In this document: in pieces, positions 1 through 51,530 of the stretch | How the letters are laid out: the number at the start of each line of letters is the position of its first letter | Numbering within the stretch: the stretch's first letter is position 1 | Source: Bdellovibrionota bacterium | GTDB lineage: Bacteria; Bdellovibrionota_C; UBA2361; OMII01 | DNA length: 51,530 bases | Assembly (NCBI GenBank): GCA_044237895.1 | Contig: JBIIEK010000002.1 | Location: 1-51,530, forward strand | Reading direction: 5' to 3' | Program-made: the position numbers and the translations under genes | Notes under the pieces: generated by a model | What the model saw: only the letters and a program-made list of their open reading frames with translations | Databases searched by the model: none | What the model was told of the DNA's origin: nothing

Positions 1-458
1 ACGGAATCGGGGGGGGGTATCAAGGCGCCGGAGGAAAGACCGTTCTCCCGGCATATGGAATGGTAAAGATCTCAAGCCGGATCGTTGTAGGACAAGATCC
101 TGATAGGGTGCTCGAATCGATCAAGCGTTACTTCAGAGAGTCGTGCCCTGTCGGTGCGCGAGTGGAGTTCTCAGATGAAAGTGTTGGAGGAAAAGCGTTC
201 CGACTTTCAGTCGATACGCCTGTGGTAAAGGCGGCTGAGAAGGCGATTCAGGCAGAGTTCTCGCGCGAGCCCGTCTATCTTTGGGAGGGCGCGACAGTGC
301 CTATCATCCCAGAACTTGCGGCGACCTCCGGTGGTGAGCCGATCTTAGTGGGTTTTGGGTTGGCCACTGACCAGATCCATTCGCCGAATGAGTCGTTCTC
401 TCTTCGCCAGCTCGAAGAGGGATTCCGGTATGCGGCAGCATTTTTGCAGGTAGTATAA
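1..458 (+). CDS. M20/M25/M40-family metallopeptidase (dipeptidase-like), C-terminal part; the 5' end lies outside the window
   Basis: The frame of ORF 60..458 stays open back to nt 3 (GIGGGYQGAGGKTVLPAYG then MVKISSRIV...). The GGKT..P and HSPNESF patterns near the C-terminus are typical of M20 dipeptidases. Confidence 0.7.
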   Translation, partial: GIGGGYQGAGGKTVLPAYGMVKISSRIVVGQDPDRVLESIKRYFRESCPVGARVEFSDESVGGKAFRLSVDTPVVKAAEKAIQAEFSREPVYLWEGATVPIIPELAATSGGEPILVGFGLATDQIHSPNESFSLRQLEEGFRYAAAFLQVV

Positions 459-463
459 GTAGT

Positions 464-1723
464 ATGAGTAGGGTTCCACTCGCAGAACGATTGCGACCTA
501 GCTCCCTTGAGGAGTTTTCAGGCGTAGACGCCCTCGATCCCTCTTTCGTCTCACAACTTCGCGCCGGCAAAGGAAGGATCCCTTCCGTTATTTTGTGGGG
601 GCCTCCGGGCTGCGGTAAGACCACCCTCGCGAAGCTGATTGGGCGGATGTATGACTGCGAGTTCGTCGAGCTGTCCGCGGTTCTTGCCGGGGTTAAAGAT
701 GTGCGTGAAGTGGTTGAGGTCGCTCGGGAGCGAGAGAGGCCAACGCTCCTCTTGGTAGATGAGATTCATCGGTTCAATAAAGGTCAGCAGGATGCTTTTT
801 TGCCTCACGTTGAAGCGGGGACGATAGCACTTGTTGGAGCGACTACTGAGAACCCCTCGTTTTTTCTCACAGCGGCGCTCCTCTCCCGATGTCGTGTCAT
901 CGTTCTTAAGCCGCTCTCGGTTGAGGCGCTGGAGCGCGTCTGTGCTCGCGGGGAAGAGGAGCTCTCCCTCTCGCTGTCGGCGGATTCTCGCAAGCTCTTT
1001 CAAGAGGCGTGTGGAGGAGATGGTCGCAGGCTTCTAAATCTTCTTGAGGCGTTTAACGATTCCATTCAAGGGACGAAGAGTGATGATGAGGCGGTTCATC
1101 GTTTTCTCAAGAGCGCAGGGGTTCTCGCCTATGATAGGGATGGTGAGGAGCACTATAACATCGCGTCAGCCTTCATTAAGAGCCTGCGCGGTTCGGATGC
1201 TGACGCTGCGCTCTATTGGGGCTTCCGGATGTTGGAGGGGGGCGAGGATCCTCGCTTCCTTATCCGTCGGCTCGTGATCTTCGCTGCGGAGGATATTGGA
1301 AACGCCGATCCTCGGGCGCTTCAAGTTGCGGTATCAACGCTTCAAGCATTTGAGTTGATCGGATTGCCCGAGGGGAGAATTCCGATCTCTCAGTGTATCG
1401 CATACTTGGCGACCGCTCCTAAATCTAATCGTAGTTACATCGCACTTCATAAGGCATTAAATGCCATCAAACAGAATCCGAATGCACCGGTACCGATGCA
1501 TCTGCGGAATGCGCCGACGAGTCTTATGAAGGGCCTTGGATACGGTGATGGGTATGTGTATCCGCATGATCAGCCCTATGGCTACGCTCCTGGAGTCGAG
1601 TATCTCCCGAAAGGCATCGTGGGGCGTCCCTTCTATGAGCCGAGTGATCGCGGCAATGAAAAGACTATCGGCGATCGAATGGAGTGGTTGAAGCAGGTAA
1701 CTGCGAAGAAGGCCGCCTCGTAA
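464..1723 (+). CDS. rarA: Replication-associated recombination protein A (AAA+ ATPase, MgsA/RarA)
   Basis: Walker A GPPGCGKTT and Walker B LLLVDEIHRFNK are present. The MgsA C-terminal region is recognisable (YDRDGEEHYNIASAFIKSLRGSD, HLRNAPT, GYGDGYVYPHD). Confidence 0.9.
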   Translation: MSRVPLAERLRPSSLEEFSGVDALDPSFVSQLRAGKGRIPSVILWGPPGCGKTTLAKLIGRMYDCEFVELSAVLAGVKDVREVVEVARERERPTLLLVDEIHRFNKGQQDAFLPHVEAGTIALVGATTENPSFFLTAALLSRCRVIVLKPLSVEALERVCARGEEELSLSLSADSRKLFQEACGGDGRRLLNLLEAFNDSIQGTKSDDEAVHRFLKSAGVLAYDRDGEEHYNIASAFIKSLRGSDADAALYWGFRMLEGGEDPRFLIRRLVIFAAEDIGNADPRALQVAVSTLQAFELIGLPEGRIPISQCIAYLATAPKSNRSYIALHKALNAIKQNPNAPVPMHLRNAPTSLMKGLGYGDGYVYPHDQPYGYAPGVEYLPKGIVGRPFYEPSDRGNEKTIGDRMEWLKQVTAKKAAS

Positions 1724-1759
1724 GCGTGCGTGTGTCGAGTGTACTGACGCGTAGGGCGC

Positions 1760-2362
1760 CTACCTTGCATCGGATTCTTTATAGCGGAAACAGGAATCCT
1801 CATGGTCGTTCACAAGTCCGGTCGCTTGCATGAACGCGTACATGATCGTTGAGCCAACAAAAGTGAATCCACGTTTTTTAAGATCTTTCGAGAGGCTGTC
1901 TGACTCGGGAGATGTAGCCCGGTAGGTCGCTCGCGAGAGTTTGCCTGGGGCTCTCAGGGGAGCACCGTCTACGAAGCTCCATAGATAGTCTGAGAAGCTC
2001 CCTGAGGTCTCTTTAAGCGTAAGGAGGGCGCGCGCGTTTTTCATTGCGCCCTCGATCTTAAGGCGGTTTCGAATGATGCTGGGATCCAGCATGAGTCGTT
2101 GCACGTCACGTTGAGAGAAACGAGCGATCTTTTCGGCGTCGAAGTTTTCGAACGCTGAGCGGTATCCCTCGCGTCTCCTAAGGATAGTAAGCCATTGAAG
2201 ACCCGCTTGTGCGCCTTCCAGGATGAGCATCTCAAAAAGGAGGGCGTCGCTGTACACGGGAACGCCCCATTCGTTGTCATGATACGACATATAAAGAGGG
2301 TCGTTTGTACACCAGAAGCAGCGAGATAGTGAATCAGATTGAGGCTTCGGTTTGACGGGCAT
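1760..2362 (-). CDS. tag: DNA-3-methyladenine glycosylase I
   Basis: Contains CFWCTNDPLYMSYHDNEWGVP and LILEGAQAGLQWLTIL, which are characteristic Tag family motifs. Length is 200 aa. Confidence 0.9.
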   Translation of the reverse strand: MPVKPKPQSDSLSRCFWCTNDPLYMSYHDNEWGVPVYSDALLFEMLILEGAQAGLQWLTILRRREGYRSAFENFDAEKIARFSQRDVQRLMLDPSIIRNRLKIEGAMKNARALLTLKETSGSFSDYLWSFVDGAPLRAPGKLSRATYRATSPESDSLSKDLKKRGFTFVGSTIMYAFMQATGLVNDHEDSCFRYKESDAR

Positions 2363-2365
2363 CGC

Positions 2366-2806
2366 TTATCGCTCGATGAGGATCGTTGTTGGTCCGTCGT
2401 TCACGAGGGAGACCTCCATCATCGCCCCGAACTTTCCCGTAGCAACCTTTTTCACGCCGGTGTTTTTAAGCGCGCTGACGAACGTATCGTACATCACGCG
2501 AGCCTGCTCCGACTCCATCGCTTGGCCGAAGTCGGGCCGGCGCCCCTTAAGCGTATCCCCGTAGAGGGTAAATTGAGAAACCGCTAAGATCTCTCCGTCG
2601 CTCTCAATGACATCTTTGTCGAAGTAGCTCTTGTCGCTTGGAAAGACCCTCATCTTGATGATCTTCTCAACCACTGGCGCGATAAGGTCCTCAGAATCAC
2701 CCTTCGCGAATCCAACGAGGAGCATGAGGCCTTTGTCTATTTGGCCGGCCAGGACCCCATCGGCGTGAACGGATGCTCGGCTAACCCTTTGAAGAATGAT
2801 TCTCAT
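2366..2806 (-). CDS. dtd: D-aminoacyl-tRNA deacylase
   Basis: 146 aa. Contains MRIILQRV...G..IDKGLMLLVGF and SQFTLYGDT..GRRP, plus the C-terminal NDGP.T motif, all typical of Dtd. Confidence 0.92.
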   Translation of the reverse strand: MRIILQRVSRASVHADGVLAGQIDKGLMLLVGFAKGDSEDLIAPVVEKIIKMRVFPSDKSYFDKDVIESDGEILAVSQFTLYGDTLKGRRPDFGQAMESEQARVMYDTFVSALKNTGVKKVATGKFGAMMEVSLVNDGPTTILIER

Positions 2807-2897
2807 AGCCCCACAATAGCCTATAACTCCTCAACATTTAAAGCGTCCTTCTTGTATAGCAGGGCTCAATTACATACCATACCGCTGGGTCCTCCCT

Positions 2898-4382
2898 ATG
2901 TTGAAGCAGAACTGGCGCCTTATCTCTCGATTAGAACGGCTTGGTGATAACCTTATCATCGTAGCCTCGTTCTTTCTGGCCTACTACGGCCGAGACTCGC
3001 TTGTTTTCTGGAATGATATTCTCGACCTCAATATCCCCTTCGATGGGGATATTCTCGCTCCCATCAAGGACTATTTCCTGGTCTTGCTCGTTGGGCTGAT
3101 CGGATACGGAGCCACCCTAAATCTCATGGGTGCCTATGGTAGTATGCGTCTCAGTTCGGTGCTGCGACTTTTTAGGATAGCACTGGTGAGTGGCGTGATA
3201 GTGTTCGTCTTGCTCGCTGCTACCTTGTATCTCTTCAAATTAGACATCAGCCGCTCATTTCTCGCGCTGTTTGTCGTGTTAAGCTCGTGTGGTCTAACGC
3301 TGGAACGCTATACGGTGTTTAAGCTTCTCAGGATCTGGCGCCGACGGGGGCGTAATTTCCGAAATGTTGTCATCTGTGGAGTAGGGGAGCAGGCCGTTAG
3401 ACTCACCCGTGAACTCATGAGGCGCCCAGAGTTGGGCCTTCACATCCGCGCGTTCGGAGACCTCCGTCGTCCTGATATGCATCAGGAGGCGCACATTCGG
3501 CAGCTGCGTTGCGATCTTCAGGGCGTGGTGCAGGTAGGGCGAGTGCTCATCGGACGGGATAGTATCTCGAAAGCTCTAGAAGATTACGCCATCGACGAGG
3601 TTATATTTACCGACGTGGTGGAGGTAATGCCTGAAATTGAGGAGATGGTTTTGGTGTGCGCGGAGCAGGGGGTTCGCACAACCATCGCAGCGGATCTTTT
3701 CAGCATAGGACTGATCAAATCGGGTATTAGCTATTTTGGAGGGATGCCGCTTATTCACTTCCAGACCCCGCCGGGTGATTCGTGGGAGCTTGCCGTGAAG
3801 CGGTGTATCGACGTCGGTGTGGCAGCGTGTGCCCTCGTTCTGTTGTCCCCCGTGTTTCTCTTTTTGGGCCTCGGAGTCAAAACAACGAAAGGGGAGATCC
3901 TCTTTAGGCAGACGCGCGTCGGTTTAAACGGGCGCCTTTTTCAGATGTTGAAATTCCGGTCGATGCATTCGGGGTCTGAAAAGGACCTCGAACGATTGTT
4001 AGCGTACAACGAGATGCGTGGACCGGCATTTAAGATGAAGGATGATCCCCGAGTCACAGCATTCGGTCGTTTCATGCGACGATTTAGTTTGGATGAGCTC
4101 CCGCAGTTCTGGAACGTTCTTCTCGGCGATATGAGTCTGGTGGGCCCCCGGCCCCCCGTTCCGGGTGAAGTGGGGTTGTATGAACGCCGTTCTCGACGCC
4201 GTTTGTCGATGCGTCCGGGATTGACGTGCACGTGGCAGGTGAGTGGACGTAACGACATTAAAGATTTCGACTCATGGGTTAAGCTTGATCTGGATTACAT
4301 CGATAATTGGTCGCTCGTGGGCGACCTCGTGCTTCTCTTGAGAACAATACCTGCTGTCCTAATCGGTACAGGTGCCCGTTAA
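2898..4382 (+). CDS. Polyprenyl-phosphate glycosyl-phosphotransferase (bacterial sugar transferase, WbaP/WcaJ-like)
   Basis: N-terminal multi-TM region, central linker, and a C-terminal catalytic domain with KFRSM, DPRVT.FGRF.RR.SLDELPQFWNVL.GDMSLVGPRP. Confidence 0.85.
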   Translation: MLKQNWRLISRLERLGDNLIIVASFFLAYYGRDSLVFWNDILDLNIPFDGDILAPIKDYFLVLLVGLIGYGATLNLMGAYGSMRLSSVLRLFRIALVSGVIVFVLLAATLYLFKLDISRSFLALFVVLSSCGLTLERYTVFKLLRIWRRRGRNFRNVVICGVGEQAVRLTRELMRRPELGLHIRAFGDLRRPDMHQEAHIRQLRCDLQGVVQVGRVLIGRDSISKALEDYAIDEVIFTDVVEVMPEIEEMVLVCAEQGVRTTIAADLFSIGLIKSGISYFGGMPLIHFQTPPGDSWELAVKRCIDVGVAACALVLLSPVFLFLGLGVKTTKGEILFRQTRVGLNGRLFQMLKFRSMHSGSEKDLERLLAYNEMRGPAFKMKDDPRVTAFGRFMRRFSLDELPQFWNVLLGDMSLVGPRPPVPGEVGLYERRSRRRLSMRPGLTCTWQVSGRNDIKDFDSWVKLDLDYIDNWSLVGDLVLLLRTIPAVLIGTGAR

Positions 4383-5059
4383 GAGCTCAGTTTTCTATTA
4401 AGCCTCTCGAAGTCGAGTGATTGTGCGACATCAAGGAGTGCAGAGGAGTCTTTGCAATGCTCGACCTCGATGTTAACGAGGGAGTGCTCCGATACATCGA
4501 CTACCATTGAACAACGTCCGATTTTTGACTCATAGAGCACCCCTTTGGCGCCCTTTAATTCGTAGGTTTTCTCCGCGACCACCTCTAGGGTAGGGGGACG
4601 ATATTTGCGGAAAAGATTGAACACGTTGGTCGTGACCAGGGGCTCCGTGCTTGGGTGAGGCACCAAGACCGTTATCACGATCTCGATCCGCTTTTCGTTA
4701 ATCAAATTGACCTCAGCCCACACATGGTCACGATTTCTTCCGGAGCGTGGACGTTCTGACCGATAATACGAGAGCTTTGTTCCAAGCCAGTTAAGGAGGA
4801 CCTTCCCGCTATCGTGAGTTTCCCACACCATCGCGAAGTTTGAATTCGGATCCATTCCAGTGGTCCATTGATTCCCCTTAACTCCCATCCCCTTGGCGGT
4901 GCCCTTCTTATTCATCTCGAACTCTCTCATCGTTCGGGAATCCATAAGGTTCTGCAGATTTTCGGCGGAGACTATCTGGGGACGAGTTATTGAGAGGGCT
5001 GTGAAGGAGATAGCGATTAGTCCCGTAATCATGCCGAGGTGAAGTCGAGAGTGGGTCAC
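4379..5059 (-). CDS. Hypothetical secreted protein
   Basis: N-terminal hydrophobic signal-like segment (GLIAISFTALSITRPQIVSA). No recognisable domain. The stop overlaps the stop of the convergent gene by 4 nt. Confidence 0.5.
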   Translation of the reverse strand: MTHSRLHLGMITGLIAISFTALSITRPQIVSAENLQNLMDSRTMREFEMNKKGTAKGMGVKGNQWTTGMDPNSNFAMVWETHDSGKVLLNWLGTKLSYYRSERPRSGRNRDHVWAEVNLINEKRIEIVITVLVPHPSTEPLVTTNVFNLFRKYRPPTLEVVAEKTYELKGAKGVLYESKIGRCSMVVDVSEHSLVNIEVEHCKDSSALLDVAQSLDFERLNRKLSS

Positions 5060-5072
5060 GCAAGCTCCTCAG

Positions 5073-5876
5073 TTAATCGGGATTAACATCATCAGCTGTG
5101 CGGGTAGTTGAGAGGCGCTTCCGAAGGCGCCCCAGTCGCGTCGCTGGACCGTTGCTCTGTTTGATGCAGAAATTCTCAAGTGACTCAATGAGTCCCTCTT
5201 CTCCACCCTTAGCAAAGGTGTGCGCTAGATCCGCTGCGCGAGCGAGGGCAGCGACTGCGTTCGGCAATGCTCGCTTAGCGGTTTCGAATTGCTGCGCTTG
5301 TCGAAATACCGTAGCGAGGCGGTCCACGCTCGTCATCATCATCGCCACGAGTGCTTCGTTTCGGTCCTTGGCTCCGAGCACCCTATCTGATATCGGTTCA
5401 CCCTTGGTAGCTTGGATCACGGCATGGTCTACGGCTTCAAAGGTAAATGGTTTTACGAGGTATCCCCGTGCGCCAACCACGAGCAGATCAAAGACATCGT
5501 CCACGCTCGGATTCACGGATGCGGGAAGAGCGATAATACGACTATCGATTTCGAATACCTTGGTGAGCCACGCTTTGAGTGGGTAGTTGGTAATTTTCTT
5601 CGCATCGAAGATGACGTGAGAGAATTGTCGACCAGAGATCTTATCCAGAGCTATATGGTGCGAAGGAGCATCTGAGAGGCTCGTGAAGCCGAGGCTCTTA
5701 AGCGCCTCCCTCATATAATTGGCCTCGCCGGGATCGCTTTCGACCACGAGGATCGTGCAAGCGGCTTTCTCCGCCGGGCTCATTTTGAGGGTCGTATCCT
5801 TCATACAGTAACTAAGATCTCCCGTTCTCATCGGAGAGCGGAGAGTGCTCTCGTCGGACCGCCTTCCTCGGCTCAC
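5073..5876 (-). CDS. Response-regulator receiver-domain protein with an uncharacterised C-terminal domain
   Basis: Receiver pattern ILVVESD ... HVIFDAKK ... IIALPAS ... YLVKPF is present. The roughly 110-aa C-terminal region has no recognisable output domain. The start is uncertain (GTG at 5876, or internal ATGs). Confidence 0.65.
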   Translation of the reverse strand: MSRGRRSDESTLRSPMRTGDLSYCMKDTTLKMSPAEKAACTILVVESDPGEANYMREALKSLGFTSLSDAPSHHIALDKISGRQFSHVIFDAKKITNYPLKAWLTKVFEIDSRIIALPASVNPSVDDVFDLLVVGARGYLVKPFTFEAVDHAVIQATKGEPISDRVLGAKDRNEALVAMMMTSVDRLATVFRQAQQFETAKRALPNAVAALARAADLAHTFAKGGEEGLIESLENFCIKQSNGPATRLGRLRKRLSTTRTADDVNPD

Positions 5877-6002
5877 TCATCTGGTTCGAGAGAGAGGCGG
5901 AGTTGTGGCACGTTAGACGCGACGTAGACTTTCTTTTCCTAGTTAGCTAGTCGGAACAATTATGTAGGCCCTAAAGGGGTTTGCTCACAAGGCCTTGGGA
6001 AT

Positions 6003-6704
6003 TTAGCCGCAGATGCTAAATGTCTTGTTATGCAGCGCGGTTACCCTAGGTGAAACACTTACCAGGGTCACCTTGGCTTGGTTTCCTAAGCGCTCTAAGA
6101 CGGTAGAGCTGGAGCAGGGATTGAATCCCATGCTGGTAACGACCCTGAGGGCCAGAGCATCCGCCTCGAGCTCTTCTCGTACGCCAGCGTTTTTGTCGTG
6201 TTTGAGGGCGATATGGGCGAGTTCATGCGCTATCACGAACGCTATCTCCGATGTATCGCGCGTTCGAGCGAGTAGGGAGCGCGTGATGACAACGATCTTC
6301 TGGTTTTCAGCAAAGGCGTTAACGGTTTTTAAATCGCTGATGTGAAGTAACGAGGCAAGGTTGTAGCCGAGCGTGCTGTAATGCCGCTCTACTTTTTTGA
6401 AGAGTTTGTTGAGTTCAGGATCGACGGGTATTGAGAACGTTTTTGTGGGGATCGTCGCGCGCGAAAGTCCAGAGAAACGACCTTTTTCGAACACCGCTCT
6501 CAGGAGAGGTGTCCTGTAATGGTCTTGGCTGGAAGCCGCGCGGCATTGGTAGATCGGGGTGTCTTGGGAGAGATACTCAGGGAGCGGGAGTAGGGTTACA
6601 CTCGGTAGCGTTACCGGTTCTGCCTGGGCTTTAGGGCAGGGGAAGTGGGCGCACAATCCGATCAAGAAACCGACGGATACGACCCGAAGGAGCCTTTTGG
6701 CCAT
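6003..6704 (-). CDS. Secreted M48-like zinc metallopeptidase
   Basis: Signal-like N-terminus and an HExxH motif in AFVIAHELAHIALKHD with a downstream acidic residue (EELEAD). Confidence 0.7.
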   Translation of the reverse strand: MAKRLLRVVSVGFLIGLCAHFPCPKAQAEPVTLPSVTLLPLPEYLSQDTPIYQCRAASSQDHYRTPLLRAVFEKGRFSGLSRATIPTKTFSIPVDPELNKLFKKVERHYSTLGYNLASLLHISDLKTVNAFAENQKIVVITRSLLARTRDTSEIAFVIAHELAHIALKHDKNAGVREELEADALALRVVTSMGFNPCSSSTVLERLGNQAKVTLVSVSPRVTALHNKTFSICG

Positions 6705-6952
6705 GTGGACTCTTCAAAACCAGGTAGTAGATCTCCAAGAGGGGCCCCTACCTAAACCGTATATAACGCCGCTAAGTGCCCATATTCTTTCGTCCGACCC
6801 TTGCCGACCCGATCAAATTAAGTTCACACTAACGACAGGCACCCGCTGTCTCGAATGAAGCGTGACCGATTCACCCGATACGGTTAGGATGCCGCAACCT
6901 ACAGGACGATTATACCATCGTGCTGCTGATAGGTTCAATCTTTAGGTAACTC

Positions 6953-7552
6953 ATGAGCCAACAAGGAAAAAAAGAGATGCGGCGCGAGGTTAAGCTTGTG
7001 CTCGCTAATCTTGATAAGCGCTGGCAAGCGGCCGCGCACGGCGAAGTATGTCGTAGGGCGCTCAGTATCATCCAAGATGAGAGAGAGGAGCCTGTTACAG
7101 ATGTGCTCGCGTGGATTCCCAATTTTGCGGGAGAGGTTGATCTCGCCGGCGTCATCGCCGAAACGCTTAAAACTCGAAGGGTTTTCCTTCCGCGCGTTGA
7201 GGATGACGGCGGAATGTCGTTCATCCAAGTGGGTTCAGAGTGGGCCTCACAGCTTGAGCGCGGGCATCGGAACGTCACGCAGCCCAAAGCGGATACGGGG
7301 GCAGACCTGCGAGATGTTGAGTGCGGCCGCATTGCGGTTCTCGTGCCAGGGCTCGCCTTTGATCTGACCGGCGCTCGACTCGGACGAGGAGGGGGATACT
7401 ATGATAGGTTTCTCGCGAGGCATGCTGATTCTAACCTGCTCACGATAGGTATCTGCTGGTCGGTTCAGGTCGTTCCGCTTGTGCCAACGGATCCGCACGA
7501 TTTGCGAGTTCAATGGTTGTGTCACGAGCGAGAGGCCACGCGAGTATTTTAG
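6953..7552 (+). CDS. 5-formyltetrahydrofolate cyclo-ligase
   Basis: Family signature GLAFD..G.RLGRGGGYYDRFL. Length is about 200 aa. Confidence 0.85.
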   Translation: MSQQGKKEMRREVKLVLANLDKRWQAAAHGEVCRRALSIIQDEREEPVTDVLAWIPNFAGEVDLAGVIAETLKTRRVFLPRVEDDGGMSFIQVGSEWASQLERGHRNVTQPKADTGADLRDVECGRIAVLVPGLAFDLTGARLGRGGGYYDRFLARHADSNLLTIGICWSVQVVPLVPTDPHDLRVQWLCHEREATRVF

Positions 7553-7566
7553 GACAGAAAGGAAGT

Positions 7567-8388
7567 ATGATGACAACCCCAGCAAAGAGCCCGCAAAATC
7601 TCCGAGTACTCGTTTTGGGGGACGTTGTCGGTCGTCCAGGTCGTCAGGCTGTGGAGCGTGTTGTGCGACCACTCAAGCAGAGCTTAGAGATCGACCTCGT
7701 GATTATTAACGGCGAAAATTCAGCTGGTGGGGCGGGGATAGATGCCGGGACGGCTTTAGATCTGAAAAAATCGGGAGCCGATATTATTACCCTTGGCGAC
7801 CACGCGTTTCAAAGAAAAGGCGTAGCGGAGTTTCTCGATAAGAATGGAGAGTGGTGTATCAGGCCCTGTAATTTTCCCGAACAGACGACGCCCGGTCGAG
7901 GATGGTGTGCGTGGACGGCCCCCGATGGAACACAGGTAAGGGTGATCAACGTGATGGGGCGCGTTTTTATGGGCGGTTCTATTGATTGCCCATTCCGGTG
8001 CATGAGTGCGTTCCTCGACTCGATACCAAAGGATTCCTCGTGCATCACTATCTGTGATCTTCACGCCGAGGCGACTTCGGAGAAGTGGGCCATGGCTCGG
8101 CATACCGATGGAAGGCTCTCTCTCCTCGTCGGGACTCACACACATGTCCAGACCTCTGATGCTCAGATCCTTCCGGGAGGGACGGGATACATCACCGATT
8201 TAGGTATGAGTGGAGCTAACACCGGTGTGATCGGGATGGATGCAAAGGTTGCGCTTCGCCGATTCCTTTCTCCTACGCCCGCTCCATATGAGATTGCGGA
8301 GGGAGAGGGGATCGTTCACGGCATTCTCGCTGACATTGATCGCAGGAGTGGAAAGACCGTATTCATCCGTTCAGTACAGGAACGCTAG
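7567..8388 (+). CDS. ymdB: TIGR00282/YmdB-family metallophosphoesterase (2',3'-cyclic-nucleotide phosphodiesterase-like)
   Basis: Contains LRVLVLGDVVGRPGR, VIINGENSAGGAGI, TLGDHAF, DLHAEATSEK and GTHTHVQTSD. The ORF opens at 7513, but the ATG at 7567/7570 follows AAAGGAAG and clears the upstream gene. Confidence 0.88.
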   Translation: MMTTPAKSPQNLRVLVLGDVVGRPGRQAVERVVRPLKQSLEIDLVIINGENSAGGAGIDAGTALDLKKSGADIITLGDHAFQRKGVAEFLDKNGEWCIRPCNFPEQTTPGRGWCAWTAPDGTQVRVINVMGRVFMGGSIDCPFRCMSAFLDSIPKDSSCITICDLHAEATSEKWAMARHTDGRLSLLVGTHTHVQTSDAQILPGGTGYITDLGMSGANTGVIGMDAKVALRRFLSPTPAPYEIAEGEGIVHGILADIDRRSGKTVFIRSVQER

Positions 8389-8727
8389 GATCCGTGTCAT
8401 TGCTAGGCATGAACTCGGTTCAAGCCCCGCCACGAGAGAACGTTGTTATGGTCGGTAAAATGCTTGGGGCCCGAGGCGCTTTTTTTAACCATAATCAGTG
8501 CCGTCTTGAGCGATCGTCGCATCATAGAGTCATTGAGGCGTAAAGGAGAGGGAGTCGAAGGAACGTTCCCCTCTTGTTCAGAGATCAATATCAGTACGCT
8601 TTGGTCGGACCTTTCACACCTTGCTGTCGCGCATTACCTCACACGGACGTTAGGAAGAGAAGTACTTGGAGTGTCGCCGCATTTGAGCGTCGATCTTCAT
8701 TGACGATTTTTTTCAAGGGTCTCGCTT

Positions 8728-9600
8728 ATGAGCATGCTTCGACGAACCGCACTCTCACTCGCTCTTGCCGCTTCTTTTCTGCCACAGGCAGTGTTCTCGC
8801 AAGAGGTGCTTCCCTATGATAATGGGCTTGAGGATTATCATCCTTCTCCTCGTTACAGAGAGTCTGAGTCGCATCCGCTTCGTATCGTCGCCTATGCTCT
8901 TCATCCGATAGGCTGGGTGCTTCGAGAGGTGATCTTTCGACCTCTCAGCTACTTCGCTTCCTCGACTCCTGAGACTCGTTCTGTAATGGGGTACCGTGAG
9001 CCATACGATTACCGGAAGCCGTCGTGCTTTTCAGCGAAAGATATTACACCAGATTGCCGCCAGATCGTTCCGTTTGATTACGACAAGAGAGGCGTAGGGT
9101 CAGTTGAGGCTCCAGGAGGCGATCAAGGACAGGCGATTTATTTCCCAGATACCAATTTCGATTTTAATTCGCGCACGTTGAGCGCTCTTGGAAAGGCGAA
9201 GGTCAAGACTGCGGCTGAAATTCTCAATCGCGAGGGTGGGGTGAAGGTCGTTTTGGAAGGTCATACTGACGCCCGCGGAAGCGATAAATACAACGAGAAG
9301 CTTGGTCTTGATCGTGCAGAGGCCGTGAAAGCTGAGCTCGTACGGCTCGGTGTTTCGGCTGATAGATTGGGTACGGTTAGCTTTGGTGAGAGTCAGCCGC
9401 TCTTTACCGAGGCTGAGGATTGGGCCTACTCCGCGAATCGTCGGGTTGAAGTTCATGTTGGTGACAAACCTGCAGAGGTTGCACCAGTGAAGGAAGCACC
9501 TGCTGCCCCAGCAAAGCTACCGGAAGCCCCTAAGGCCCCCGTAAAAGCTAAGAAGGACGTCAAAGACGTGAAAGACGCAGCAGCGGCGAAGACGAAATAA
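8728..9600 (+). CDS. OmpA-family peptidoglycan-binding protein with a Lys/Ala/Pro-rich C-terminal tail
   Basis: Signal peptide, then an OmpA_C pattern: FDFNS..L, LEGHTDARGSDKYNEKLGLDRAEAV and NRRVEVHV. The tail reads KPAEVAPVKEAPAAPAKLPEAPKAPVKAKKDVKDVKD. Confidence 0.85.
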   Translation: MSMLRRTALSLALAASFLPQAVFSQEVLPYDNGLEDYHPSPRYRESESHPLRIVAYALHPIGWVLREVIFRPLSYFASSTPETRSVMGYREPYDYRKPSCFSAKDITPDCRQIVPFDYDKRGVGSVEAPGGDQGQAIYFPDTNFDFNSRTLSALGKAKVKTAAEILNREGGVKVVLEGHTDARGSDKYNEKLGLDRAEAVKAELVRLGVSADRLGTVSFGESQPLFTEAEDWAYSANRRVEVHVGDKPAEVAPVKEAPAAPAKLPEAPKAPVKAKKDVKDVKDAAAAKTK

Positions 9601-9611
9601 CCTACTCGGGT

Positions 9612-10346
9612 TTAGCCGTTCGCCGCTCTGTTTACGACGATCGCCGAGTTCCCTTTACGGTCTGGCTGTGAGAGGTCTTCATTCGACGGAAGTTGCCGTG
9701 TGCTCTCCGAGCTTCCAAGGCCAAACCAGTCGAGAAGGTTTCTCATCGTTGAACGTGGGCGATTCTGAAGGCCGATAAGCTGCCTGATCGCCTGCGTCTC
9801 TGAGAGCAGCAGCACCTGATCTCTGTCGCCTTTCTCTTCAAGCTTCTCTACTCGGGTTCTCAGCCAATCGCGCTGAGAACGGAGATCGACAAGCTCAGAG
9901 TCCTTCATGTCCAGAATTCGCTCTTGTAGATTAACAAGGTTGCGAAGTCGTTGAAGCTCCTCGTGTAACGTTTCGAGCTCTTTGGAGTTCTGCTGCGGAG
10001 TTACCTGATCATCCTGAATGACCACCTTCTCGGCGATTGGGGCGGGGGATACAGGCGTGTAGTAGCTTGACGCAGTGTCAGCATCTGGACGGAACGTTGT
10101 CTGCGTACTCTTGCACGCCATCTCAACCTTGCCCGTTGGAGCTGGTTGTGTTGGAGCGCTCCCTGTAGGCGACGCTTGAAAGGTACCGAATATCTCATTG
10201 ATCTGAGATGCAGAGTACATGCGAGATCCATCGTTTTGGATCTCGACCGCTAGGTAGCCAGCCTCGCTGAATCTCGTAAGGGTCTTTGCAGACACCCCAG
10301 CCTGTTTTGCCGCGTCTTTCTCTGAGATAAGTTCTTTCACTGCCAT
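9612..10346 (-). CDS. MerR-like HTH protein with a C-terminal coiled coil
   Basis: N-terminal ISEKDAAKQAGVSAKTLTRFSEAGYL resembles a MerR-type HTH. A low-complexity linker follows, then heptad-like ELETLHEELQRLRNLVNLQERILDMKDSELVDLRSQRDWLRTRVEKLEE. Confidence 0.55.
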   Translation of the reverse strand: MAVKELISEKDAAKQAGVSAKTLTRFSEAGYLAVEIQNDGSRMYSASQINEIFGTFQASPTGSAPTQPAPTGKVEMACKSTQTTFRPDADTASSYYTPVSPAPIAEKVVIQDDQVTPQQNSKELETLHEELQRLRNLVNLQERILDMKDSELVDLRSQRDWLRTRVEKLEEKGDRDQVLLLSETQAIRQLIGLQNRPRSTMRNLLDWFGLGSSESTRQLPSNEDLSQPDRKGNSAIVVNRAANG

Positions 10347-10354
10347 GATACCTC

Positions 10355-11848
10355 CTAGCGATAGTTCATCTCACGTACTTCAAGGATTGAGGTCGAGCCG
10401 GGGGTGCGGGTTGAGCGACCACCGGTAACAACCGAGCGCGATCCGTTTGCGAGCTGTTGTCGCGCCTGGACTATCTTGAGGGCCTCTTCAACCTCGGTCT
10501 CGTGGCTCTGTCCATGAGTGAACGAGATAGGTCGAACTCCCCAGTAGAGCGCCATGCGACGGAGCGAGGTCTCTTTATTCGAGAGGCCGTAGAGCGGCTG
10601 GTTCGGCCGATACTTCGCGATGAGTCGAGCTGAGGTTCCTGTCTCTGTACATGCGATGATGGCGGCGGCAGATGTCTTAATAGCTGCCGCGCAGGCTGCA
10701 TACGCGATCGCGTCAGGAACCGTTGCTGTGTCTGAATCGCGAAGACGGAGCTTGTACTCCTCGAAAGCGAAGGTTTGCTCTGCTGCTAGAGCTACGCGGC
10801 TCAGGTATCGAACGCACTCCTGCGGGTGCTCGCCGATGGCGGTTTCATCCGACAACATGACAGCATCAGCACCGCTCATAACTGCCGCGGCGATATCTGA
10901 GACCTCTGCGCGAGTTGGGCGGACAGCTGTGATCATTGAGTGCATCATCTGTGTTGCCACGATGACCGGAACTCCCCGGTAGTTTGATTCCTCAATGAGT
11001 CGACGCTGAAGCATTGGGAGCTGCTCAAGAGGAACCTCAAGACCGAGGTCTCCGCGAGCCACCATCAATCCATCCGATGCGGCGATAATCTCGTCGATAT
11101 TTTCAAGCGCGATGCGGCGCTCGATCTTTGCGATGATGCCGGCTGACGAGCCCTTGTCATTGATAACGTGACGTAGCTTGATGACGTCCTCCGCTGAACG
11201 AACGAAGGAGATGGCAACGTAGTCCACGCCGTTTTTAATACCCCATTCAAGATCGTGCAGATCTTTCTTTGTCGTGGCGGGAAGGTCCACATCGCTGTCC
11301 GGAAAAGCTATTCCAACCCTGGAGCGGATCCTGCCACCCTTTGCGACGCGACAGACAACGTGATCGCTTTTTACCTCTTCAGCGGTCAGCTCAAGGAGTC
11401 CGTCTGCAAGAAATACGCGGTGCCCAGATTTCAGAGCCTTCATCGGATTAACCGCTTCGACGAAGATCGCAGTAGCATTAGAGAGCTGCCCCTCTGATAC
11501 GCGGAGCTGAATCGTGTCGCCATCCGAGATCGGACAGAAGTCGCCCTCTACGTTCGAGATTCGGATCTTTGGACCTGAGAGGTCCTGAAGGATAGCTACC
11601 CAGGCACCCATCTCGGCCGACACCTTTCGAACGTCCTTAAGGACCGCGAGGTGCTCTTCGTGGCTTCCGTGAGAAAAATTAAGTCTGAATACGTTCGCTC
11701 CAGCCTCGATAAGGCTGCGGATCTTTTCCGGGCCGCGAGAGGAGGGGCCAAGGGTAGCGACTATCTTGGTGCGGCGATCCCTTAGAATGGACTCCTCTGA
11801 TGGCTCCTGGCGATTCCACAATGTTTTCGTAAGTGATTCGAGACCCAT
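10355..11848 (-). CDS. pyk: Pyruvate kinase
   Basis: Contains RRTKIVATLGPSS, FRLNFSHGSHEEH, MVARGDLGLEVP and ATQMMHSM. Length is 497 aa. Confidence 0.95.
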   Translation of the reverse strand: MGLESLTKTLWNRQEPSEESILRDRRTKIVATLGPSSRGPEKIRSLIEAGANVFRLNFSHGSHEEHLAVLKDVRKVSAEMGAWVAILQDLSGPKIRISNVEGDFCPISDGDTIQLRVSEGQLSNATAIFVEAVNPMKALKSGHRVFLADGLLELTAEEVKSDHVVCRVAKGGRIRSRVGIAFPDSDVDLPATTKKDLHDLEWGIKNGVDYVAISFVRSAEDVIKLRHVINDKGSSAGIIAKIERRIALENIDEIIAASDGLMVARGDLGLEVPLEQLPMLQRRLIEESNYRGVPVIVATQMMHSMITAVRPTRAEVSDIAAAVMSGADAVMLSDETAIGEHPQECVRYLSRVALAAEQTFAFEEYKLRLRDSDTATVPDAIAYAACAAAIKTSAAAIIACTETGTSARLIAKYRPNQPLYGLSNKETSLRRMALYWGVRPISFTHGQSHETEVEEALKIVQARQQLANGSRSVVTGGRSTRTPGSTSILEVREMNYR

Positions 11849-12164
11849 GTAACTACCTCATAAAAAAGTGAGAGAATCGGAGCGCTCTGCTGGGAGCCTA
11901 AACGTGACGAGCAGGCAATCTCGGTTTCGACCAGCGCCGCGATTTCGGAGGTGAGAATAAGCCCCGAGGGGGGTTTTTACAAGGTACAGAGATCTCTAAT
12001 AATTAGTTCTTTTTTGTGCCAAAGTTCGGGGTGTTAGGGGTGTCGACGTGGTTCTTGTTAGGGGCCGCCAGCGTTCGACCAAACCCGCAACGAGCGTTCC
12101 TGGTGGACTGGCGGCCTCAGGGCCCAGGTTACGAATCTTGTGCGTATTTAATTTTGCGGGTTCC

Positions 12165-13367
12165 TTAGGCCGGCGCATGGGGCGGTAGGAAGCTCGCCCG
12201 CTCCGCCACTTCTAAAGCCTTCAAGACCTGATCCGGGGTTGCCGCTTTGGATGAGAGGAGCATCAGCAGCTCCTCTGCCAGGGAGGTTCCTTGGAGGGAC
12301 GGCGCGTCTGTTGAGAAGGTGTACTCAATACCGTAATCGTCGAGTGTGGAGAGGATCCGTCCATATTCCGGGAGATCTTTCACCGCGCCTGTGAGCAGGT
12401 TCGATTTCACGCACAGCTCGCACACTATCCCGCGCTCTTTAAGTATCTTGATGCCGCGATCGTCTTTCTTGTCCCACAGCGCTCGGATGGCTGCGATAGG
12501 ATGTCCAACGCGCGTTGGTTTCAGTGCCTCGATCGTTTTAATGAAGGTCTCGACATCGACGTGTGTGGTTTCGCCGACGTGAACGGTTCGGCCCAGACCT
12601 GGACCAGCCTCTTCAAAAACGATCCGCATCTCTTCAAGTTTGCGTGGTGACGAGAGGGGGTTTACGGATTCGTGTCCTGCGAGATCGATGCCGATGATCT
12701 TGTTTGTCTTCTCTTTCCACAGGCGAGTCTTGCGCGCGAGGGCCATGTTGGCCTCGAAGGTCAGATCGCGACCGAAGCAGAAGATGTGACCAACCTGGAT
12801 TTGGCCGTGAAAACCTATCTCAACCTCTTCGACCGCGTTGACCGCAGATTTGATCACGCGGTCCATGTCGTAGAGACCTGCGTGGCTTCCCTTGAGGAAT
12901 ACGGCGCCAGTTCGTTTGAGTGGATTCCAGCGAAGCTCGAATCGTCGAATAGCAAAGAGGCCTTCAGGAGATCCACCTTCGCCACCTGGCCCAAGCTTGA
13001 TCATACCGCCGGTGCGATACGCGCGGTGGATTGCGATGATGATACTTTCACGAACCGAAGCTGGGCCTGATTGAATGAGCTCGATCTTGTCATACACCTC
13101 TAGGTAGCTATCGAGGTCCTTCACCTTACCGTCTTGAATCTTGATGATGTTGATGAAGTCTTCGTAGCCTGAGCCGATACCTCGAATTCCGCGGTCTACA
13201 GCGATCTCCCAAAGCCGATAGAGGGGAACTGAGCCTCCGAGATGCACATGAAGCTCCGTCACGTGTCGAGGCCACTTGATATTGAGCTTTTCAAGGAGGG
13301 CGTCCGTTTCGCTACTGGTGAGTTGGGGGGCGCCGTAAGGGGGAGGGGGATTTTTTACAACCGTCAT
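12165..13367 (-). CDS. Adenosine-deaminase-family amidohydrolase (COG1816-like)
   Basis: Metal and catalytic motifs ELHVHLGGS, VHVGE and FSTDAPS are present. At 400 aa it is longer than classical Add. Confidence 0.75.
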   Translation of the reverse strand: MTVVKNPPPPYGAPQLTSSETDALLEKLNIKWPRHVTELHVHLGGSVPLYRLWEIAVDRGIRGIGSGYEDFINIIKIQDGKVKDLDSYLEVYDKIELIQSGPASVRESIIIAIHRAYRTGGMIKLGPGGEGGSPEGLFAIRRFELRWNPLKRTGAVFLKGSHAGLYDMDRVIKSAVNAVEEVEIGFHGQIQVGHIFCFGRDLTFEANMALARKTRLWKEKTNKIIGIDLAGHESVNPLSSPRKLEEMRIVFEEAGPGLGRTVHVGETTHVDVETFIKTIEALKPTRVGHPIAAIRALWDKKDDRGIKILKERGIVCELCVKSNLLTGAVKDLPEYGRILSTLDDYGIEYTFSTDAPSLQGTSLAEELLMLLSSKAATPDQVLKALEVAERASFLPPHAPA

Positions 13368-13541
13368 GGACGACCATTACTCGAAAAAATGGGGGGAGGC
13401 AACGACCTTTAGGCGCATCGGAAAGCTGGGGGAGTGGCATCATATAGGGGACCCCCTTGTACTCTTAGGCCCGCTTCATGCGTGCAAGTACCTGTAAGGG
13501 CTCACGGCTAACCATCGTTTGTACACGGACGCAAGAAACTC

Positions 13542-14345
13542 ATGACCTCTCAAGAATCCTCATCCAGCAGCCAGGGACAACAATATCTCAGTAAGAAAGT
13601 AATGATAAACGGGCAGTTCGTTACCCTTTACAGCCTTAATGGGCTTACCTGGCTCTCTTCGCCAGAGGACCTCCAAAATACCATGGAGCGATTGGATAGC
13701 TCTCGCGTAACCTTCAACGACCAGAAGGGTGACAAGGCGGAGAAGGACAGCAAGGACGCTAAAGACGGAAAAGGTGATAAGGGCGATAAGGGCGAGAAGC
13801 AACCCGCGCAAATGCCTAAACTGGCCTCGTCGCAGTATCGTATGAAGGGGCCAAAGCCACGACCTATCCTTCGCCAAGGTGGAAAAGTTGTTGAGGGGCC
13901 TCCGATTGAGCCTCCATCTGCTGCTGCGGTTAATATGAAGACCGGACTTGAGGCGCTCCCGCAGATCAAACTAACCCCAGCGGAGAAGGGGCCTCGTCGT
14001 GGAAAGCTTGTAGCTCCCCTTGCTCAGCGTCGACCAGGGCAGGTGAAGCCACCAAAGGCGGCTCCCCCGGCGAAGGTACAAGGTGGCAAGGGTGCCGTTG
14101 CTGCTAAGGGCAAGGCTGTTCCTCCTGTCGCACCAGTTTCAGTAAAAGGTGGTAAGAAGGTAGCAGCACCTGTTGCTGCCAAGCCGAAGAAAGTAGCGCA
14201 ACCTCCTGTTAAGGTCACAAAGGCCCCGCCGGTCGCAAAGAAGGTGGCAAAGCCTCAGAAGGTTGCTAAGAAGGCCGTTACGAAGCCAGCTAAGGTTAAA
14301 AAGGCTGCGCCGAAGCCTGCGGCAAAGAAGCGCTCTAAGCGTTAA
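13542..14345 (+). CDS. Histone H1-like, Lys/Ala/Pro-rich basic protein
   Basis: The C-terminal half is a run of AKK/PKK/VAK repeats (KVAKPQKVAKKAVTKPAKVKKAAPKPAAKKRSKR). The N-terminal roughly 60 aa look globular. Confidence 0.6.
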   Translation: MTSQESSSSSQGQQYLSKKVMINGQFVTLYSLNGLTWLSSPEDLQNTMERLDSSRVTFNDQKGDKAEKDSKDAKDGKGDKGDKGEKQPAQMPKLASSQYRMKGPKPRPILRQGGKVVEGPPIEPPSAAAVNMKTGLEALPQIKLTPAEKGPRRGKLVAPLAQRRPGQVKPPKAAPPAKVQGGKGAVAAKGKAVPPVAPVSVKGGKKVAAPVAAKPKKVAQPPVKVTKAPPVAKKVAKPQKVAKKAVTKPAKVKKAAPKPAAKKRSKR

Positions 14346-14346
14346 T

Positions 14347-15402
14347 TTACTGAGTCAGGGTCAACGAGAGGTTTGAGAAGGGGAGCTGCTCATCCGAGAG
14401 TTGAGCCCCAACTGTATCCTCCGGCTGCGTAGTGATGGCCGACAACCTAGCGGTCGCTGTCTGGGCTCCCTTGTCCAGGGCGATCACAATCCTTGACTGC
14501 CGTTGCGATCGCACGTCTCGACCCTCACGTGATTCCGTAACGTAAAATGTAAGAACGCCCTCCCACACTCCGTTCGATATCTCCTTAAGAAAGGTGGGGT
14601 CTCCTTCGACCCTTTTCAACGTTTGAACGATACCCTCTTTCGTCGCCACAGGGGTGACAGTGAATGAGCGTATCGATGCAGCTGTCGAGCTCACAAGTGC
14701 TTTCAACTCGACTGAGTAGCCAGCCACCTCGGAAGCTCCCGCGAGAGGCTTTGATGCGTCGTGCTTTATCTCTGTTGTCGCCGTGAGTACGGGCGGCGCT
14801 GCAGAGACTGGGGAGTTCCAGCTCTGTTTGTGGGCGGAGCCTTGTGGATTCTGCAGAGAGAGGGCCGCTGCTATGATCATTCCTCCGATGAGGAGCGATA
14901 CCGCTACAGTTTTGACTCCGAGGCGGTTTGAGCTTTGCGCCGTCGCACCGTCCCGAGTTCTCTTTCTCCGTCGAAACATCTCCGCGTGTTCGATCGAGGC
15001 CGCGGCTTTTGGGTTGAGCAGATAGAGCGAGCTTCCGATCGGAGAGACCGCGGAGCGGTGCCGATCGTTGATGATGGGAACATTCGTGTCTTGTCGAAAA
15101 AGTCGGTGCAGGTCCTGAGTTGACGGAAGGGGGGTGTATTCAAGCGAACTGGGCGCGCTCTCTTCGGCGACCTCAACGAGCGCTCCGATCTCGCGCAAAA
15201 CCTTAGCGAGTGCCTCCAGCTCCTCTGGAGAATTGCTGTGGGTCAGAACGACCGTTTTTTCTGGACCAGCGAGTTGGAGTGTCTGTTCAGGAAGGAGGTC
15301 GAAATTAGCTTCGCAGAAATCCCGAAACCGTTGCATCGTCTCCGGGTCTTCGTGTTCGAAACCTCTAAAATTGAGCGAGAAATCGCGAGTAGTGAGTTCC
15401 AT
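14347..15402 (-). CDS. Hypothetical single-pass membrane protein
   Basis: One central TM (VAVSLLIGGMIIAAALSL). The N-terminal cytoplasmic part contains SPEELEALAKVLREIGALVEV, reminiscent of the L7/L12 C-terminal helix pattern. No assignable function. Confidence 0.5.
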   Translation of the reverse strand: MELTTRDFSLNFRGFEHEDPETMQRFRDFCEANFDLLPEQTLQLAGPEKTVVLTHSNSPEELEALAKVLREIGALVEVAEESAPSSLEYTPLPSTQDLHRLFRQDTNVPIINDRHRSAVSPIGSSLYLLNPKAAASIEHAEMFRRRKRTRDGATAQSSNRLGVKTVAVSLLIGGMIIAAALSLQNPQGSAHKQSWNSPVSAAPPVLTATTEIKHDASKPLAGASEVAGYSVELKALVSSTAASIRSFTVTPVATKEGIVQTLKRVEGDPTFLKEISNGVWEGVLTFYVTESREGRDVRSQRQSRIVIALDKGAQTATARLSAITTQPEDTVGAQLSDEQLPFSNLSLTLTQ

Positions 15403-15780
15403 GAGAGCGTACTGCCTGGATAAGAAGTGATGTGTAAGGTTCGGAAGAGAAGGGCGGAAGGTTTAGAAAGGACCGCCTAAAAAACGACGGATCGTAAAGT
15501 TTTTTATAGGAGCTTTTTTCGCTGGGCTCTGCGTGTTCCTCGCGGCGGTCCTCCGGCATGTGTTTAGGCTAGTTTGAGGCGGTAAGTGCTCGAAACTTAA
15601 CAGGCGGGCCTCTTACAGGAGCCTTTCTGCCCCTCGGTTTCGCCCGGAATCCCTCTATCGTGGATCCGTAAACTGGGATACTTGAAGGGGAGGTCCCGGT
15701 ATAACCACCTGACTCGGTTGTGGTTTGAGTTACCACCGTGAAAAAGGGTACAGTACAGGGGATGTCGTAGGGGTGTTTTC

Positions 15781-16278
15781 ATGAGCTACATAGAGAATAA
15801 CTTAATGGAAGATGAGTCGATGGTGCATCTGACTCGCCTTCACCCGATCGTGCTGCTCAGCCCTGCGATGGCGGTGTCTTTTTTGGCGGGCACATGGACG
15901 ATCGTCCGAGACGTTGAGCTCGTGAACCTTGCGGTTCTCTGCTTCTTGGTGGTCGCTCTTTACAGGCTCCTCGACCGAATTATTTTCTACGTCACCTCAG
16001 AGTTTGGTGTGACGTCTAAGCGGGTACTCGGTAAGACAGGCTTCGTTCGCCGCCGGTCTCTCGACATCGTCTTAGCTAAAGTCGAAGCGATTCGCCTCTC
16101 CCAGAGTATCCTTGGTCGAATCATGAACTACGGAGACCTAGAGGTTACCGGTACCGGCGGAACCGAGGAGGTTCTGCGTTTCATTCCAGATCCTCTTCTC
16201 TTTAGAAAGAGCGTTCAAGAGCAGCTCGCGGATATTGAAGGTGGAATCCGCAGCGAAGTCGACTCTGCGCGCCGTTGA
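15781..16278 (+). CDS. Bacterial PH-domain (bPH_2/DUF304, YdbT-like) membrane protein
   Basis: Two N-terminal TM helices, then YVTSEFGVTSKRVLGKTGFVRRRSLDIVLAKVEAI...GDLEV, which is typical of bPH_2. Confidence 0.7.
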   Translation: MSYIENNLMEDESMVHLTRLHPIVLLSPAMAVSFLAGTWTIVRDVELVNLAVLCFLVVALYRLLDRIIFYVTSEFGVTSKRVLGKTGFVRRRSLDIVLAKVEAIRLSQSILGRIMNYGDLEVTGTGGTEEVLRFIPDPLLFRKSVQEQLADIEGGIRSEVDSARR

Positions 16279-16369
16279 TTTCTTCGTTGCTTCTACGTCG
16301 TATTCTTTAAGCACAGAAAGAACTTTTTTATCGATACTCCTTGCCGTGCTAGGTTTTTAAGGAGCGTCG

Positions 16370-17395
16370 ATGGACGGAGAAGATACAGTTGCAAGTAACG
16401 ACCTCTCAGCCGCTTTGATAGCGGTTAGTTTGGCGCCTGCCCGCATGCGAGTCGAATTGACCCAAGCTATTGTGCAGGCTGAGTTTAGGAATGACGCCGT
16501 TTCTGCGGTTCCAGAGGAGCTGCTTCGCCGAGGGCATCACTATCTCTCCGAGAGTAAGCGCATGGGGCTATCCCTTATTACGTACACTTCGGTCCATTAT
16601 CCCTCTCAACTCCGCGCTATAGATCTTCCGCCCCTCGTTCTCTTTGTAAAGAGTAAGCACGGTAAGTTTACCTTCCCGAAAAGGATCGTTGGAGTTGTGG
16701 GAGCTCGTGCCGCGTCGATCGATACGTGTCACCTCACGTCCCGCATAGCGCACCGCCTCGCCGAGTGTGGGTTTTCTGTCGCGAGTGGGCTCGCGCTTGG
16801 AGTTGATGCGGCGGCTCACCGTGGAGCGCTTGAAGCGAGTGGGCCGTGTCCAACGTGTGCGGTTGTGGCTCACGGGCTTGACCTCGTGTATCCACCCTCG
16901 CATCGGGCACTTTCAGAGCTCATCGTCGCGCAAGGAGGCGCGATACTCTCTGAATATCCACCGGGAATCGCTGCGCACAAACATCACTTTCTAGAAAGGA
17001 ATCGAATCATCGCTGGACTCTCTCAAGGAGTTGTTGTCATCGCGGCCGGAGAGCGGAGTGGTTCGCTCGTCACAGCGCGTTGTGCTGCGGATTATGGAAG
17101 AGATGTTTTTGTGCTCCAGGGTGATGAACACGATCCAGGAGAGCGGGGCGCGCAAAGGTTACTAGAAGATGGGGCTATCCCGATCACCGGTGCCGAGGAA
17201 GTCTTAGCGGAATACGGGTTGGCCATTCCCGCTCAGGAGGGGAGTAAGGCGACGGGGCGGCCGGGATGGATGACCGTCTCGATGGCAGAGTGTAGGGCCC
17301 GTTTTGGACTCTCTGAAGCTGAAATACTCCGTATGGAGCTTGCGGGAAGGGTGGTTAGGCTGCCCGGGAACAGGGTCTCTATCCAGGTCGATTAG
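16370..17395 (+). CDS. dprA: DNA-processing protein DprA (Smf)
   Basis: Contains VGVVGARAAS, SGLALGVDAAAHRGAL, VVAHGLD.VYPP.H and ERNRIIAGLS.GVVV. AAGGAG lies 5 nt upstream of the ATG. Confidence 0.88.
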   Translation: MDGEDTVASNDLSAALIAVSLAPARMRVELTQAIVQAEFRNDAVSAVPEELLRRGHHYLSESKRMGLSLITYTSVHYPSQLRAIDLPPLVLFVKSKHGKFTFPKRIVGVVGARAASIDTCHLTSRIAHRLAECGFSVASGLALGVDAAAHRGALEASGPCPTCAVVAHGLDLVYPPSHRALSELIVAQGGAILSEYPPGIAAHKHHFLERNRIIAGLSQGVVVIAAGERSGSLVTARCAADYGRDVFVLQGDEHDPGERGAQRLLEDGAIPITGAEEVLAEYGLAIPAQEGSKATGRPGWMTVSMAECRARFGLSEAEILRMELAGRVVRLPGNRVSIQVD

Positions 17396-17423
17396 AGATA
17401 ACCCCCTGATGAAGGCGGGTATA

Positions 17424-17452
17424 TTGACTTGCATCCGTGGCTTATTTACTCT
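17424..17452 (+). promoter_or_regulatory. Candidate sigma70-type promoter for tRNA-His
   Basis: TTGACT (17424-17429), a 17-nt spacer, then TACTCT (17447-17452), about 20 nt upstream of the tRNA 5' end. Confidence 0.35.
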
Positions 17453-17473
17453 GCTGGCTCGTTTGATTCGAAT

Positions 17474-17550
17474 GGTGGCTATAGCTCAGTTGGTAGAGCA
17501 TCGGATTGTGGTTCCGAGGGTCGTGGGTTCAAGCCCCATTAGCCACCCCA
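17474..17550 (+). tRNA. tRNA-His (anticodon GTG), with encoded G-1 and CCA
   Basis: Folds as a cloverleaf. Acceptor GTGGCTA pairs with TAGCCAC, and an extra 5' G pairs with discriminator C. D-arm AGCTCAGTTGGTAGAGC. Anticodon stem TCGGA/TCCGA with loop TTGTGGT. T-arm GTGGGTTCAAGCCCCAT. 3' CCA is encoded. Confidence 0.93.
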
Positions 17551-18105
17551 TCAGTTCCTATCCAAACTTGGCTGCGCCAAGATTTGGATGACGGGTTAGG
17601 GTGTCCCCTAACAACCCCAGCGTTTCCCGCTCGGCGCTCGCGCCCAGGGGCTGCCGCCCCTCTCGCCCCTGATCGGGGCTTCACCCCGCCTGATAGACAT
17701 TTCTTGAGCTTTCAGAAGTTGGGTGCAGTTTGGATGCACGCTCGGAATTACATCTATGATTCGAGGTGTTACAGAAATTTAGATACTCCACCCCAGTTTC
17801 TTCCACTCGGCGTTCACGCCCAGGGGGTGCCGCCCCTCTCGCCCCTGATCGGGGCTTCACCCCGCTCCTGTGACATTTCTACACGTTTCGGACGTTGGAT
17901 GCAGTTTGGATGCACGCTTCGAAATACATCTGTGTTTTCGGCTGGTACACGAATTTAGATGCTCCATCATTTCCTATCCAAACTTGGCTGCGCCAAGATT
18001 TGGATGACGGGTTAGGGTGTCCCCTAACAACCCCAGCGTTTCCCGCTCGGCGCTCGCGCCCAGGGGCTGCCGCCCCTATGGCCTCTTAACGGGTCTTCAC
18101 CCCGC
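17551..18105. repeat. tRNA-His-linked tandem array of three related, highly structured units
   Basis: 17555-17661 and 17971-18077 are identical over 107 nt. The sub-block CTCGGCG..CGCCCAGGGG..GCCGCCCCT..CACCCCGC recurs at 17630, 17806 and 18046. The block GACATTTCT..GCAGTTTGGATGCACGC..TTTAGAT.CTCCA recurs at 17696 and 17872. Confidence 0.85.
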
Positions 18106-18118
18106 TCTAAAAGAAGAA

Positions 18119-18160
18119 CACCCCTGCCGAATTGATCCTTCGACAGGGGTGTTTGTTGTT
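18119..18160. terminator. Bidirectional intrinsic terminator
   Basis: CACCCCTGCCG (11-nt loop) CGACAGGGGTG forms 10 bp with one mismatch, followed by TTTGTTGTT on the + strand. On the - strand the same stem is followed by TTCTTCTTTT. It closes the tRNA/repeat transcript and the convergent gene 18188..18877. Confidence 0.6.
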
Positions 18161-18187
18161 ACGCGTTTTCGCGAGACTCTCGCTCGA

Positions 18188-18877
18188 CTATTTTGCTTTT
18201 ACTCCGAACGGCCAGACGAGGGTAACCTCGGTAGCGTACGTGCTACAGAGAAAGTGTCCTGCACCCTTACCGGTAGGAGCCTGAGGAATCTTTGAGTACG
18301 CACACTCAAATCGTCCCCTGATTTCATAGTTTTCTCCGGCTTTCAGATCCGTAAGCACAATAGACTTAAAGAGAGATTGGTGCTGTTGATCGCACGATCT
18401 GCCTACGAGCTTCGAAAGAACTCTTCGCGCGTTTTTCCCTCTACCGGCATAGAGATCCAAGTATATCGAACCGCAGGCGCTGCCGACGTCAGAGCTCCTT
18501 GCCAAGAGTCCACTACTTACGTTTGCGGTGACACTGGCCGCCTGACCAGTAAAGCTCAGCCCGACATCAAAGGACTTGGTCGGACACACAACCCCGTTTT
18601 CTCCGCAACTCCCCGAGGGGTCCATTTTAAACGGGATCGTCTCGATATCGCTTTGATTGAAAGGAAGGTTGTCGCGTTTCAGTACGAGTCCTTTCTTAGT
18701 CGTGCTCGGCTTCGTTATTCCTACTTCAATCTTTGGGGAGCAGGTGAGGTCAAAGCCTGGAACGCAGGTAGTAGGGGTGGTGCTACTCGAGCTTTGTCCA
18801 GACGCGTCGCTAACGAATAGAGTTCCCGTTAGAAAACAGATAAGACTTAATTCTCGAAACATTCGTGACGCTTTCAT
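18188..18877 (-). CDS. Hypothetical secreted Cys-containing protein
   Basis: Signal peptide (LSLICFLTGTLFVSDASG), an S/T-rich linker, and 8 Cys in the mature part. No recognisable domain. Confidence 0.5.
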   Translation of the reverse strand: MKASRMFRELSLICFLTGTLFVSDASGQSSSSTTPTTCVPGFDLTCSPKIEVGITKPSTTKKGLVLKRDNLPFNQSDIETIPFKMDPSGSCGENGVVCPTKSFDVGLSFTGQAASVTANVSSGLLARSSDVGSACGSIYLDLYAGRGKNARRVLSKLVGRSCDQQHQSLFKSIVLTDLKAGENYEIRGRFECAYSKIPQAPTGKGAGHFLCSTYATEVTLVWPFGVKAK

Positions 18878-19426
18878 ACGATCTTTCCCCTAAAACCTAT
18901 ATAAACTTACAAAAACCTTAGTTCGCTTCAGTGACGTATAAGGATATGGGCCGCAGGTATCTCGAAAGAATAACTAACAGATAACAAATGTGTAACAGTG
19001 CGGGTGTTGGAAGGAATTCTAGCTCGGTTGCGGGTGGCCCAAGGCAGCCAGTTAAGTGAAAATACGCGAGGTAACTGCGTGGATGGAGAGGAGGCCGCGG
19101 CACCAAGGCTCCTATTTTTGACGAAACTGGTGCCAGGCTACTCGGAAACGCGGGTAAGGTGTGAAGTCGAGGTGTATTCGATGCTCGGGGGAAGTAGCCT
19201 GGCACCACAAGATACAAGATGGCTGGAAGATGTGAGCGCCTGTCCTATAAGTAAAAGCTCCGAGCTATAAAGTCATTTGGTCAAGAGCCCGACCCATAAC
19301 CTGTTACGGTCAGGTGCCTCTCCACACGGGGAGAGATGCCTGCAGAATTTACGGTGCTGGATATAAAGAAGAGCTCCGCTTTTGAAGTTCGGCGTTTGTG
19401 ACGAGGGTGTTTGGGTGGGAGGCAGT

Positions 19427-19876
19427 ATGAAGTTCTTTAGATTCTCATGTCTTATTTACAGCACCGTGTGCCTTATCGGGATTGGAGTGGCATCGGCACA
19501 GCCCTACACCTCTGAGTCGAAGGACGGTGGTGTGATAACAGTTATCTCATTAAAGCGAAGTGGTAGTGACTCCGTCATTTTGAAGGGTTCTATTGAGAAT
19601 CCGGGGGCAGGAGATTTGAAGTTTGGGGACCTTCTTGAGGATGTAAGAAAATTTTCAGCGGTATTACAGGATCCAGTTGGTAAGAAAGAATACCAACAAA
19701 TAAGGGTCGATCGTGTTCGGGTAGGGTCTGAGCATAATCCCTTTGTAGCTATTCCTCCCCACGGTAAGATCAACTTTTGGGCGCGCATCACGGCTCCACC
19801 CCCTGAGGTGGAGAAGGTCACGGTTGTGTTTGCGGGTTCCGCGCTACCGATAGAAGACGTTCCTCTTCAAAAGTAG
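19427..19876 (+). CDS. Hypothetical secreted protein (small, beta-rich)
   Basis: The ATG at 19427 is preceded by GGGAGG. Signal peptide MKFFRFSCLIYSTVCLIGIGVASA. The ORF track opens earlier, at 19382. Confidence 0.5.
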   Translation: MKFFRFSCLIYSTVCLIGIGVASAQPYTSESKDGGVITVISLKRSGSDSVILKGSIENPGAGDLKFGDLLEDVRKFSAVLQDPVGKKEYQQIRVDRVRVGSEHNPFVAIPPHGKINFWARITAPPPEVEKVTVVFAGSALPIEDVPLQK

Positions 19877-19888
19877 CCTGAGCGCATC

Positions 19889-20566
19889 ATGGTATCGAGC
19901 AAGCCGGGGCATGACTACATTTTCTGCAAGGGGGCGATCGCGGCCGTCTTGTACGGTGTGGCGATTTCGTTCCTTTGTAGTTTGAGTGTTGAGGCATCCG
20001 CGCAGGACCTCTCAGACCCGTCGGTGGCTCTGCCCCCTCATGCGGAGCGAAGGAGTATCGATTGGTTGCCAGGGTCTCGTGAGTGGACGTCGGGGGTTCG
20101 ATCCCTAGACGGTGGTGTAAAAAACTTCAGAGATTCGCTCGCCGATTTAATAGCTTCGATAAAGGGGTGGGAGCTGATTGAGGAGGAGTTCGAATACCTG
20201 GTGCGGATGGAGAGCGATATCTTATTCGACTTTGATAGCGCTGAGATTCGTTCTGAGGCGAAGCCCCCTCTCACACGCTTCGCCGAGGTGCTCGCACCGT
20301 ATGAGCTGAAAGTTCTCTCAATCTCGGGACACACTGATAGCAAGGGGAGCGACGCATACAACGATAAGCTTTCGATGAGGCGGGCCGATTCCGTTAAGAG
20401 CTTCCTCGTGCATACGAAGCTCCTTTCAGGATGGAGCTTCTCCGCCATCGGCCGTGGTGAGCGAGAGCCGATCGCACCCAATCAGTCCAAGAATGGTCAG
20501 GACGACCCGGCTGGGCGACAAAAGAATCGCCGTGTTGAATTACGAATCAAGAAGTTGCCGAAGTAG
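19889..20566 (+). CDS. OmpA-family peptidoglycan-binding protein
   Basis: Signal-like N-terminus, then FDFDSAEI, ISGHTDSKGSDAYNDKLSMRRADSV and NRRVELRI. Confidence 0.8.
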   Translation: MVSSKPGHDYIFCKGAIAAVLYGVAISFLCSLSVEASAQDLSDPSVALPPHAERRSIDWLPGSREWTSGVRSLDGGVKNFRDSLADLIASIKGWELIEEEFEYLVRMESDILFDFDSAEIRSEAKPPLTRFAEVLAPYELKVLSISGHTDSKGSDAYNDKLSMRRADSVKSFLVHTKLLSGWSFSAIGRGEREPIAPNQSKNGQDDPAGRQKNRRVELRIKKLPK

Positions 20567-20882
20567 TGCTCGGACGGGCGACGGTCCGGGGCCGCAGGAG
20601 GCCGACAATCGTGATACCTCAAATGAGAGGACTACCGAAGGTAGGGGCACTGTTTTGGTATCGGAATTCGAGTGAACACGGTGGGGACGCAAGGAGGATC
20701 TCCTCCCCAAAAATCATCCGGCGAAGATATAAAGCAGCACCCGTTCAGGAGCTCTTGTTACGGTACGAAGTGTAACCGCTTTAAATCCATATCCGACTAT
20801 TTGCGCCAGGTTGAACCTTTTTCGACTAGGGGAGGCACTGGCTAATAGCCGGAGTGGGCAGTAGACTGGCAGGCCCTTCAAA

Positions 20883-21281
20883 ATGTACGGAGAGTTTATG
20901 AGCGGGTCATTCTATCAAGTTAACGAGCCAGAGTTGCGAGACGAAACTCGCGGTGTATTAGGAGCGACCCTTGCGCAGCACACCTTGGGGATGGGGCCTG
21001 CGCAGCAATACCTCGCGCAACGAGTCGCGTCGGCAACGGTAGCTGACTGGACCTGGCAAGCGGATGTTTCGGCAAACCAAGAGCGTCGTTTTACGAATCC
21101 CGTTACAAGTCGAGAGGTCGCGGAATTGATCGCCGAGGCCGCGGCACGATTTGCTCGTACCAAACAGGGCGCTGAGCCGGACATGAATGAACTGTGCCTC
21201 GGCAGGGAGGCTCGTGCGATTCGGGAGAGCGCTTTGAACGATGTGAGAAATCTTCTTCATCGACGCGCGCGCGGACAGTAG
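20883..21281 (+). CDS. Hypothetical protein
   Basis: A 132-aa ORF with no signal peptide or motif. Coding status rests only on ORF length and the absence of a better ORF on the opposite strand. Confidence 0.35.
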   Translation: MYGEFMSGSFYQVNEPELRDETRGVLGATLAQHTLGMGPAQQYLAQRVASATVADWTWQADVSANQERRFTNPVTSREVAELIAEAAARFARTKQGAEPDMNELCLGREARAIRESALNDVRNLLHRRARGQ

Positions 21282-21445
21282 CCACCAGAACGTTATTGCG
21301 GTTAATCACTGGGGGCCCGGCGACCTTGTCGGCCTCAGGTGCGAATGGTCCGTTCCACCTTCCCCATCCTTCATCTCACCTGAAAGAAGTACGGGGTACG
21401 GAGGACAGTTCGTCAGCTTTTTATAAGAGAAAAAAGTTCAAAGGC

Positions 21446-22240
21446 TCACTGCATCGGTGGAATAGTCGCTCGGGGGCAGGGCTGACCTGGAGGAAGCCAT
21501 TGCCCAACGCCGCGGATGTTGCAGCAACTTTGGGTGACTAGGACATTTCCAATGAGGCATGAAAAAGCCGTATTCCCGGAAGAGGGGTCGCACCTCCCGG
21601 GCACGGCATTGCACGGTGGGAAGATACAAGAGATGCCCTGTTGGTCGATCAGGTATTGGGTCTTCGTGCTCGTCACTATGTCTCCACCGTTGGCGGTGAG
21701 TACATTGCATTGGTGGGCGGAGACCTCCGCTTTGCACCCAGCCGGGAGGAGTTGTTGGATGTTGAGCGCGACGGTATCAGCGGTCCGTTTATCTGCGAAG
21801 ACGCTACAGCCCGTGGAGTTGTACTTGTAGAGGGTACAGTTTGGATTGGCCGTTAAGCACGCCTCCGCCTGCATGATGATCTCGTCCGCCTCCGTTGTAT
21901 GTCCCTTATACTCGACGCTTACGAGGTCGCAGTTGGGGATGTACTGCGTGGAGGAGGTCGAGACGCTGAGCGCTACGTTCTGTTTGACATTGCAGTGGCG
22001 TTGTCCCGGTTCTCGCTGCCACTTTGAGCATTGAGCAATAAACTTCTGGATCTGTGCGGGATATCGATCGTCGTAGATGCACGCGCAGCAATCTCTAATC
22101 GCGGGTGGCATAGAGTTCGTGTCAGGCGCGACGGTTGGTGGTTGCGCATACGAAGCTGAGATATGAGAGGCGCAGAGGATCGCCAGAAGGATCCGCCTTG
22201 TTGTCGTATTCCGATAGTGTCTGACGATAGTGCGCGGCAT
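21446..22240 (-). CDS. Cysteine-rich secreted protein
   Basis: Signal peptide (RRILLAILCASHISASYA), then 18 Cys in about 230 mature residues, including CC.C and CC pairs. No recognisable family. Confidence 0.55.
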   Translation of the reverse strand: MPRTIVRHYRNTTTRRILLAILCASHISASYAQPPTVAPDTNSMPPAIRDCCACIYDDRYPAQIQKFIAQCSKWQREPGQRHCNVKQNVALSVSTSSTQYIPNCDLVSVEYKGHTTEADEIIMQAEACLTANPNCTLYKYNSTGCSVFADKRTADTVALNIQQLLPAGCKAEVSAHQCNVLTANGGDIVTSTKTQYLIDQQGISCIFPPCNAVPGRCDPSSGNTAFSCLIGNVLVTQSCCNIRGVGQWLPPGQPCPRATIPPMQ

Positions 22241-22328
22241 GCCCGCCCCCCTCTCTCATGTACCTCGTGGTAGATCGGGATATCTTTCGCGGTTCTTTAG
22301 TATTAGATTGAGTAGCTGAGTAGGGTGG

Positions 22329-23051
22329 CTATTTCCTTAGAATAAATACGTTATCTGCCGAGACCATCCTACTCATATGCCAATAGCGTGCGATCCAATC
22401 GAAGGTTTCCTCGGAGTAAAACGCCACATGCGTAGGATCGCGGTGGTACCACCACCCCTTAAAGGAGGGGGGTGGGAGTTGAGTCATAACGGCGAGAAGT
22501 CCATCGGGGCGCAGCATCTCGTAGAGGTGCTGGAACTGGTTGTGAGGATCGTTGAAGTGTTCGACGACCTCTGCGCACGTTATGAAGTCGTAGGTGTCGC
22601 TCGTAAGGAGTGACTGGTCGGGAAAGAAGAAGGGATCGAACGAGTGGCAGTCGATCCCTTCGGTCTTCATCAGAGCGCCTATCGAGAGGATCGGACCGCA
22701 TCCGTAGTCGAGTCCGTTCGCGTTCTCTCCTAGAAGAGACCGTAGTGGTCGAATCACTCTCATCAGGTGCTCGCGGTATCCCATATCTGAGAGGTCGTTG
22801 TTGTGTTTCTGGTAGTGTCGCCTCTGCTGATCGCTCGTTGAGCGTACCGCGGGATCCTTGGTGATCAGGTTGCAGTGACGACACCGATAGAAGATGAGTG
22901 ACTGAGCGCGATCACTGTCAGGGCTGTAAAGCCTCCAAGGGATACCCTCCGTCTGTTCGTAAAAGACGACGAGCCCACTCTGGAGGCAGAGGGGGCATGA
23001 TATGCATGGCACTGGTGATGAGTGTGACGAGCTTTGCACACGTAAAACCAA
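22329..23051 (-). CDS. Class I SAM-dependent methyltransferase with an N-terminal zinc-ribbon-like CxxC...CxxC
   Basis: Contains C.SCPLC ... YRCRHC, then motif I GLDYGCGPG-like (NGLDYGCGP) and ITCAEVVEHF. The start is a TTG. Confidence 0.7.
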   Translation of the reverse strand: MVLRVQSSSHSSPVPCISCPLCLQSGLVVFYEQTEGIPWRLYSPDSDRAQSLIFYRCRHCNLITKDPAVRSTSDQQRRHYQKHNNDLSDMGYREHLMRVIRPLRSLLGENANGLDYGCGPILSIGALMKTEGIDCHSFDPFFFPDQSLLTSDTYDFITCAEVVEHFNDPHNQFQHLYEMLRPDGLLAVMTQLPPPSFKGWWYHRDPTHVAFYSEETFDWIARYWHMSRMVSADNVFILRK

Positions 23052-23142
23052 TCACAAAAACCGCGCTTAGGCGAGAGTCGACGCGAGGGGAGGGTGATCT
23101 TTTTGGATGTCAAAGTCGGGGTATTCCAAGTAAGATCCCTTT

Positions 23143-23784
23143 ATGTTTCGTATCTATTTTATAGGCGCGTATATCGCAGCGTTTTTCGTCTGCTCGTCGG
23201 CCTACGCCAATCCGGTTAGTTTTAAGGGCGGATATGGGGTCATGCCCGCGTATAATAAGGACTGGACCGATCTTCAAGTAAACTACTCTCTTTCTAATCG
23301 GGAGGCGGTCGGAGTTTCAGGGTTCTATCGGGAGGGGCTCAACAGCTCGTCGACCTTTGGAATAGGGCAGTACAACTATCTTTTAGCCAGATGGAATGAA
23401 TTAGATTCGCAGACGAACGTCAATCTCTCGTTGGGTGGGGGTGGTCGGCATGATTCACGACATGAGGATGCTCTTGCGGGATATGCAGCGGTAGAGGCGG
23501 ATTATGAAATTCGGAGAGTTTATTCGCAGATATCGGCGGAGACCCTCCAGTCTGGCGCCGTTGTGCACTATGAGAAGTATAGGGGGAGGATCGGAGTCGC
23601 TCCATACAAGGCCCCTTTTGATTCATTGAACACGTGGTTAGTGCTCCAGCTCGATTATATGACTGAGATGCACGATCCGTTGCGCATTACCCCTATGGCT
23701 CGCTTGTTTTACAATAACGTAGCGTTTGAGGTCGGGGTGAGCTTGCAGGGGATTCCGTTTGTGGGTGGCGCGGCTCATTTTTAA
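23143..23784 (+). CDS. Putative outer-membrane beta-barrel protein
   Basis: Signal peptide ending AYA, alternating hydrophobic pattern with many Tyr/Gly, and a C-terminal aromatic residue (GGAAHF). Confidence 0.55.
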   Translation: MFRIYFIGAYIAAFFVCSSAYANPVSFKGGYGVMPAYNKDWTDLQVNYSLSNREAVGVSGFYREGLNSSSTFGIGQYNYLLARWNELDSQTNVNLSLGGGGRHDSRHEDALAGYAAVEADYEIRRVYSQISAETLQSGAVVHYEKYRGRIGVAPYKAPFDSLNTWLVLQLDYMTEMHDPLRITPMARLFYNNVAFEVGVSLQGIPFVGGAAHF

Positions 23785-23794
23785 GGAGATGTCT

Positions 23795-24085
23795 ATGAAG
23801 TGGTTGATAGCAGTTTTCTCAGTGTTTGCAATGGTGGTCGCTCCAGGTGTAGCGCATGCCGAAGAGATCTCAGTGTCGGTAAAAGGGATGGTGTGTTCGT
23901 TTTGCGCTCAGGGGATTAAAAAGACCTTTTCGGCGCAGAAAGAGGTAGAGAAGGTAGCGGTTGATCTCGATAAAAAGATCGTCTCGATAACGACGAAGCA
24001 GGGCGAGACCGTGTCTGATGAAGGGATCACGCAGGCGATTACGGATGCCGGATTTGAGGTCGTTGAGATCAAACGACAAAAATAG
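23795..24085 (+). CDS. Periplasmic heavy-metal-associated (HMA) domain protein, MerP/CopZ-like
   Basis: Signal peptide MKWLIAVFSVFAMVVAPGVAHA, then GMVCSFCAQGIKK (GMxCxxC). AAGGAG lies 7 nt upstream of the ATG at 23795. Confidence 0.8.
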   Translation: MKWLIAVFSVFAMVVAPGVAHAEEISVSVKGMVCSFCAQGIKKTFSAQKEVEKVAVDLDKKIVSITTKQGETVSDEGITQAITDAGFEVVEIKRQK

Positions 24086-24086
24086 T

Positions 24087-24452
24087 ATGGTCAAAAAAGC
24101 TCTCGGTTACGCCTCTCTCTTTTTCTCGTTTGGAACGATGATCTGTTGCGCGCTTCCGGCGTTGATGGTTTCGCTTGGGGCAGGAGCTACGCTCGTTTCG
24201 ATACTCTCCACCGTTCCTGAACTGATATGGTTCTCGGAGCATAAGGGATGGGTCTTCGGGATTGCTGGAGCGCTCTTGCTCCTCAACGGGGTGATCCGTC
24301 TTGTGGTCGCTCCGTCATGTCCAACGGATCCCGTCCTTGCGGCGGCGTGCCAACGGGCGCAAAAGATGAGTTCGGTCGTCTTTTATTTCTCGGTCGCGCT
24401 ATTTCTGGTCGGGGCTTTCTTTGCTTTTTTCGCGCCAATCCTCTTTGAGTAG
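24087..24452 (+). CDS. MerT-like metal-transport membrane protein
   Basis: TM1 has a vicinal Cys pair (GTMICCALPALMVSLGAGA), as in MerT (CCLGPLVLIALG). A second Cys pair sits in a loop (SCPTDPVLAAAC). Three predicted TMs. The ATG lies 1 nt after the upstream stop. Confidence 0.6.
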   Translation: MVKKALGYASLFFSFGTMICCALPALMVSLGAGATLVSILSTVPELIWFSEHKGWVFGIAGALLLLNGVIRLVVAPSCPTDPVLAAACQRAQKMSSVVFYFSVALFLVGAFFAFFAPILFE

Positions 24453-24457
24453 TGCGC

Positions 24458-25630
24458 TTATTTAGCCGCAGCCCGTTTGATAAGGGGACCGACGGTTAAG
24501 CCCTGAATTACGATTGAGAACGCGACGGTTTGGAAGACGGTCGAGATGATGATCTCCCGATTTTCGGTGCCTGGCGGGAGTCCGAGTACGAGAGCTATCG
24601 AGAGGGCCCCTCGTAAGCCGCCCCAAAATAGAAGGTTTTGTACTCGTAGTGGGACGGCGCTCGCAGTGCGTCTGAAAGGAAGACACCCCCCATATACCGC
24701 GACGGCACGACCCAAGAGTGAGGCGCCGATAGTGGACGCTACGAGCCACATGGATAAAGAGCCGGAGGAGCTCCAGAGAGAGATGTCGATCCCTATCAAG
24801 AGAAAGATGAGAGAGTTGACAAGGAACCCAGCGAACTCCCAGAAGGTCGCAGCATCCTCCCGTCCGCGCTCCGTCAAGGAGCCCTTGTAGTCGAAATTAG
24901 CCATCACCATGCCAGCCGTGAGGGTGGAGAGTACGCCGGAAGCGTGGAAGTGTTCCGCGAGAAGGAAGGATCCAAACGCCGCGACTACCGTAATCGCTAT
25001 CTCTACGAGGTGATCGGCGGTCCTTCCGGCGAGGAATAAGAGCCCGAATCCTACAGCGAGTCCCACAAGTATACCGCCACCTATCGACAGTAGTGAGAGC
25101 GATGCGATCCCCACAGGCGACGTATCGCCCACCAGGAGGAGGGGGATGAGAGTGAAGAGGACGGAGGCCGTGCCGTCGTTAAAGAGACTTTCTGCCTCGA
25201 TCAATTTATAGACCTTTGGTGGCAGCGCAGATTCTTTCAGGAGCGCGAGTACTGACACCGGATCTGTCGCCGCCAGAACGACTCCGATGATGAGACACGT
25301 CTGCCACGGAAGGCCGGAGAGTAGTGTCAGTACAGCCGTTGAGGCTATCGCCGCGAGGAAGACTCCCGCGGTAGCGAGGAGCACAATTACACTAACGACC
25401 GGTTTCAAATCTCTCCACTTGAGGTGGATAGCAGCCTCGAAGATCAGCGGTGGAAGAAGGATATGGAATACTAGGTCGTGCGAGAGGTGCAGCGATGGGG
25501 CGATCCCGTTCACCGCCAACGCTGTTCCTACAAGGACGAGCCCTACGGTATACGGCACTCTCATGCGTCGCGAGACTATAGCGACCACGCACGCCGTGAT
25601 GAGTAGGAATATCTCGTCGTACAATCCCAT
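24458..25630 (-). CDS. Cation:proton antiporter (CPA1, NhaP-type Na+/H+ exchanger)
   Basis: Polytopic membrane protein with AESLFNDGTASVLF and LAATDPVSV motifs. The start was moved to the ATG at 25630, which is preceded by GAGGAG at 6 nt. The ORF opens at 25726. Confidence 0.85.
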   Translation of the reverse strand: MGLYDEIFLLITACVVAIVSRRMRVPYTVGLVLVGTALAVNGIAPSLHLSHDLVFHILLPPLIFEAAIHLKWRDLKPVVSVIVLLATAGVFLAAIASTAVLTLLSGLPWQTCLIIGVVLAATDPVSVLALLKESALPPKVYKLIEAESLFNDGTASVLFTLIPLLLVGDTSPVGIASLSLLSIGGGILVGLAVGFGLLFLAGRTADHLVEIAITVVAAFGSFLLAEHFHASGVLSTLTAGMVMANFDYKGSLTERGREDAATFWEFAGFLVNSLIFLLIGIDISLWSSSGSLSMWLVASTIGASLLGRAVAVYGGCLPFRRTASAVPLRVQNLLFWGGLRGALSIALVLGLPPGTENREIIISTVFQTVAFSIVIQGLTVGPLIKRAAAK

Positions 25631-25760
25631 AATGCACTCCTCACCTAAAGGCCGCGGGCCTCTTGCGCGTTCCGGTGCTTTAGCTGCAACGTCACCCCGT
25701 TTCGTGAACAGCCTCAAATCGCACATGATGCGTTCGCATGAACCGTTTGCGATCGTGCCT

Positions 25761-25779
25761 GGAGGGCCGGCGGCCCTCC
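25761..25779. repeat. Dispersed GC-rich palindromic (REP-like) hairpin
   Basis: GGAGGGCCGGCGGCCCTCC followed by ..GATTATGCGAT. The same elements occur in the 27197-27481 array. Confidence 0.5.
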
Positions 25780-25905
25780 AATCGTTCCCGAACGGATTAT
25801 GCGATCCCGACGGAACCTCTTCTCATGACCCTGCTGAGGAACCTAGCGGCGGAGTCGCCTTTTGTCAGCCCCTTAAGAGAGGGGCTACCCCGAGCTTAAC
25901 TGCAT

Positions 25906-26622
25906 ATGGGATACTCACCTTACAAACCTATGCACATAGTAACGTCGAAACGCTCTCCCAATTACACCGATCTCGTTATTGGGGTCGAATATGTTGTTAT
26001 CCATTACACGGCCGCAACCCTTGAGCGCACCCTGGATATCTTCATGAATCCAGCCTCCGAGGTGTCTGCTCACCTTGTGATTGATCGGGACGGGGTGGTG
26101 CACGAATTGGTTCCATGCTTTGACGGTTCGGCTCTGCGTGCCTGGCATGCAGGAAAGAGTCGACTGGAAGTTCAGGGGGGGGCGTTGGTTGAGGGCTTTA
26201 ACGATCGGTCGATAGGGATAGAGCTTGTTAACTTGAACGGAAATATAATTCCTTATACTGAGGCTCAGTATGCAGCGCTCTTCAAGACCATCGAACGGCT
26301 GAAAGGTATATACCCGGCGCTTGCCAAGGCTGAGGCCATAATCGGGCATGAGCAGATCGCGGGTTTCCGGGGTAAGTGTGATCCGGGGATCCTTTTTGAG
26401 TGGGAACGGTTGTTCTCGGTGTGTTACCCGAATCGGGGGATGCCTGCTCGCCCCCCTCTCTGTAGGCAAGCGGTGGCCGACAGGATCCTTGCCATGGTAA
26501 AGGCGCTTGGAGTGACGATTGAGCCGTCCTCGGGCGAGGTAGGGGTTCCCTCGGGGGCGGAAGCGCTCTTTACGCACCTAAGTTCCTTAATTGAGAGCGC
26601 CCTTTCGAGGGATGATCGTTGA
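25906..26622 (+). CDS. ampD: N-acetylmuramoyl-L-alanine amidase (Amidase_2, AmpD-like)
   Basis: Contains VIHYTA, SAHLVIDRDG, AWHAG.S, NDRSIGIELVN, Y..L...I and IIGHEQIA..RKCDPG. Confidence 0.82.
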   Translation: MGYSPYKPMHIVTSKRSPNYTDLVIGVEYVVIHYTAATLERTLDIFMNPASEVSAHLVIDRDGVVHELVPCFDGSALRAWHAGKSRLEVQGGALVEGFNDRSIGIELVNLNGNIIPYTEAQYAALFKTIERLKGIYPALAKAEAIIGHEQIAGFRGKCDPGILFEWERLFSVCYPNRGMPARPPLCRQAVADRILAMVKALGVTIEPSSGEVGVPSGAEALFTHLSSLIESALSRDDR

Positions 26623-26740
26623 CCTTTTCGGCGCATTGACGCGTTTTAGGTAGGTTGACATCCCGCCCTTACTGTTTAAGGATCGGGGTCGTCCGGGGCA
26701 TTTACGCGCCGGAAAGTTTTAGTTTTACTACCAACGACCT

Positions 26741-27196
26741 ATGAAGACTGCTTTCTCTGGATTCCGTTCTCTTTTTGTTGCTGCTGGCGCCCTGATGTTT
26801 GTAACGGGTTGTGCCCCCCGCGGAGAGTCTCATACCGTTGATCAGATCTTGAATGACGCTCGCACATCGTATAGCGCGATGAAGGTGGATGTGAATCCTG
26901 ATGTGGGAGGCTCTCTGCAGTCGCTCTCAGGCTCGCTCGACAAACTCGCCGGTCTTGGCGGTGGTGGCGACGCTCGACAGGTGTCGGCTTCTATCGCTGA
27001 TTCGCTTACGACGCTCATGCCAAAAGCTGGCGTCACCCAACGTCCGGCGATGGCTGAGCTGATCAACCAGTACCGAAGTATCTCAACCGGAACTGGCGCT
27101 CCGACCTCTGTAGGTTCTCCAAACCTTAAGCTTGTTGTTGCGCGTACTTATTCGCTTATGTCGGCAGAGCTTACTTCGACAAAGTTCAGGCTCTAA
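26741..27196 (+). CDS. Hypothetical lipoprotein
   Basis: Lipobox-type signal (ALMFVTGC). No recognisable domain. Confidence 0.55.
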   Translation: MKTAFSGFRSLFVAAGALMFVTGCAPRGESHTVDQILNDARTSYSAMKVDVNPDVGGSLQSLSGSLDKLAGLGGGGDARQVSASIADSLTTLMPKAGVTQRPAMAELINQYRSISTGTGAPTSVGSPNLKLVVARTYSLMSAELTSTKFRL

Positions 27197-27481
27197 TTGT
27201 GGGAGGGCCGCCGGCCCTCCAGTTGCATCCGTGTTGATTCTGCGATTCGCGCGTTCCCGCGATGATCGTGGGTGGAGGGCCGGCGGCCTCGCCGGCTTGT
27301 AGCGACCTTCGATAGAAATCACGTCGAAGCATTTGTACCTGCGGCCGGCGAGGCCGCCGGCCCTCCAATTGCATCCGTGTTGATTATGCGATTCGGGTGG
27401 TCCCGCCGGCCCTCCAGTTGTATCCGTGTTGATTATACGATTTGGGCGTTCCCGCAATGATTATGGAGGGGCGCAGCCCTC
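27197..27481. repeat. Intergenic array of GC-rich palindromic units (REP/BIME-like)
   Basis: Hairpin GGAGGGCCGCCGGCCCTCC at 27202-27220. Three copies of CCCTCCA.TTG.ATCCGTGTTGATT.T.CGATT at 27214, 27361 and 27408. A perfect 23-nt inverted repeat at 27274-27296 / 27344-27366. Confidence 0.8.
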
Positions 27482-27491
27482 GTCGCCCATG

Positions 27492-28940
27492 TTACTTCGA
27501 CGTGTCTCCGAGAACCGTTCGCTGCACGAATGCTATCTTGTTCGTGATGTGATCTGTTACCCAACTTTCATCCCACCACTCGTTCGGTGATACCGGAACT
27601 CCGTGAAGGCGCATCTCGAAATACACCTCCTCCGACTGCGAGAAACCTGATGCTCCGGTGCGGCCGATAGGCTGTGCTTTTTGAACCTCCTCACCCAATT
27701 TAACGGAGATCTCTGAGAGGTGGGCGTATACTGTGGATAGCCCGAAGCCGTGATCGATAACGATCGTGTTGCCGTTCAGGGTCAGATCGCCGACGAACGA
27801 CACTATACCCGAATTAGAGGCGACGACCTTTTGACGAGAGGACACCGGAAGGCGACTTCCGACGGAGGGCCCTTTAAGTACCTCTTGTCCATTGAAGAGC
27901 ACGGTTCGAATGTCGCCCGAGGCGTTTGTAGGATAGGTTGAAACTGGTTTGAGGAATGCGCCGTTCCAGAGCCGTCGTCCCTCCGTGCGACTGAGCGGAT
28001 CGCTTAAGATGCTCTCATCGTGTCGAGCGGAAGCCTTTATGAGATACCGAAGATCCGTCAGTGTGTCTCCGGAGAGGCGAGCCTTAATCGATTCGTTGGA
28101 AGGATTGGCTGCTAGGATGTTCTTGAGATTCGTTGCGCCTCTCTCATCTAACTTCACCGAGAAGGAGCCCCACTTCTTGAGGCGAATGCGATAATTGAAG
28201 GGTGCCGACGCTACGTTTCCGATCGAGTCGCGCGCGATGATCATCATAGAATCTTTCTGCTCATCGAAGCTTGGAGGGATGGGAAAGAAGGCGATGTACA
28301 GATCCTCTTGCCCCTGAAAGGAATCATCCCAAAAGCGGGCGGGGAATCCTGGATACAGGGATCCTTGCGCGAATACACCTTGAGAATCAGGGCGCTTTCC
28401 CCCAACTCGATAAAATACCAACTCGGAGCCGCCAAGTACGGAGTTCTGTTGCGGAGTGATCACATCGAGGCGTGGTTTGAGGAAATCTACGGTGAGGTTC
28501 TTTGACAGGCGAGCTCCATTGCTCCACAGGGAGCGGTCGAAAGCGAGCACCTGAATCTCAGCTTTGCCTTCGTGAAGGCCGAGCTTCTTGGGATCGACAG
28601 TTACCTTGACCGTATCGCTCTTAATTCCACCGAGTTGTTGCTTTCGCACGAGCTCCTTCGGTGTGTTGTTCTGAGAGATGCGAACGAGAACCTCATCGAG
28701 CCCGATGCCGCTATCCTTTATCTCTATCGTAAGGGGAGCGGCATCGGCTCCGAGCCCGAGCGGCTCCTGCGCCCACGATATTTCAGGAGGATCCCTCTCA
28801 AGGAAGAAGGGGTTTGCTGGATTAACGTTTGCGATCTGAATGAACGCGAATACACCTCCGGCGAGGATCGACGCAAAGAGTGTGAGTAGGAAGGTAGTAA
28901 ACACCGCTCCGCCACGCACTCGTCTCGATCGATTCATCAC
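27492..28940 (-). CDS. M23-family (LytM-domain) peptidoglycan endopeptidase
   Basis: N-terminal membrane anchor. The C-terminal region has IVIDHGFGLSTVYAHLS, GRTGASG and LHGVPVSP. Confidence 0.85.
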   Translation of the reverse strand: MMNRSRRVRGGAVFTTFLLTLFASILAGGVFAFIQIANVNPANPFFLERDPPEISWAQEPLGLGADAAPLTIEIKDSGIGLDEVLVRISQNNTPKELVRKQQLGGIKSDTVKVTVDPKKLGLHEGKAEIQVLAFDRSLWSNGARLSKNLTVDFLKPRLDVITPQQNSVLGGSELVFYRVGGKRPDSQGVFAQGSLYPGFPARFWDDSFQGQEDLYIAFFPIPPSFDEQKDSMMIIARDSIGNVASAPFNYRIRLKKWGSFSVKLDERGATNLKNILAANPSNESIKARLSGDTLTDLRYLIKASARHDESILSDPLSRTEGRRLWNGAFLKPVSTYPTNASGDIRTVLFNGQEVLKGPSVGSRLPVSSRQKVVASNSGIVSFVGDLTLNGNTIVIDHGFGLSTVYAHLSEISVKLGEEVQKAQPIGRTGASGFSQSEEVYFEMRLHGVPVSPNEWWDESWVTDHITNKIAFVQRTVLGDTSK

Positions 28941-28947
28941 AAGCCCC

Positions 28948-30462
28948 TTAGAATGCGTTTATTCTCTCTTTTACCACCTCAAGAGCTCTGTCGATGCTCA
29001 CGCGGTCCTGCTTAGTTGTGTCGCGATCTCGGATCGTCACCGTGTTGTCCTGAAGTGTTTGGTGATCGATCGTCAGGCAGTATGGCGTGCCTACCTCGTC
29101 GTGGCGAGCGTAACGCTTGCCGATCGATTGCTGTTCATCGTAGCTGGCGTTGATTCCCGCTTTGTAAAAATCGGCCACGATCTTTCGACCGACATCCGGT
29201 AGTCCGTCCTTCTTAACGAGCGGAAGTACTGCAACTTTGAAGGGCGCGAGACGGGGATGAAGCTTCAGAAGAACTCGGGTTTTTGTTTGGCCGTCTGCGT
29301 CAACGCCTTCCTCTTCTGCGTACGCGTCGCATAGGTATGCAAGGCACGCGCGTGTGAGTCCGGCAGCGGGCTCGATGACGTAAGGAACGTATCGAACGCC
29401 GGGCTTTCCAGTCGTTGGATCGATCTTTTGTTGGTCGAAGTAGCTAAGCTTAACACCTGACTCCTCCGCATGCTTGCTCAGGTCGTAGTCTGTGCGCGAA
29501 GCGACACCTTCGAGTTCATCCCATCCCCAAGGATAGTTGTAGTCGATGTCGTAGCAGTCGTCTGCGTAATGAGCGAGCTCGTCCGCTTCGTGTTGACGGA
29601 GTCGGAATGCAGCTTTGTTGTTCGCGTATCGCTGCCACCACGACATTCGAGTTTCGGTCCAGTACTTGAGCCACTCCTTCTGAGTTCCTGGCTCGCAGAA
29701 GTACTCCATCTCCATCTGTTCAAACTCGCATGTGCGGAAGATGAACTTTTCAGTGGTAACTTCATTTCGGAACGATTTGCCCTGTTGAGCGATACCGAAG
29801 GGTACCTTCATCGACATCGTTTGCTGCACGTTCATAAACTGAACGAACATCGCCTGGGCTGTCTCGGGGCGAAGGTATATGGCACTCGAGCGCACAGCCT
29901 CCTCCAGTTTTTCCCGAAGCTCCGCTCGTGAGAGCTCTTTGCCTTGGATCTCTGAGAGGAAATTATCGAGGGGATCTACCGGACCGATCGAGGTCTTGAA
30001 CATGAGGTTAAACTGGCGCTCATCCGAGAGTAGTGAGCTGCTGCAGTGAGGACACACGTATCCGCACGTACCAACAGTGCCGGCTGTTTTCTCTCCACTT
30101 GTTTTGCCACCCTTGACCCAGGTAATGGCGGTTCCTGGCTCCATCTGCGGTGCTTTGTCAGCGCGGAAGCGCTCCTTGCAGTTCAAGCAGTCGACGAGGG
30201 GGTCTGAGAATCCAGCCAAGTGCCCGCTCGCCTTCCAGACGCTCGGATGCATCATAATTGAAGCGTCGATACCAACGACGTCCTCACGCTCATGAACCAT
30301 GAACTTCCACCACTCCGCGGCGATGTTGCGCTTAAGTTCTACACCAAGGGGACCGTAATCGTAGGCGCTCTTTAGCCCGCCGTAGATCTCGCTGCTTTGG
30401 AAGATGAATCCGCGTCGTTTGGTAAGTGACACGATCTTGTTGAGGGTATCGTTTGAAGTCAT
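28948..30462 (-). CDS. glyQS: Glycine--tRNA ligase (homodimeric class II, GlyQS type)
   Basis: Contains RRGFIFQSSEIYGG, LRPETAQAMFVQF and SFRNE.T...FIFRTCEFEQMEMEYF, plus a C-terminal anticodon-binding domain. Length is 504 aa. Confidence 0.95.
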   Translation of the reverse strand: MTSNDTLNKIVSLTKRRGFIFQSSEIYGGLKSAYDYGPLGVELKRNIAAEWWKFMVHEREDVVGIDASIMMHPSVWKASGHLAGFSDPLVDCLNCKERFRADKAPQMEPGTAITWVKGGKTSGEKTAGTVGTCGYVCPHCSSSLLSDERQFNLMFKTSIGPVDPLDNFLSEIQGKELSRAELREKLEEAVRSSAIYLRPETAQAMFVQFMNVQQTMSMKVPFGIAQQGKSFRNEVTTEKFIFRTCEFEQMEMEYFCEPGTQKEWLKYWTETRMSWWQRYANNKAAFRLRQHEADELAHYADDCYDIDYNYPWGWDELEGVASRTDYDLSKHAEESGVKLSYFDQQKIDPTTGKPGVRYVPYVIEPAAGLTRACLAYLCDAYAEEEGVDADGQTKTRVLLKLHPRLAPFKVAVLPLVKKDGLPDVGRKIVADFYKAGINASYDEQQSIGKRYARHDEVGTPYCLTIDHQTLQDNTVTIRDRDTTKQDRVSIDRALEVVKERINAF

Positions 30463-30540
30463 AAGTACACCGGCTCTTGAAGTGCTACGCCTTCGCGCAG
30501 CGTTCTGTAGACTCTCTTACTCTACCCGCCGCGCTCGGCG

Positions 30541-30613
30541 TCGTGCTTGAGCGCGCTTAGGTTTCGTCGCGCTTAAGCGCGCAAAGGCCCGCTCGTGCTT
30601 AAGCGCGCTTAGG
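30541..30613. promoter_or_regulatory. Three nested-palindrome repeats in the glyQS upstream region (candidate operator or structured leader)
   Basis: TCGTGCTTGAGCGCGCTTAGG (30541), TCGTCGCGCTTAAGCGCGCAAAGG (30564; 14-bp palindrome CGCGCTTAAGCGCG at 30568-30581) and CTCGTGCTTAAGCGCGCTTAGG (30592; 12-bp palindrome TAAGCGCGCTTA). Confidence 0.4.
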
Positions 30614-30821
30614 CCTAATCGTGACAGTGCGAACGGTTCTCTCACCGCACGCAACGGCCTGAAAAGAGTTGGCTTTTAAGGTATCCTGTATTGGTCTTAG
30701 TCTCAAGGGTCCAAGCGCGAAACGGCGCCCTCACAGCAGCACGCCCGGGGCAATATCCGGGCTAGACCACGGAGGGTATTTCGGGCATAAGTCGGAGGGT
30801 CTACATCCCTATCGAGGTTCC

Positions 30822-31187
30822 ATGAGTTACGAATTCTATAAAGTTCTCCATGTTTTAGGTCTCTCTCTCGTAGTGTTATCCCTAGGAGGAATCCTTCATC
30901 ACGTCATCAATGGTGGGTCGAAGGTGAGTGATACCTTTCGCAAGGGAACCATGATGACCCACGGCGTGGGACTGCTTCTCCTTTTGGTGGCCGGTTTTGG
31001 AATGCTCGCTAAGCAGGGGATTCACTCCGTTCCGGGATGGGTTGGAGCCAAATTCGCCATATGGCTCGTTCTCGGCGCTTTTGTTGGGATCGCGTACAAG
31101 AAGCAGCAGCTGGCCAAGAAGTTTTGGTTGGTAATTCCAGTGCTGGTGGTAGTTGCGACAGCGCTTGCGGTGTTCAAGTCCGTATAG
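30822..31187 (+). CDS. Hypothetical small 4-TM membrane protein
   Basis: 121 aa from the ATG at 30822, with four hydrophobic helices. The upstream part of the ORF (from the TTG at 30669) is Arg/Gly/Ser-rich and unlikely to be coding. Confidence 0.5.
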   Translation: MSYEFYKVLHVLGLSLVVLSLGGILHHVINGGSKVSDTFRKGTMMTHGVGLLLLLVAGFGMLAKQGIHSVPGWVGAKFAIWLVLGAFVGIAYKKQQLAKKFWLVIPVLVVVATALAVFKSV

Positions 31188-31198
31188 CGTATGCGGCG

Positions 31199-32281
31199 TT
31201 ACGCCGCTCTCTCAACGAGCTGGTATGTGGTGGTTCGCTCTTGCGGAGTTAGGCCTGCCGCTCGAATGAGGTGTTGGATCTCGCTCGTATCGAGAGCGTC
31301 GGGCGAGTGAGATCCTGCCATATGGTAAATCTTCTCTTCAGTCACCGTGCCGTCGATATCATTAGCTCCGCAGAGGAGCGCGGTCTGGGCCGTCTTTATC
31401 CCGAGCATCACCCAGTACGCCTTCACGTGAGGGATGTTGTCTAGCATAAGGCGACTCACTGAGATAACCCGTAGGTCATCAATGGCTGTTGGTGCAGGGA
31501 GCCTCTCCATTCGATTTCCCTCGTTGTGAAAAGCAAGGGGGATGAATACCTGGAAGCCGTTTGTGTCATCCTGAAGGTCGCGAAGTCGGATCATGTGGTC
31601 CACGCGCTCTTCGATCGTTTCTATCGTTCCGTAGAGCATCGTGCAGTTGCTCTTAAGACCGAGGTTGTGCGCCGCACGGTGAGCATCAAGCCACTCTTCT
31701 GCGGTAGCTTTGTCCCGACAGATCTTCTTTCTCACCCGGTCGCTGAATATTTCAGCGCCCCCACCGGGCATTGAGCCGAGCCCTGCATCCTTCAGCAGTT
31801 TCAATACGTCGGTATAGGTCATCGAATACTTTTGCGCGAAATAGTGGATCTCCACCGCCGTAAAGGCCTTGATATGAAGGGCGGGAAACTCCTTTCGAAT
31901 CATTCTGAGGAGGTTTGGATAATACTCGAACTCCAGGTCTGGATTGAGTCCATTCACGATGTGAATCTCGGTCATCCCGACCTTGTAGCGGTCCCGAATC
32001 CATTTTTCAGCGTCCTCGACGGACATCGTGTATGCTTGGGGCATCCCCGTTTTTAGCCGCGCAAATGAGCAGAAGAGGCAGCTTGCTTCGCAGACGTTCG
32101 TTGAGTTGAGGTGCAGGTTCCAGTTGTAGTACGTGGTGGTTCCGTGGAGTTTCAGGCGCACGGAGTGGGCCAGCCGCGCTACGGCAAGGACGTCAGGGTG
32201 CTGAAAGAGGGAGCATCCATCTTCAAGCGAGAGACGCTCGCCACGTTCGACCTTCTTTTCAATACTCTCAAAGCTTGTCAC
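31199..32281 (-). CDS. mqnE: Radical SAM menaquinone (futalosine-pathway) enzyme, most like aminodeoxyfutalosine synthase MqnE; MqnC is not excluded
   Basis: Contains the CxxxCxxC cluster NSTNVCEASCLFCSFA, EIHIVNGLNP, GGGAEIF and FQVFIPLAFHNEGN, a CofH/MqnE-type pattern. Neighbouring quinone genes support the call. Confidence 0.78.
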   Translation of the reverse strand: MTSFESIEKKVERGERLSLEDGCSLFQHPDVLAVARLAHSVRLKLHGTTTYYNWNLHLNSTNVCEASCLFCSFARLKTGMPQAYTMSVEDAEKWIRDRYKVGMTEIHIVNGLNPDLEFEYYPNLLRMIRKEFPALHIKAFTAVEIHYFAQKYSMTYTDVLKLLKDAGLGSMPGGGAEIFSDRVRKKICRDKATAEEWLDAHRAAHNLGLKSNCTMLYGTIETIEERVDHMIRLRDLQDDTNGFQVFIPLAFHNEGNRMERLPAPTAIDDLRVISVSRLMLDNIPHVKAYWVMLGIKTAQTALLCGANDIDGTVTEEKIYHMAGSHSPDALDTSEIQHLIRAAGLTPQERTTTYQLVERAA

Positions 32282-33098
32282 TCGCGCTACTCCAGGAAGC
32301 GAATACCATGCAGGCGCTCATAATAATCAAAAAGAGGATGTAAATACCAGCAGCGCCTTTAATGGTTTCAGAAGGGATCGTTTGCGGCGATAGCGCGCGC
32401 ATTACCACCCGACGAGCCGCGAGGAGGGCGGCATAGGTGATTACGTACATCGGAGAGAGCTGATACGCGAGAGCCATCGTGGCGATAATGATAGGCCCCC
32501 CACACACAGCTATTCGATAGAGGGGCACAACCACCCGTGATGATGAAATAGCGGCGAAGGCGGCGCTGTACCAGGATGCTTCAACTGCTCCAAGCGAGAG
32601 GCCGAGGGCGATGGAGCATACGACGCTCTGCCAATGGAGCGTGGAGAGAGCTGAGAGGAAGGTTGTCAGGGAGAGCAATGAGTGTGCACCTATCGCGGCT
32701 AAAAAAGCTATCGTCGGTCGGCCGTTCTCCCATCCTGAGCGAGACATGCCTCGCAGCGAGAGCGAGGCAAGCATCAGTAAGAATACGCTCTGGGTTACAT
32801 AGCTTCGGAAGTACTGGAGCATGATCAGGGTCAGGATACCGCACAGGAGTGACACGATGAGGTAACCGTTCGTTTGCGCGCTTCGGGTTGCTTTTGCTTT
32901 TAGGTAGAGGATCATCGCGCCCTCCACCATATTCCAGGTGACCACCAGCACGAGGCTAATCAGGGAGGTCTGGATAAACAGTGCTCCTAGAGTGGGATCG
33001 CTGGGGATTATTGGGGCTATCGCAGCCGGCGCAGCCAGGGGAGATAGTCGAAGAAAAGCGAAAAGAGGGGGCTCCCAGAGCCTTCGAGAGGATGTCAT
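32268..33098 (-). CDS. Hypothetical polytopic membrane protein, translationally coupled to the mqnE-like gene
   Basis: 276 aa with about 8 hydrophobic helices. Its 3' end overlaps the downstream mqnE-like start by 14 nt. No recognisable motif. Confidence 0.5.
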   Translation of the reverse strand: MTSSRRLWEPPLFAFLRLSPLAAPAAIAPIIPSDPTLGALFIQTSLISLVLVVTWNMVEGAMILYLKAKATRSAQTNGYLIVSLLCGILTLIMLQYFRSYVTQSVFLLMLASLSLRGMSRSGWENGRPTIAFLAAIGAHSLLSLTTFLSALSTLHWQSVVCSIALGLSLGAVEASWYSAAFAAISSSRVVVPLYRIAVCGGPIIIATMALAYQLSPMYVITYAALLAARRVVMRALSPQTIPSETIKGAAGIYILFLIIMSACMVFASWSSASDKL

Positions 33099-33226
33099 AG
33101 CGGCAAACCTACCCTGACTTTTAAGGAGGCGGAAGGGGCCTATCTTGTGCTGATGTGTCGTATTTTGGTGTTTAGGGGAGGGGTCTCCGGAATTGTACGA
33201 ATAGTACTGTATTGTAAGGGGGGTGT

Positions 33227-33976
33227 ATGTGGGCTTACTCTAGCCCCATGGAACAGGTAACCGCTGACATGGCTACGCTTGATCGACCCACATCGACTGG
33301 GTCAGTGCGTACTATGTTTGATCGGATAGCGCCTACCTACGACAAGCTCAACTGGTTATTAAGCCTTGGTGTTAATCGATTGTGGGAGCGAAAGCTCGTA
33401 CGAAAGTTGCCAAAAGCCCCCGGTGGCTTGTGTCTCGATGCATGTACTGGAACGGGCGCTCTTGTTCCGCGACTTGCCCCTCATTTTCGTGGGGTGGTTG
33501 CAGTTGATATCTCGCCGCAGATGCTCTCGAGAGGTCGAAAGCGATGTCAGGGTATCGACGGGACCGCGTGGATCGAATCTGACGCACAAGATCTCCCGTT
33601 TGCCGACGAATCTTTCAATGCCGTCTCCGTTTCATACGGAATCAGGAATCTTCCCTCTCCCGAGACAGGTCTTCGAGAGCTCCACCGAGTGTGCGCTACT
33701 GGAGGAACGATCGGAGTTCTTGAGTTCGGGCAGCCAACCCTCCCTATTTGGAAGGACATCTTCAAGGTATACGCGAAACATATCATTCCTGCGGTGGGAG
33801 AGTACTTCTCAGGAGAGCGTGGCGCGTACGAATACCTTCCACGTACCGCAGCGGCTTTTCCATGTGGCGCCGCCTTTGAAGAGCTCTTAAAGACGTCAGG
33901 ATGGACGCCTCGGGAGACCGTGTCCCTTTGCGGAGGCATCGCCTACATCTATATTGCTGATAAGCTTCCTGCGTAG
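33227..33976 (+). CDS. ubiE: Demethylmenaquinone/ubiquinone C-methyltransferase (UbiE/MenG)
   Basis: Contains VRTMFDRIAPTYDKLN, SAM motif CLDACTGTGAL, FNAVSVSYGIRNL and GGIAYIY. Confidence 0.88.
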   Translation: MWAYSSPMEQVTADMATLDRPTSTGSVRTMFDRIAPTYDKLNWLLSLGVNRLWERKLVRKLPKAPGGLCLDACTGTGALVPRLAPHFRGVVAVDISPQMLSRGRKRCQGIDGTAWIESDAQDLPFADESFNAVSVSYGIRNLPSPETGLRELHRVCATGGTIGVLEFGQPTLPIWKDIFKVYAKHIIPAVGEYFSGERGAYEYLPRTAAAFPCGAAFEELLKTSGWTPRETVSLCGGIAYIYIADKLPA

Positions 33977-34010
33977 CGGACGGCGATAACCGAAAAAGCC
34001 CCTGTTTGAT

Positions 34011-34736
34011 ATGCACATCCGGATGCCGTCGCTTCGGTGGATGAGCAAGGCCCAGCGTGCTACGATACTGGGGAATGTTTGTATAAAGGCTCTGCAAAAG
34101 CTCGATGAGGGATGCGTGACTAAGGTAGCCACCGATCAGGTATGGGTAGTCGGAGTGACTGGGGCGAGTGGTGTTCGTTACGCCCTTCGCCTTTTACAGG
34201 TGCTGCCATCGCTCGTGCGTGAGGTTCACGTCGTGTTCTCTGACGCCGCTCTTCGGGTGCTTCACGATGAGGAAGGGGTTGCCATAAATCCATCATCGCT
34301 CTCCGCCGAGAGGCTGCTCGGCATCGAAGCCTCGAACGTTACCTTCTACAATCCCCGAGATATCGGCGCTCGCATCGCGTCTGGTTCTATGCTTACCACC
34401 GGTATGGTCGTCATTCCGTGTTCAATGGCGACACTTGGAGCGATAGCTCATGGTATTCCAACACATCTCGTCCACCGAGCCGCGGATGTGGCTATGAAAG
34501 AGGGTCGGCCGTTGATAGTGGTGCCACGGGAAACGCCCCTTTCTCCGATTCACCTGGAGAATATGTTAAAGCTCAGCAAATACGGTGTACGGATCGTGCC
34601 TGCGATGCCCGCGTTCTATCACCGTCCCAAGAGCGTCGAGGATATGATCGATCAGTTCGTCATGAAGGTGCTCGATAGCATGGGCGTCCCTCACTCCCTC
34701 GGTTCTCGTTGGAAAGAGCCGAAGACGGAGTCGTGA
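34011..34736 (+). CDS. ubiX: UbiX-family flavin prenyltransferase (MqnL-like)
   Basis: Contains VVGVTGASGVRYALRLLQVL, MVVIPCSMATLGAIAHG and LIVVPRETPLS. The N-terminal roughly 40 aa of the ORF are probably not translated, so the true start is likely downstream. Confidence 0.86.
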   Translation: MHIRMPSLRWMSKAQRATILGNVCIKALQKLDEGCVTKVATDQVWVVGVTGASGVRYALRLLQVLPSLVREVHVVFSDAALRVLHDEEGVAINPSSLSAERLLGIEASNVTFYNPRDIGARIASGSMLTTGMVVIPCSMATLGAIAHGIPTHLVHRAADVAMKEGRPLIVVPRETPLSPIHLENMLKLSKYGVRIVPAMPAFYHRPKSVEDMIDQFVMKVLDSMGVPHSLGSRWKEPKTES

Positions 34737-34737
34737 G

Positions 34738-35595
34738 ATGGGGTTCACTAAGCAGGTCGTAACGTGGGGGAGCCTCGTAAAGTTTTCCCACACCATCTTC
34801 GCACTTCCTTTTGCGCTCATTATGGTGGTGCTCGTAAGTCGAGAGAGATCTCTCTCCGTCCTAAGCCTTGTGACGCTTATTGTGTGCATCGTCTCCGCAC
34901 GTACCGCAGCGATGGGTTTTAATAGATTAGTCGATGTCGAGATAGACAAGGAGAATCCCCGTACCAGCAACCGCGAGATGCCTCGGGGTCTCGTGACGAA
35001 TCGTGAGGTTATCGGGCTGGTGGCAGTGGCGTGCGTAGTGTTTATGGCAGGCTCGGCGCTTTTGGGCTTGCACTGTCTTGTGTTGGCTCCCGTCGTACTC
35101 GTGGTCTTGCTCGGATATTCCTACGTAAAACGGTTCTCCTCTCTTTGCCACCTTATTCTCGGGGTCGCGTTAGCCCTCGCTCCAGGAGGTGTATGGTACG
35201 CACTCACCGCTGAGTGGTCGTGGCGACCGGTGCCGCTCATGGGAGCGGTCGCTTTGTGGGTTGCTGGGTTTGATATCTTGTACAGTTGTCAGGACGAGGA
35301 GTTTGATAGAGTGTCGGGACTCTTTAGCGTTCCGAGTGTCGTCGGGCTCGTATGGGCGATTCGAATAGCCACGATCCTTCACCTAGGGGCCGTAGCAATG
35401 CTTCTATGGAGTGGGCTCCTCTTTAATGTGGGCCTGACGTATTACCTAGGCGTCGCGCTCTTTGGGGGGCTTCTTCTGAGCCAGTATCTTGCAATCGCTC
35501 GCCATGGCACTTCGTGCATCGACCAGGTGTTTTTTACTCGCAACGGCGCGGCGAGCATCCTCCTCCTTCTGGCCGTTGTGATTGATGCCTACTGA
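34738..35595 (+). CDS. UbiA-family aromatic polyprenyltransferase (MqnP-like candidate)
   Basis: Contains NRLVDVEIDKENPRT (NxxxDxxxD) and a second Asp-rich motif, YSCQDEEFDRVSG. About 8 TMs. The ATG lies 1 nt after the ubiX stop. Confidence 0.88.
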   Translation: MGFTKQVVTWGSLVKFSHTIFALPFALIMVVLVSRERSLSVLSLVTLIVCIVSARTAAMGFNRLVDVEIDKENPRTSNREMPRGLVTNREVIGLVAVACVVFMAGSALLGLHCLVLAPVVLVVLLGYSYVKRFSSLCHLILGVALALAPGGVWYALTAEWSWRPVPLMGAVALWVAGFDILYSCQDEEFDRVSGLFSVPSVVGLVWAIRIATILHLGAVAMLLWSGLLFNVGLTYYLGVALFGGLLLSQYLAIARHGTSCIDQVFFTRNGAASILLLLAVVIDAY

Positions 35596-35912
35596 TCGAC
35601 GCTTCCCTGCATGGCCCCGTTGAAAATGGTATTCGCATCCGTTCGAATGTGTCGCTATCGGTTCTTTCGTTTGGGGTGAACTTTTTCAGTGCGCCAGGTG
35701 TGCTACCTTCTGACGTTGCGACGCTACCGTGTCGAGGGGTAACAGTTTTGAGCAGGGTGGCGTCAGTGATTTTCGGGTCATTAATGTAGCGTTTGGCAAA
35801 AACTTCATCGGCGTGTCGAAGTCTGCGATACCTCGAGTATGTTTCTCCCCAAAGATGACGCTCTCGCCTCGTGAAGAGGGGCGTAGATAAAAGGGGATTT
35901 TTTTAAGAGTCG

Positions 35913-38027
35913 TTGGTGGATCCAAAAAGCGCGCAAAGGGATGTGACGGATCAGCACGGGGGGATGGTTCCTCTAAGCGCACGTACACTTGGAGTATCAC
36001 CCGAAGAGTTGTCTCGGGAGATCCCCGGAGAGTATCTTACCGTGCGATTCGCTGAAAAAATGGTTGAGCCGGCCCCTCTCGTAACGAAGCTTGAACTTGA
36101 GGTTTCTCACCCCAAACTTCCCGGGCAGAGCAGGACATTCGATATCTCCTACCTCCTCCATGAGGGGTACCGAGCGTCGCCATCCACTATACGGCAGATC
36201 GTTGATCCCTCTTTCTCCTCAGAGAGTAGAGCCGATGCGTTGCGCACCCTTCTCGTGGATATCTGTAATGTGCGGGGAAATTTTCCGCCGGACCGACGCG
36301 AAGTCTCTGTAAGCCCGTGTCGGGATGATATCATTGACGAGCTTGAACCAACCTTCGAGATTCGAGGACAGTTGTTGACCGAGCTTGGCGATGTCGTGCG
36401 CGGGTACAGTCGGCGCGCGGTTACGGTTGTTCGAAATCACAAACCGCTCGTGCAGTTTTTGCTTATTGAGCAGGAGGGCGTTGTTCGTCACGCGAGTATC
36501 CTTCTTCATCCCTCGCACATTGAGTGGCCGCTTCTTGATCGAAACGGTAGATACGTCACTGATCAGACGGTTGATGCGACTCTACACGATTTCACCCATC
36601 AGCTACGACAAACCCGGCAAGCTCCGATGTTGCGGATAATAGAGTCCTTGGGGCGAGAGGTTCAGGACAGGGTCGCTCAAAATGAGGATGCCCCTGAAGC
36701 GCTGAGGCGACGCGCCTTTGTTCAAGAGGCGTGGACGGCATGCCGAGATGATCGAGTATGGACTCCTGAGTTTGGTGCGCCGCCGATCTCACCAGTGTTG
36801 GCGCCTCCGGGATACGGATACACCGCGCGTGAACTGCCGGATGGACGGGCGTTCTGGATCTATCACGATATTCAAGGAAGCGGAGATGTGATTCGAATCG
36901 CGGGGTACTCCCGTTCAGGCAGCTTGTTCTCGGTGCAGTTGCACTATCCGCCACATATGTCATGGCGAGTGGCGATGCTCTGTGAGCGGATAGTGTCATC
37001 TGGGGGATGGCCTGACTTTTCGCCGGCGCTCGAGGTGCTACGGACATCCAAGAAGAGTGGGGTCTCCCTCCATTATTCGCCCGGGGCGGATCAATATCCC
37101 GCTGCCGTAAACGCGTTACTGGATATTGCCCGTGGTTGTGAAGGCAATCGAAATATTGGACGCGGAGTATGGTCCGATGAAGACGGTCGGATGGAGGGCT
37201 ATTTCGCGGATATGGTGACCGAGTTCGTCAAGGGACGGCTTCCTATTCATGGATCCATCGGTGGTCGAAATCCCGCGAGCTCCTGGGTTTTCCACGCCAT
37301 GCTGGATGAGGATCTGAACGGCACTGTTCTTTTCGTCAATTCTCTGAGGGGAAGTTTGACGTTGCGTTCGATGCTTGGATTTGATGTGGAATCGCGACGT
37401 CAAGATTTACTCGAAGTGCTCAACTCGATGTACGATTCTCCCGGGGAATTTATCGAAAAGTTCTACGGAATAGGGTCCTTTGAAGTGACCGCTCATAATC
37501 TTCCGCGCCGTGGAGAGGTGGAATTGAGCGGGGCGTTGAACACCATAGCGGTATCCATGTGGAAGGGGATAAAGGCAGCCGGCCACTATTTTAGTATTGA
37601 TTTGTGTGGTCACGCCCCATGGAGCTCGCAACGACTTATATCTGGGGACTGGGCTCTCTCTCTGGAATCGGTGCACTCCGTGAGAGGCGCTCTTCCCTAT
37701 CTGCTAACGTGCATCGTGCACGAGGGTGGCGTGAGGGAGATCCTCGTTAGTTACGGAGAACGAGGCTTTCTCGGGGGGCTGTTGGGCAAGCAGATCGTTC
37801 CGAATGGAGGCTCTGGTTTCTTCTCGGAGCATGAGGTCGGAGCAATCGTTCGCTCGCTAGCGGACCGTTCCCCGGACGCCAAGGGGGTTTCGGTCAGTGA
37901 TAGGGTTCTGGCGATCTGTCCGCATGCGCACGTGTCATGGCTATCCAGCTTGAGGCGATTCGATCCCCAATTCAAGCAACGAGATCTCCTCTCCCGAATC
38001 GTTCGGTGGTTTCAAAATATCTGGTAG
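35913..38027 (+). CDS. Large orphan cytoplasmic protein (704 aa), no recognisable domain
   Basis: A long uninterrupted ORF with no signal peptide or TM and no motif I can assign. The ORF opens at a TTG. An ATG at 35964 preceded by a G-run is an alternative start. Confidence 0.55.
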   Translation: MVDPKSAQRDVTDQHGGMVPLSARTLGVSPEELSREIPGEYLTVRFAEKMVEPAPLVTKLELEVSHPKLPGQSRTFDISYLLHEGYRASPSTIRQIVDPSFSSESRADALRTLLVDICNVRGNFPPDRREVSVSPCRDDIIDELEPTFEIRGQLLTELGDVVRGYSRRAVTVVRNHKPLVQFLLIEQEGVVRHASILLHPSHIEWPLLDRNGRYVTDQTVDATLHDFTHQLRQTRQAPMLRIIESLGREVQDRVAQNEDAPEALRRRAFVQEAWTACRDDRVWTPEFGAPPISPVLAPPGYGYTARELPDGRAFWIYHDIQGSGDVIRIAGYSRSGSLFSVQLHYPPHMSWRVAMLCERIVSSGGWPDFSPALEVLRTSKKSGVSLHYSPGADQYPAAVNALLDIARGCEGNRNIGRGVWSDEDGRMEGYFADMVTEFVKGRLPIHGSIGGRNPASSWVFHAMLDEDLNGTVLFVNSLRGSLTLRSMLGFDVESRRQDLLEVLNSMYDSPGEFIEKFYGIGSFEVTAHNLPRRGEVELSGALNTIAVSMWKGIKAAGHYFSIDLCGHAPWSSQRLISGDWALSLESVHSVRGALPYLLTCIVHEGGVREILVSYGERGFLGGLLGKQIVPNGGSGFFSEHEVGAIVRSLADRSPDAKGVSVSDRVLAICPHAHVSWLSSLRRFDPQFKQRDLLSRIVRWFQNIW

Positions 38028-38030
38028 AGG

Positions 38031-38795
38031 TTAGGCGAGTATATCCCGAGAAAGCGCAGGGCCGCTCTTCCACGGTAAGCCTTCAGGGTACCGCTCGAGC
38101 ATCACCCTGTTTCCGTTGGCGAAGAAATCTAGCTTTACGGAGGCGGCGGTCTCTCCAACGCGGTAGTTTGTGGAATAGAGCCCGGGGGTTCCAAAGCTCG
38201 TATTCCAGTCTACCAATTTATTACAGATAATGGCGTCTGGTGTGTGCGTAGAATCGTCCCGAAACTGCTTATACCAAATCGGTGAGAGTGAAATCGCATC
38301 TGAACGTCTTAAGAGGTAGCAGTTTGTGTCGACGTGTCTAAAATCTCCGATGCAAGCCTTCCAGATACCGAGATTCTCGCAGTCGTCGTTGATGAGAAAA
38401 TGTCCGTGATGGTCAACTATCTTTCGCAGGGAGTACGCCCAATCAAGATTGTGTTCGGTCATTAGCTTTACGAGAGAGGAGAAGTGATTCGGGTCGTGCC
38501 AGTTGTCCTCGTCAAGGAAAGCGATCAGCTCTCCCCGAGCGAGGTATGCTGAGGCGCCGAACACCCGATGACCGTTAAACCTATCAAGGCCTGTGGGGTG
38601 AGGCAGGGTGATCGTGTGCACGTTGCTCTTTGGTAACGTGATCTGATCCAGTAGTGCGTACGTAGCCTGCTCCCGCTCCTTGCCGTCGATAAAGATATAG
38701 TAGTCGATGTCGGAGTAGTCTTGACGGAGGATTCCCTCCACTGCCTGCTTAAGGAGTGGAGATCCGGTGGTTGGTGTTATTACCGAGATGCGCAT
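38031..38795 (-). CDS. Family 2 glycosyltransferase (GT-A fold)
   Basis: Contains MRISVITPTTG, ILRQDY and YYIFIDG, plus the DxD-type FLDEDNW. Soluble, 254 aa. Confidence 0.8.
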   Translation of the reverse strand: MRISVITPTTGSPLLKQAVEGILRQDYSDIDYYIFIDGKEREQATYALLDQITLPKSNVHTITLPHPTGLDRFNGHRVFGASAYLARGELIAFLDEDNWHDPNHFSSLVKLMTEHNLDWAYSLRKIVDHHGHFLINDDCENLGIWKACIGDFRHVDTNCYLLRRSDAISLSPIWYKQFRDDSTHTPDAIICNKLVDWNTSFGTPGLYSTNYRVGETAASVKLDFFANGNRVMLERYPEGLPWKSGPALSRDILA

Positions 38796-38868
38796 GGATT
38801 GTACCTTTTAACTGGCTTTGAAGGTATCTCTGTTTAGTCTAGGGGGCTAGTCCAGGCAATCGCGACGA

Positions 38869-39129
38869 CTACGTGCGAAATCCTAACGGAAGCAAAACTC
38901 CTCGAAGCTCATTAAATTCCTCGTGGTGATATGCGCCGGTCGTTCCATCATCGTGTCGCACGATCCAAAGGTCCCCTCTGTGAGCGGGAATGAAGTCCTC
39001 CACAACTCCTTGACAATTGCCACGGCGGTCACCCAGCTGGTCACGGCTGATCGCCGAGGCCGCGAGGTCTACGAGCAGTGGACGGGTTTTAACTCGAATT
39101 CCGGTATGCGTGTCTTCAAGATTCATGGA
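38869..39129 (-). CDS. Small hypothetical protein
   Basis: 86 aa from the ATG at 39129, which is preceded by GAGGG at 6 nt. The ORF opens at 39165. It lies between the GT-C and GT2 genes on the same strand. Confidence 0.4.
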   Translation of the reverse strand, partial: SMNLEDTHTGIRVKTRPLLVDLAASAISRDQLGDRRGNCQGVVEDFIPAHRGDLWIVRHDDGTTGAYHHEEFNELRGVLLPLGFRT

Positions 39130-39259
39130 ATACCCTCGAAAGTAATACGATCGGAATGATTGCATTTTCGTAGGGCGCTCGCCACAGAGATTGCGGGATG
39201 GATTCTGCTCGTGTGGGTGTAACGGCGATGTTTAGAGAGCTTTAAGCGCCTCTGGAGGC

Positions 39260-40795
39260 TCATTTGCTTATGTGAGGCACGGAGTCGAGGATCGGAGGAA
39301 GCTCTGGATAGGTAACTGCCACCAACCACCACTTCCTTGCGCCGAGGGGCGGAATTCGTTGGACCTCTTGCCATCCGACAGGGAGATTCGAGAGGGATTC
39401 CTCTCGCAGCAGTATCGCGGTTCTCGAGAGCGGTGTTAGGCCTTGGGGAGCTTTTACGACCTCTAGGTTCGGCTTGAGCATTCCTCGATAGATCCCCTCT
39501 ACGTTGAAGCGGCCGCGGATAGGAGTGGTGCGTCCGCTCAGAGCGTTGTCTACGAGAATGAAACGTTCAAAGTCCCTCTTAAGCTGCTCTGTCATCCGAT
39601 CGAGGGGGATGCGGTCCGTATCCGAGCGAACCTCCCCTAGTGCCCGGTTAACTGCGCGCGAATAAGAACGGGCAGTCGTGACGACGAGAAGGGTCGCTAG
39701 TACTGCGGTTGCCGCACGCATCTTTGGTAGGCGCTTGATGGTTTGGAGTACGTGTACACAACCAAGTACGGCGATCATGCAAACAAAGGGCATAAAGGGG
39801 TTCAGGTACCAAGGGGCTTTTGAAGACGAACAGGAGTAAGCGAGAACGGGTAGAGCCCCCCACAGAAGGAGGAAGCGGAACGTGGGAGATCTGCGCGCTC
39901 CCATGATCGCTCCCACGACGCCGGCCCCGAGGATCCAACGCGGAGCTACCGCTGCGCGAACGAAAAGGTACCATCCATAGTAGAGGGGCTTGTCAGAGTT
40001 GTGTCCCTCAAATCCTGAGAGGGCGCGATTGAATATCTCAACACCGATGAATGAGTTCAGGCCCCGCATGCCACCCGCAGTCCACACACACACCACATAC
40101 GCTAAAAAGGTAATCACGGGGGGGAGCACTAGGCGCGCAAGTTGACGAAGTGTGGGTTTGCGATCGCTACACGTTACGAGGGTTAGCACGGCACAGAGGA
40201 GGGGGACAAAACCTGCCACGCTCTTGGTCAGGATTGCGAGAGCGCAGAGAATACCTGCCCGAGATAGATTTCGATCTGAGCCTCCTGTTTGACACCATCT
40301 CCATGAGTAGATCGCCATTCCAAGCGTAAAAATGGTAAGCAGCCCATCAAGGACTGCGTGTCTAAAGCTGTGCTGGGCGATAACCCATTCCGGCGCACCA
40401 AGGAGTAGAAAGCCGACGATAAGAGAGGCTGGAATGCTGCGTGATAGGTGAAGGGTCAGCACGGCTGAAAGAAACACAGCGAGGATCCCCAGAGTTGCGT
40501 CGAATGCTCGATAGCTCCAATTGCTTTCGCCGAGTAGAACCGGGACGAGCGATCCGAGCCAAAATTTGAGTGGGGGCTTTTCAAACGATGCCGCGGAGCC
40601 ATGCTTTACGGGGAAGAGATCTCCGTTTTGAATAACACCCTGAGTAATCCGAACGTAGATCACCTCATCTGAGGTTACGGACACCGAGGAATTTCCGAGG
40701 TTCCAAAAGAAAAGAGTCGCCGCAAGAGCGGCCAAGAGGAGCCCACCCACAAGGCAGAGTGCGCGGGATATCTTAGTTCTAAAAAAATCACTCAT
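39260..40795 (-). CDS. GT-C-fold membrane glycosyltransferase (ArnT/PMT-like, GT39/GT83)
   Basis: 511 aa, about 11-12 TMs. The first extracytoplasmic loop carries the DE motif (VTSDEVIYVR) followed by KPPLKFWL. A short C-terminal soluble domain is present. Confidence 0.75.
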   Translation of the reverse strand: MSDFFRTKISRALCLVGGLLLAALAATLFFWNLGNSSVSVTSDEVIYVRITQGVIQNGDLFPVKHGSAASFEKPPLKFWLGSLVPVLLGESNWSYRAFDATLGILAVFLSAVLTLHLSRSIPASLIVGFLLLGAPEWVIAQHSFRHAVLDGLLTIFTLGMAIYSWRWCQTGGSDRNLSRAGILCALAILTKSVAGFVPLLCAVLTLVTCSDRKPTLRQLARLVLPPVITFLAYVVCVWTAGGMRGLNSFIGVEIFNRALSGFEGHNSDKPLYYGWYLFVRAAVAPRWILGAGVVGAIMGARRSPTFRFLLLWGALPVLAYSCSSSKAPWYLNPFMPFVCMIAVLGCVHVLQTIKRLPKMRAATAVLATLLVVTTARSYSRAVNRALGEVRSDTDRIPLDRMTEQLKRDFERFILVDNALSGRTTPIRGRFNVEGIYRGMLKPNLEVVKAPQGLTPLSRTAILLREESLSNLPVGWQEVQRIPPLGARKWWLVAVTYPELPPILDSVPHISK

Positions 40796-40999
40796 AAGAG
40801 GAGGCGTAGCGGGACGCTTTCATAAGATACGACGATACTGATACGGGGAGCAATGTGGGGGAAGTTCTGGAGAGAGTAAGGATGGAAGTGGAATCCGAAT
40901 AGAACATTTCTTGACGACAGCGTGAGCTGGAGTCAAAAACCTCTGGGTTAGAGAGACGTCCTAAACGAAAAACCACAACCAGGCTTGCTCTCTAGGATA

Positions 41000-41431
41000 T
41001 CAGGCCTGAGAGCTAGAGGGAGCCGTGGCGCTCTGTTCGGGTGTTGCGCGTTTAGAAGGGATCTTCTTATACGCCGCAACCGCCGTCCGGATCGCCAGGT
41101 ATGCAACTGCGCCAACAAAGGCAACGGTCGCACTACGGAACCCCAAAGCAACCGACGCCGTCACCCACTCGATGATGAGGGGGAGAGACTGCAATACGGC
41201 TGCCAGGCCCGAGATTGTCGCGCTCACACCGAGCACTCCTCCTACCACCAGCACCGTTTTTGGTGAGGTGGAGGCGAGATGCTCAAGGGGCACAGCTGCG
41301 GTCTCGATCAGTGCCCAAACTTTGTTGAACACCTTTTTGGTGGCTTCTTTCATCTGTTTTGTCTTTCTAGTCACCTGATTATGGTTGAGGCAGGAGACGA
41401 CCTCAGTAGGAGAAACCTTTTGGATTTCCAC
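41000..41431 (-). CDS. Hypothetical membrane protein
   Basis: 143 aa with two or three hydrophobic helices in the C-terminal half. It is upstream of, and co-directional with, the GT-C gene. Confidence 0.4.
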   Translation of the reverse strand: MEIQKVSPTEVVSCLNHNQVTRKTKQMKEATKKVFNKVWALIETAAVPLEHLASTSPKTVLVVGGVLGVSATISGLAAVLQSLPLIIEWVTASVALGFRSATVAFVGAVAYLAIRTAVAAYKKIPSKRATPEQSATAPSSSQA

Positions 41432-41636
41432 TTCCGACTAAGATATGGGTGTTTTTAGCTATAACGTATCGTACGGAGTCGAGGTCCGTAACCTTCTGTA
41501 ACCCATATTCTTTTTTGCGAGGTTTTGCCGCATACGCAGTCGGTAAAATGCCGAGGCGCGCGCTACATAGGGGCGCTCATGCTCGAGGATTGCTCCTTTT
41601 CAGGCCCTCTGACCCCGTGTCACTATCGATACAGTT

Positions 41637-42278
41637 ATGAAGAAGAATAGAGCGGTTTTTACCCTGGCCACACCGGACTATGAGCCGGAGTTGTGTGAGA
41701 TTACCTTTCCCCTTATTAGGAAATATGCGGATAGGCTCAAGGCGGATTTCGTTCGTATCGAGACTCGGAAGTTTCCAGATTATCCGATTACCTACGAGAG
41801 GCCTCAGATCCACGAACTGGGAAAAGATAACGAGTGGAATGTGTGTATCGATCCCGATACCTTGATTCACCCCGATATCGACGATTTTACTCAGTGGTTT
41901 CCACAAGACAACGTCGGTAACTGGGCTTTTTTCGACGTGCGACAACATTTCGATGTCGCCGATGATAAATATTTTGCGAGGGACGGGAGGTTTTACGGCA
42001 TAGTAGATAGCCTCGTTGCGACATCGTGGCTAACCCATGACCTGTGGACTCCGCTTCCTGAAACCAATGCTCAGCTAGAGAGAAAGATTCACGATAAGGA
42101 GTGGGTTCGACGAATGTCAGAGTATGCGATATCGCGTAATCTCGCTCGGTACGGGATGAAGATTCAAGGGCTGCTCGCCAACACCAAGCATATGTATCAC
42201 CTCGGCGCGACAAGCTATAATATCGAGAGGCCCGCGGATGAGGCGATTCGGATCCTTAAGGAGTGGGGTCTTCGATAA
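41637..42278 (+). CDS. Hypothetical protein with a DxD-like motif (possible GT-A nucleotide-sugar transferase)
   Basis: 213 aa, soluble. AVFTLATPDY and NVCIDPDTLIHPD resemble the N-terminal strand and DxD of GT8-like enzymes. The assignment is weak. Confidence 0.4.
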   Translation: MKKNRAVFTLATPDYEPELCEITFPLIRKYADRLKADFVRIETRKFPDYPITYERPQIHELGKDNEWNVCIDPDTLIHPDIDDFTQWFPQDNVGNWAFFDVRQHFDVADDKYFARDGRFYGIVDSLVATSWLTHDLWTPLPETNAQLERKIHDKEWVRRMSEYAISRNLARYGMKIQGLLANTKHMYHLGATSYNIERPADEAIRILKEWGLR

Positions 42279-42283
42279 AGCGA

Positions 42284-44416
42284 TTACTTTGAGGGTGCGG
42301 ACGAGAGCTCAAAGGCCTCTAGAGCAACATCCTCTCGAACGAAGAGCGCTGGATATGATTCTCCGCAAAGGCGGGGGCTCTGCGCGTTTAGGACCTCTTT
42401 ATCGCCTGATCCGGCAACGACTTTATTTCCCACACATCTAATCCACAACGGTCCTCCTTGACCGAGCGTTTGTGGAGGTATCTTCACTGAGGTTATCTCT
42501 TTCACAGCTGACTCGGATAGATCGACCAGAGTGAACTCGACTTCGGCGGGCTTCACGTGAGCGAGGAGGCCTACGCCGGTACACTGGCTCTTCGAGAGGC
42601 TTCGATCGCAAAGAGCGACTCCTACCTCGACGGGAAGGATGTTGAAGTGAATGTTGAACCGCCCGCGGGTTTCATATCCTAGGCGACTCGGATCCCATGT
42701 TATGCGAAATCCGTCTTTGGCGTTAGCACGTGAAGGGAGTGAGACGATAGCGGATCCGACTTGATACCAGTCCTTTTGTCCCTCCTGCCACGAGAGCGCC
42801 TTAATTTTATTGTTCAGGTCGAATACCGGTAGTCGAGCGCCCCATCGATTTATCCACTCCTCATACGCGGTGCGTTCGTCAAGGTATGTGGTCCCGGACC
42901 ACACTGTGTGCTCTACAAAGTGGTCGAGGCGTATATAGCTGGGCGCTGGGATGAAGAGGTCGGGGGTTTGATCGGCGAACGCGGGCCACAGGGCGGAGAG
43001 GCGACCCTTATATGCCGAGAATTGTCCGTCGATGAGCCAGAAGCGGTTCCCTTGAAGGTAGGTCTTCAGGAGATGAAGCGGACCGGTTCCCATGTGAATA
43101 ATCGCGGAAGGGCACTTGAGGCGTCGAGCGTAATACGTTGGTCCCACATCGAGGATAGTGATGACCCCCGTATTGTATTGAGCGCACGTCTCGCGAAATG
43201 CTACCTCAAAGGGATTCTCGCGGCCCATTACGTCTTCTTGGATGCTCTTATAGAGACCGAATGTGGTGGGGATCGCGACGAGGCTCGCCACGACGGCGGT
43301 TCGAAGCGTTTTGGTTCCCACTATCCCGCTATTTGAAAGGGCCAGAAGGAAACGAGCTGCGGCTAGAGCGAGGAACGGCTGCGCGACGGTTAATCCGCGA
43401 ACGGCGGTAACGCTGAGGATGCTGAACATCCCGAAGGGGATCAGAAGTATCGCGGCAAGTTGAAGATCCTCAGAGCGGAATCTTCCACGGAAGATAAGGA
43501 GCGGAAGACAAAGGATCCAGAGGGCGACAAGAGCAAGTGTAAAGGGATTATCTAAATCGAATAGACTGAGGATGAGGTTAAGGCTGTCCTTGATGTGGAG
43601 AGAGGGAAGAAGTCCGGATCCTCCACCGAATGTTTTACCTCCGATATGCTTGTATTGCTCGGAGAAGACGAAGAAGTATCCCTTCGAGATCGGGTATACG
43701 AGGCGCATGATCACATCGAGAGTGATGAGGCTACCCACGAATCCAGCCAGGTGTATGAGCAACTTTGGAGCGGTAGCAAATCGGATCCCCTCTCGGATGA
43801 TTATAACGAGCGATGGAAGCACGATGCATGAAAGGGCTCGATAGTTGGAGGCGAGTGAGAGCCCCAATGAGATACCGCTTCCGAGAAAGAGCAGGACGGT
43901 TCTTTTCGAGAGCTTCTCCCGAGCGGAGGGAAGCATGATGAGCAGATAGCTCAGCGCTAGAAAAAAGAAGCCCGGGGTGTCTAGAGCGACCGTACGCGAG
44001 AAGAGGTTTTGCATCGGGCTTACGGCGCCTAAGATGAGCGTAATGAGGGCGGCAGTTGATCCGTACATTCGATAGGCGAGGTAGCTCACAAGGAGTACCC
44101 CAAGAAGCCCCATGAACGCGGTGGGATACATAATTGCTTGGGGTGAATCTCCAAACACGGCTATCGGAAGACCAAAGATAAAGGAGGTAACGGGGCACGC
44201 TTTAAAGTCGATGTAGAACTCCCGTTTCTGACCATTCAGGTGGCGCGCCATCGAGGTGGCAGAGTCTACGAGCCATCCTTCATCGAACTCGACGAACCCC
44301 TGACTATCGACCCAAGCGAACCGTAGGAGTACCGCTACAAGAAGCGCCGCCAGGCACGCGAGTACAAATGGTTTCGGCCGAACGAATTGTTGAAGGGTTT
44401 TGGGGCTGTTAGACAT
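42284..44416 (-). CDS. Large GT-C-fold membrane glycosyltransferase with a roughly 300-aa C-terminal extracytoplasmic domain
   Basis: 710 aa. The first loop carries a DE motif (FVEFDEGWLVDS), followed by about 12 TMs in the first roughly 400 aa. The C-terminal soluble domain has no recognisable family. Confidence 0.7.
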   Translation of the reverse strand: MSNSPKTLQQFVRPKPFVLACLAALLVAVLLRFAWVDSQGFVEFDEGWLVDSATSMARHLNGQKREFYIDFKACPVTSFIFGLPIAVFGDSPQAIMYPTAFMGLLGVLLVSYLAYRMYGSTAALITLILGAVSPMQNLFSRTVALDTPGFFFLALSYLLIMLPSAREKLSKRTVLLFLGSGISLGLSLASNYRALSCIVLPSLVIIIREGIRFATAPKLLIHLAGFVGSLITLDVIMRLVYPISKGYFFVFSEQYKHIGGKTFGGGSGLLPSLHIKDSLNLILSLFDLDNPFTLALVALWILCLPLLIFRGRFRSEDLQLAAILLIPFGMFSILSVTAVRGLTVAQPFLALAAARFLLALSNSGIVGTKTLRTAVVASLVAIPTTFGLYKSIQEDVMGRENPFEVAFRETCAQYNTGVITILDVGPTYYARRLKCPSAIIHMGTGPLHLLKTYLQGNRFWLIDGQFSAYKGRLSALWPAFADQTPDLFIPAPSYIRLDHFVEHTVWSGTTYLDERTAYEEWINRWGARLPVFDLNNKIKALSWQEGQKDWYQVGSAIVSLPSRANAKDGFRITWDPSRLGYETRGRFNIHFNILPVEVGVALCDRSLSKSQCTGVGLLAHVKPAEVEFTLVDLSESAVKEITSVKIPPQTLGQGGPLWIRCVGNKVVAGSGDKEVLNAQSPRLCGESYPALFVREDVALEAFELSSAPSK

Positions 44417-44723
44417 GCTTGAATACTCACCGATTTTACCCCCTGCCGCAACGGAGTTTTCCCGGCGCGATTACGTGAGAGGCTGAAGGTGAAGTCAAAG
44501 CTGAAGCGAGTAAAGGTCACTCCAACTAACGAGCTCCTCTTCGTTCGAATCTTTGAGGGATTGTCGGTAGCTCTGTGCTACTCGATTCGCGTGCGGCCGA
44601 GCTTTTACCGAGAATATTCGTCGGTGTTCGATCCACATGTACGTTCTGTGCTTCGGCCGTGCGCGCGGCTCGTTTCAGCTCCCCGGAGTTGCTCGTCCAC
44701 AGTAAGTACGGTAGGAACTTCGC

Positions 44724-45515
44724 ATGCGCTACAAGCTCGGAATCTCCACCTGTCCAAATGATACGTTCATGTTTCACGCTCTTTTGACGGGTCGGGTGCA
44801 ATGTGAAGGTTTTGACCTCGATATCGAGCTTCTTGATGTGCAACAGTTAAATGAAGGTCTCGCTCGAGGGGATTATGCCTTTTCTAAAGCGAGCTGCTTT
44901 GGGGCGGTCCTCCTTCGCGAGCGGTATGAGCTTTGTAGTTCAGGGGCCGCTCTCGGGTACGGTGTCGGCCCACTCGTTCTGGCGCGCAAGGGTGCACCAC
45001 CGCTCTCGGCGGAGGCGAACGTTCTAGCCCCTGGAAACCTGACCACCGCATGTATGCTTTTCCGACATTTCTTTCCGCAAGCGACATCCATATCCCAGTT
45101 GGTTTTTTCGGAGATTATGCCTGCGCTTGAGCGGGCAGATGCCGATTACGGGATCGTGATTCATGAGGGGCGCTTTACGTACCAAGAGAGCGGACTCTCC
45201 TTGGTGGCAGACCTTGGTGATCTTTGGGAGAAGAGGTATAACGTCCCGCTGCCGCTAGGGTGCATCGTCGCCGACCGCGCGCTATCGGCGGAACATCGAC
45301 GAGCGTTCTGCTCTGCTGTCCGCCGTTCTATTGAATATGGATACGCGCACCGAGAGGAGGCCCTTCCAACTATGAGGCGATACGCTCAAGAGCTCGGAGA
45401 TGAGGTTATTTGGAAGCATGTTGAGCTCTACGTGAATGAATGGAGCCTCGATTTGGGTGACAAGGGCAGGGAAGCCTTCGCAATCTTGGAGAGCGTCGCG
45501 CTCAGCTCCCTGTAA
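44724..45515 (+). CDS. mqnD: 1,4-dihydroxy-6-naphthoate synthase (futalosine pathway)
   Basis: The N-terminal LGISTCPNDTFMFHALLTG is the MqnD-type SPCPNDTF signature, as opposed to the MqnA IPYLN pattern. Length is 263 aa. Confidence 0.8.
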   Translation: MRYKLGISTCPNDTFMFHALLTGRVQCEGFDLDIELLDVQQLNEGLARGDYAFSKASCFGAVLLRERYELCSSGAALGYGVGPLVLARKGAPPLSAEANVLAPGNLTTACMLFRHFFPQATSISQLVFSEIMPALERADADYGIVIHEGRFTYQESGLSLVADLGDLWEKRYNVPLPLGCIVADRALSAEHRRAFCSAVRRSIEYGYAHREEALPTMRRYAQELGDEVIWKHVELYVNEWSLDLGDKGREAFAILESVALSSL

Positions 45516-45677
45516 GGTGGTTGCCCTCCATGACCCTTGTCACATGGCTTGCCAAAAATCACTTCCTGTACCAGAGATAGCTAAGTTCCGGTTGTCGACA
45601 CTCTTTGCTATGTTTGCATCGAACCTTTGTAGGACCGGCACTAAGAAGCATAAACCTTAAATCAAAAGGCGACATTT

Positions 45678-45977
45678 ATGAGCAATACCACCGTAAAAGT
45701 TTTTATGAGTCTAGCGCTTCTTTGTGTTGCAACGACCGCCTCACATTGTGTCGCCCAAGGAAAGGATCCTGAGGCGGTCGCTCGTCAGGCCCAGATCGAT
45801 GCCGACCTCGCCAAATCTAAGATCGAACGGCTTGAAGAGGATCAGATCTCATCCGGTGTGGTGCAGGATGAGGCTACCGTTGAGATTAGCGCCCGCAATC
45901 GTGAGATCGCGTCTGCTGAAGAGGAGGTGGCGCAAGCGGAACGTCGGCGTATAGAAGCTGAGCGCGCCGAGAAATAG
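45678..45977 (+). CDS. Small secreted coiled-coil protein
   Basis: Signal peptide (FMSLALLCVATTASHCVA), then a charged helical segment rich in E/A/R. Confidence 0.45.
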   Translation: MSNTTVKVFMSLALLCVATTASHCVAQGKDPEAVARQAQIDADLAKSKIERLEEDQISSGVVQDEATVEISARNREIASAEEEVAQAERRRIEAERAEK

Positions 45978-46019
45978 GTTGTCGTAGTTCGGACGAGGCA
46001 TCGTCGACCAATACAAGAC

Positions 46020-46066
46020 GGCGAGGTCCACGAGTTTTTCTCTCGGGGGCCTCGCCGCTTTTGTGT
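46020..46066 (+). terminator. Candidate intrinsic terminator
   Basis: GGCGAGG..CACGAG TTTTTCT CTCG..CCTCGCC forms an imperfect hairpin, followed by GCTTTTGTGTT. Confidence 0.4.
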
Positions 46067-46084
46067 TCACGTGCGGTGCGATAG

Positions 46085-46885
46085 TTAGGCGCGAATCGTT
46101 ATGTGAGAACCGGGTCGGGGCTTACGGTATGTATGCCAGGCGGATCCTCCGCGCTGGAATATCTCCCAATATTTTCGTGAGTGCCCGCTGGATCCTGGGG
46201 AGAATGCGATGTCGCCCTCTTGCACGTTGAAGCTGCCTGATGCGACCGTCGCGGACATCTGGACGTCGTTAATCGTTATCGTTACTCGCTGACCAGGTTT
46301 GAGCCCCTCGAGTTCCGCGTCTCCCTCACGGATCGTTGTCTTCAGATTTCCGAATGAATCGATGTATCCGATAGCAGAGCGAGGCGGAGGCGCGATTACG
46401 GCGTGTGGATCGAGGCGCTCAATGAGAAACTCCGTCTCTCCGCGAGCCGCTTGACCAACGAGTTGAGGGAAATTATCGCGAGAGCGGAACTGAGACCCCG
46501 CAACGTCGACCTTGATCTTCCAGAGCTCCTTAAGCTCATCCCTTACGAACGAGAGTGAGTAGCCTGAGTTGACCGCCATAACACCGACGCCGCTGTGAAG
46601 TATTCCATAGAGGAAGCCCTCGCCCTCGTTATTGGTGCGGGCCTCTCGCCGGTCCTTTCGGGGGGCGCAATTGGCGTATATCAGGGTCTCTCTCGGACGT
46701 AGCTTTTCAGATTGGTTGCCGAGTTGGGCGACGACGAATCCGGTCGATACCGTGTCGAAGCTGGCGACTGAGGTGATATGCCAGTGATAATCGGCTGGTA
46801 TTTGGGCGGCCATGGCGGAGACCACTTCGGCGCAGGCGAGGTCTCCGGGGGCATAGTCCATAACGAGATGAATCAGCTTTTGCAT
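46085..46885 (-). CDS. SAM hydroxide adenosyltransferase family protein (DUF62, SAM hydrolase-like), divergent
   Basis: The layout resembles DUF62: N-terminal LVMDYAPGD, SQFRSRDNFP (compare FHGRD.FAP), GYIDSFGNLKTTI (compare ID.FGN..TNI), and GSSGH...EIF near the C-terminus. Confidence 0.6.
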   Translation of the reverse strand: MQKLIHLVMDYAPGDLACAEVVSAMAAQIPADYHWHITSVASFDTVSTGFVVAQLGNQSEKLRPRETLIYANCAPRKDRREARTNNEGEGFLYGILHSGVGVMAVNSGYSLSFVRDELKELWKIKVDVAGSQFRSRDNFPQLVGQAARGETEFLIERLDPHAVIAPPPRSAIGYIDSFGNLKTTIREGDAELEGLKPGQRVTITINDVQMSATVASGSFNVQEGDIAFSPGSSGHSRKYWEIFQRGGSAWHTYRKPRPGSHITIRA

Positions 46886-47214
46886 CGTAACTACCTGTAT
46901 CTACAACAATAATACGAGTGTGAGGTGCTCTTCCCTTTGGAAAGCGCCCCGGGCAACCCCTATAAGGTACCAAAACCGAGATCCTTAGTCGCATTCTGAG
47001 GTATATTTTCTGTTTGGGTAAAAATCTGGGGATAGTTGGCAGTTAGCCCTTAAAAATGGTATACCCCTCCGCTAACTTATCGCACCCGCATCGGTCTTAG
47101 TGCTGTGGACGGTCAGGGTTTTTCGTTACGAGGAGCAGATTTCTCGCAAAGAAGAGCAATGACTGTTTGCGGTCAATCGGGCGGGGAGGTCAAACTAAGA
47201 CACTAAAGGTAAAA

Positions 47215-48087
47215 ATGAGTACGACAAAAAACACCGCTGCTGCTACCCAGTCCACGACTACCCAGTCTACGACCGAGGCTAGCGTTCCTGTTACTATCCG
47301 CTCCTTAATGGATGCTGGTGCTCACTACGGTCACCAAACCCAACGTTGGAACCCAAAGATGCTCCCCTTTATCTACGGAGCTCGTAATGGTGTTCACATC
47401 ATCAATCTCGATATCACGCTTAAGAAGTGGGAGATCGCTCGGAAGTACATCGTTGACCGTGTCGCTCTCGGTGGAAATGTGCTCTTCGTGGGCACGAAGC
47501 TGCAGGCTAAGGACATTGTCAAAGAAGAGGCTTCGCGATGTGGAGCTTTTTATGTTGCGTCTCGTTGGTTGGGTGGTTGCTTGAGCAACTTCCAGACGAT
47601 GAAGAACTCAATCGAGCGTATGCGCAAGCTTGAGAACCTTCTCGCTGAAGCAAACATGGAGAACTCAAAGGTTCGTCTCCACAAGAAGGAGCGTCTCGAC
47701 ATCAGCCGCCAGCTTGAGAAGCTTGAGGCTAACCTCGGTGGTATTCGCAACATGAAGAAGACTCCAGACGTTATCTTCATCGTAGACGTCGTTAAGGAGC
47801 AGATCGCGATCGCCGAGGCTAATCGCCTTCACATCCCGGTAGTTGCTCTCGTTGATACGAACGCTGATCCAGGAGCAGTGGCATTCCCGATCCCTTCAAA
47901 CGACGATGCCGCTCGCGCATTGAAGCTCTTCATCTCGGCAGCTGCTGACGCAGTGCTTGAGGGCAGGGCGATCTATCAGTCGCGCGTTCCCGGTGAGCCT
48001 CAGAACGGTACTGAGGGTGGAAAGCGTGGTGACGCTGGACGTGGACACGTCTCAGGCGTAACCGAGGGTGGAGCAGCTGTAGCATAA
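47215..48087 (+). CDS. rpsB: 30S ribosomal protein S2
   Basis: Contains LMDAGAHYGHQTQRWNPKM, IFIVD and IPVVALVDTNADP. It has a Thr/Gln-rich N-terminal extension and a Gly-rich C-terminal extension. Confidence 0.95.
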   Translation: MSTTKNTAAATQSTTTQSTTEASVPVTIRSLMDAGAHYGHQTQRWNPKMLPFIYGARNGVHIINLDITLKKWEIARKYIVDRVALGGNVLFVGTKLQAKDIVKEEASRCGAFYVASRWLGGCLSNFQTMKNSIERMRKLENLLAEANMENSKVRLHKKERLDISRQLEKLEANLGGIRNMKKTPDVIFIVDVVKEQIAIAEANRLHIPVVALVDTNADPGAVAFPIPSNDDAARALKLFISAAADAVLEGRAIYQSRVPGEPQNGTEGGKRGDAGRGHVSGVTEGGAAVA

Positions 48088-48183
48088 CCAGCCGTTCGAT
48101 TGAGCGCGCACGACGGACCGTTAAAAGTCCCGTGCGCGTTCCTGCATGTTAGTAAGAGTTTTTGAAACGATAGAGGAGAAGCT

Positions 48184-48840
48184 ATGTCACAGATTACAAG
48201 TGAGATGATCAAGAAGTTGCGCGAGATGACTGGCGCTGGAATGATGGATTGCAAGGGCGCTCTTAATGAGGCCGGCGGTTCTATCGATAAAGCTATTGAG
48301 GTTCTTCGGAAGAAGGGCTTGAAGGATATCGAGAAGCGATCTGGCAAGACTGCGGCCGAGGGCACGCTTGGTGTGTACACTCATCCAGGCGACCAGGTTG
48401 TTTCAGTCGTTGAGCTTAACTGCGAGACCGATTTCGTTGGTCGTGGAGACGAATTCCGAGCTCTCGCTCGTGACCTTGCGATGCACGTTGCGGCCATGAA
48501 GCCCCGCTTCCTGAACGTTGAAGATGTTCCTGAGCAGATCCTTGAGAAGGAGAAAGAGATCCTCCTTGAGCAGCTCAATGACGATCAGAAGAAGAAGGCT
48601 GATAAGATCCTTCCAGGTAAGGTCGAGAAGTTCCTAGAGAGCGTTGTTCTCATGAAGCAGATCTACATCAAGGATGATACCGAGTCTAAGACCATTAAGA
48701 CCCTCATCGATGACATGAGCATGCGTTGTGGTGAGAAGGTAACCGTTCGTCGCTTCAGCCGGCTTGAGGTTGGTGAAGGTGTTGAGCGAGTTCAGGGCAA
48801 CCTCGCGGCAGACGTTGCCGCAATGGTTGGGGACAAGTAG
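48184..48840 (+). CDS. tsf: Elongation factor Ts (short form)
   Basis: Contains MIKKLREMTGAGMMDCKGAL, EGT.GVYTH and ELNCETDFV. Length is 218 aa. Confidence 0.93.
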   Translation: MSQITSEMIKKLREMTGAGMMDCKGALNEAGGSIDKAIEVLRKKGLKDIEKRSGKTAAEGTLGVYTHPGDQVVSVVELNCETDFVGRGDEFRALARDLAMHVAAMKPRFLNVEDVPEQILEKEKEILLEQLNDDQKKKADKILPGKVEKFLESVVLMKQIYIKDDTESKTIKTLIDDMSMRCGEKVTVRRFSRLEVGEGVERVQGNLAADVAAMVGDK

Positions 48841-48933
48841 TTCTGACGATTCCGGCGTACATCACTAACATATGAGGTGCGCCGGAGTGTCCGTCGTCGC
48901 CGTTTTAAATGTTGGTTTGGTTCCGGAGAGTCC

Positions 48934-49650
48934 ATGGCACAGGTAAAGTACAAGCGAATCCTTCTCAAGCTCAGTGGGGAGATCCTCGGTGGCGAGAAGG
49001 GGATGGGGATTGAATCTTCAATCATCAACGCTCTTGTAAGCCAGATTAAGGAAGTAAATCAGCTCGGCGTTGAGGTGGGCGTGGTCATTGGCGGAGGAAA
49101 CATCTTCCGCGGTGTCCAGGCTGGTTCTCAAGGACTCGATCGCGTAACGGGCGACTACATGGGCATGCTCGCTACCTCGATTAATGCGCTTGCGCTACAG
49201 GATCGCTTGGAGGCTCAGGGGGTCCATACTCGGGTGCTCTCCGCCATCGAGATGAAGGAGATCTCGGAGCCTTACATCAAGCGACGTGCGACTCGTCACC
49301 TTGAAAAAGGGAGAGTGGTGATATTCGCTTGTGGTACGGGTAATCCATTCTTTACGACCGACACGGCAGCGAGTTTGCGTGCCATGGAGGTTGGAGCGGA
49401 GATCCTTCTCAAGGGTACTAAGGTCGACGCTATCTACGATTGCGATCCGGTTAAGAATGCGAACGCGAAGCCTTTCGGTAAGATCTCCTTTATGGACGTT
49501 TTGCAGAAGGGATTGCGGGTCATGGATGCTGCTGCTATCTCCCTCTGTATGGAGAACAGCCTCCCGATAGTTGTGTTCAACGTTGGAGTTGAAGGTAATC
49601 TGAAGCGAATCGTCTATGGAGAGTCGGTAGGGACTCTCGTTGAAGGCTAA
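48934..49650 (+). CDS. pyrH: UMP kinase
   Basis: Contains [35 protein letters not shown] and KGTKVD..YD.DP. The start was set at MAQVKYK. Confidence 0.95.
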
Positions 49651-49671
49651 AGATAGGGACAAGGAGATGGT

Positions 49672-50226
49672 ATGAGCGGTCAATTTGATGCGTATAAGTC
49701 TAATTGCACTAAAGGGCTCGAACACTTCAAGAAGGAGTTGAGCCGACTTCGCTCAGGACGTGCGACTCCCCAGCTCTTGGAGAGTGTGCAGGTGGAGTAT
49801 TATGGCTCGAGAGTTCCGCTTCAACAGCTCGGAATGGTTGCTGCCCCAGAGCCTCGGATGCTCACTATTCAGGTGTACGATGCCTCCGCGGTAGAGGCTA
49901 TTGAGAAGGCTATCCAACAGTCTGAGCTGGGTTTGAATCCTTCCCGCGAGGGCGCGCTTATTCGTGTTGTCATACCTGCGCTGAACGAAGAGCGCCGCAA
50001 AGACCTTATCAAGAAAGTTGGGAAGATGGCGGAGGAGACGAAGGTTTCTCTGCGAAATCTCCGACGAGATGAAGTAGAGAACGTTAAAAAGAAGGTCAAG
50101 AGTAAGGAGATGTCCGAGGACGATTCACGGCGTGCTCAGGATGAGATTCAGAAGATCCTCGACAAGGTCATCGCGGATGTGGATGTCGCAAGCGGCGCCA
50201 AAGAGAAGGAGTTGTTGGAGGTGTGA
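49672..50226 (+). CDS. frr: Ribosome recycling factor
   Basis: 184 aa. Contains LSRLRSGRATP.LL, LGLNP, IPALNEERR and RN.RRD. Confidence 0.95.
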   Translation: MSGQFDAYKSNCTKGLEHFKKELSRLRSGRATPQLLESVQVEYYGSRVPLQQLGMVAAPEPRMLTIQVYDASAVEAIEKAIQQSELGLNPSREGALIRVVIPALNEERRKDLIKKVGKMAEETKVSLRNLRRDEVENVKKKVKSKEMSEDDSRRAQDEIQKILDKVIADVDVASGAKEKELLEV

Positions 50227-50283
50227 TGAGTCACTGATGGAGACCTTCTTGTCTCCGTCGGTACTGCATTGTGCGCGAGTGGT

Positions 50284-51072
50284 ATGGCGAAGAACGGCAG
50301 CGAATCAGCGTTAGCGAATCCCAAAGCGGCCTCCGCCGTTACGCCCGAACTCAAGGTCATTCCACGTCACATCGCCATCATCATGGATGGTAACGGTCGG
50401 TGGGCCAAGAAACGCTTCCTTCCACGAGTAGAGGGCCATCGCAACGGCGCCAAGAGCGTGCGGATGGTTGTCGAGGAAGCGCGACGCTTAGGTGTTCGCC
50501 ACTTAACACTCTTCGCGTTTTCCACCGAAAATTGGCAGCGGCCGCAAGATGAAGTTGGTGGTCTTATGCACCTCTTCGTAAGTTACCTTGAATCCGAATT
50601 GGATCTCTTGCTGCGTAACGGGATTCGTTTGCGCGCGATGGGGGATACCTCTCGTCTTCCTAAAGCGGTTCGGGAGTTACTCGAACGGAATGAAGAAAAA
50701 ACCAAGGACCTCACCGGCATGGACCTGATCCTCGCCGTATCCTACGGCGGACGAGATGAGGTAGTACAGGCAGTGCGAAAGATCGGTCGCGGAATCCAGT
50801 CCGGTGAGATCGACCCGGAGATGATCACGGAGGAATCTTTCGCCAAGAATCTTTACCTCCCGGATGTTCCGGATCCTGAACTCCTCATTCGAACGAGTGA
50901 TGAGAACCGTATCTCGAATTTCCTCCTTTGGCAGCTTGCGTACGCGGAGATAGTCGTAACTCCGGTGCTATGGCCTGATTTTACGTCTGATGAATTTCAT
51001 AGGTGTCTTCATGTCTTCGCAGGGCGCAATCGCAGATTCGGACGAACTCAAGAGCAGATCGACAGTGTCTAA
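50284..51072 (+). CDS. uppS: Isoprenyl transferase (undecaprenyl-diphosphate synthase)
   Basis: Contains PRHIAIIMDGNGRWA, LTLFAFSTENW.RP, IRTSDENRISNFLLWQ.AY.E and W.DF. Confidence 0.93.
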   Translation: MAKNGSESALANPKAASAVTPELKVIPRHIAIIMDGNGRWAKKRFLPRVEGHRNGAKSVRMVVEEARRLGVRHLTLFAFSTENWQRPQDEVGGLMHLFVSYLESELDLLLRNGIRLRAMGDTSRLPKAVRELLERNEEKTKDLTGMDLILAVSYGGRDEVVQAVRKIGRGIQSGEIDPEMITEESFAKNLYLPDVPDPELLIRTSDENRISNFLLWQLAYAEIVVTPVLWPDFTSDEFHRCLHVFAGRNRRFGRTQEQIDSV

Positions 51073-51530
51073 GGCTCTTCTCTCGGCTTTTTCTTTTGAC
51101 CATACGGGGTCGCTGAAAGATAGACTCCTTACAGCGCTTATCGTCTTAAGTGTCGCGGTAGTCCTTACGTATCTGGCATTGGCTATGCCGCTTGGGAAGT
51201 TGATCGCCGTTACCTTTACCGGGGCTGTCGCTATCCTGTCTGTGTTTGAGGTCGTGCGTCTTTTCGCGCGCGACGTGGACACGATGGCGTATCGTCCAGT
51301 CGCAGGCGCGATAACCTTTGTCGTTCTCGGGGCGCCCGCGTTTGTCGCGATCGTGTCCTCGGTTTCTCTGGTTGTCTCTGGTGTTTCGAATCCGGAAGCA
51401 CTGCTGCTCGCAGTGGAGTCGAGTGGTGTGGCACTCATGATCATGCAGGTTCTGGCGGGGCGAAATCGGCTTGAGGATGCAAGTCGGTTTGGTGAGCGAT
51501 ATGCACCGGCGTTTCTTTTGCTCTGTATCT
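51011..51530 (+). CDS. cdsA: Probable phosphatidate cytidylyltransferase, N-terminal part (runs off the window)
   Basis: The frame is open from the ATG at 51011 to the window end, overlapping the uppS 3' end. The product is hydrophobic and multi-TM, with LKDRLLTALIVL near its start. The canonical uppS-cdsA gene order supports the call. The catalytic C-terminal part is not in the window. Confidence 0.55.
   Translation, partial: MSSQGAIADSDELKSRSTVSKALLSAFSFDHTGSLKDRLLTALIVLSVAVVLTYLALAMPLGKLIAVTFTGAVAILSVFEVVRLFARDVDTMAYRPVAGAITFVVLGAPAFVAIVSSVSLVVSGVSNPEALLLAVESSGVALMIMQVLAGRNRLEDASRFGERYAPAFLLLCI

Follow-up and report, generated by a model that had tools for sequence, protein, structure and literature searches.

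Compact three-component systems for periplasmic glycosylation have been defined from the GtrA/GtrB/Gtr*, ArnC/ArnEF/ArnT, CsbB/GtcA/YfhO and C. youngae ORF15/14/12 sets (PMC11127046). They combine a cytoplasmic GT-A enzyme with a small membrane protein and with a GT-C transferase whose first periplasmic loop bears an acidic motif; they need neither Wzx/Wzy nor an ABC exporter, and are add-on modules with a strain-variable GT-C. In ArnT (GT83; C. metallidurans structure 5ezm) the membrane domain precedes a soluble one at the C-terminus. A second type of described locus is the futalosine cluster, with mqnA to mqnE, mqnP and UbiX- and UbiD-like genes, in which the UbiX-family flavin prenyltransferase has been named MqnM (PMC4746308).

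I analysed a stretch of 51,530 nucleotides from a Bdellovibrionota bacterium (assembly GCA_044237895.1, contig JBIIEK010000002.1; hereafter the window), in which a 9-kb block (35596–44723) carrying glycosyltransferase genes lies within a menaquinone cluster. A preliminary description had read this block as eight genes unrelated to the cluster, forming one candidate undescribed envelope glycosylation system. The menaquinone cluster on either side of the block consists of:

31199–32281, minus strand: mqnE (aminofutalosine synthase), with Radical_SAM and CofH_C domains; 487.9 bits to TIGR03700 (cut-off 434.55)
32268–33098, minus strand: 276-aa polytopic membrane protein with about eight hydrophobic segments, overlapping the mqnE start by 14 bp
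33227–33976, plus strand: ubiE/menG demethylmenaquinone methyltransferase (PF01209, E 4.5e-48; TIGR01934 above cut-off)
34011–34736, plus strand: UbiX-family flavin prenyltransferase (PF02441, E 1.2e-41; TIGR00421 and NF004685 above their cut-offs)
34738–35595, plus strand: UbiA-family prenyltransferase, MqnP by context (PF01040, E 3.2e-44; TIGR01475 above cut-off)
44724–45515, plus strand: mqnD (1,4-dihydroxy-6-naphthoate synthase; PF02621, E 9.7e-61; top PDB match T. thermophilus MqnD TTHA1568, E 1.9e-59)

These family and PDB matches agree with the identities first given to mqnE, ubiE, the UbiX-like and UbiA-like genes and mqnD. The MqnP exception models also match the UbiA-family protein, but below their cut-offs. 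The 276-aa membrane gene had been left out of the earlier list of flanking genes. It has no match in Pfam and NCBIfam scans and is conserved, as a gene of 271–297 aa without family match lies directly upstream of mqnE in all relatives examined, with homology supported by tblastn in all relatives compared in this way. The block itself contains:

35647–35715, plus strand: conserved non-coding element, ATGTGTCGnTATCGG ... TGTGnTAC, upstream of the orphan; a block conserved in the four-lineage alignment
35913–38027, plus strand: 704-aa cytoplasmic orphan without family or fold match, conserved partner of mqnP and mqnD, outside the island
38031–38795, minus strand: GT2_254, a soluble 254-aa GT2 without transmembrane segment, island core (PF00535, E 5.5e-12)
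38869–39165, minus strand: small soluble protein of 98 aa, accessory; probable start M14, giving 85 aa (38869–39126)
39260–40795, minus strand: GT-C511, an ArnT-like GT-C, island core (PF02366 PMT, E 1.2e-10), with a membrane domain and, C-terminal to it, about 150 aa that form a soluble domain
41000–41431, minus strand: two-helix small membrane protein of 143 aa, island core; probable start M27, giving 117 aa (41000–41353)
41637–42278, plus strand: DxD213, a 213-aa minimal GT-A glycosyltransferase, island core, with invariant D72xD74 and a confidently predicted GT-A fold
42284–44416, minus strand: GT-C710, a PMT_2 GT-C, variable accessory (PF13231, E 1.8e-10), with a soluble domain of about 340 aa at the C-terminus

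The open reading frames first reported all exist, and the inventory of one GT2, two GT-C proteins and one DxD protein is borne out by Pfam matches and, for the last, by the fold of its AF2 model (pLDDT 93.5, pTM 0.90). Although eight genes had been counted, seven were listed and the same seven are conserved, all at the coordinates above; ORF 35686–36000 (minus strand) shows no conservation in relatives. The sizes given for the two small proteins are correct for the open reading frames, but the likely starts make both products shorter, at 85 and 117 aa; the sequence of the small soluble protein is conserved from M14 on in L008 and L004. All genes tested are under purifying selection (dN/dS 0.02–0.15).

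On balance, the block is probably made of two units, the mqn-associated 704-aa orphan and a separate glycosyltransferase island of 6.4 kb (38031–44416), which in the window separates the orphan from mqnD. Relatives of four lineages (L004/L005, L006/L008, L007 and GCA_041443065.1), in which orphan identity goes down to 44%, share the order mqnP, orphan, GT2, GT-C511, small membrane protein, DxD213, and synteny in several genomes excludes the chance juxtaposition that had been raised as an objection. A four-gene core (GT2, GT-C511, the two-helix membrane protein and DxD213) is constant in order and orientation across these lineages. The island periphery is variable, with GT-C710 in the window and other genes in relatives. 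The small soluble protein is found in three of the four lineages; L007 gave no tblastn homologue, and no small gene is called there in GCA_041443065.1.

The island was seen only in the window's clade. In the family tree (neighbour-joining, midpoint-rooted and built from very divergent sequences) the island bearers form one clade and the glycosyltransferase-less arrangement lies on two separate deep branches; the island is read as a later insertion. When 35.6–44.7 kb is compared with the flanks, a check put forward in the preliminary description, the GC, GC3 and codon usage of the island do not differ from theirs, and flanking repeats occur at chance level only, in keeping with an old insertion. 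No tRNA was found flanking the island, and tRNA-His was the only match of the Rfam scan. The island was acquired long ago by one clade of uncultured freshwater bacteria, and then retained.

Known enzyme families make up the island, which is only moderately unusual. By analogy, it most resembles the three-component systems described above, with which it shares each of the listed features. Its cytoplasmic GT-A enzymes and ArnT-family GT-C follow the logic of known periplasmic glycosylation modules, so that the term undescribed system was an overstatement. As first noted, the seven genes of 35913–44416 have no Pfam or NCBIfam match to Wzx/Wzy, ABC exporter, nucleotide-sugar, O-antigen or lipid A families, and they do not form a Wzx/Wzy or ABC-transporter polysaccharide locus. 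Neither arnA, arnB, arnC, arnD, arnE nor arnF was found among the block and window proteins scanned; the set lacks the usual polysaccharide, LPS or Arn companions and corresponds to no Arn, PMT or O-antigen locus so far described. Several features separate the island from three-component systems: its GT2 lacks membrane helices and is not specifically similar to GtrB, ArnC or DPMS, its small membrane protein has two helices where GtrA and SMR proteins have four, it possesses an extra minimal GT-A and a second GT-C, and its setting is a menaquinone operon, not a glycan locus or prophage. No polyprenyl-phosphate sugar synthase and no flippase is recognisable in it.

Both GT-C enzymes have an acidic loop-1 residue on the periplasmic side, as indicated by the PMT and PMT_2 matches and, for GT-C511, by a DE motif that aligns with 5ezm, and the SDEVIY and FDEGW motifs reported earlier are present and invariant in orthologues. 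GT-C511 scores 41.8 against PF02366 (gathering threshold 22.7), matches 5ezm with E 1.1e-6, and reaches E 8.6e-17 and 60.9 bits with the NCBIfam ArnT model NF009784; since this is far below the equivalog cut-off of 567, its similarity to ArnT is at the family level only. It shares the ArnT layout of a membrane domain and then a C-terminal soluble domain, and the DE, FEKPP (E84/K85), R270-equivalent and SK.P.Y (Y345) positions align with 5ezm. These signature motifs are invariant in four orthologues, but the zinc-site histidines of ArnT are absent from GT-C511 in the 5ezm alignment. The hydrophobic segments of GT-C710 all fall within residues 18–366; this protein has no match among PDB sequences and no detectable paralogy to GT-C511. 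The only orthologue found is in L007 (62% identical); in L006 and L008 its place is taken by a GT2-methyltransferase fusion together with a polytopic protein of 628 aa.

GT2_254 is 74–89% identical in island-bearing relatives (dN/dS 0.05), and its family comprises at least 791 clusters of 235–255-aa GT2 proteins. The nearest named NCBIfam models are TuaG, PglI and AglG, all far below their cut-offs, and in the PDB it matches PglI and SpsA; GtrB, ArnC and DPMS are absent from the matches at E up to 1. Because it has no membrane helix and its nearest matches are elongating GT2s, it is not recognisable as a GtrB/ArnC/DPMS-type synthase; it is possibly a polyprenyl-phosphate sugar synthase that dispenses with transmembrane segments. 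The 98-aa soluble protein has no match in Pfam, NCBIfam, PHROGs or PADLOC. The 143-aa membrane protein has its hydrophobic region at residues 58–125, and the protein is conserved in L004, L006, L007 and L008. Pfam and NCBIfam scans at E up to 0.1 gave no meaningful match to GtrA, SMR or any other family, and it was not identified as a dedicated small flippase of the GtrA, SMR-type ArnE/F or MATE kind. Its one match in Pfam, NCBIfam, PHROGs and PADLOC, to a ribulokinase model of NCBIfam (E 0.008), is at chance level, and a chlamydial Inc-like reading was dropped, with nothing in its support.

DxD213 has no match in Pfam, NCBIfam, PHROGs, PADLOC or PDB sequences, in single-sequence and profile searches. 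Foldseek nonetheless relates its model to the UGGT catalytic domain, LgtC, B4GalT7, PBCV-1 A64R and glycogenin (E 1e-4 to 1e-3), with probability 1.00 for the first four, and the TM-score to 2p6w is 0.54. All 34 sequences compared keep D72 and D74. The predicted Rossmann-like fold and the DxD metal-binding motif allow DxD213 to be assigned with confidence to the GT-A enzymes. It has the single-domain GT-A fold and DxD metal site of A64R and the GT8/GT24-type retaining enzymes (LgtC, glycogenin, the UGGT domain), but differs from them in lacking sequence-level family membership and in its size, 213 aa being close to the minimum. It is 71–94% identical in relatives, with a dN/dS of 0.03. Relatives occur on 250 metagenomic stretches, and homologues of GT2_254, GT-C511, GT-C710 or the orphan were near them at none of the 80 loci examined; of three distant relatives whose neighbourhoods were read, two are in glycan gene clusters and one is not. 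The other 213-aa ORF of the window (23143–23784) was ruled out as a paralogue by comparison.

These components suggest how the island may work. The cytoplasmic GT-A enzymes would make or extend a lipid-linked sugar, with the small membrane protein perhaps taking part in donor handling, and the ArnT-like GT-C511 would use a polyprenyl-phosphate donor to place sugar on an envelope acceptor at the periplasmic face. The ArnT signature favours lipid A or the LPS core as the most likely acceptor. GT-C710 would add a further, strain-variable modification. If the ArnT-like enzyme does decorate lipid A or another envelope molecule, the island would represent a stripped-down periplasmic glycosylation, in which a soluble GT2, a minimal GT-A and a two-helix protein stand in for the canonical synthase and flippase. 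This would widen the rules for spotting such systems in genomes, a useful but incremental step.

Two other accounts of the island have to be weighed. It could perform PMT-type (GT39) protein O-glycosylation, the GT-Cs mannosylating secreted or envelope proteins from polyprenyl-phosphate-mannose like actinobacterial Pmt. PMT is indeed the best Pfam match of GT-C511, above the gathering threshold, PMT_2 matches GT-C710, and the loop-1 DE motif is common to PMTs. However, Pfam finds no MIR domain, NCBIfam and PDB both give ArnT and not Pmt1/2 as the best match, the FEKPP and SK.P.Y motifs agree with ArnT, and no Ppm1-like synthase was identified, making this account unlikely. I also doubt that the island is a syntenic but functionally loose set of independent glycan-modifying enzymes, gathered in a variable hot-spot without a shared pathway. 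The core keeps its order and orientation even where orphan identity drops to 44%, and is under strong constraint, as the dN/dS values of GT2_254 and DxD213 illustrate. Still, the glycosyltransferases are not an obligate set, given the 80 DxD213 loci without partners, the size of the GT2_254 family and the replacement of GT-C710. A loose set would also fit the spread of the DxD213 and GT2_254 families without GT-Cs, a gene content that varies between close relatives, and the separate 638-aa polytopic protein inserted in the same mqn cluster of L093. The island consists of four transcription units, divergent or convergent, which likewise suits a loose set; since they run in different directions, its co-regulation is unproven.

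The 704-aa orphan has a different distribution from the glycosyltransferase island. In three distant lineages without any glycosyltransferase gene it lies between mqnP and mqnD. In GCA_041445565.1 the order is mqnE, the 271-aa membrane gene, ubiE, ubiX, ubiA, orphan, mqnD, with no glycosyltransferase genes and a gap of 12 bp between orphan and mqnD; the two genes overlap by 4 bp in L092 and L093, and are separated by 26 bp in L094. The orthology of the orphans in these loci is supported by tblastn, and all mqn-linked loci examined have the orphan downstream of mqnP. Its place between mqnP and mqnD in these relatives indicates that it belongs with the futalosine/menaquinone cluster, contrary to the claim that the block genes are unrelated to it. 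As to whether mqnP and mqnD adjoin elsewhere, a question raised earlier, the island is absent between them in these relatives but the orphan is still there. Gene order suggests an ancestral arrangement ubiX-mqnP-orphan-mqnD, in which translation of the orphan and of mqnD would be coupled. The two genes no longer adjoin in the window's clade, so tight coupling is not essential. Orphan subfamily P0007 has a context without mqn genes, which counts against the linkage, and in L001–L003 the orphan is in a fourth context, without the glycosyltransferases.

That all seven genes, the orphan included, form one undescribed envelope glycosylation system is very improbable and largely refuted by the glycosyltransferase-less synteny: the orphan abuts GT2_254 (convergent, on opposite strands, with 3 bp between stop codons) and travels with it in relatives of four lineages, but in at least three lineages it stands apart from all glycosyltransferases and is coupled to mqnD, and it has the fourth context of L001–L003, shares the strand of ubiE-ubiX-mqnP and not that of GT2_254, and has no transmembrane or signal-like hydrophobic segment, so that it is not a periplasmic acceptor. 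When scanning genomes, one should use synteny in relatives to take an apparent inserted block apart before assigning its genes a joint function.

Compared with described futalosine clusters (PMC4746308), the orphan is syntenic with mqnE, ubiE, ubiX, mqnP and mqnD, but it has no homology to known Mqn, Men or Ubi proteins by Pfam, NCBIfam, PDB-sequence or fold search, occurs in one bacterial lineage only, and evolves faster than the enzymes. It is a lineage-restricted, fast-evolving cytoplasmic protein: its identity is 27% where MqnE retains 78%, and down to about 25% across mqnD-linked lineages, with a dN/dS of 0.14. The database gene call is 694 aa, placing the start at about 35943. The family is tiny, with 28 matches among 1.84 billion representative proteins and 7 homologue clusters. 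Pfam, NCBIfam, PHROGs and PADLOC give no match to it, and single-sequence and profile searches of PDB sequences give nothing. Its predicted model, of moderate confidence only (pLDDT 70, pTM 0.47), has five predicted beta4-alpha modules, among which hhalign detected no internal sequence repeat. Foldseek gave no match to this model in PDB or BFVD at E <= 0.001, and weak resemblances to PUR-repeat, SAS-6 and ARO/CYC proteins were unusable. The orphan has no detectable paralogy to the large unannotated island proteins of L004 (641 aa), L007 (596 aa) and L008 (628 aa).

The late steps of the futalosine pathway, and its organisation, are experimentally established only in part. A protein of about 700 aa and of unmatched fold, kept by mqnD despite drift to about 25% identity, is therefore a candidate for a new pathway component, and a more novel lead than the island, both concrete and testable. 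A more novel but less likely reading is that the orphan, perhaps with the 276-aa mqnE-adjacent membrane protein, is an unrecognised futalosine/menaquinone component in this lineage. As such it could, by analogy with UbiJ/UbiK or COQ10, carry hydrophobic prenylated naphthoate intermediates or serve as a scaffold for them. Or it might stand in, without homology, for the UbiD-like decarboxylase, MqnA, MqnB or MqnC, the genes for which are missing from the cluster. If the orphan is a pathway component, its predicted fold, with five beta4-alpha modules and no PDB match, would be new.

Upstream of the orphan, the conserved element (35647–35715) is present in one copy each in L004–L008 and in none in L093 and L094. 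A conserved RNA structure was looked for there and none was found, and a promoter/terminator scan gave signals no commoner than in shuffled sequence. The element looks like a promoter or operator. One MAG contig, 84% identical, carries the label 'uncultured delta proteobacterium'.

The open reading frames called in the preliminary description were all recovered in place, and its block does lie between two menaquinone (mqn) genes, but it holds seven conserved genes rather than eight. The block and its flanks read as follows:

31199–32281, minus strand: MqnE (TIGR03700, 487.9 bits, above cut-off)
32268–33098, minus strand: unannotated polytopic membrane protein, 276 aa, overlapping the mqnE start
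33227–33976: UbiE
34011–34736: UbiX-family flavin prenyltransferase
34738–35595: UbiA-family prenyltransferase (mqnP in locus order)
35913–38027, plus strand: orphan protein, 704 aa, no Pfam match
38031–38795, minus strand: GT2 glycosyltransferase, 254 aa (GT2_254; Pfam GT2)
38869–39165, minus strand: small soluble protein, probably 85 aa from M14, no Pfam match
39260–40795, minus strand: GT-C glycosyltransferase, 511 aa (GT-C511; Pfam PMT)
41000–41431, minus strand: small membrane protein, probably 117 aa from M27, no Pfam match
41637–42278, plus strand: DxD protein, 213 aa (DxD213), no Pfam match
42284–44416, minus strand: GT-C glycosyltransferase, 710 aa (GT-C710; Pfam PMT_2)
44724–45515: MqnD (best PDB match T. 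thermophilus MqnD TTHA1568, E 1.9e-59)

Pfam families were thus assigned to three of the seven block proteins (254, 511 and 710 aa), and the other four had no match. Family searches agreed with the earlier reading that the block contains no Wzx/Wzy, ABC exporter, nucleotide-sugar or lipid A family. Outside the block, the window shows a single glycan-initiation gene, situated ∼33 kb upstream of the island; it encodes a WbaP-like polyprenyl-phosphate hexose-1-phosphate transferase (Bac_transf and CoA_binding_3; 2898–4382, plus strand). The only RNA gene found in the window is a tRNA-His (17475–17550, plus strand), and a 504-aa class II aminoacyl-tRNA synthetase lies beside the cluster (28948–30462, minus strand), of the homodimer-type glycyl-tRNA synthetase kind by the names of its cluster members.

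Homologues of the orphan are rare, forming 7 clusters among 5.8 billion clustered proteins, and a profile search of 1.84 billion representatives gave 28 matches, almost all close to 700 aa in length. Contigs with the closer homologues have a common gene order: mqnE, membrane protein, ubiE, ubiX, mqnP, orphan, GT2, a variable segment, GT-C511, small membrane protein and DxD213. In those whose DNA was compared, tblastn confirms the orthology of each gene in turn. Orphan identity to the window is 84% in L006 and L008 (the latter a MAG labelled ‘uncultured delta proteobacterium’), 56% in GCA_041443065.1 from NCBI, 52% in L007, where a GT-C710 orthologue and then mqnD follow, and 44% in L004 and L005. 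Since gene order is conserved across these relatives, chance juxtaposition of the genes is ruled out. Every gene tested between the window and L008 is under purifying selection, with dN/dS of 0.02 for MqnE, 0.03 for DxD213, 0.05 for GT2_254, and 0.14 for both GT-C511 and the orphan. In L006, mqnP (7452–8113) matches in two pieces, with ∼190 bp deleted between them and no gene call, and is intact in the near-identical L008. Either mqnP is a pseudogene in L006 or the assembly is wrong at this point.

The preliminary description had proposed the whole block (35596–44723) as one envelope glycosylation system. This was not borne out, as three more distant members of the orphan family sit in the same menaquinone cluster without a single glycosyltransferase gene. 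The GCA_041445565.1 locus runs mqnE, a 271-aa membrane gene, ubiE, ubiX, ubiA, orphan and mqnD, then rpsB-tsf-pyrH-frr-uppS. The orphan is separated from mqnD by 12 bp in this assembly and by 26 bp in L094, and in L092 and L093 its stop overlaps the mqnD start by 4 bp; the two genes are translationally coupled in the lineages without glycosyltransferases. By sequence identity to the window (SAM_HAT 79%, MqnE 78%, UbiX 74–77%, MqnD 61–63%, orphan 27%), these loci are true relatives of it. I placed 21 family members in a neighbour-joining tree, where the island-bearing sequences form one clade, and the mqnD-coupled arrangement lacking glycosyltransferases occurs on two separate deep branches. 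From these loci and the tree topology, the parsimonious history is a single insertion of the island (38031–44416) into an ancestral ubiX-mqnP-orphan-mqnD unit. The glycosyltransferase module is therefore an insertion specific to one clade, and does not include the orphan.

The GC content of the island (0.52–0.56), its GC3 and its codon usage match the flanks, in the comparison that the preliminary description had suggested, and its edges show no flanking repeats or tRNA. The insertion is therefore old. In L093, a gene for a 638-aa protein (4792–6708, plus strand) stands between mqnP and the orphan. The protein has no Pfam match; its N-terminus is hydrophobic and membrane-like, and carries a DDAYI motif. 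Here a membrane glycosyltransferase-like gene may have entered the same cluster in a second, independent event.

The orphan has no hydrophobic segment, and no family, PDB-sequence or defence-system match. An AlphaFold2 model based on seven sequences reached moderate quality (pLDDT 70, pTM 0.47) and predicts five beta4-alpha modules; I found no sequence repeat between these, and Foldseek returned nothing at E ≤ 0.001 in PDB or BFVD. Among the residues invariant across 21 sequences, Arg, Gly, Pro and Trp predominate, and no catalytic grouping is obvious. Position is the orphan's only functional clue: it lies downstream of mqnP in every mqn-linked locus. A second subfamily, P0007 (L001–L003), occurs in a context devoid of mqn genes, which weakens the case for an orphan strictly dedicated to menaquinone. 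This subfamily is probably a paralogue, carried by close relatives of the window's organism. Its members (e.g., L001 10001–12100; 37% identical) adjoin fumarase, a polysaccharide pyruvyl transferase and numerous small genes that lack annotation. As a conserved mqn-cluster protein with no known fold, the orphan is a more novel lead than the island, which is of modest interest as a new arrangement of known families.

Between mqnP and the orphan, the island-bearing clade carries a conserved non-coding element (35647–35715; ATGTGTCGnTATCGG ... TGTGnTAC), present as one copy per locus in L004–L008 and absent from L093 and L094, which lack the island. No conserved RNA fold was found for it; it resembles an extended -10 box, and looks like a putative promoter or operator.

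The island core consists of GT2_254, GT-C511, the two-helix membrane protein and DxD213. Outside this core, gene content differs between loci: tblastn finds no counterpart of the 85-aa protein in L007, and GCA_041443065.1 has no small gene call at the corresponding point; in L004 and GCA_041443065.1, unannotated genes for soluble proteins of 641–646 aa separate GT2 from GT-C511. Among the island loci compared, GT-C710 is found only in the window and L007, and its place in L006 and L008 is taken by a GT2-methyltransferase fusion and a 628-aa polytopic protein.

GT-C511 aligns to C. metallidurans ArnT (5ezm) with an E-value of 1.1e-6, across the loop-1 DE motif, FEKPP (E84/K85), the R270-equivalent and the SK.P.Y motif, all invariant in four orthologues; the loop-1 motif proposed from the sequence for this enzyme thus stands. 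Its score falls far short of the equivalog cut-off for ArnT (60.9 versus 567 bits), and neither a MIR domain nor an arn companion gene is present. GT2_254 is a soluble, SpsA/PglI-like GT2 without a membrane helix, and its family comprises at least 791 clusters. The small membrane protein contains two hydrophobic helices, and shows neither a GtrA nor an SMR signature. DxD213 is modelled as a single-domain GT-A fold (pLDDT 93.5), closest to the UGGT catalytic domain, LgtC, B4GalT7, PBCV-1 A64R and glycogenin, and its D72xD74 is invariant in 34 sequences. The family is widespread, with relatives on 250 metagenomic stretches, and none of the 80 loci examined has the other island genes nearby. Three neighbourhoods of distant relatives were read, two of them among GT2, methyltransferase and dTDP-sugar genes and one not. 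In L009 (10001–11311) and L011 (9363–10633), distant relatives are duplicated in tandem within clusters of glycan genes (GT2, Methyltransf_24, dTDP-sugar genes).

The preliminary observation was largely right and its interpretation partly so: the block does contain a conserved, non-canonical glycosyltransferase module, built of known families, but the orphan is not a member. The module follows the logic of three-component periplasmic glycosylation (PMC11127046), but comes up without two of the three components looked for, the synthase and the flippase. The ArnT-like enzyme would take its sugar from a polyprenyl-phosphate donor and pass it to lipid A/LPS core or to some other acceptor in the envelope, and GT-C710 may act as a strain-variable second modifier.

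The 276-aa membrane protein (∼8 predicted helices, no family match, overlapping the mqnE start by 14 bp) is a second uncharacterised gene tied to the menaquinone cluster. A gene of 271–297 aa occupies this position in every relative examined, with 38–85% identity in those whose DNA was compared. UbiA-, UbiD- and UbiX-like genes occur in every Mqn genome analysed in PMC4746308; neither a UbiD-like decarboxylase nor MqnA, MqnB or MqnC was found in the cluster or elsewhere in the 51,530 nt. Between mqnD and rpsB lies a DUF62-type SAM hydroxide adenosyltransferase-like gene (46085–46885, minus strand), matched by its C-terminal domain alone, with a score that narrowly clears the Pfam cut-off; L093 has a counterpart of 79% identity and GCA_041445565.1 a 266-aa gene at the equivalent place, and a link to the SAM-consuming MqnE is possible. 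A 400-aa adenosine-deaminase-family protein (12165–13367, minus strand), below the equivalog cut-offs, could be a candidate aminofutalosine deaminase for the MqnE route.
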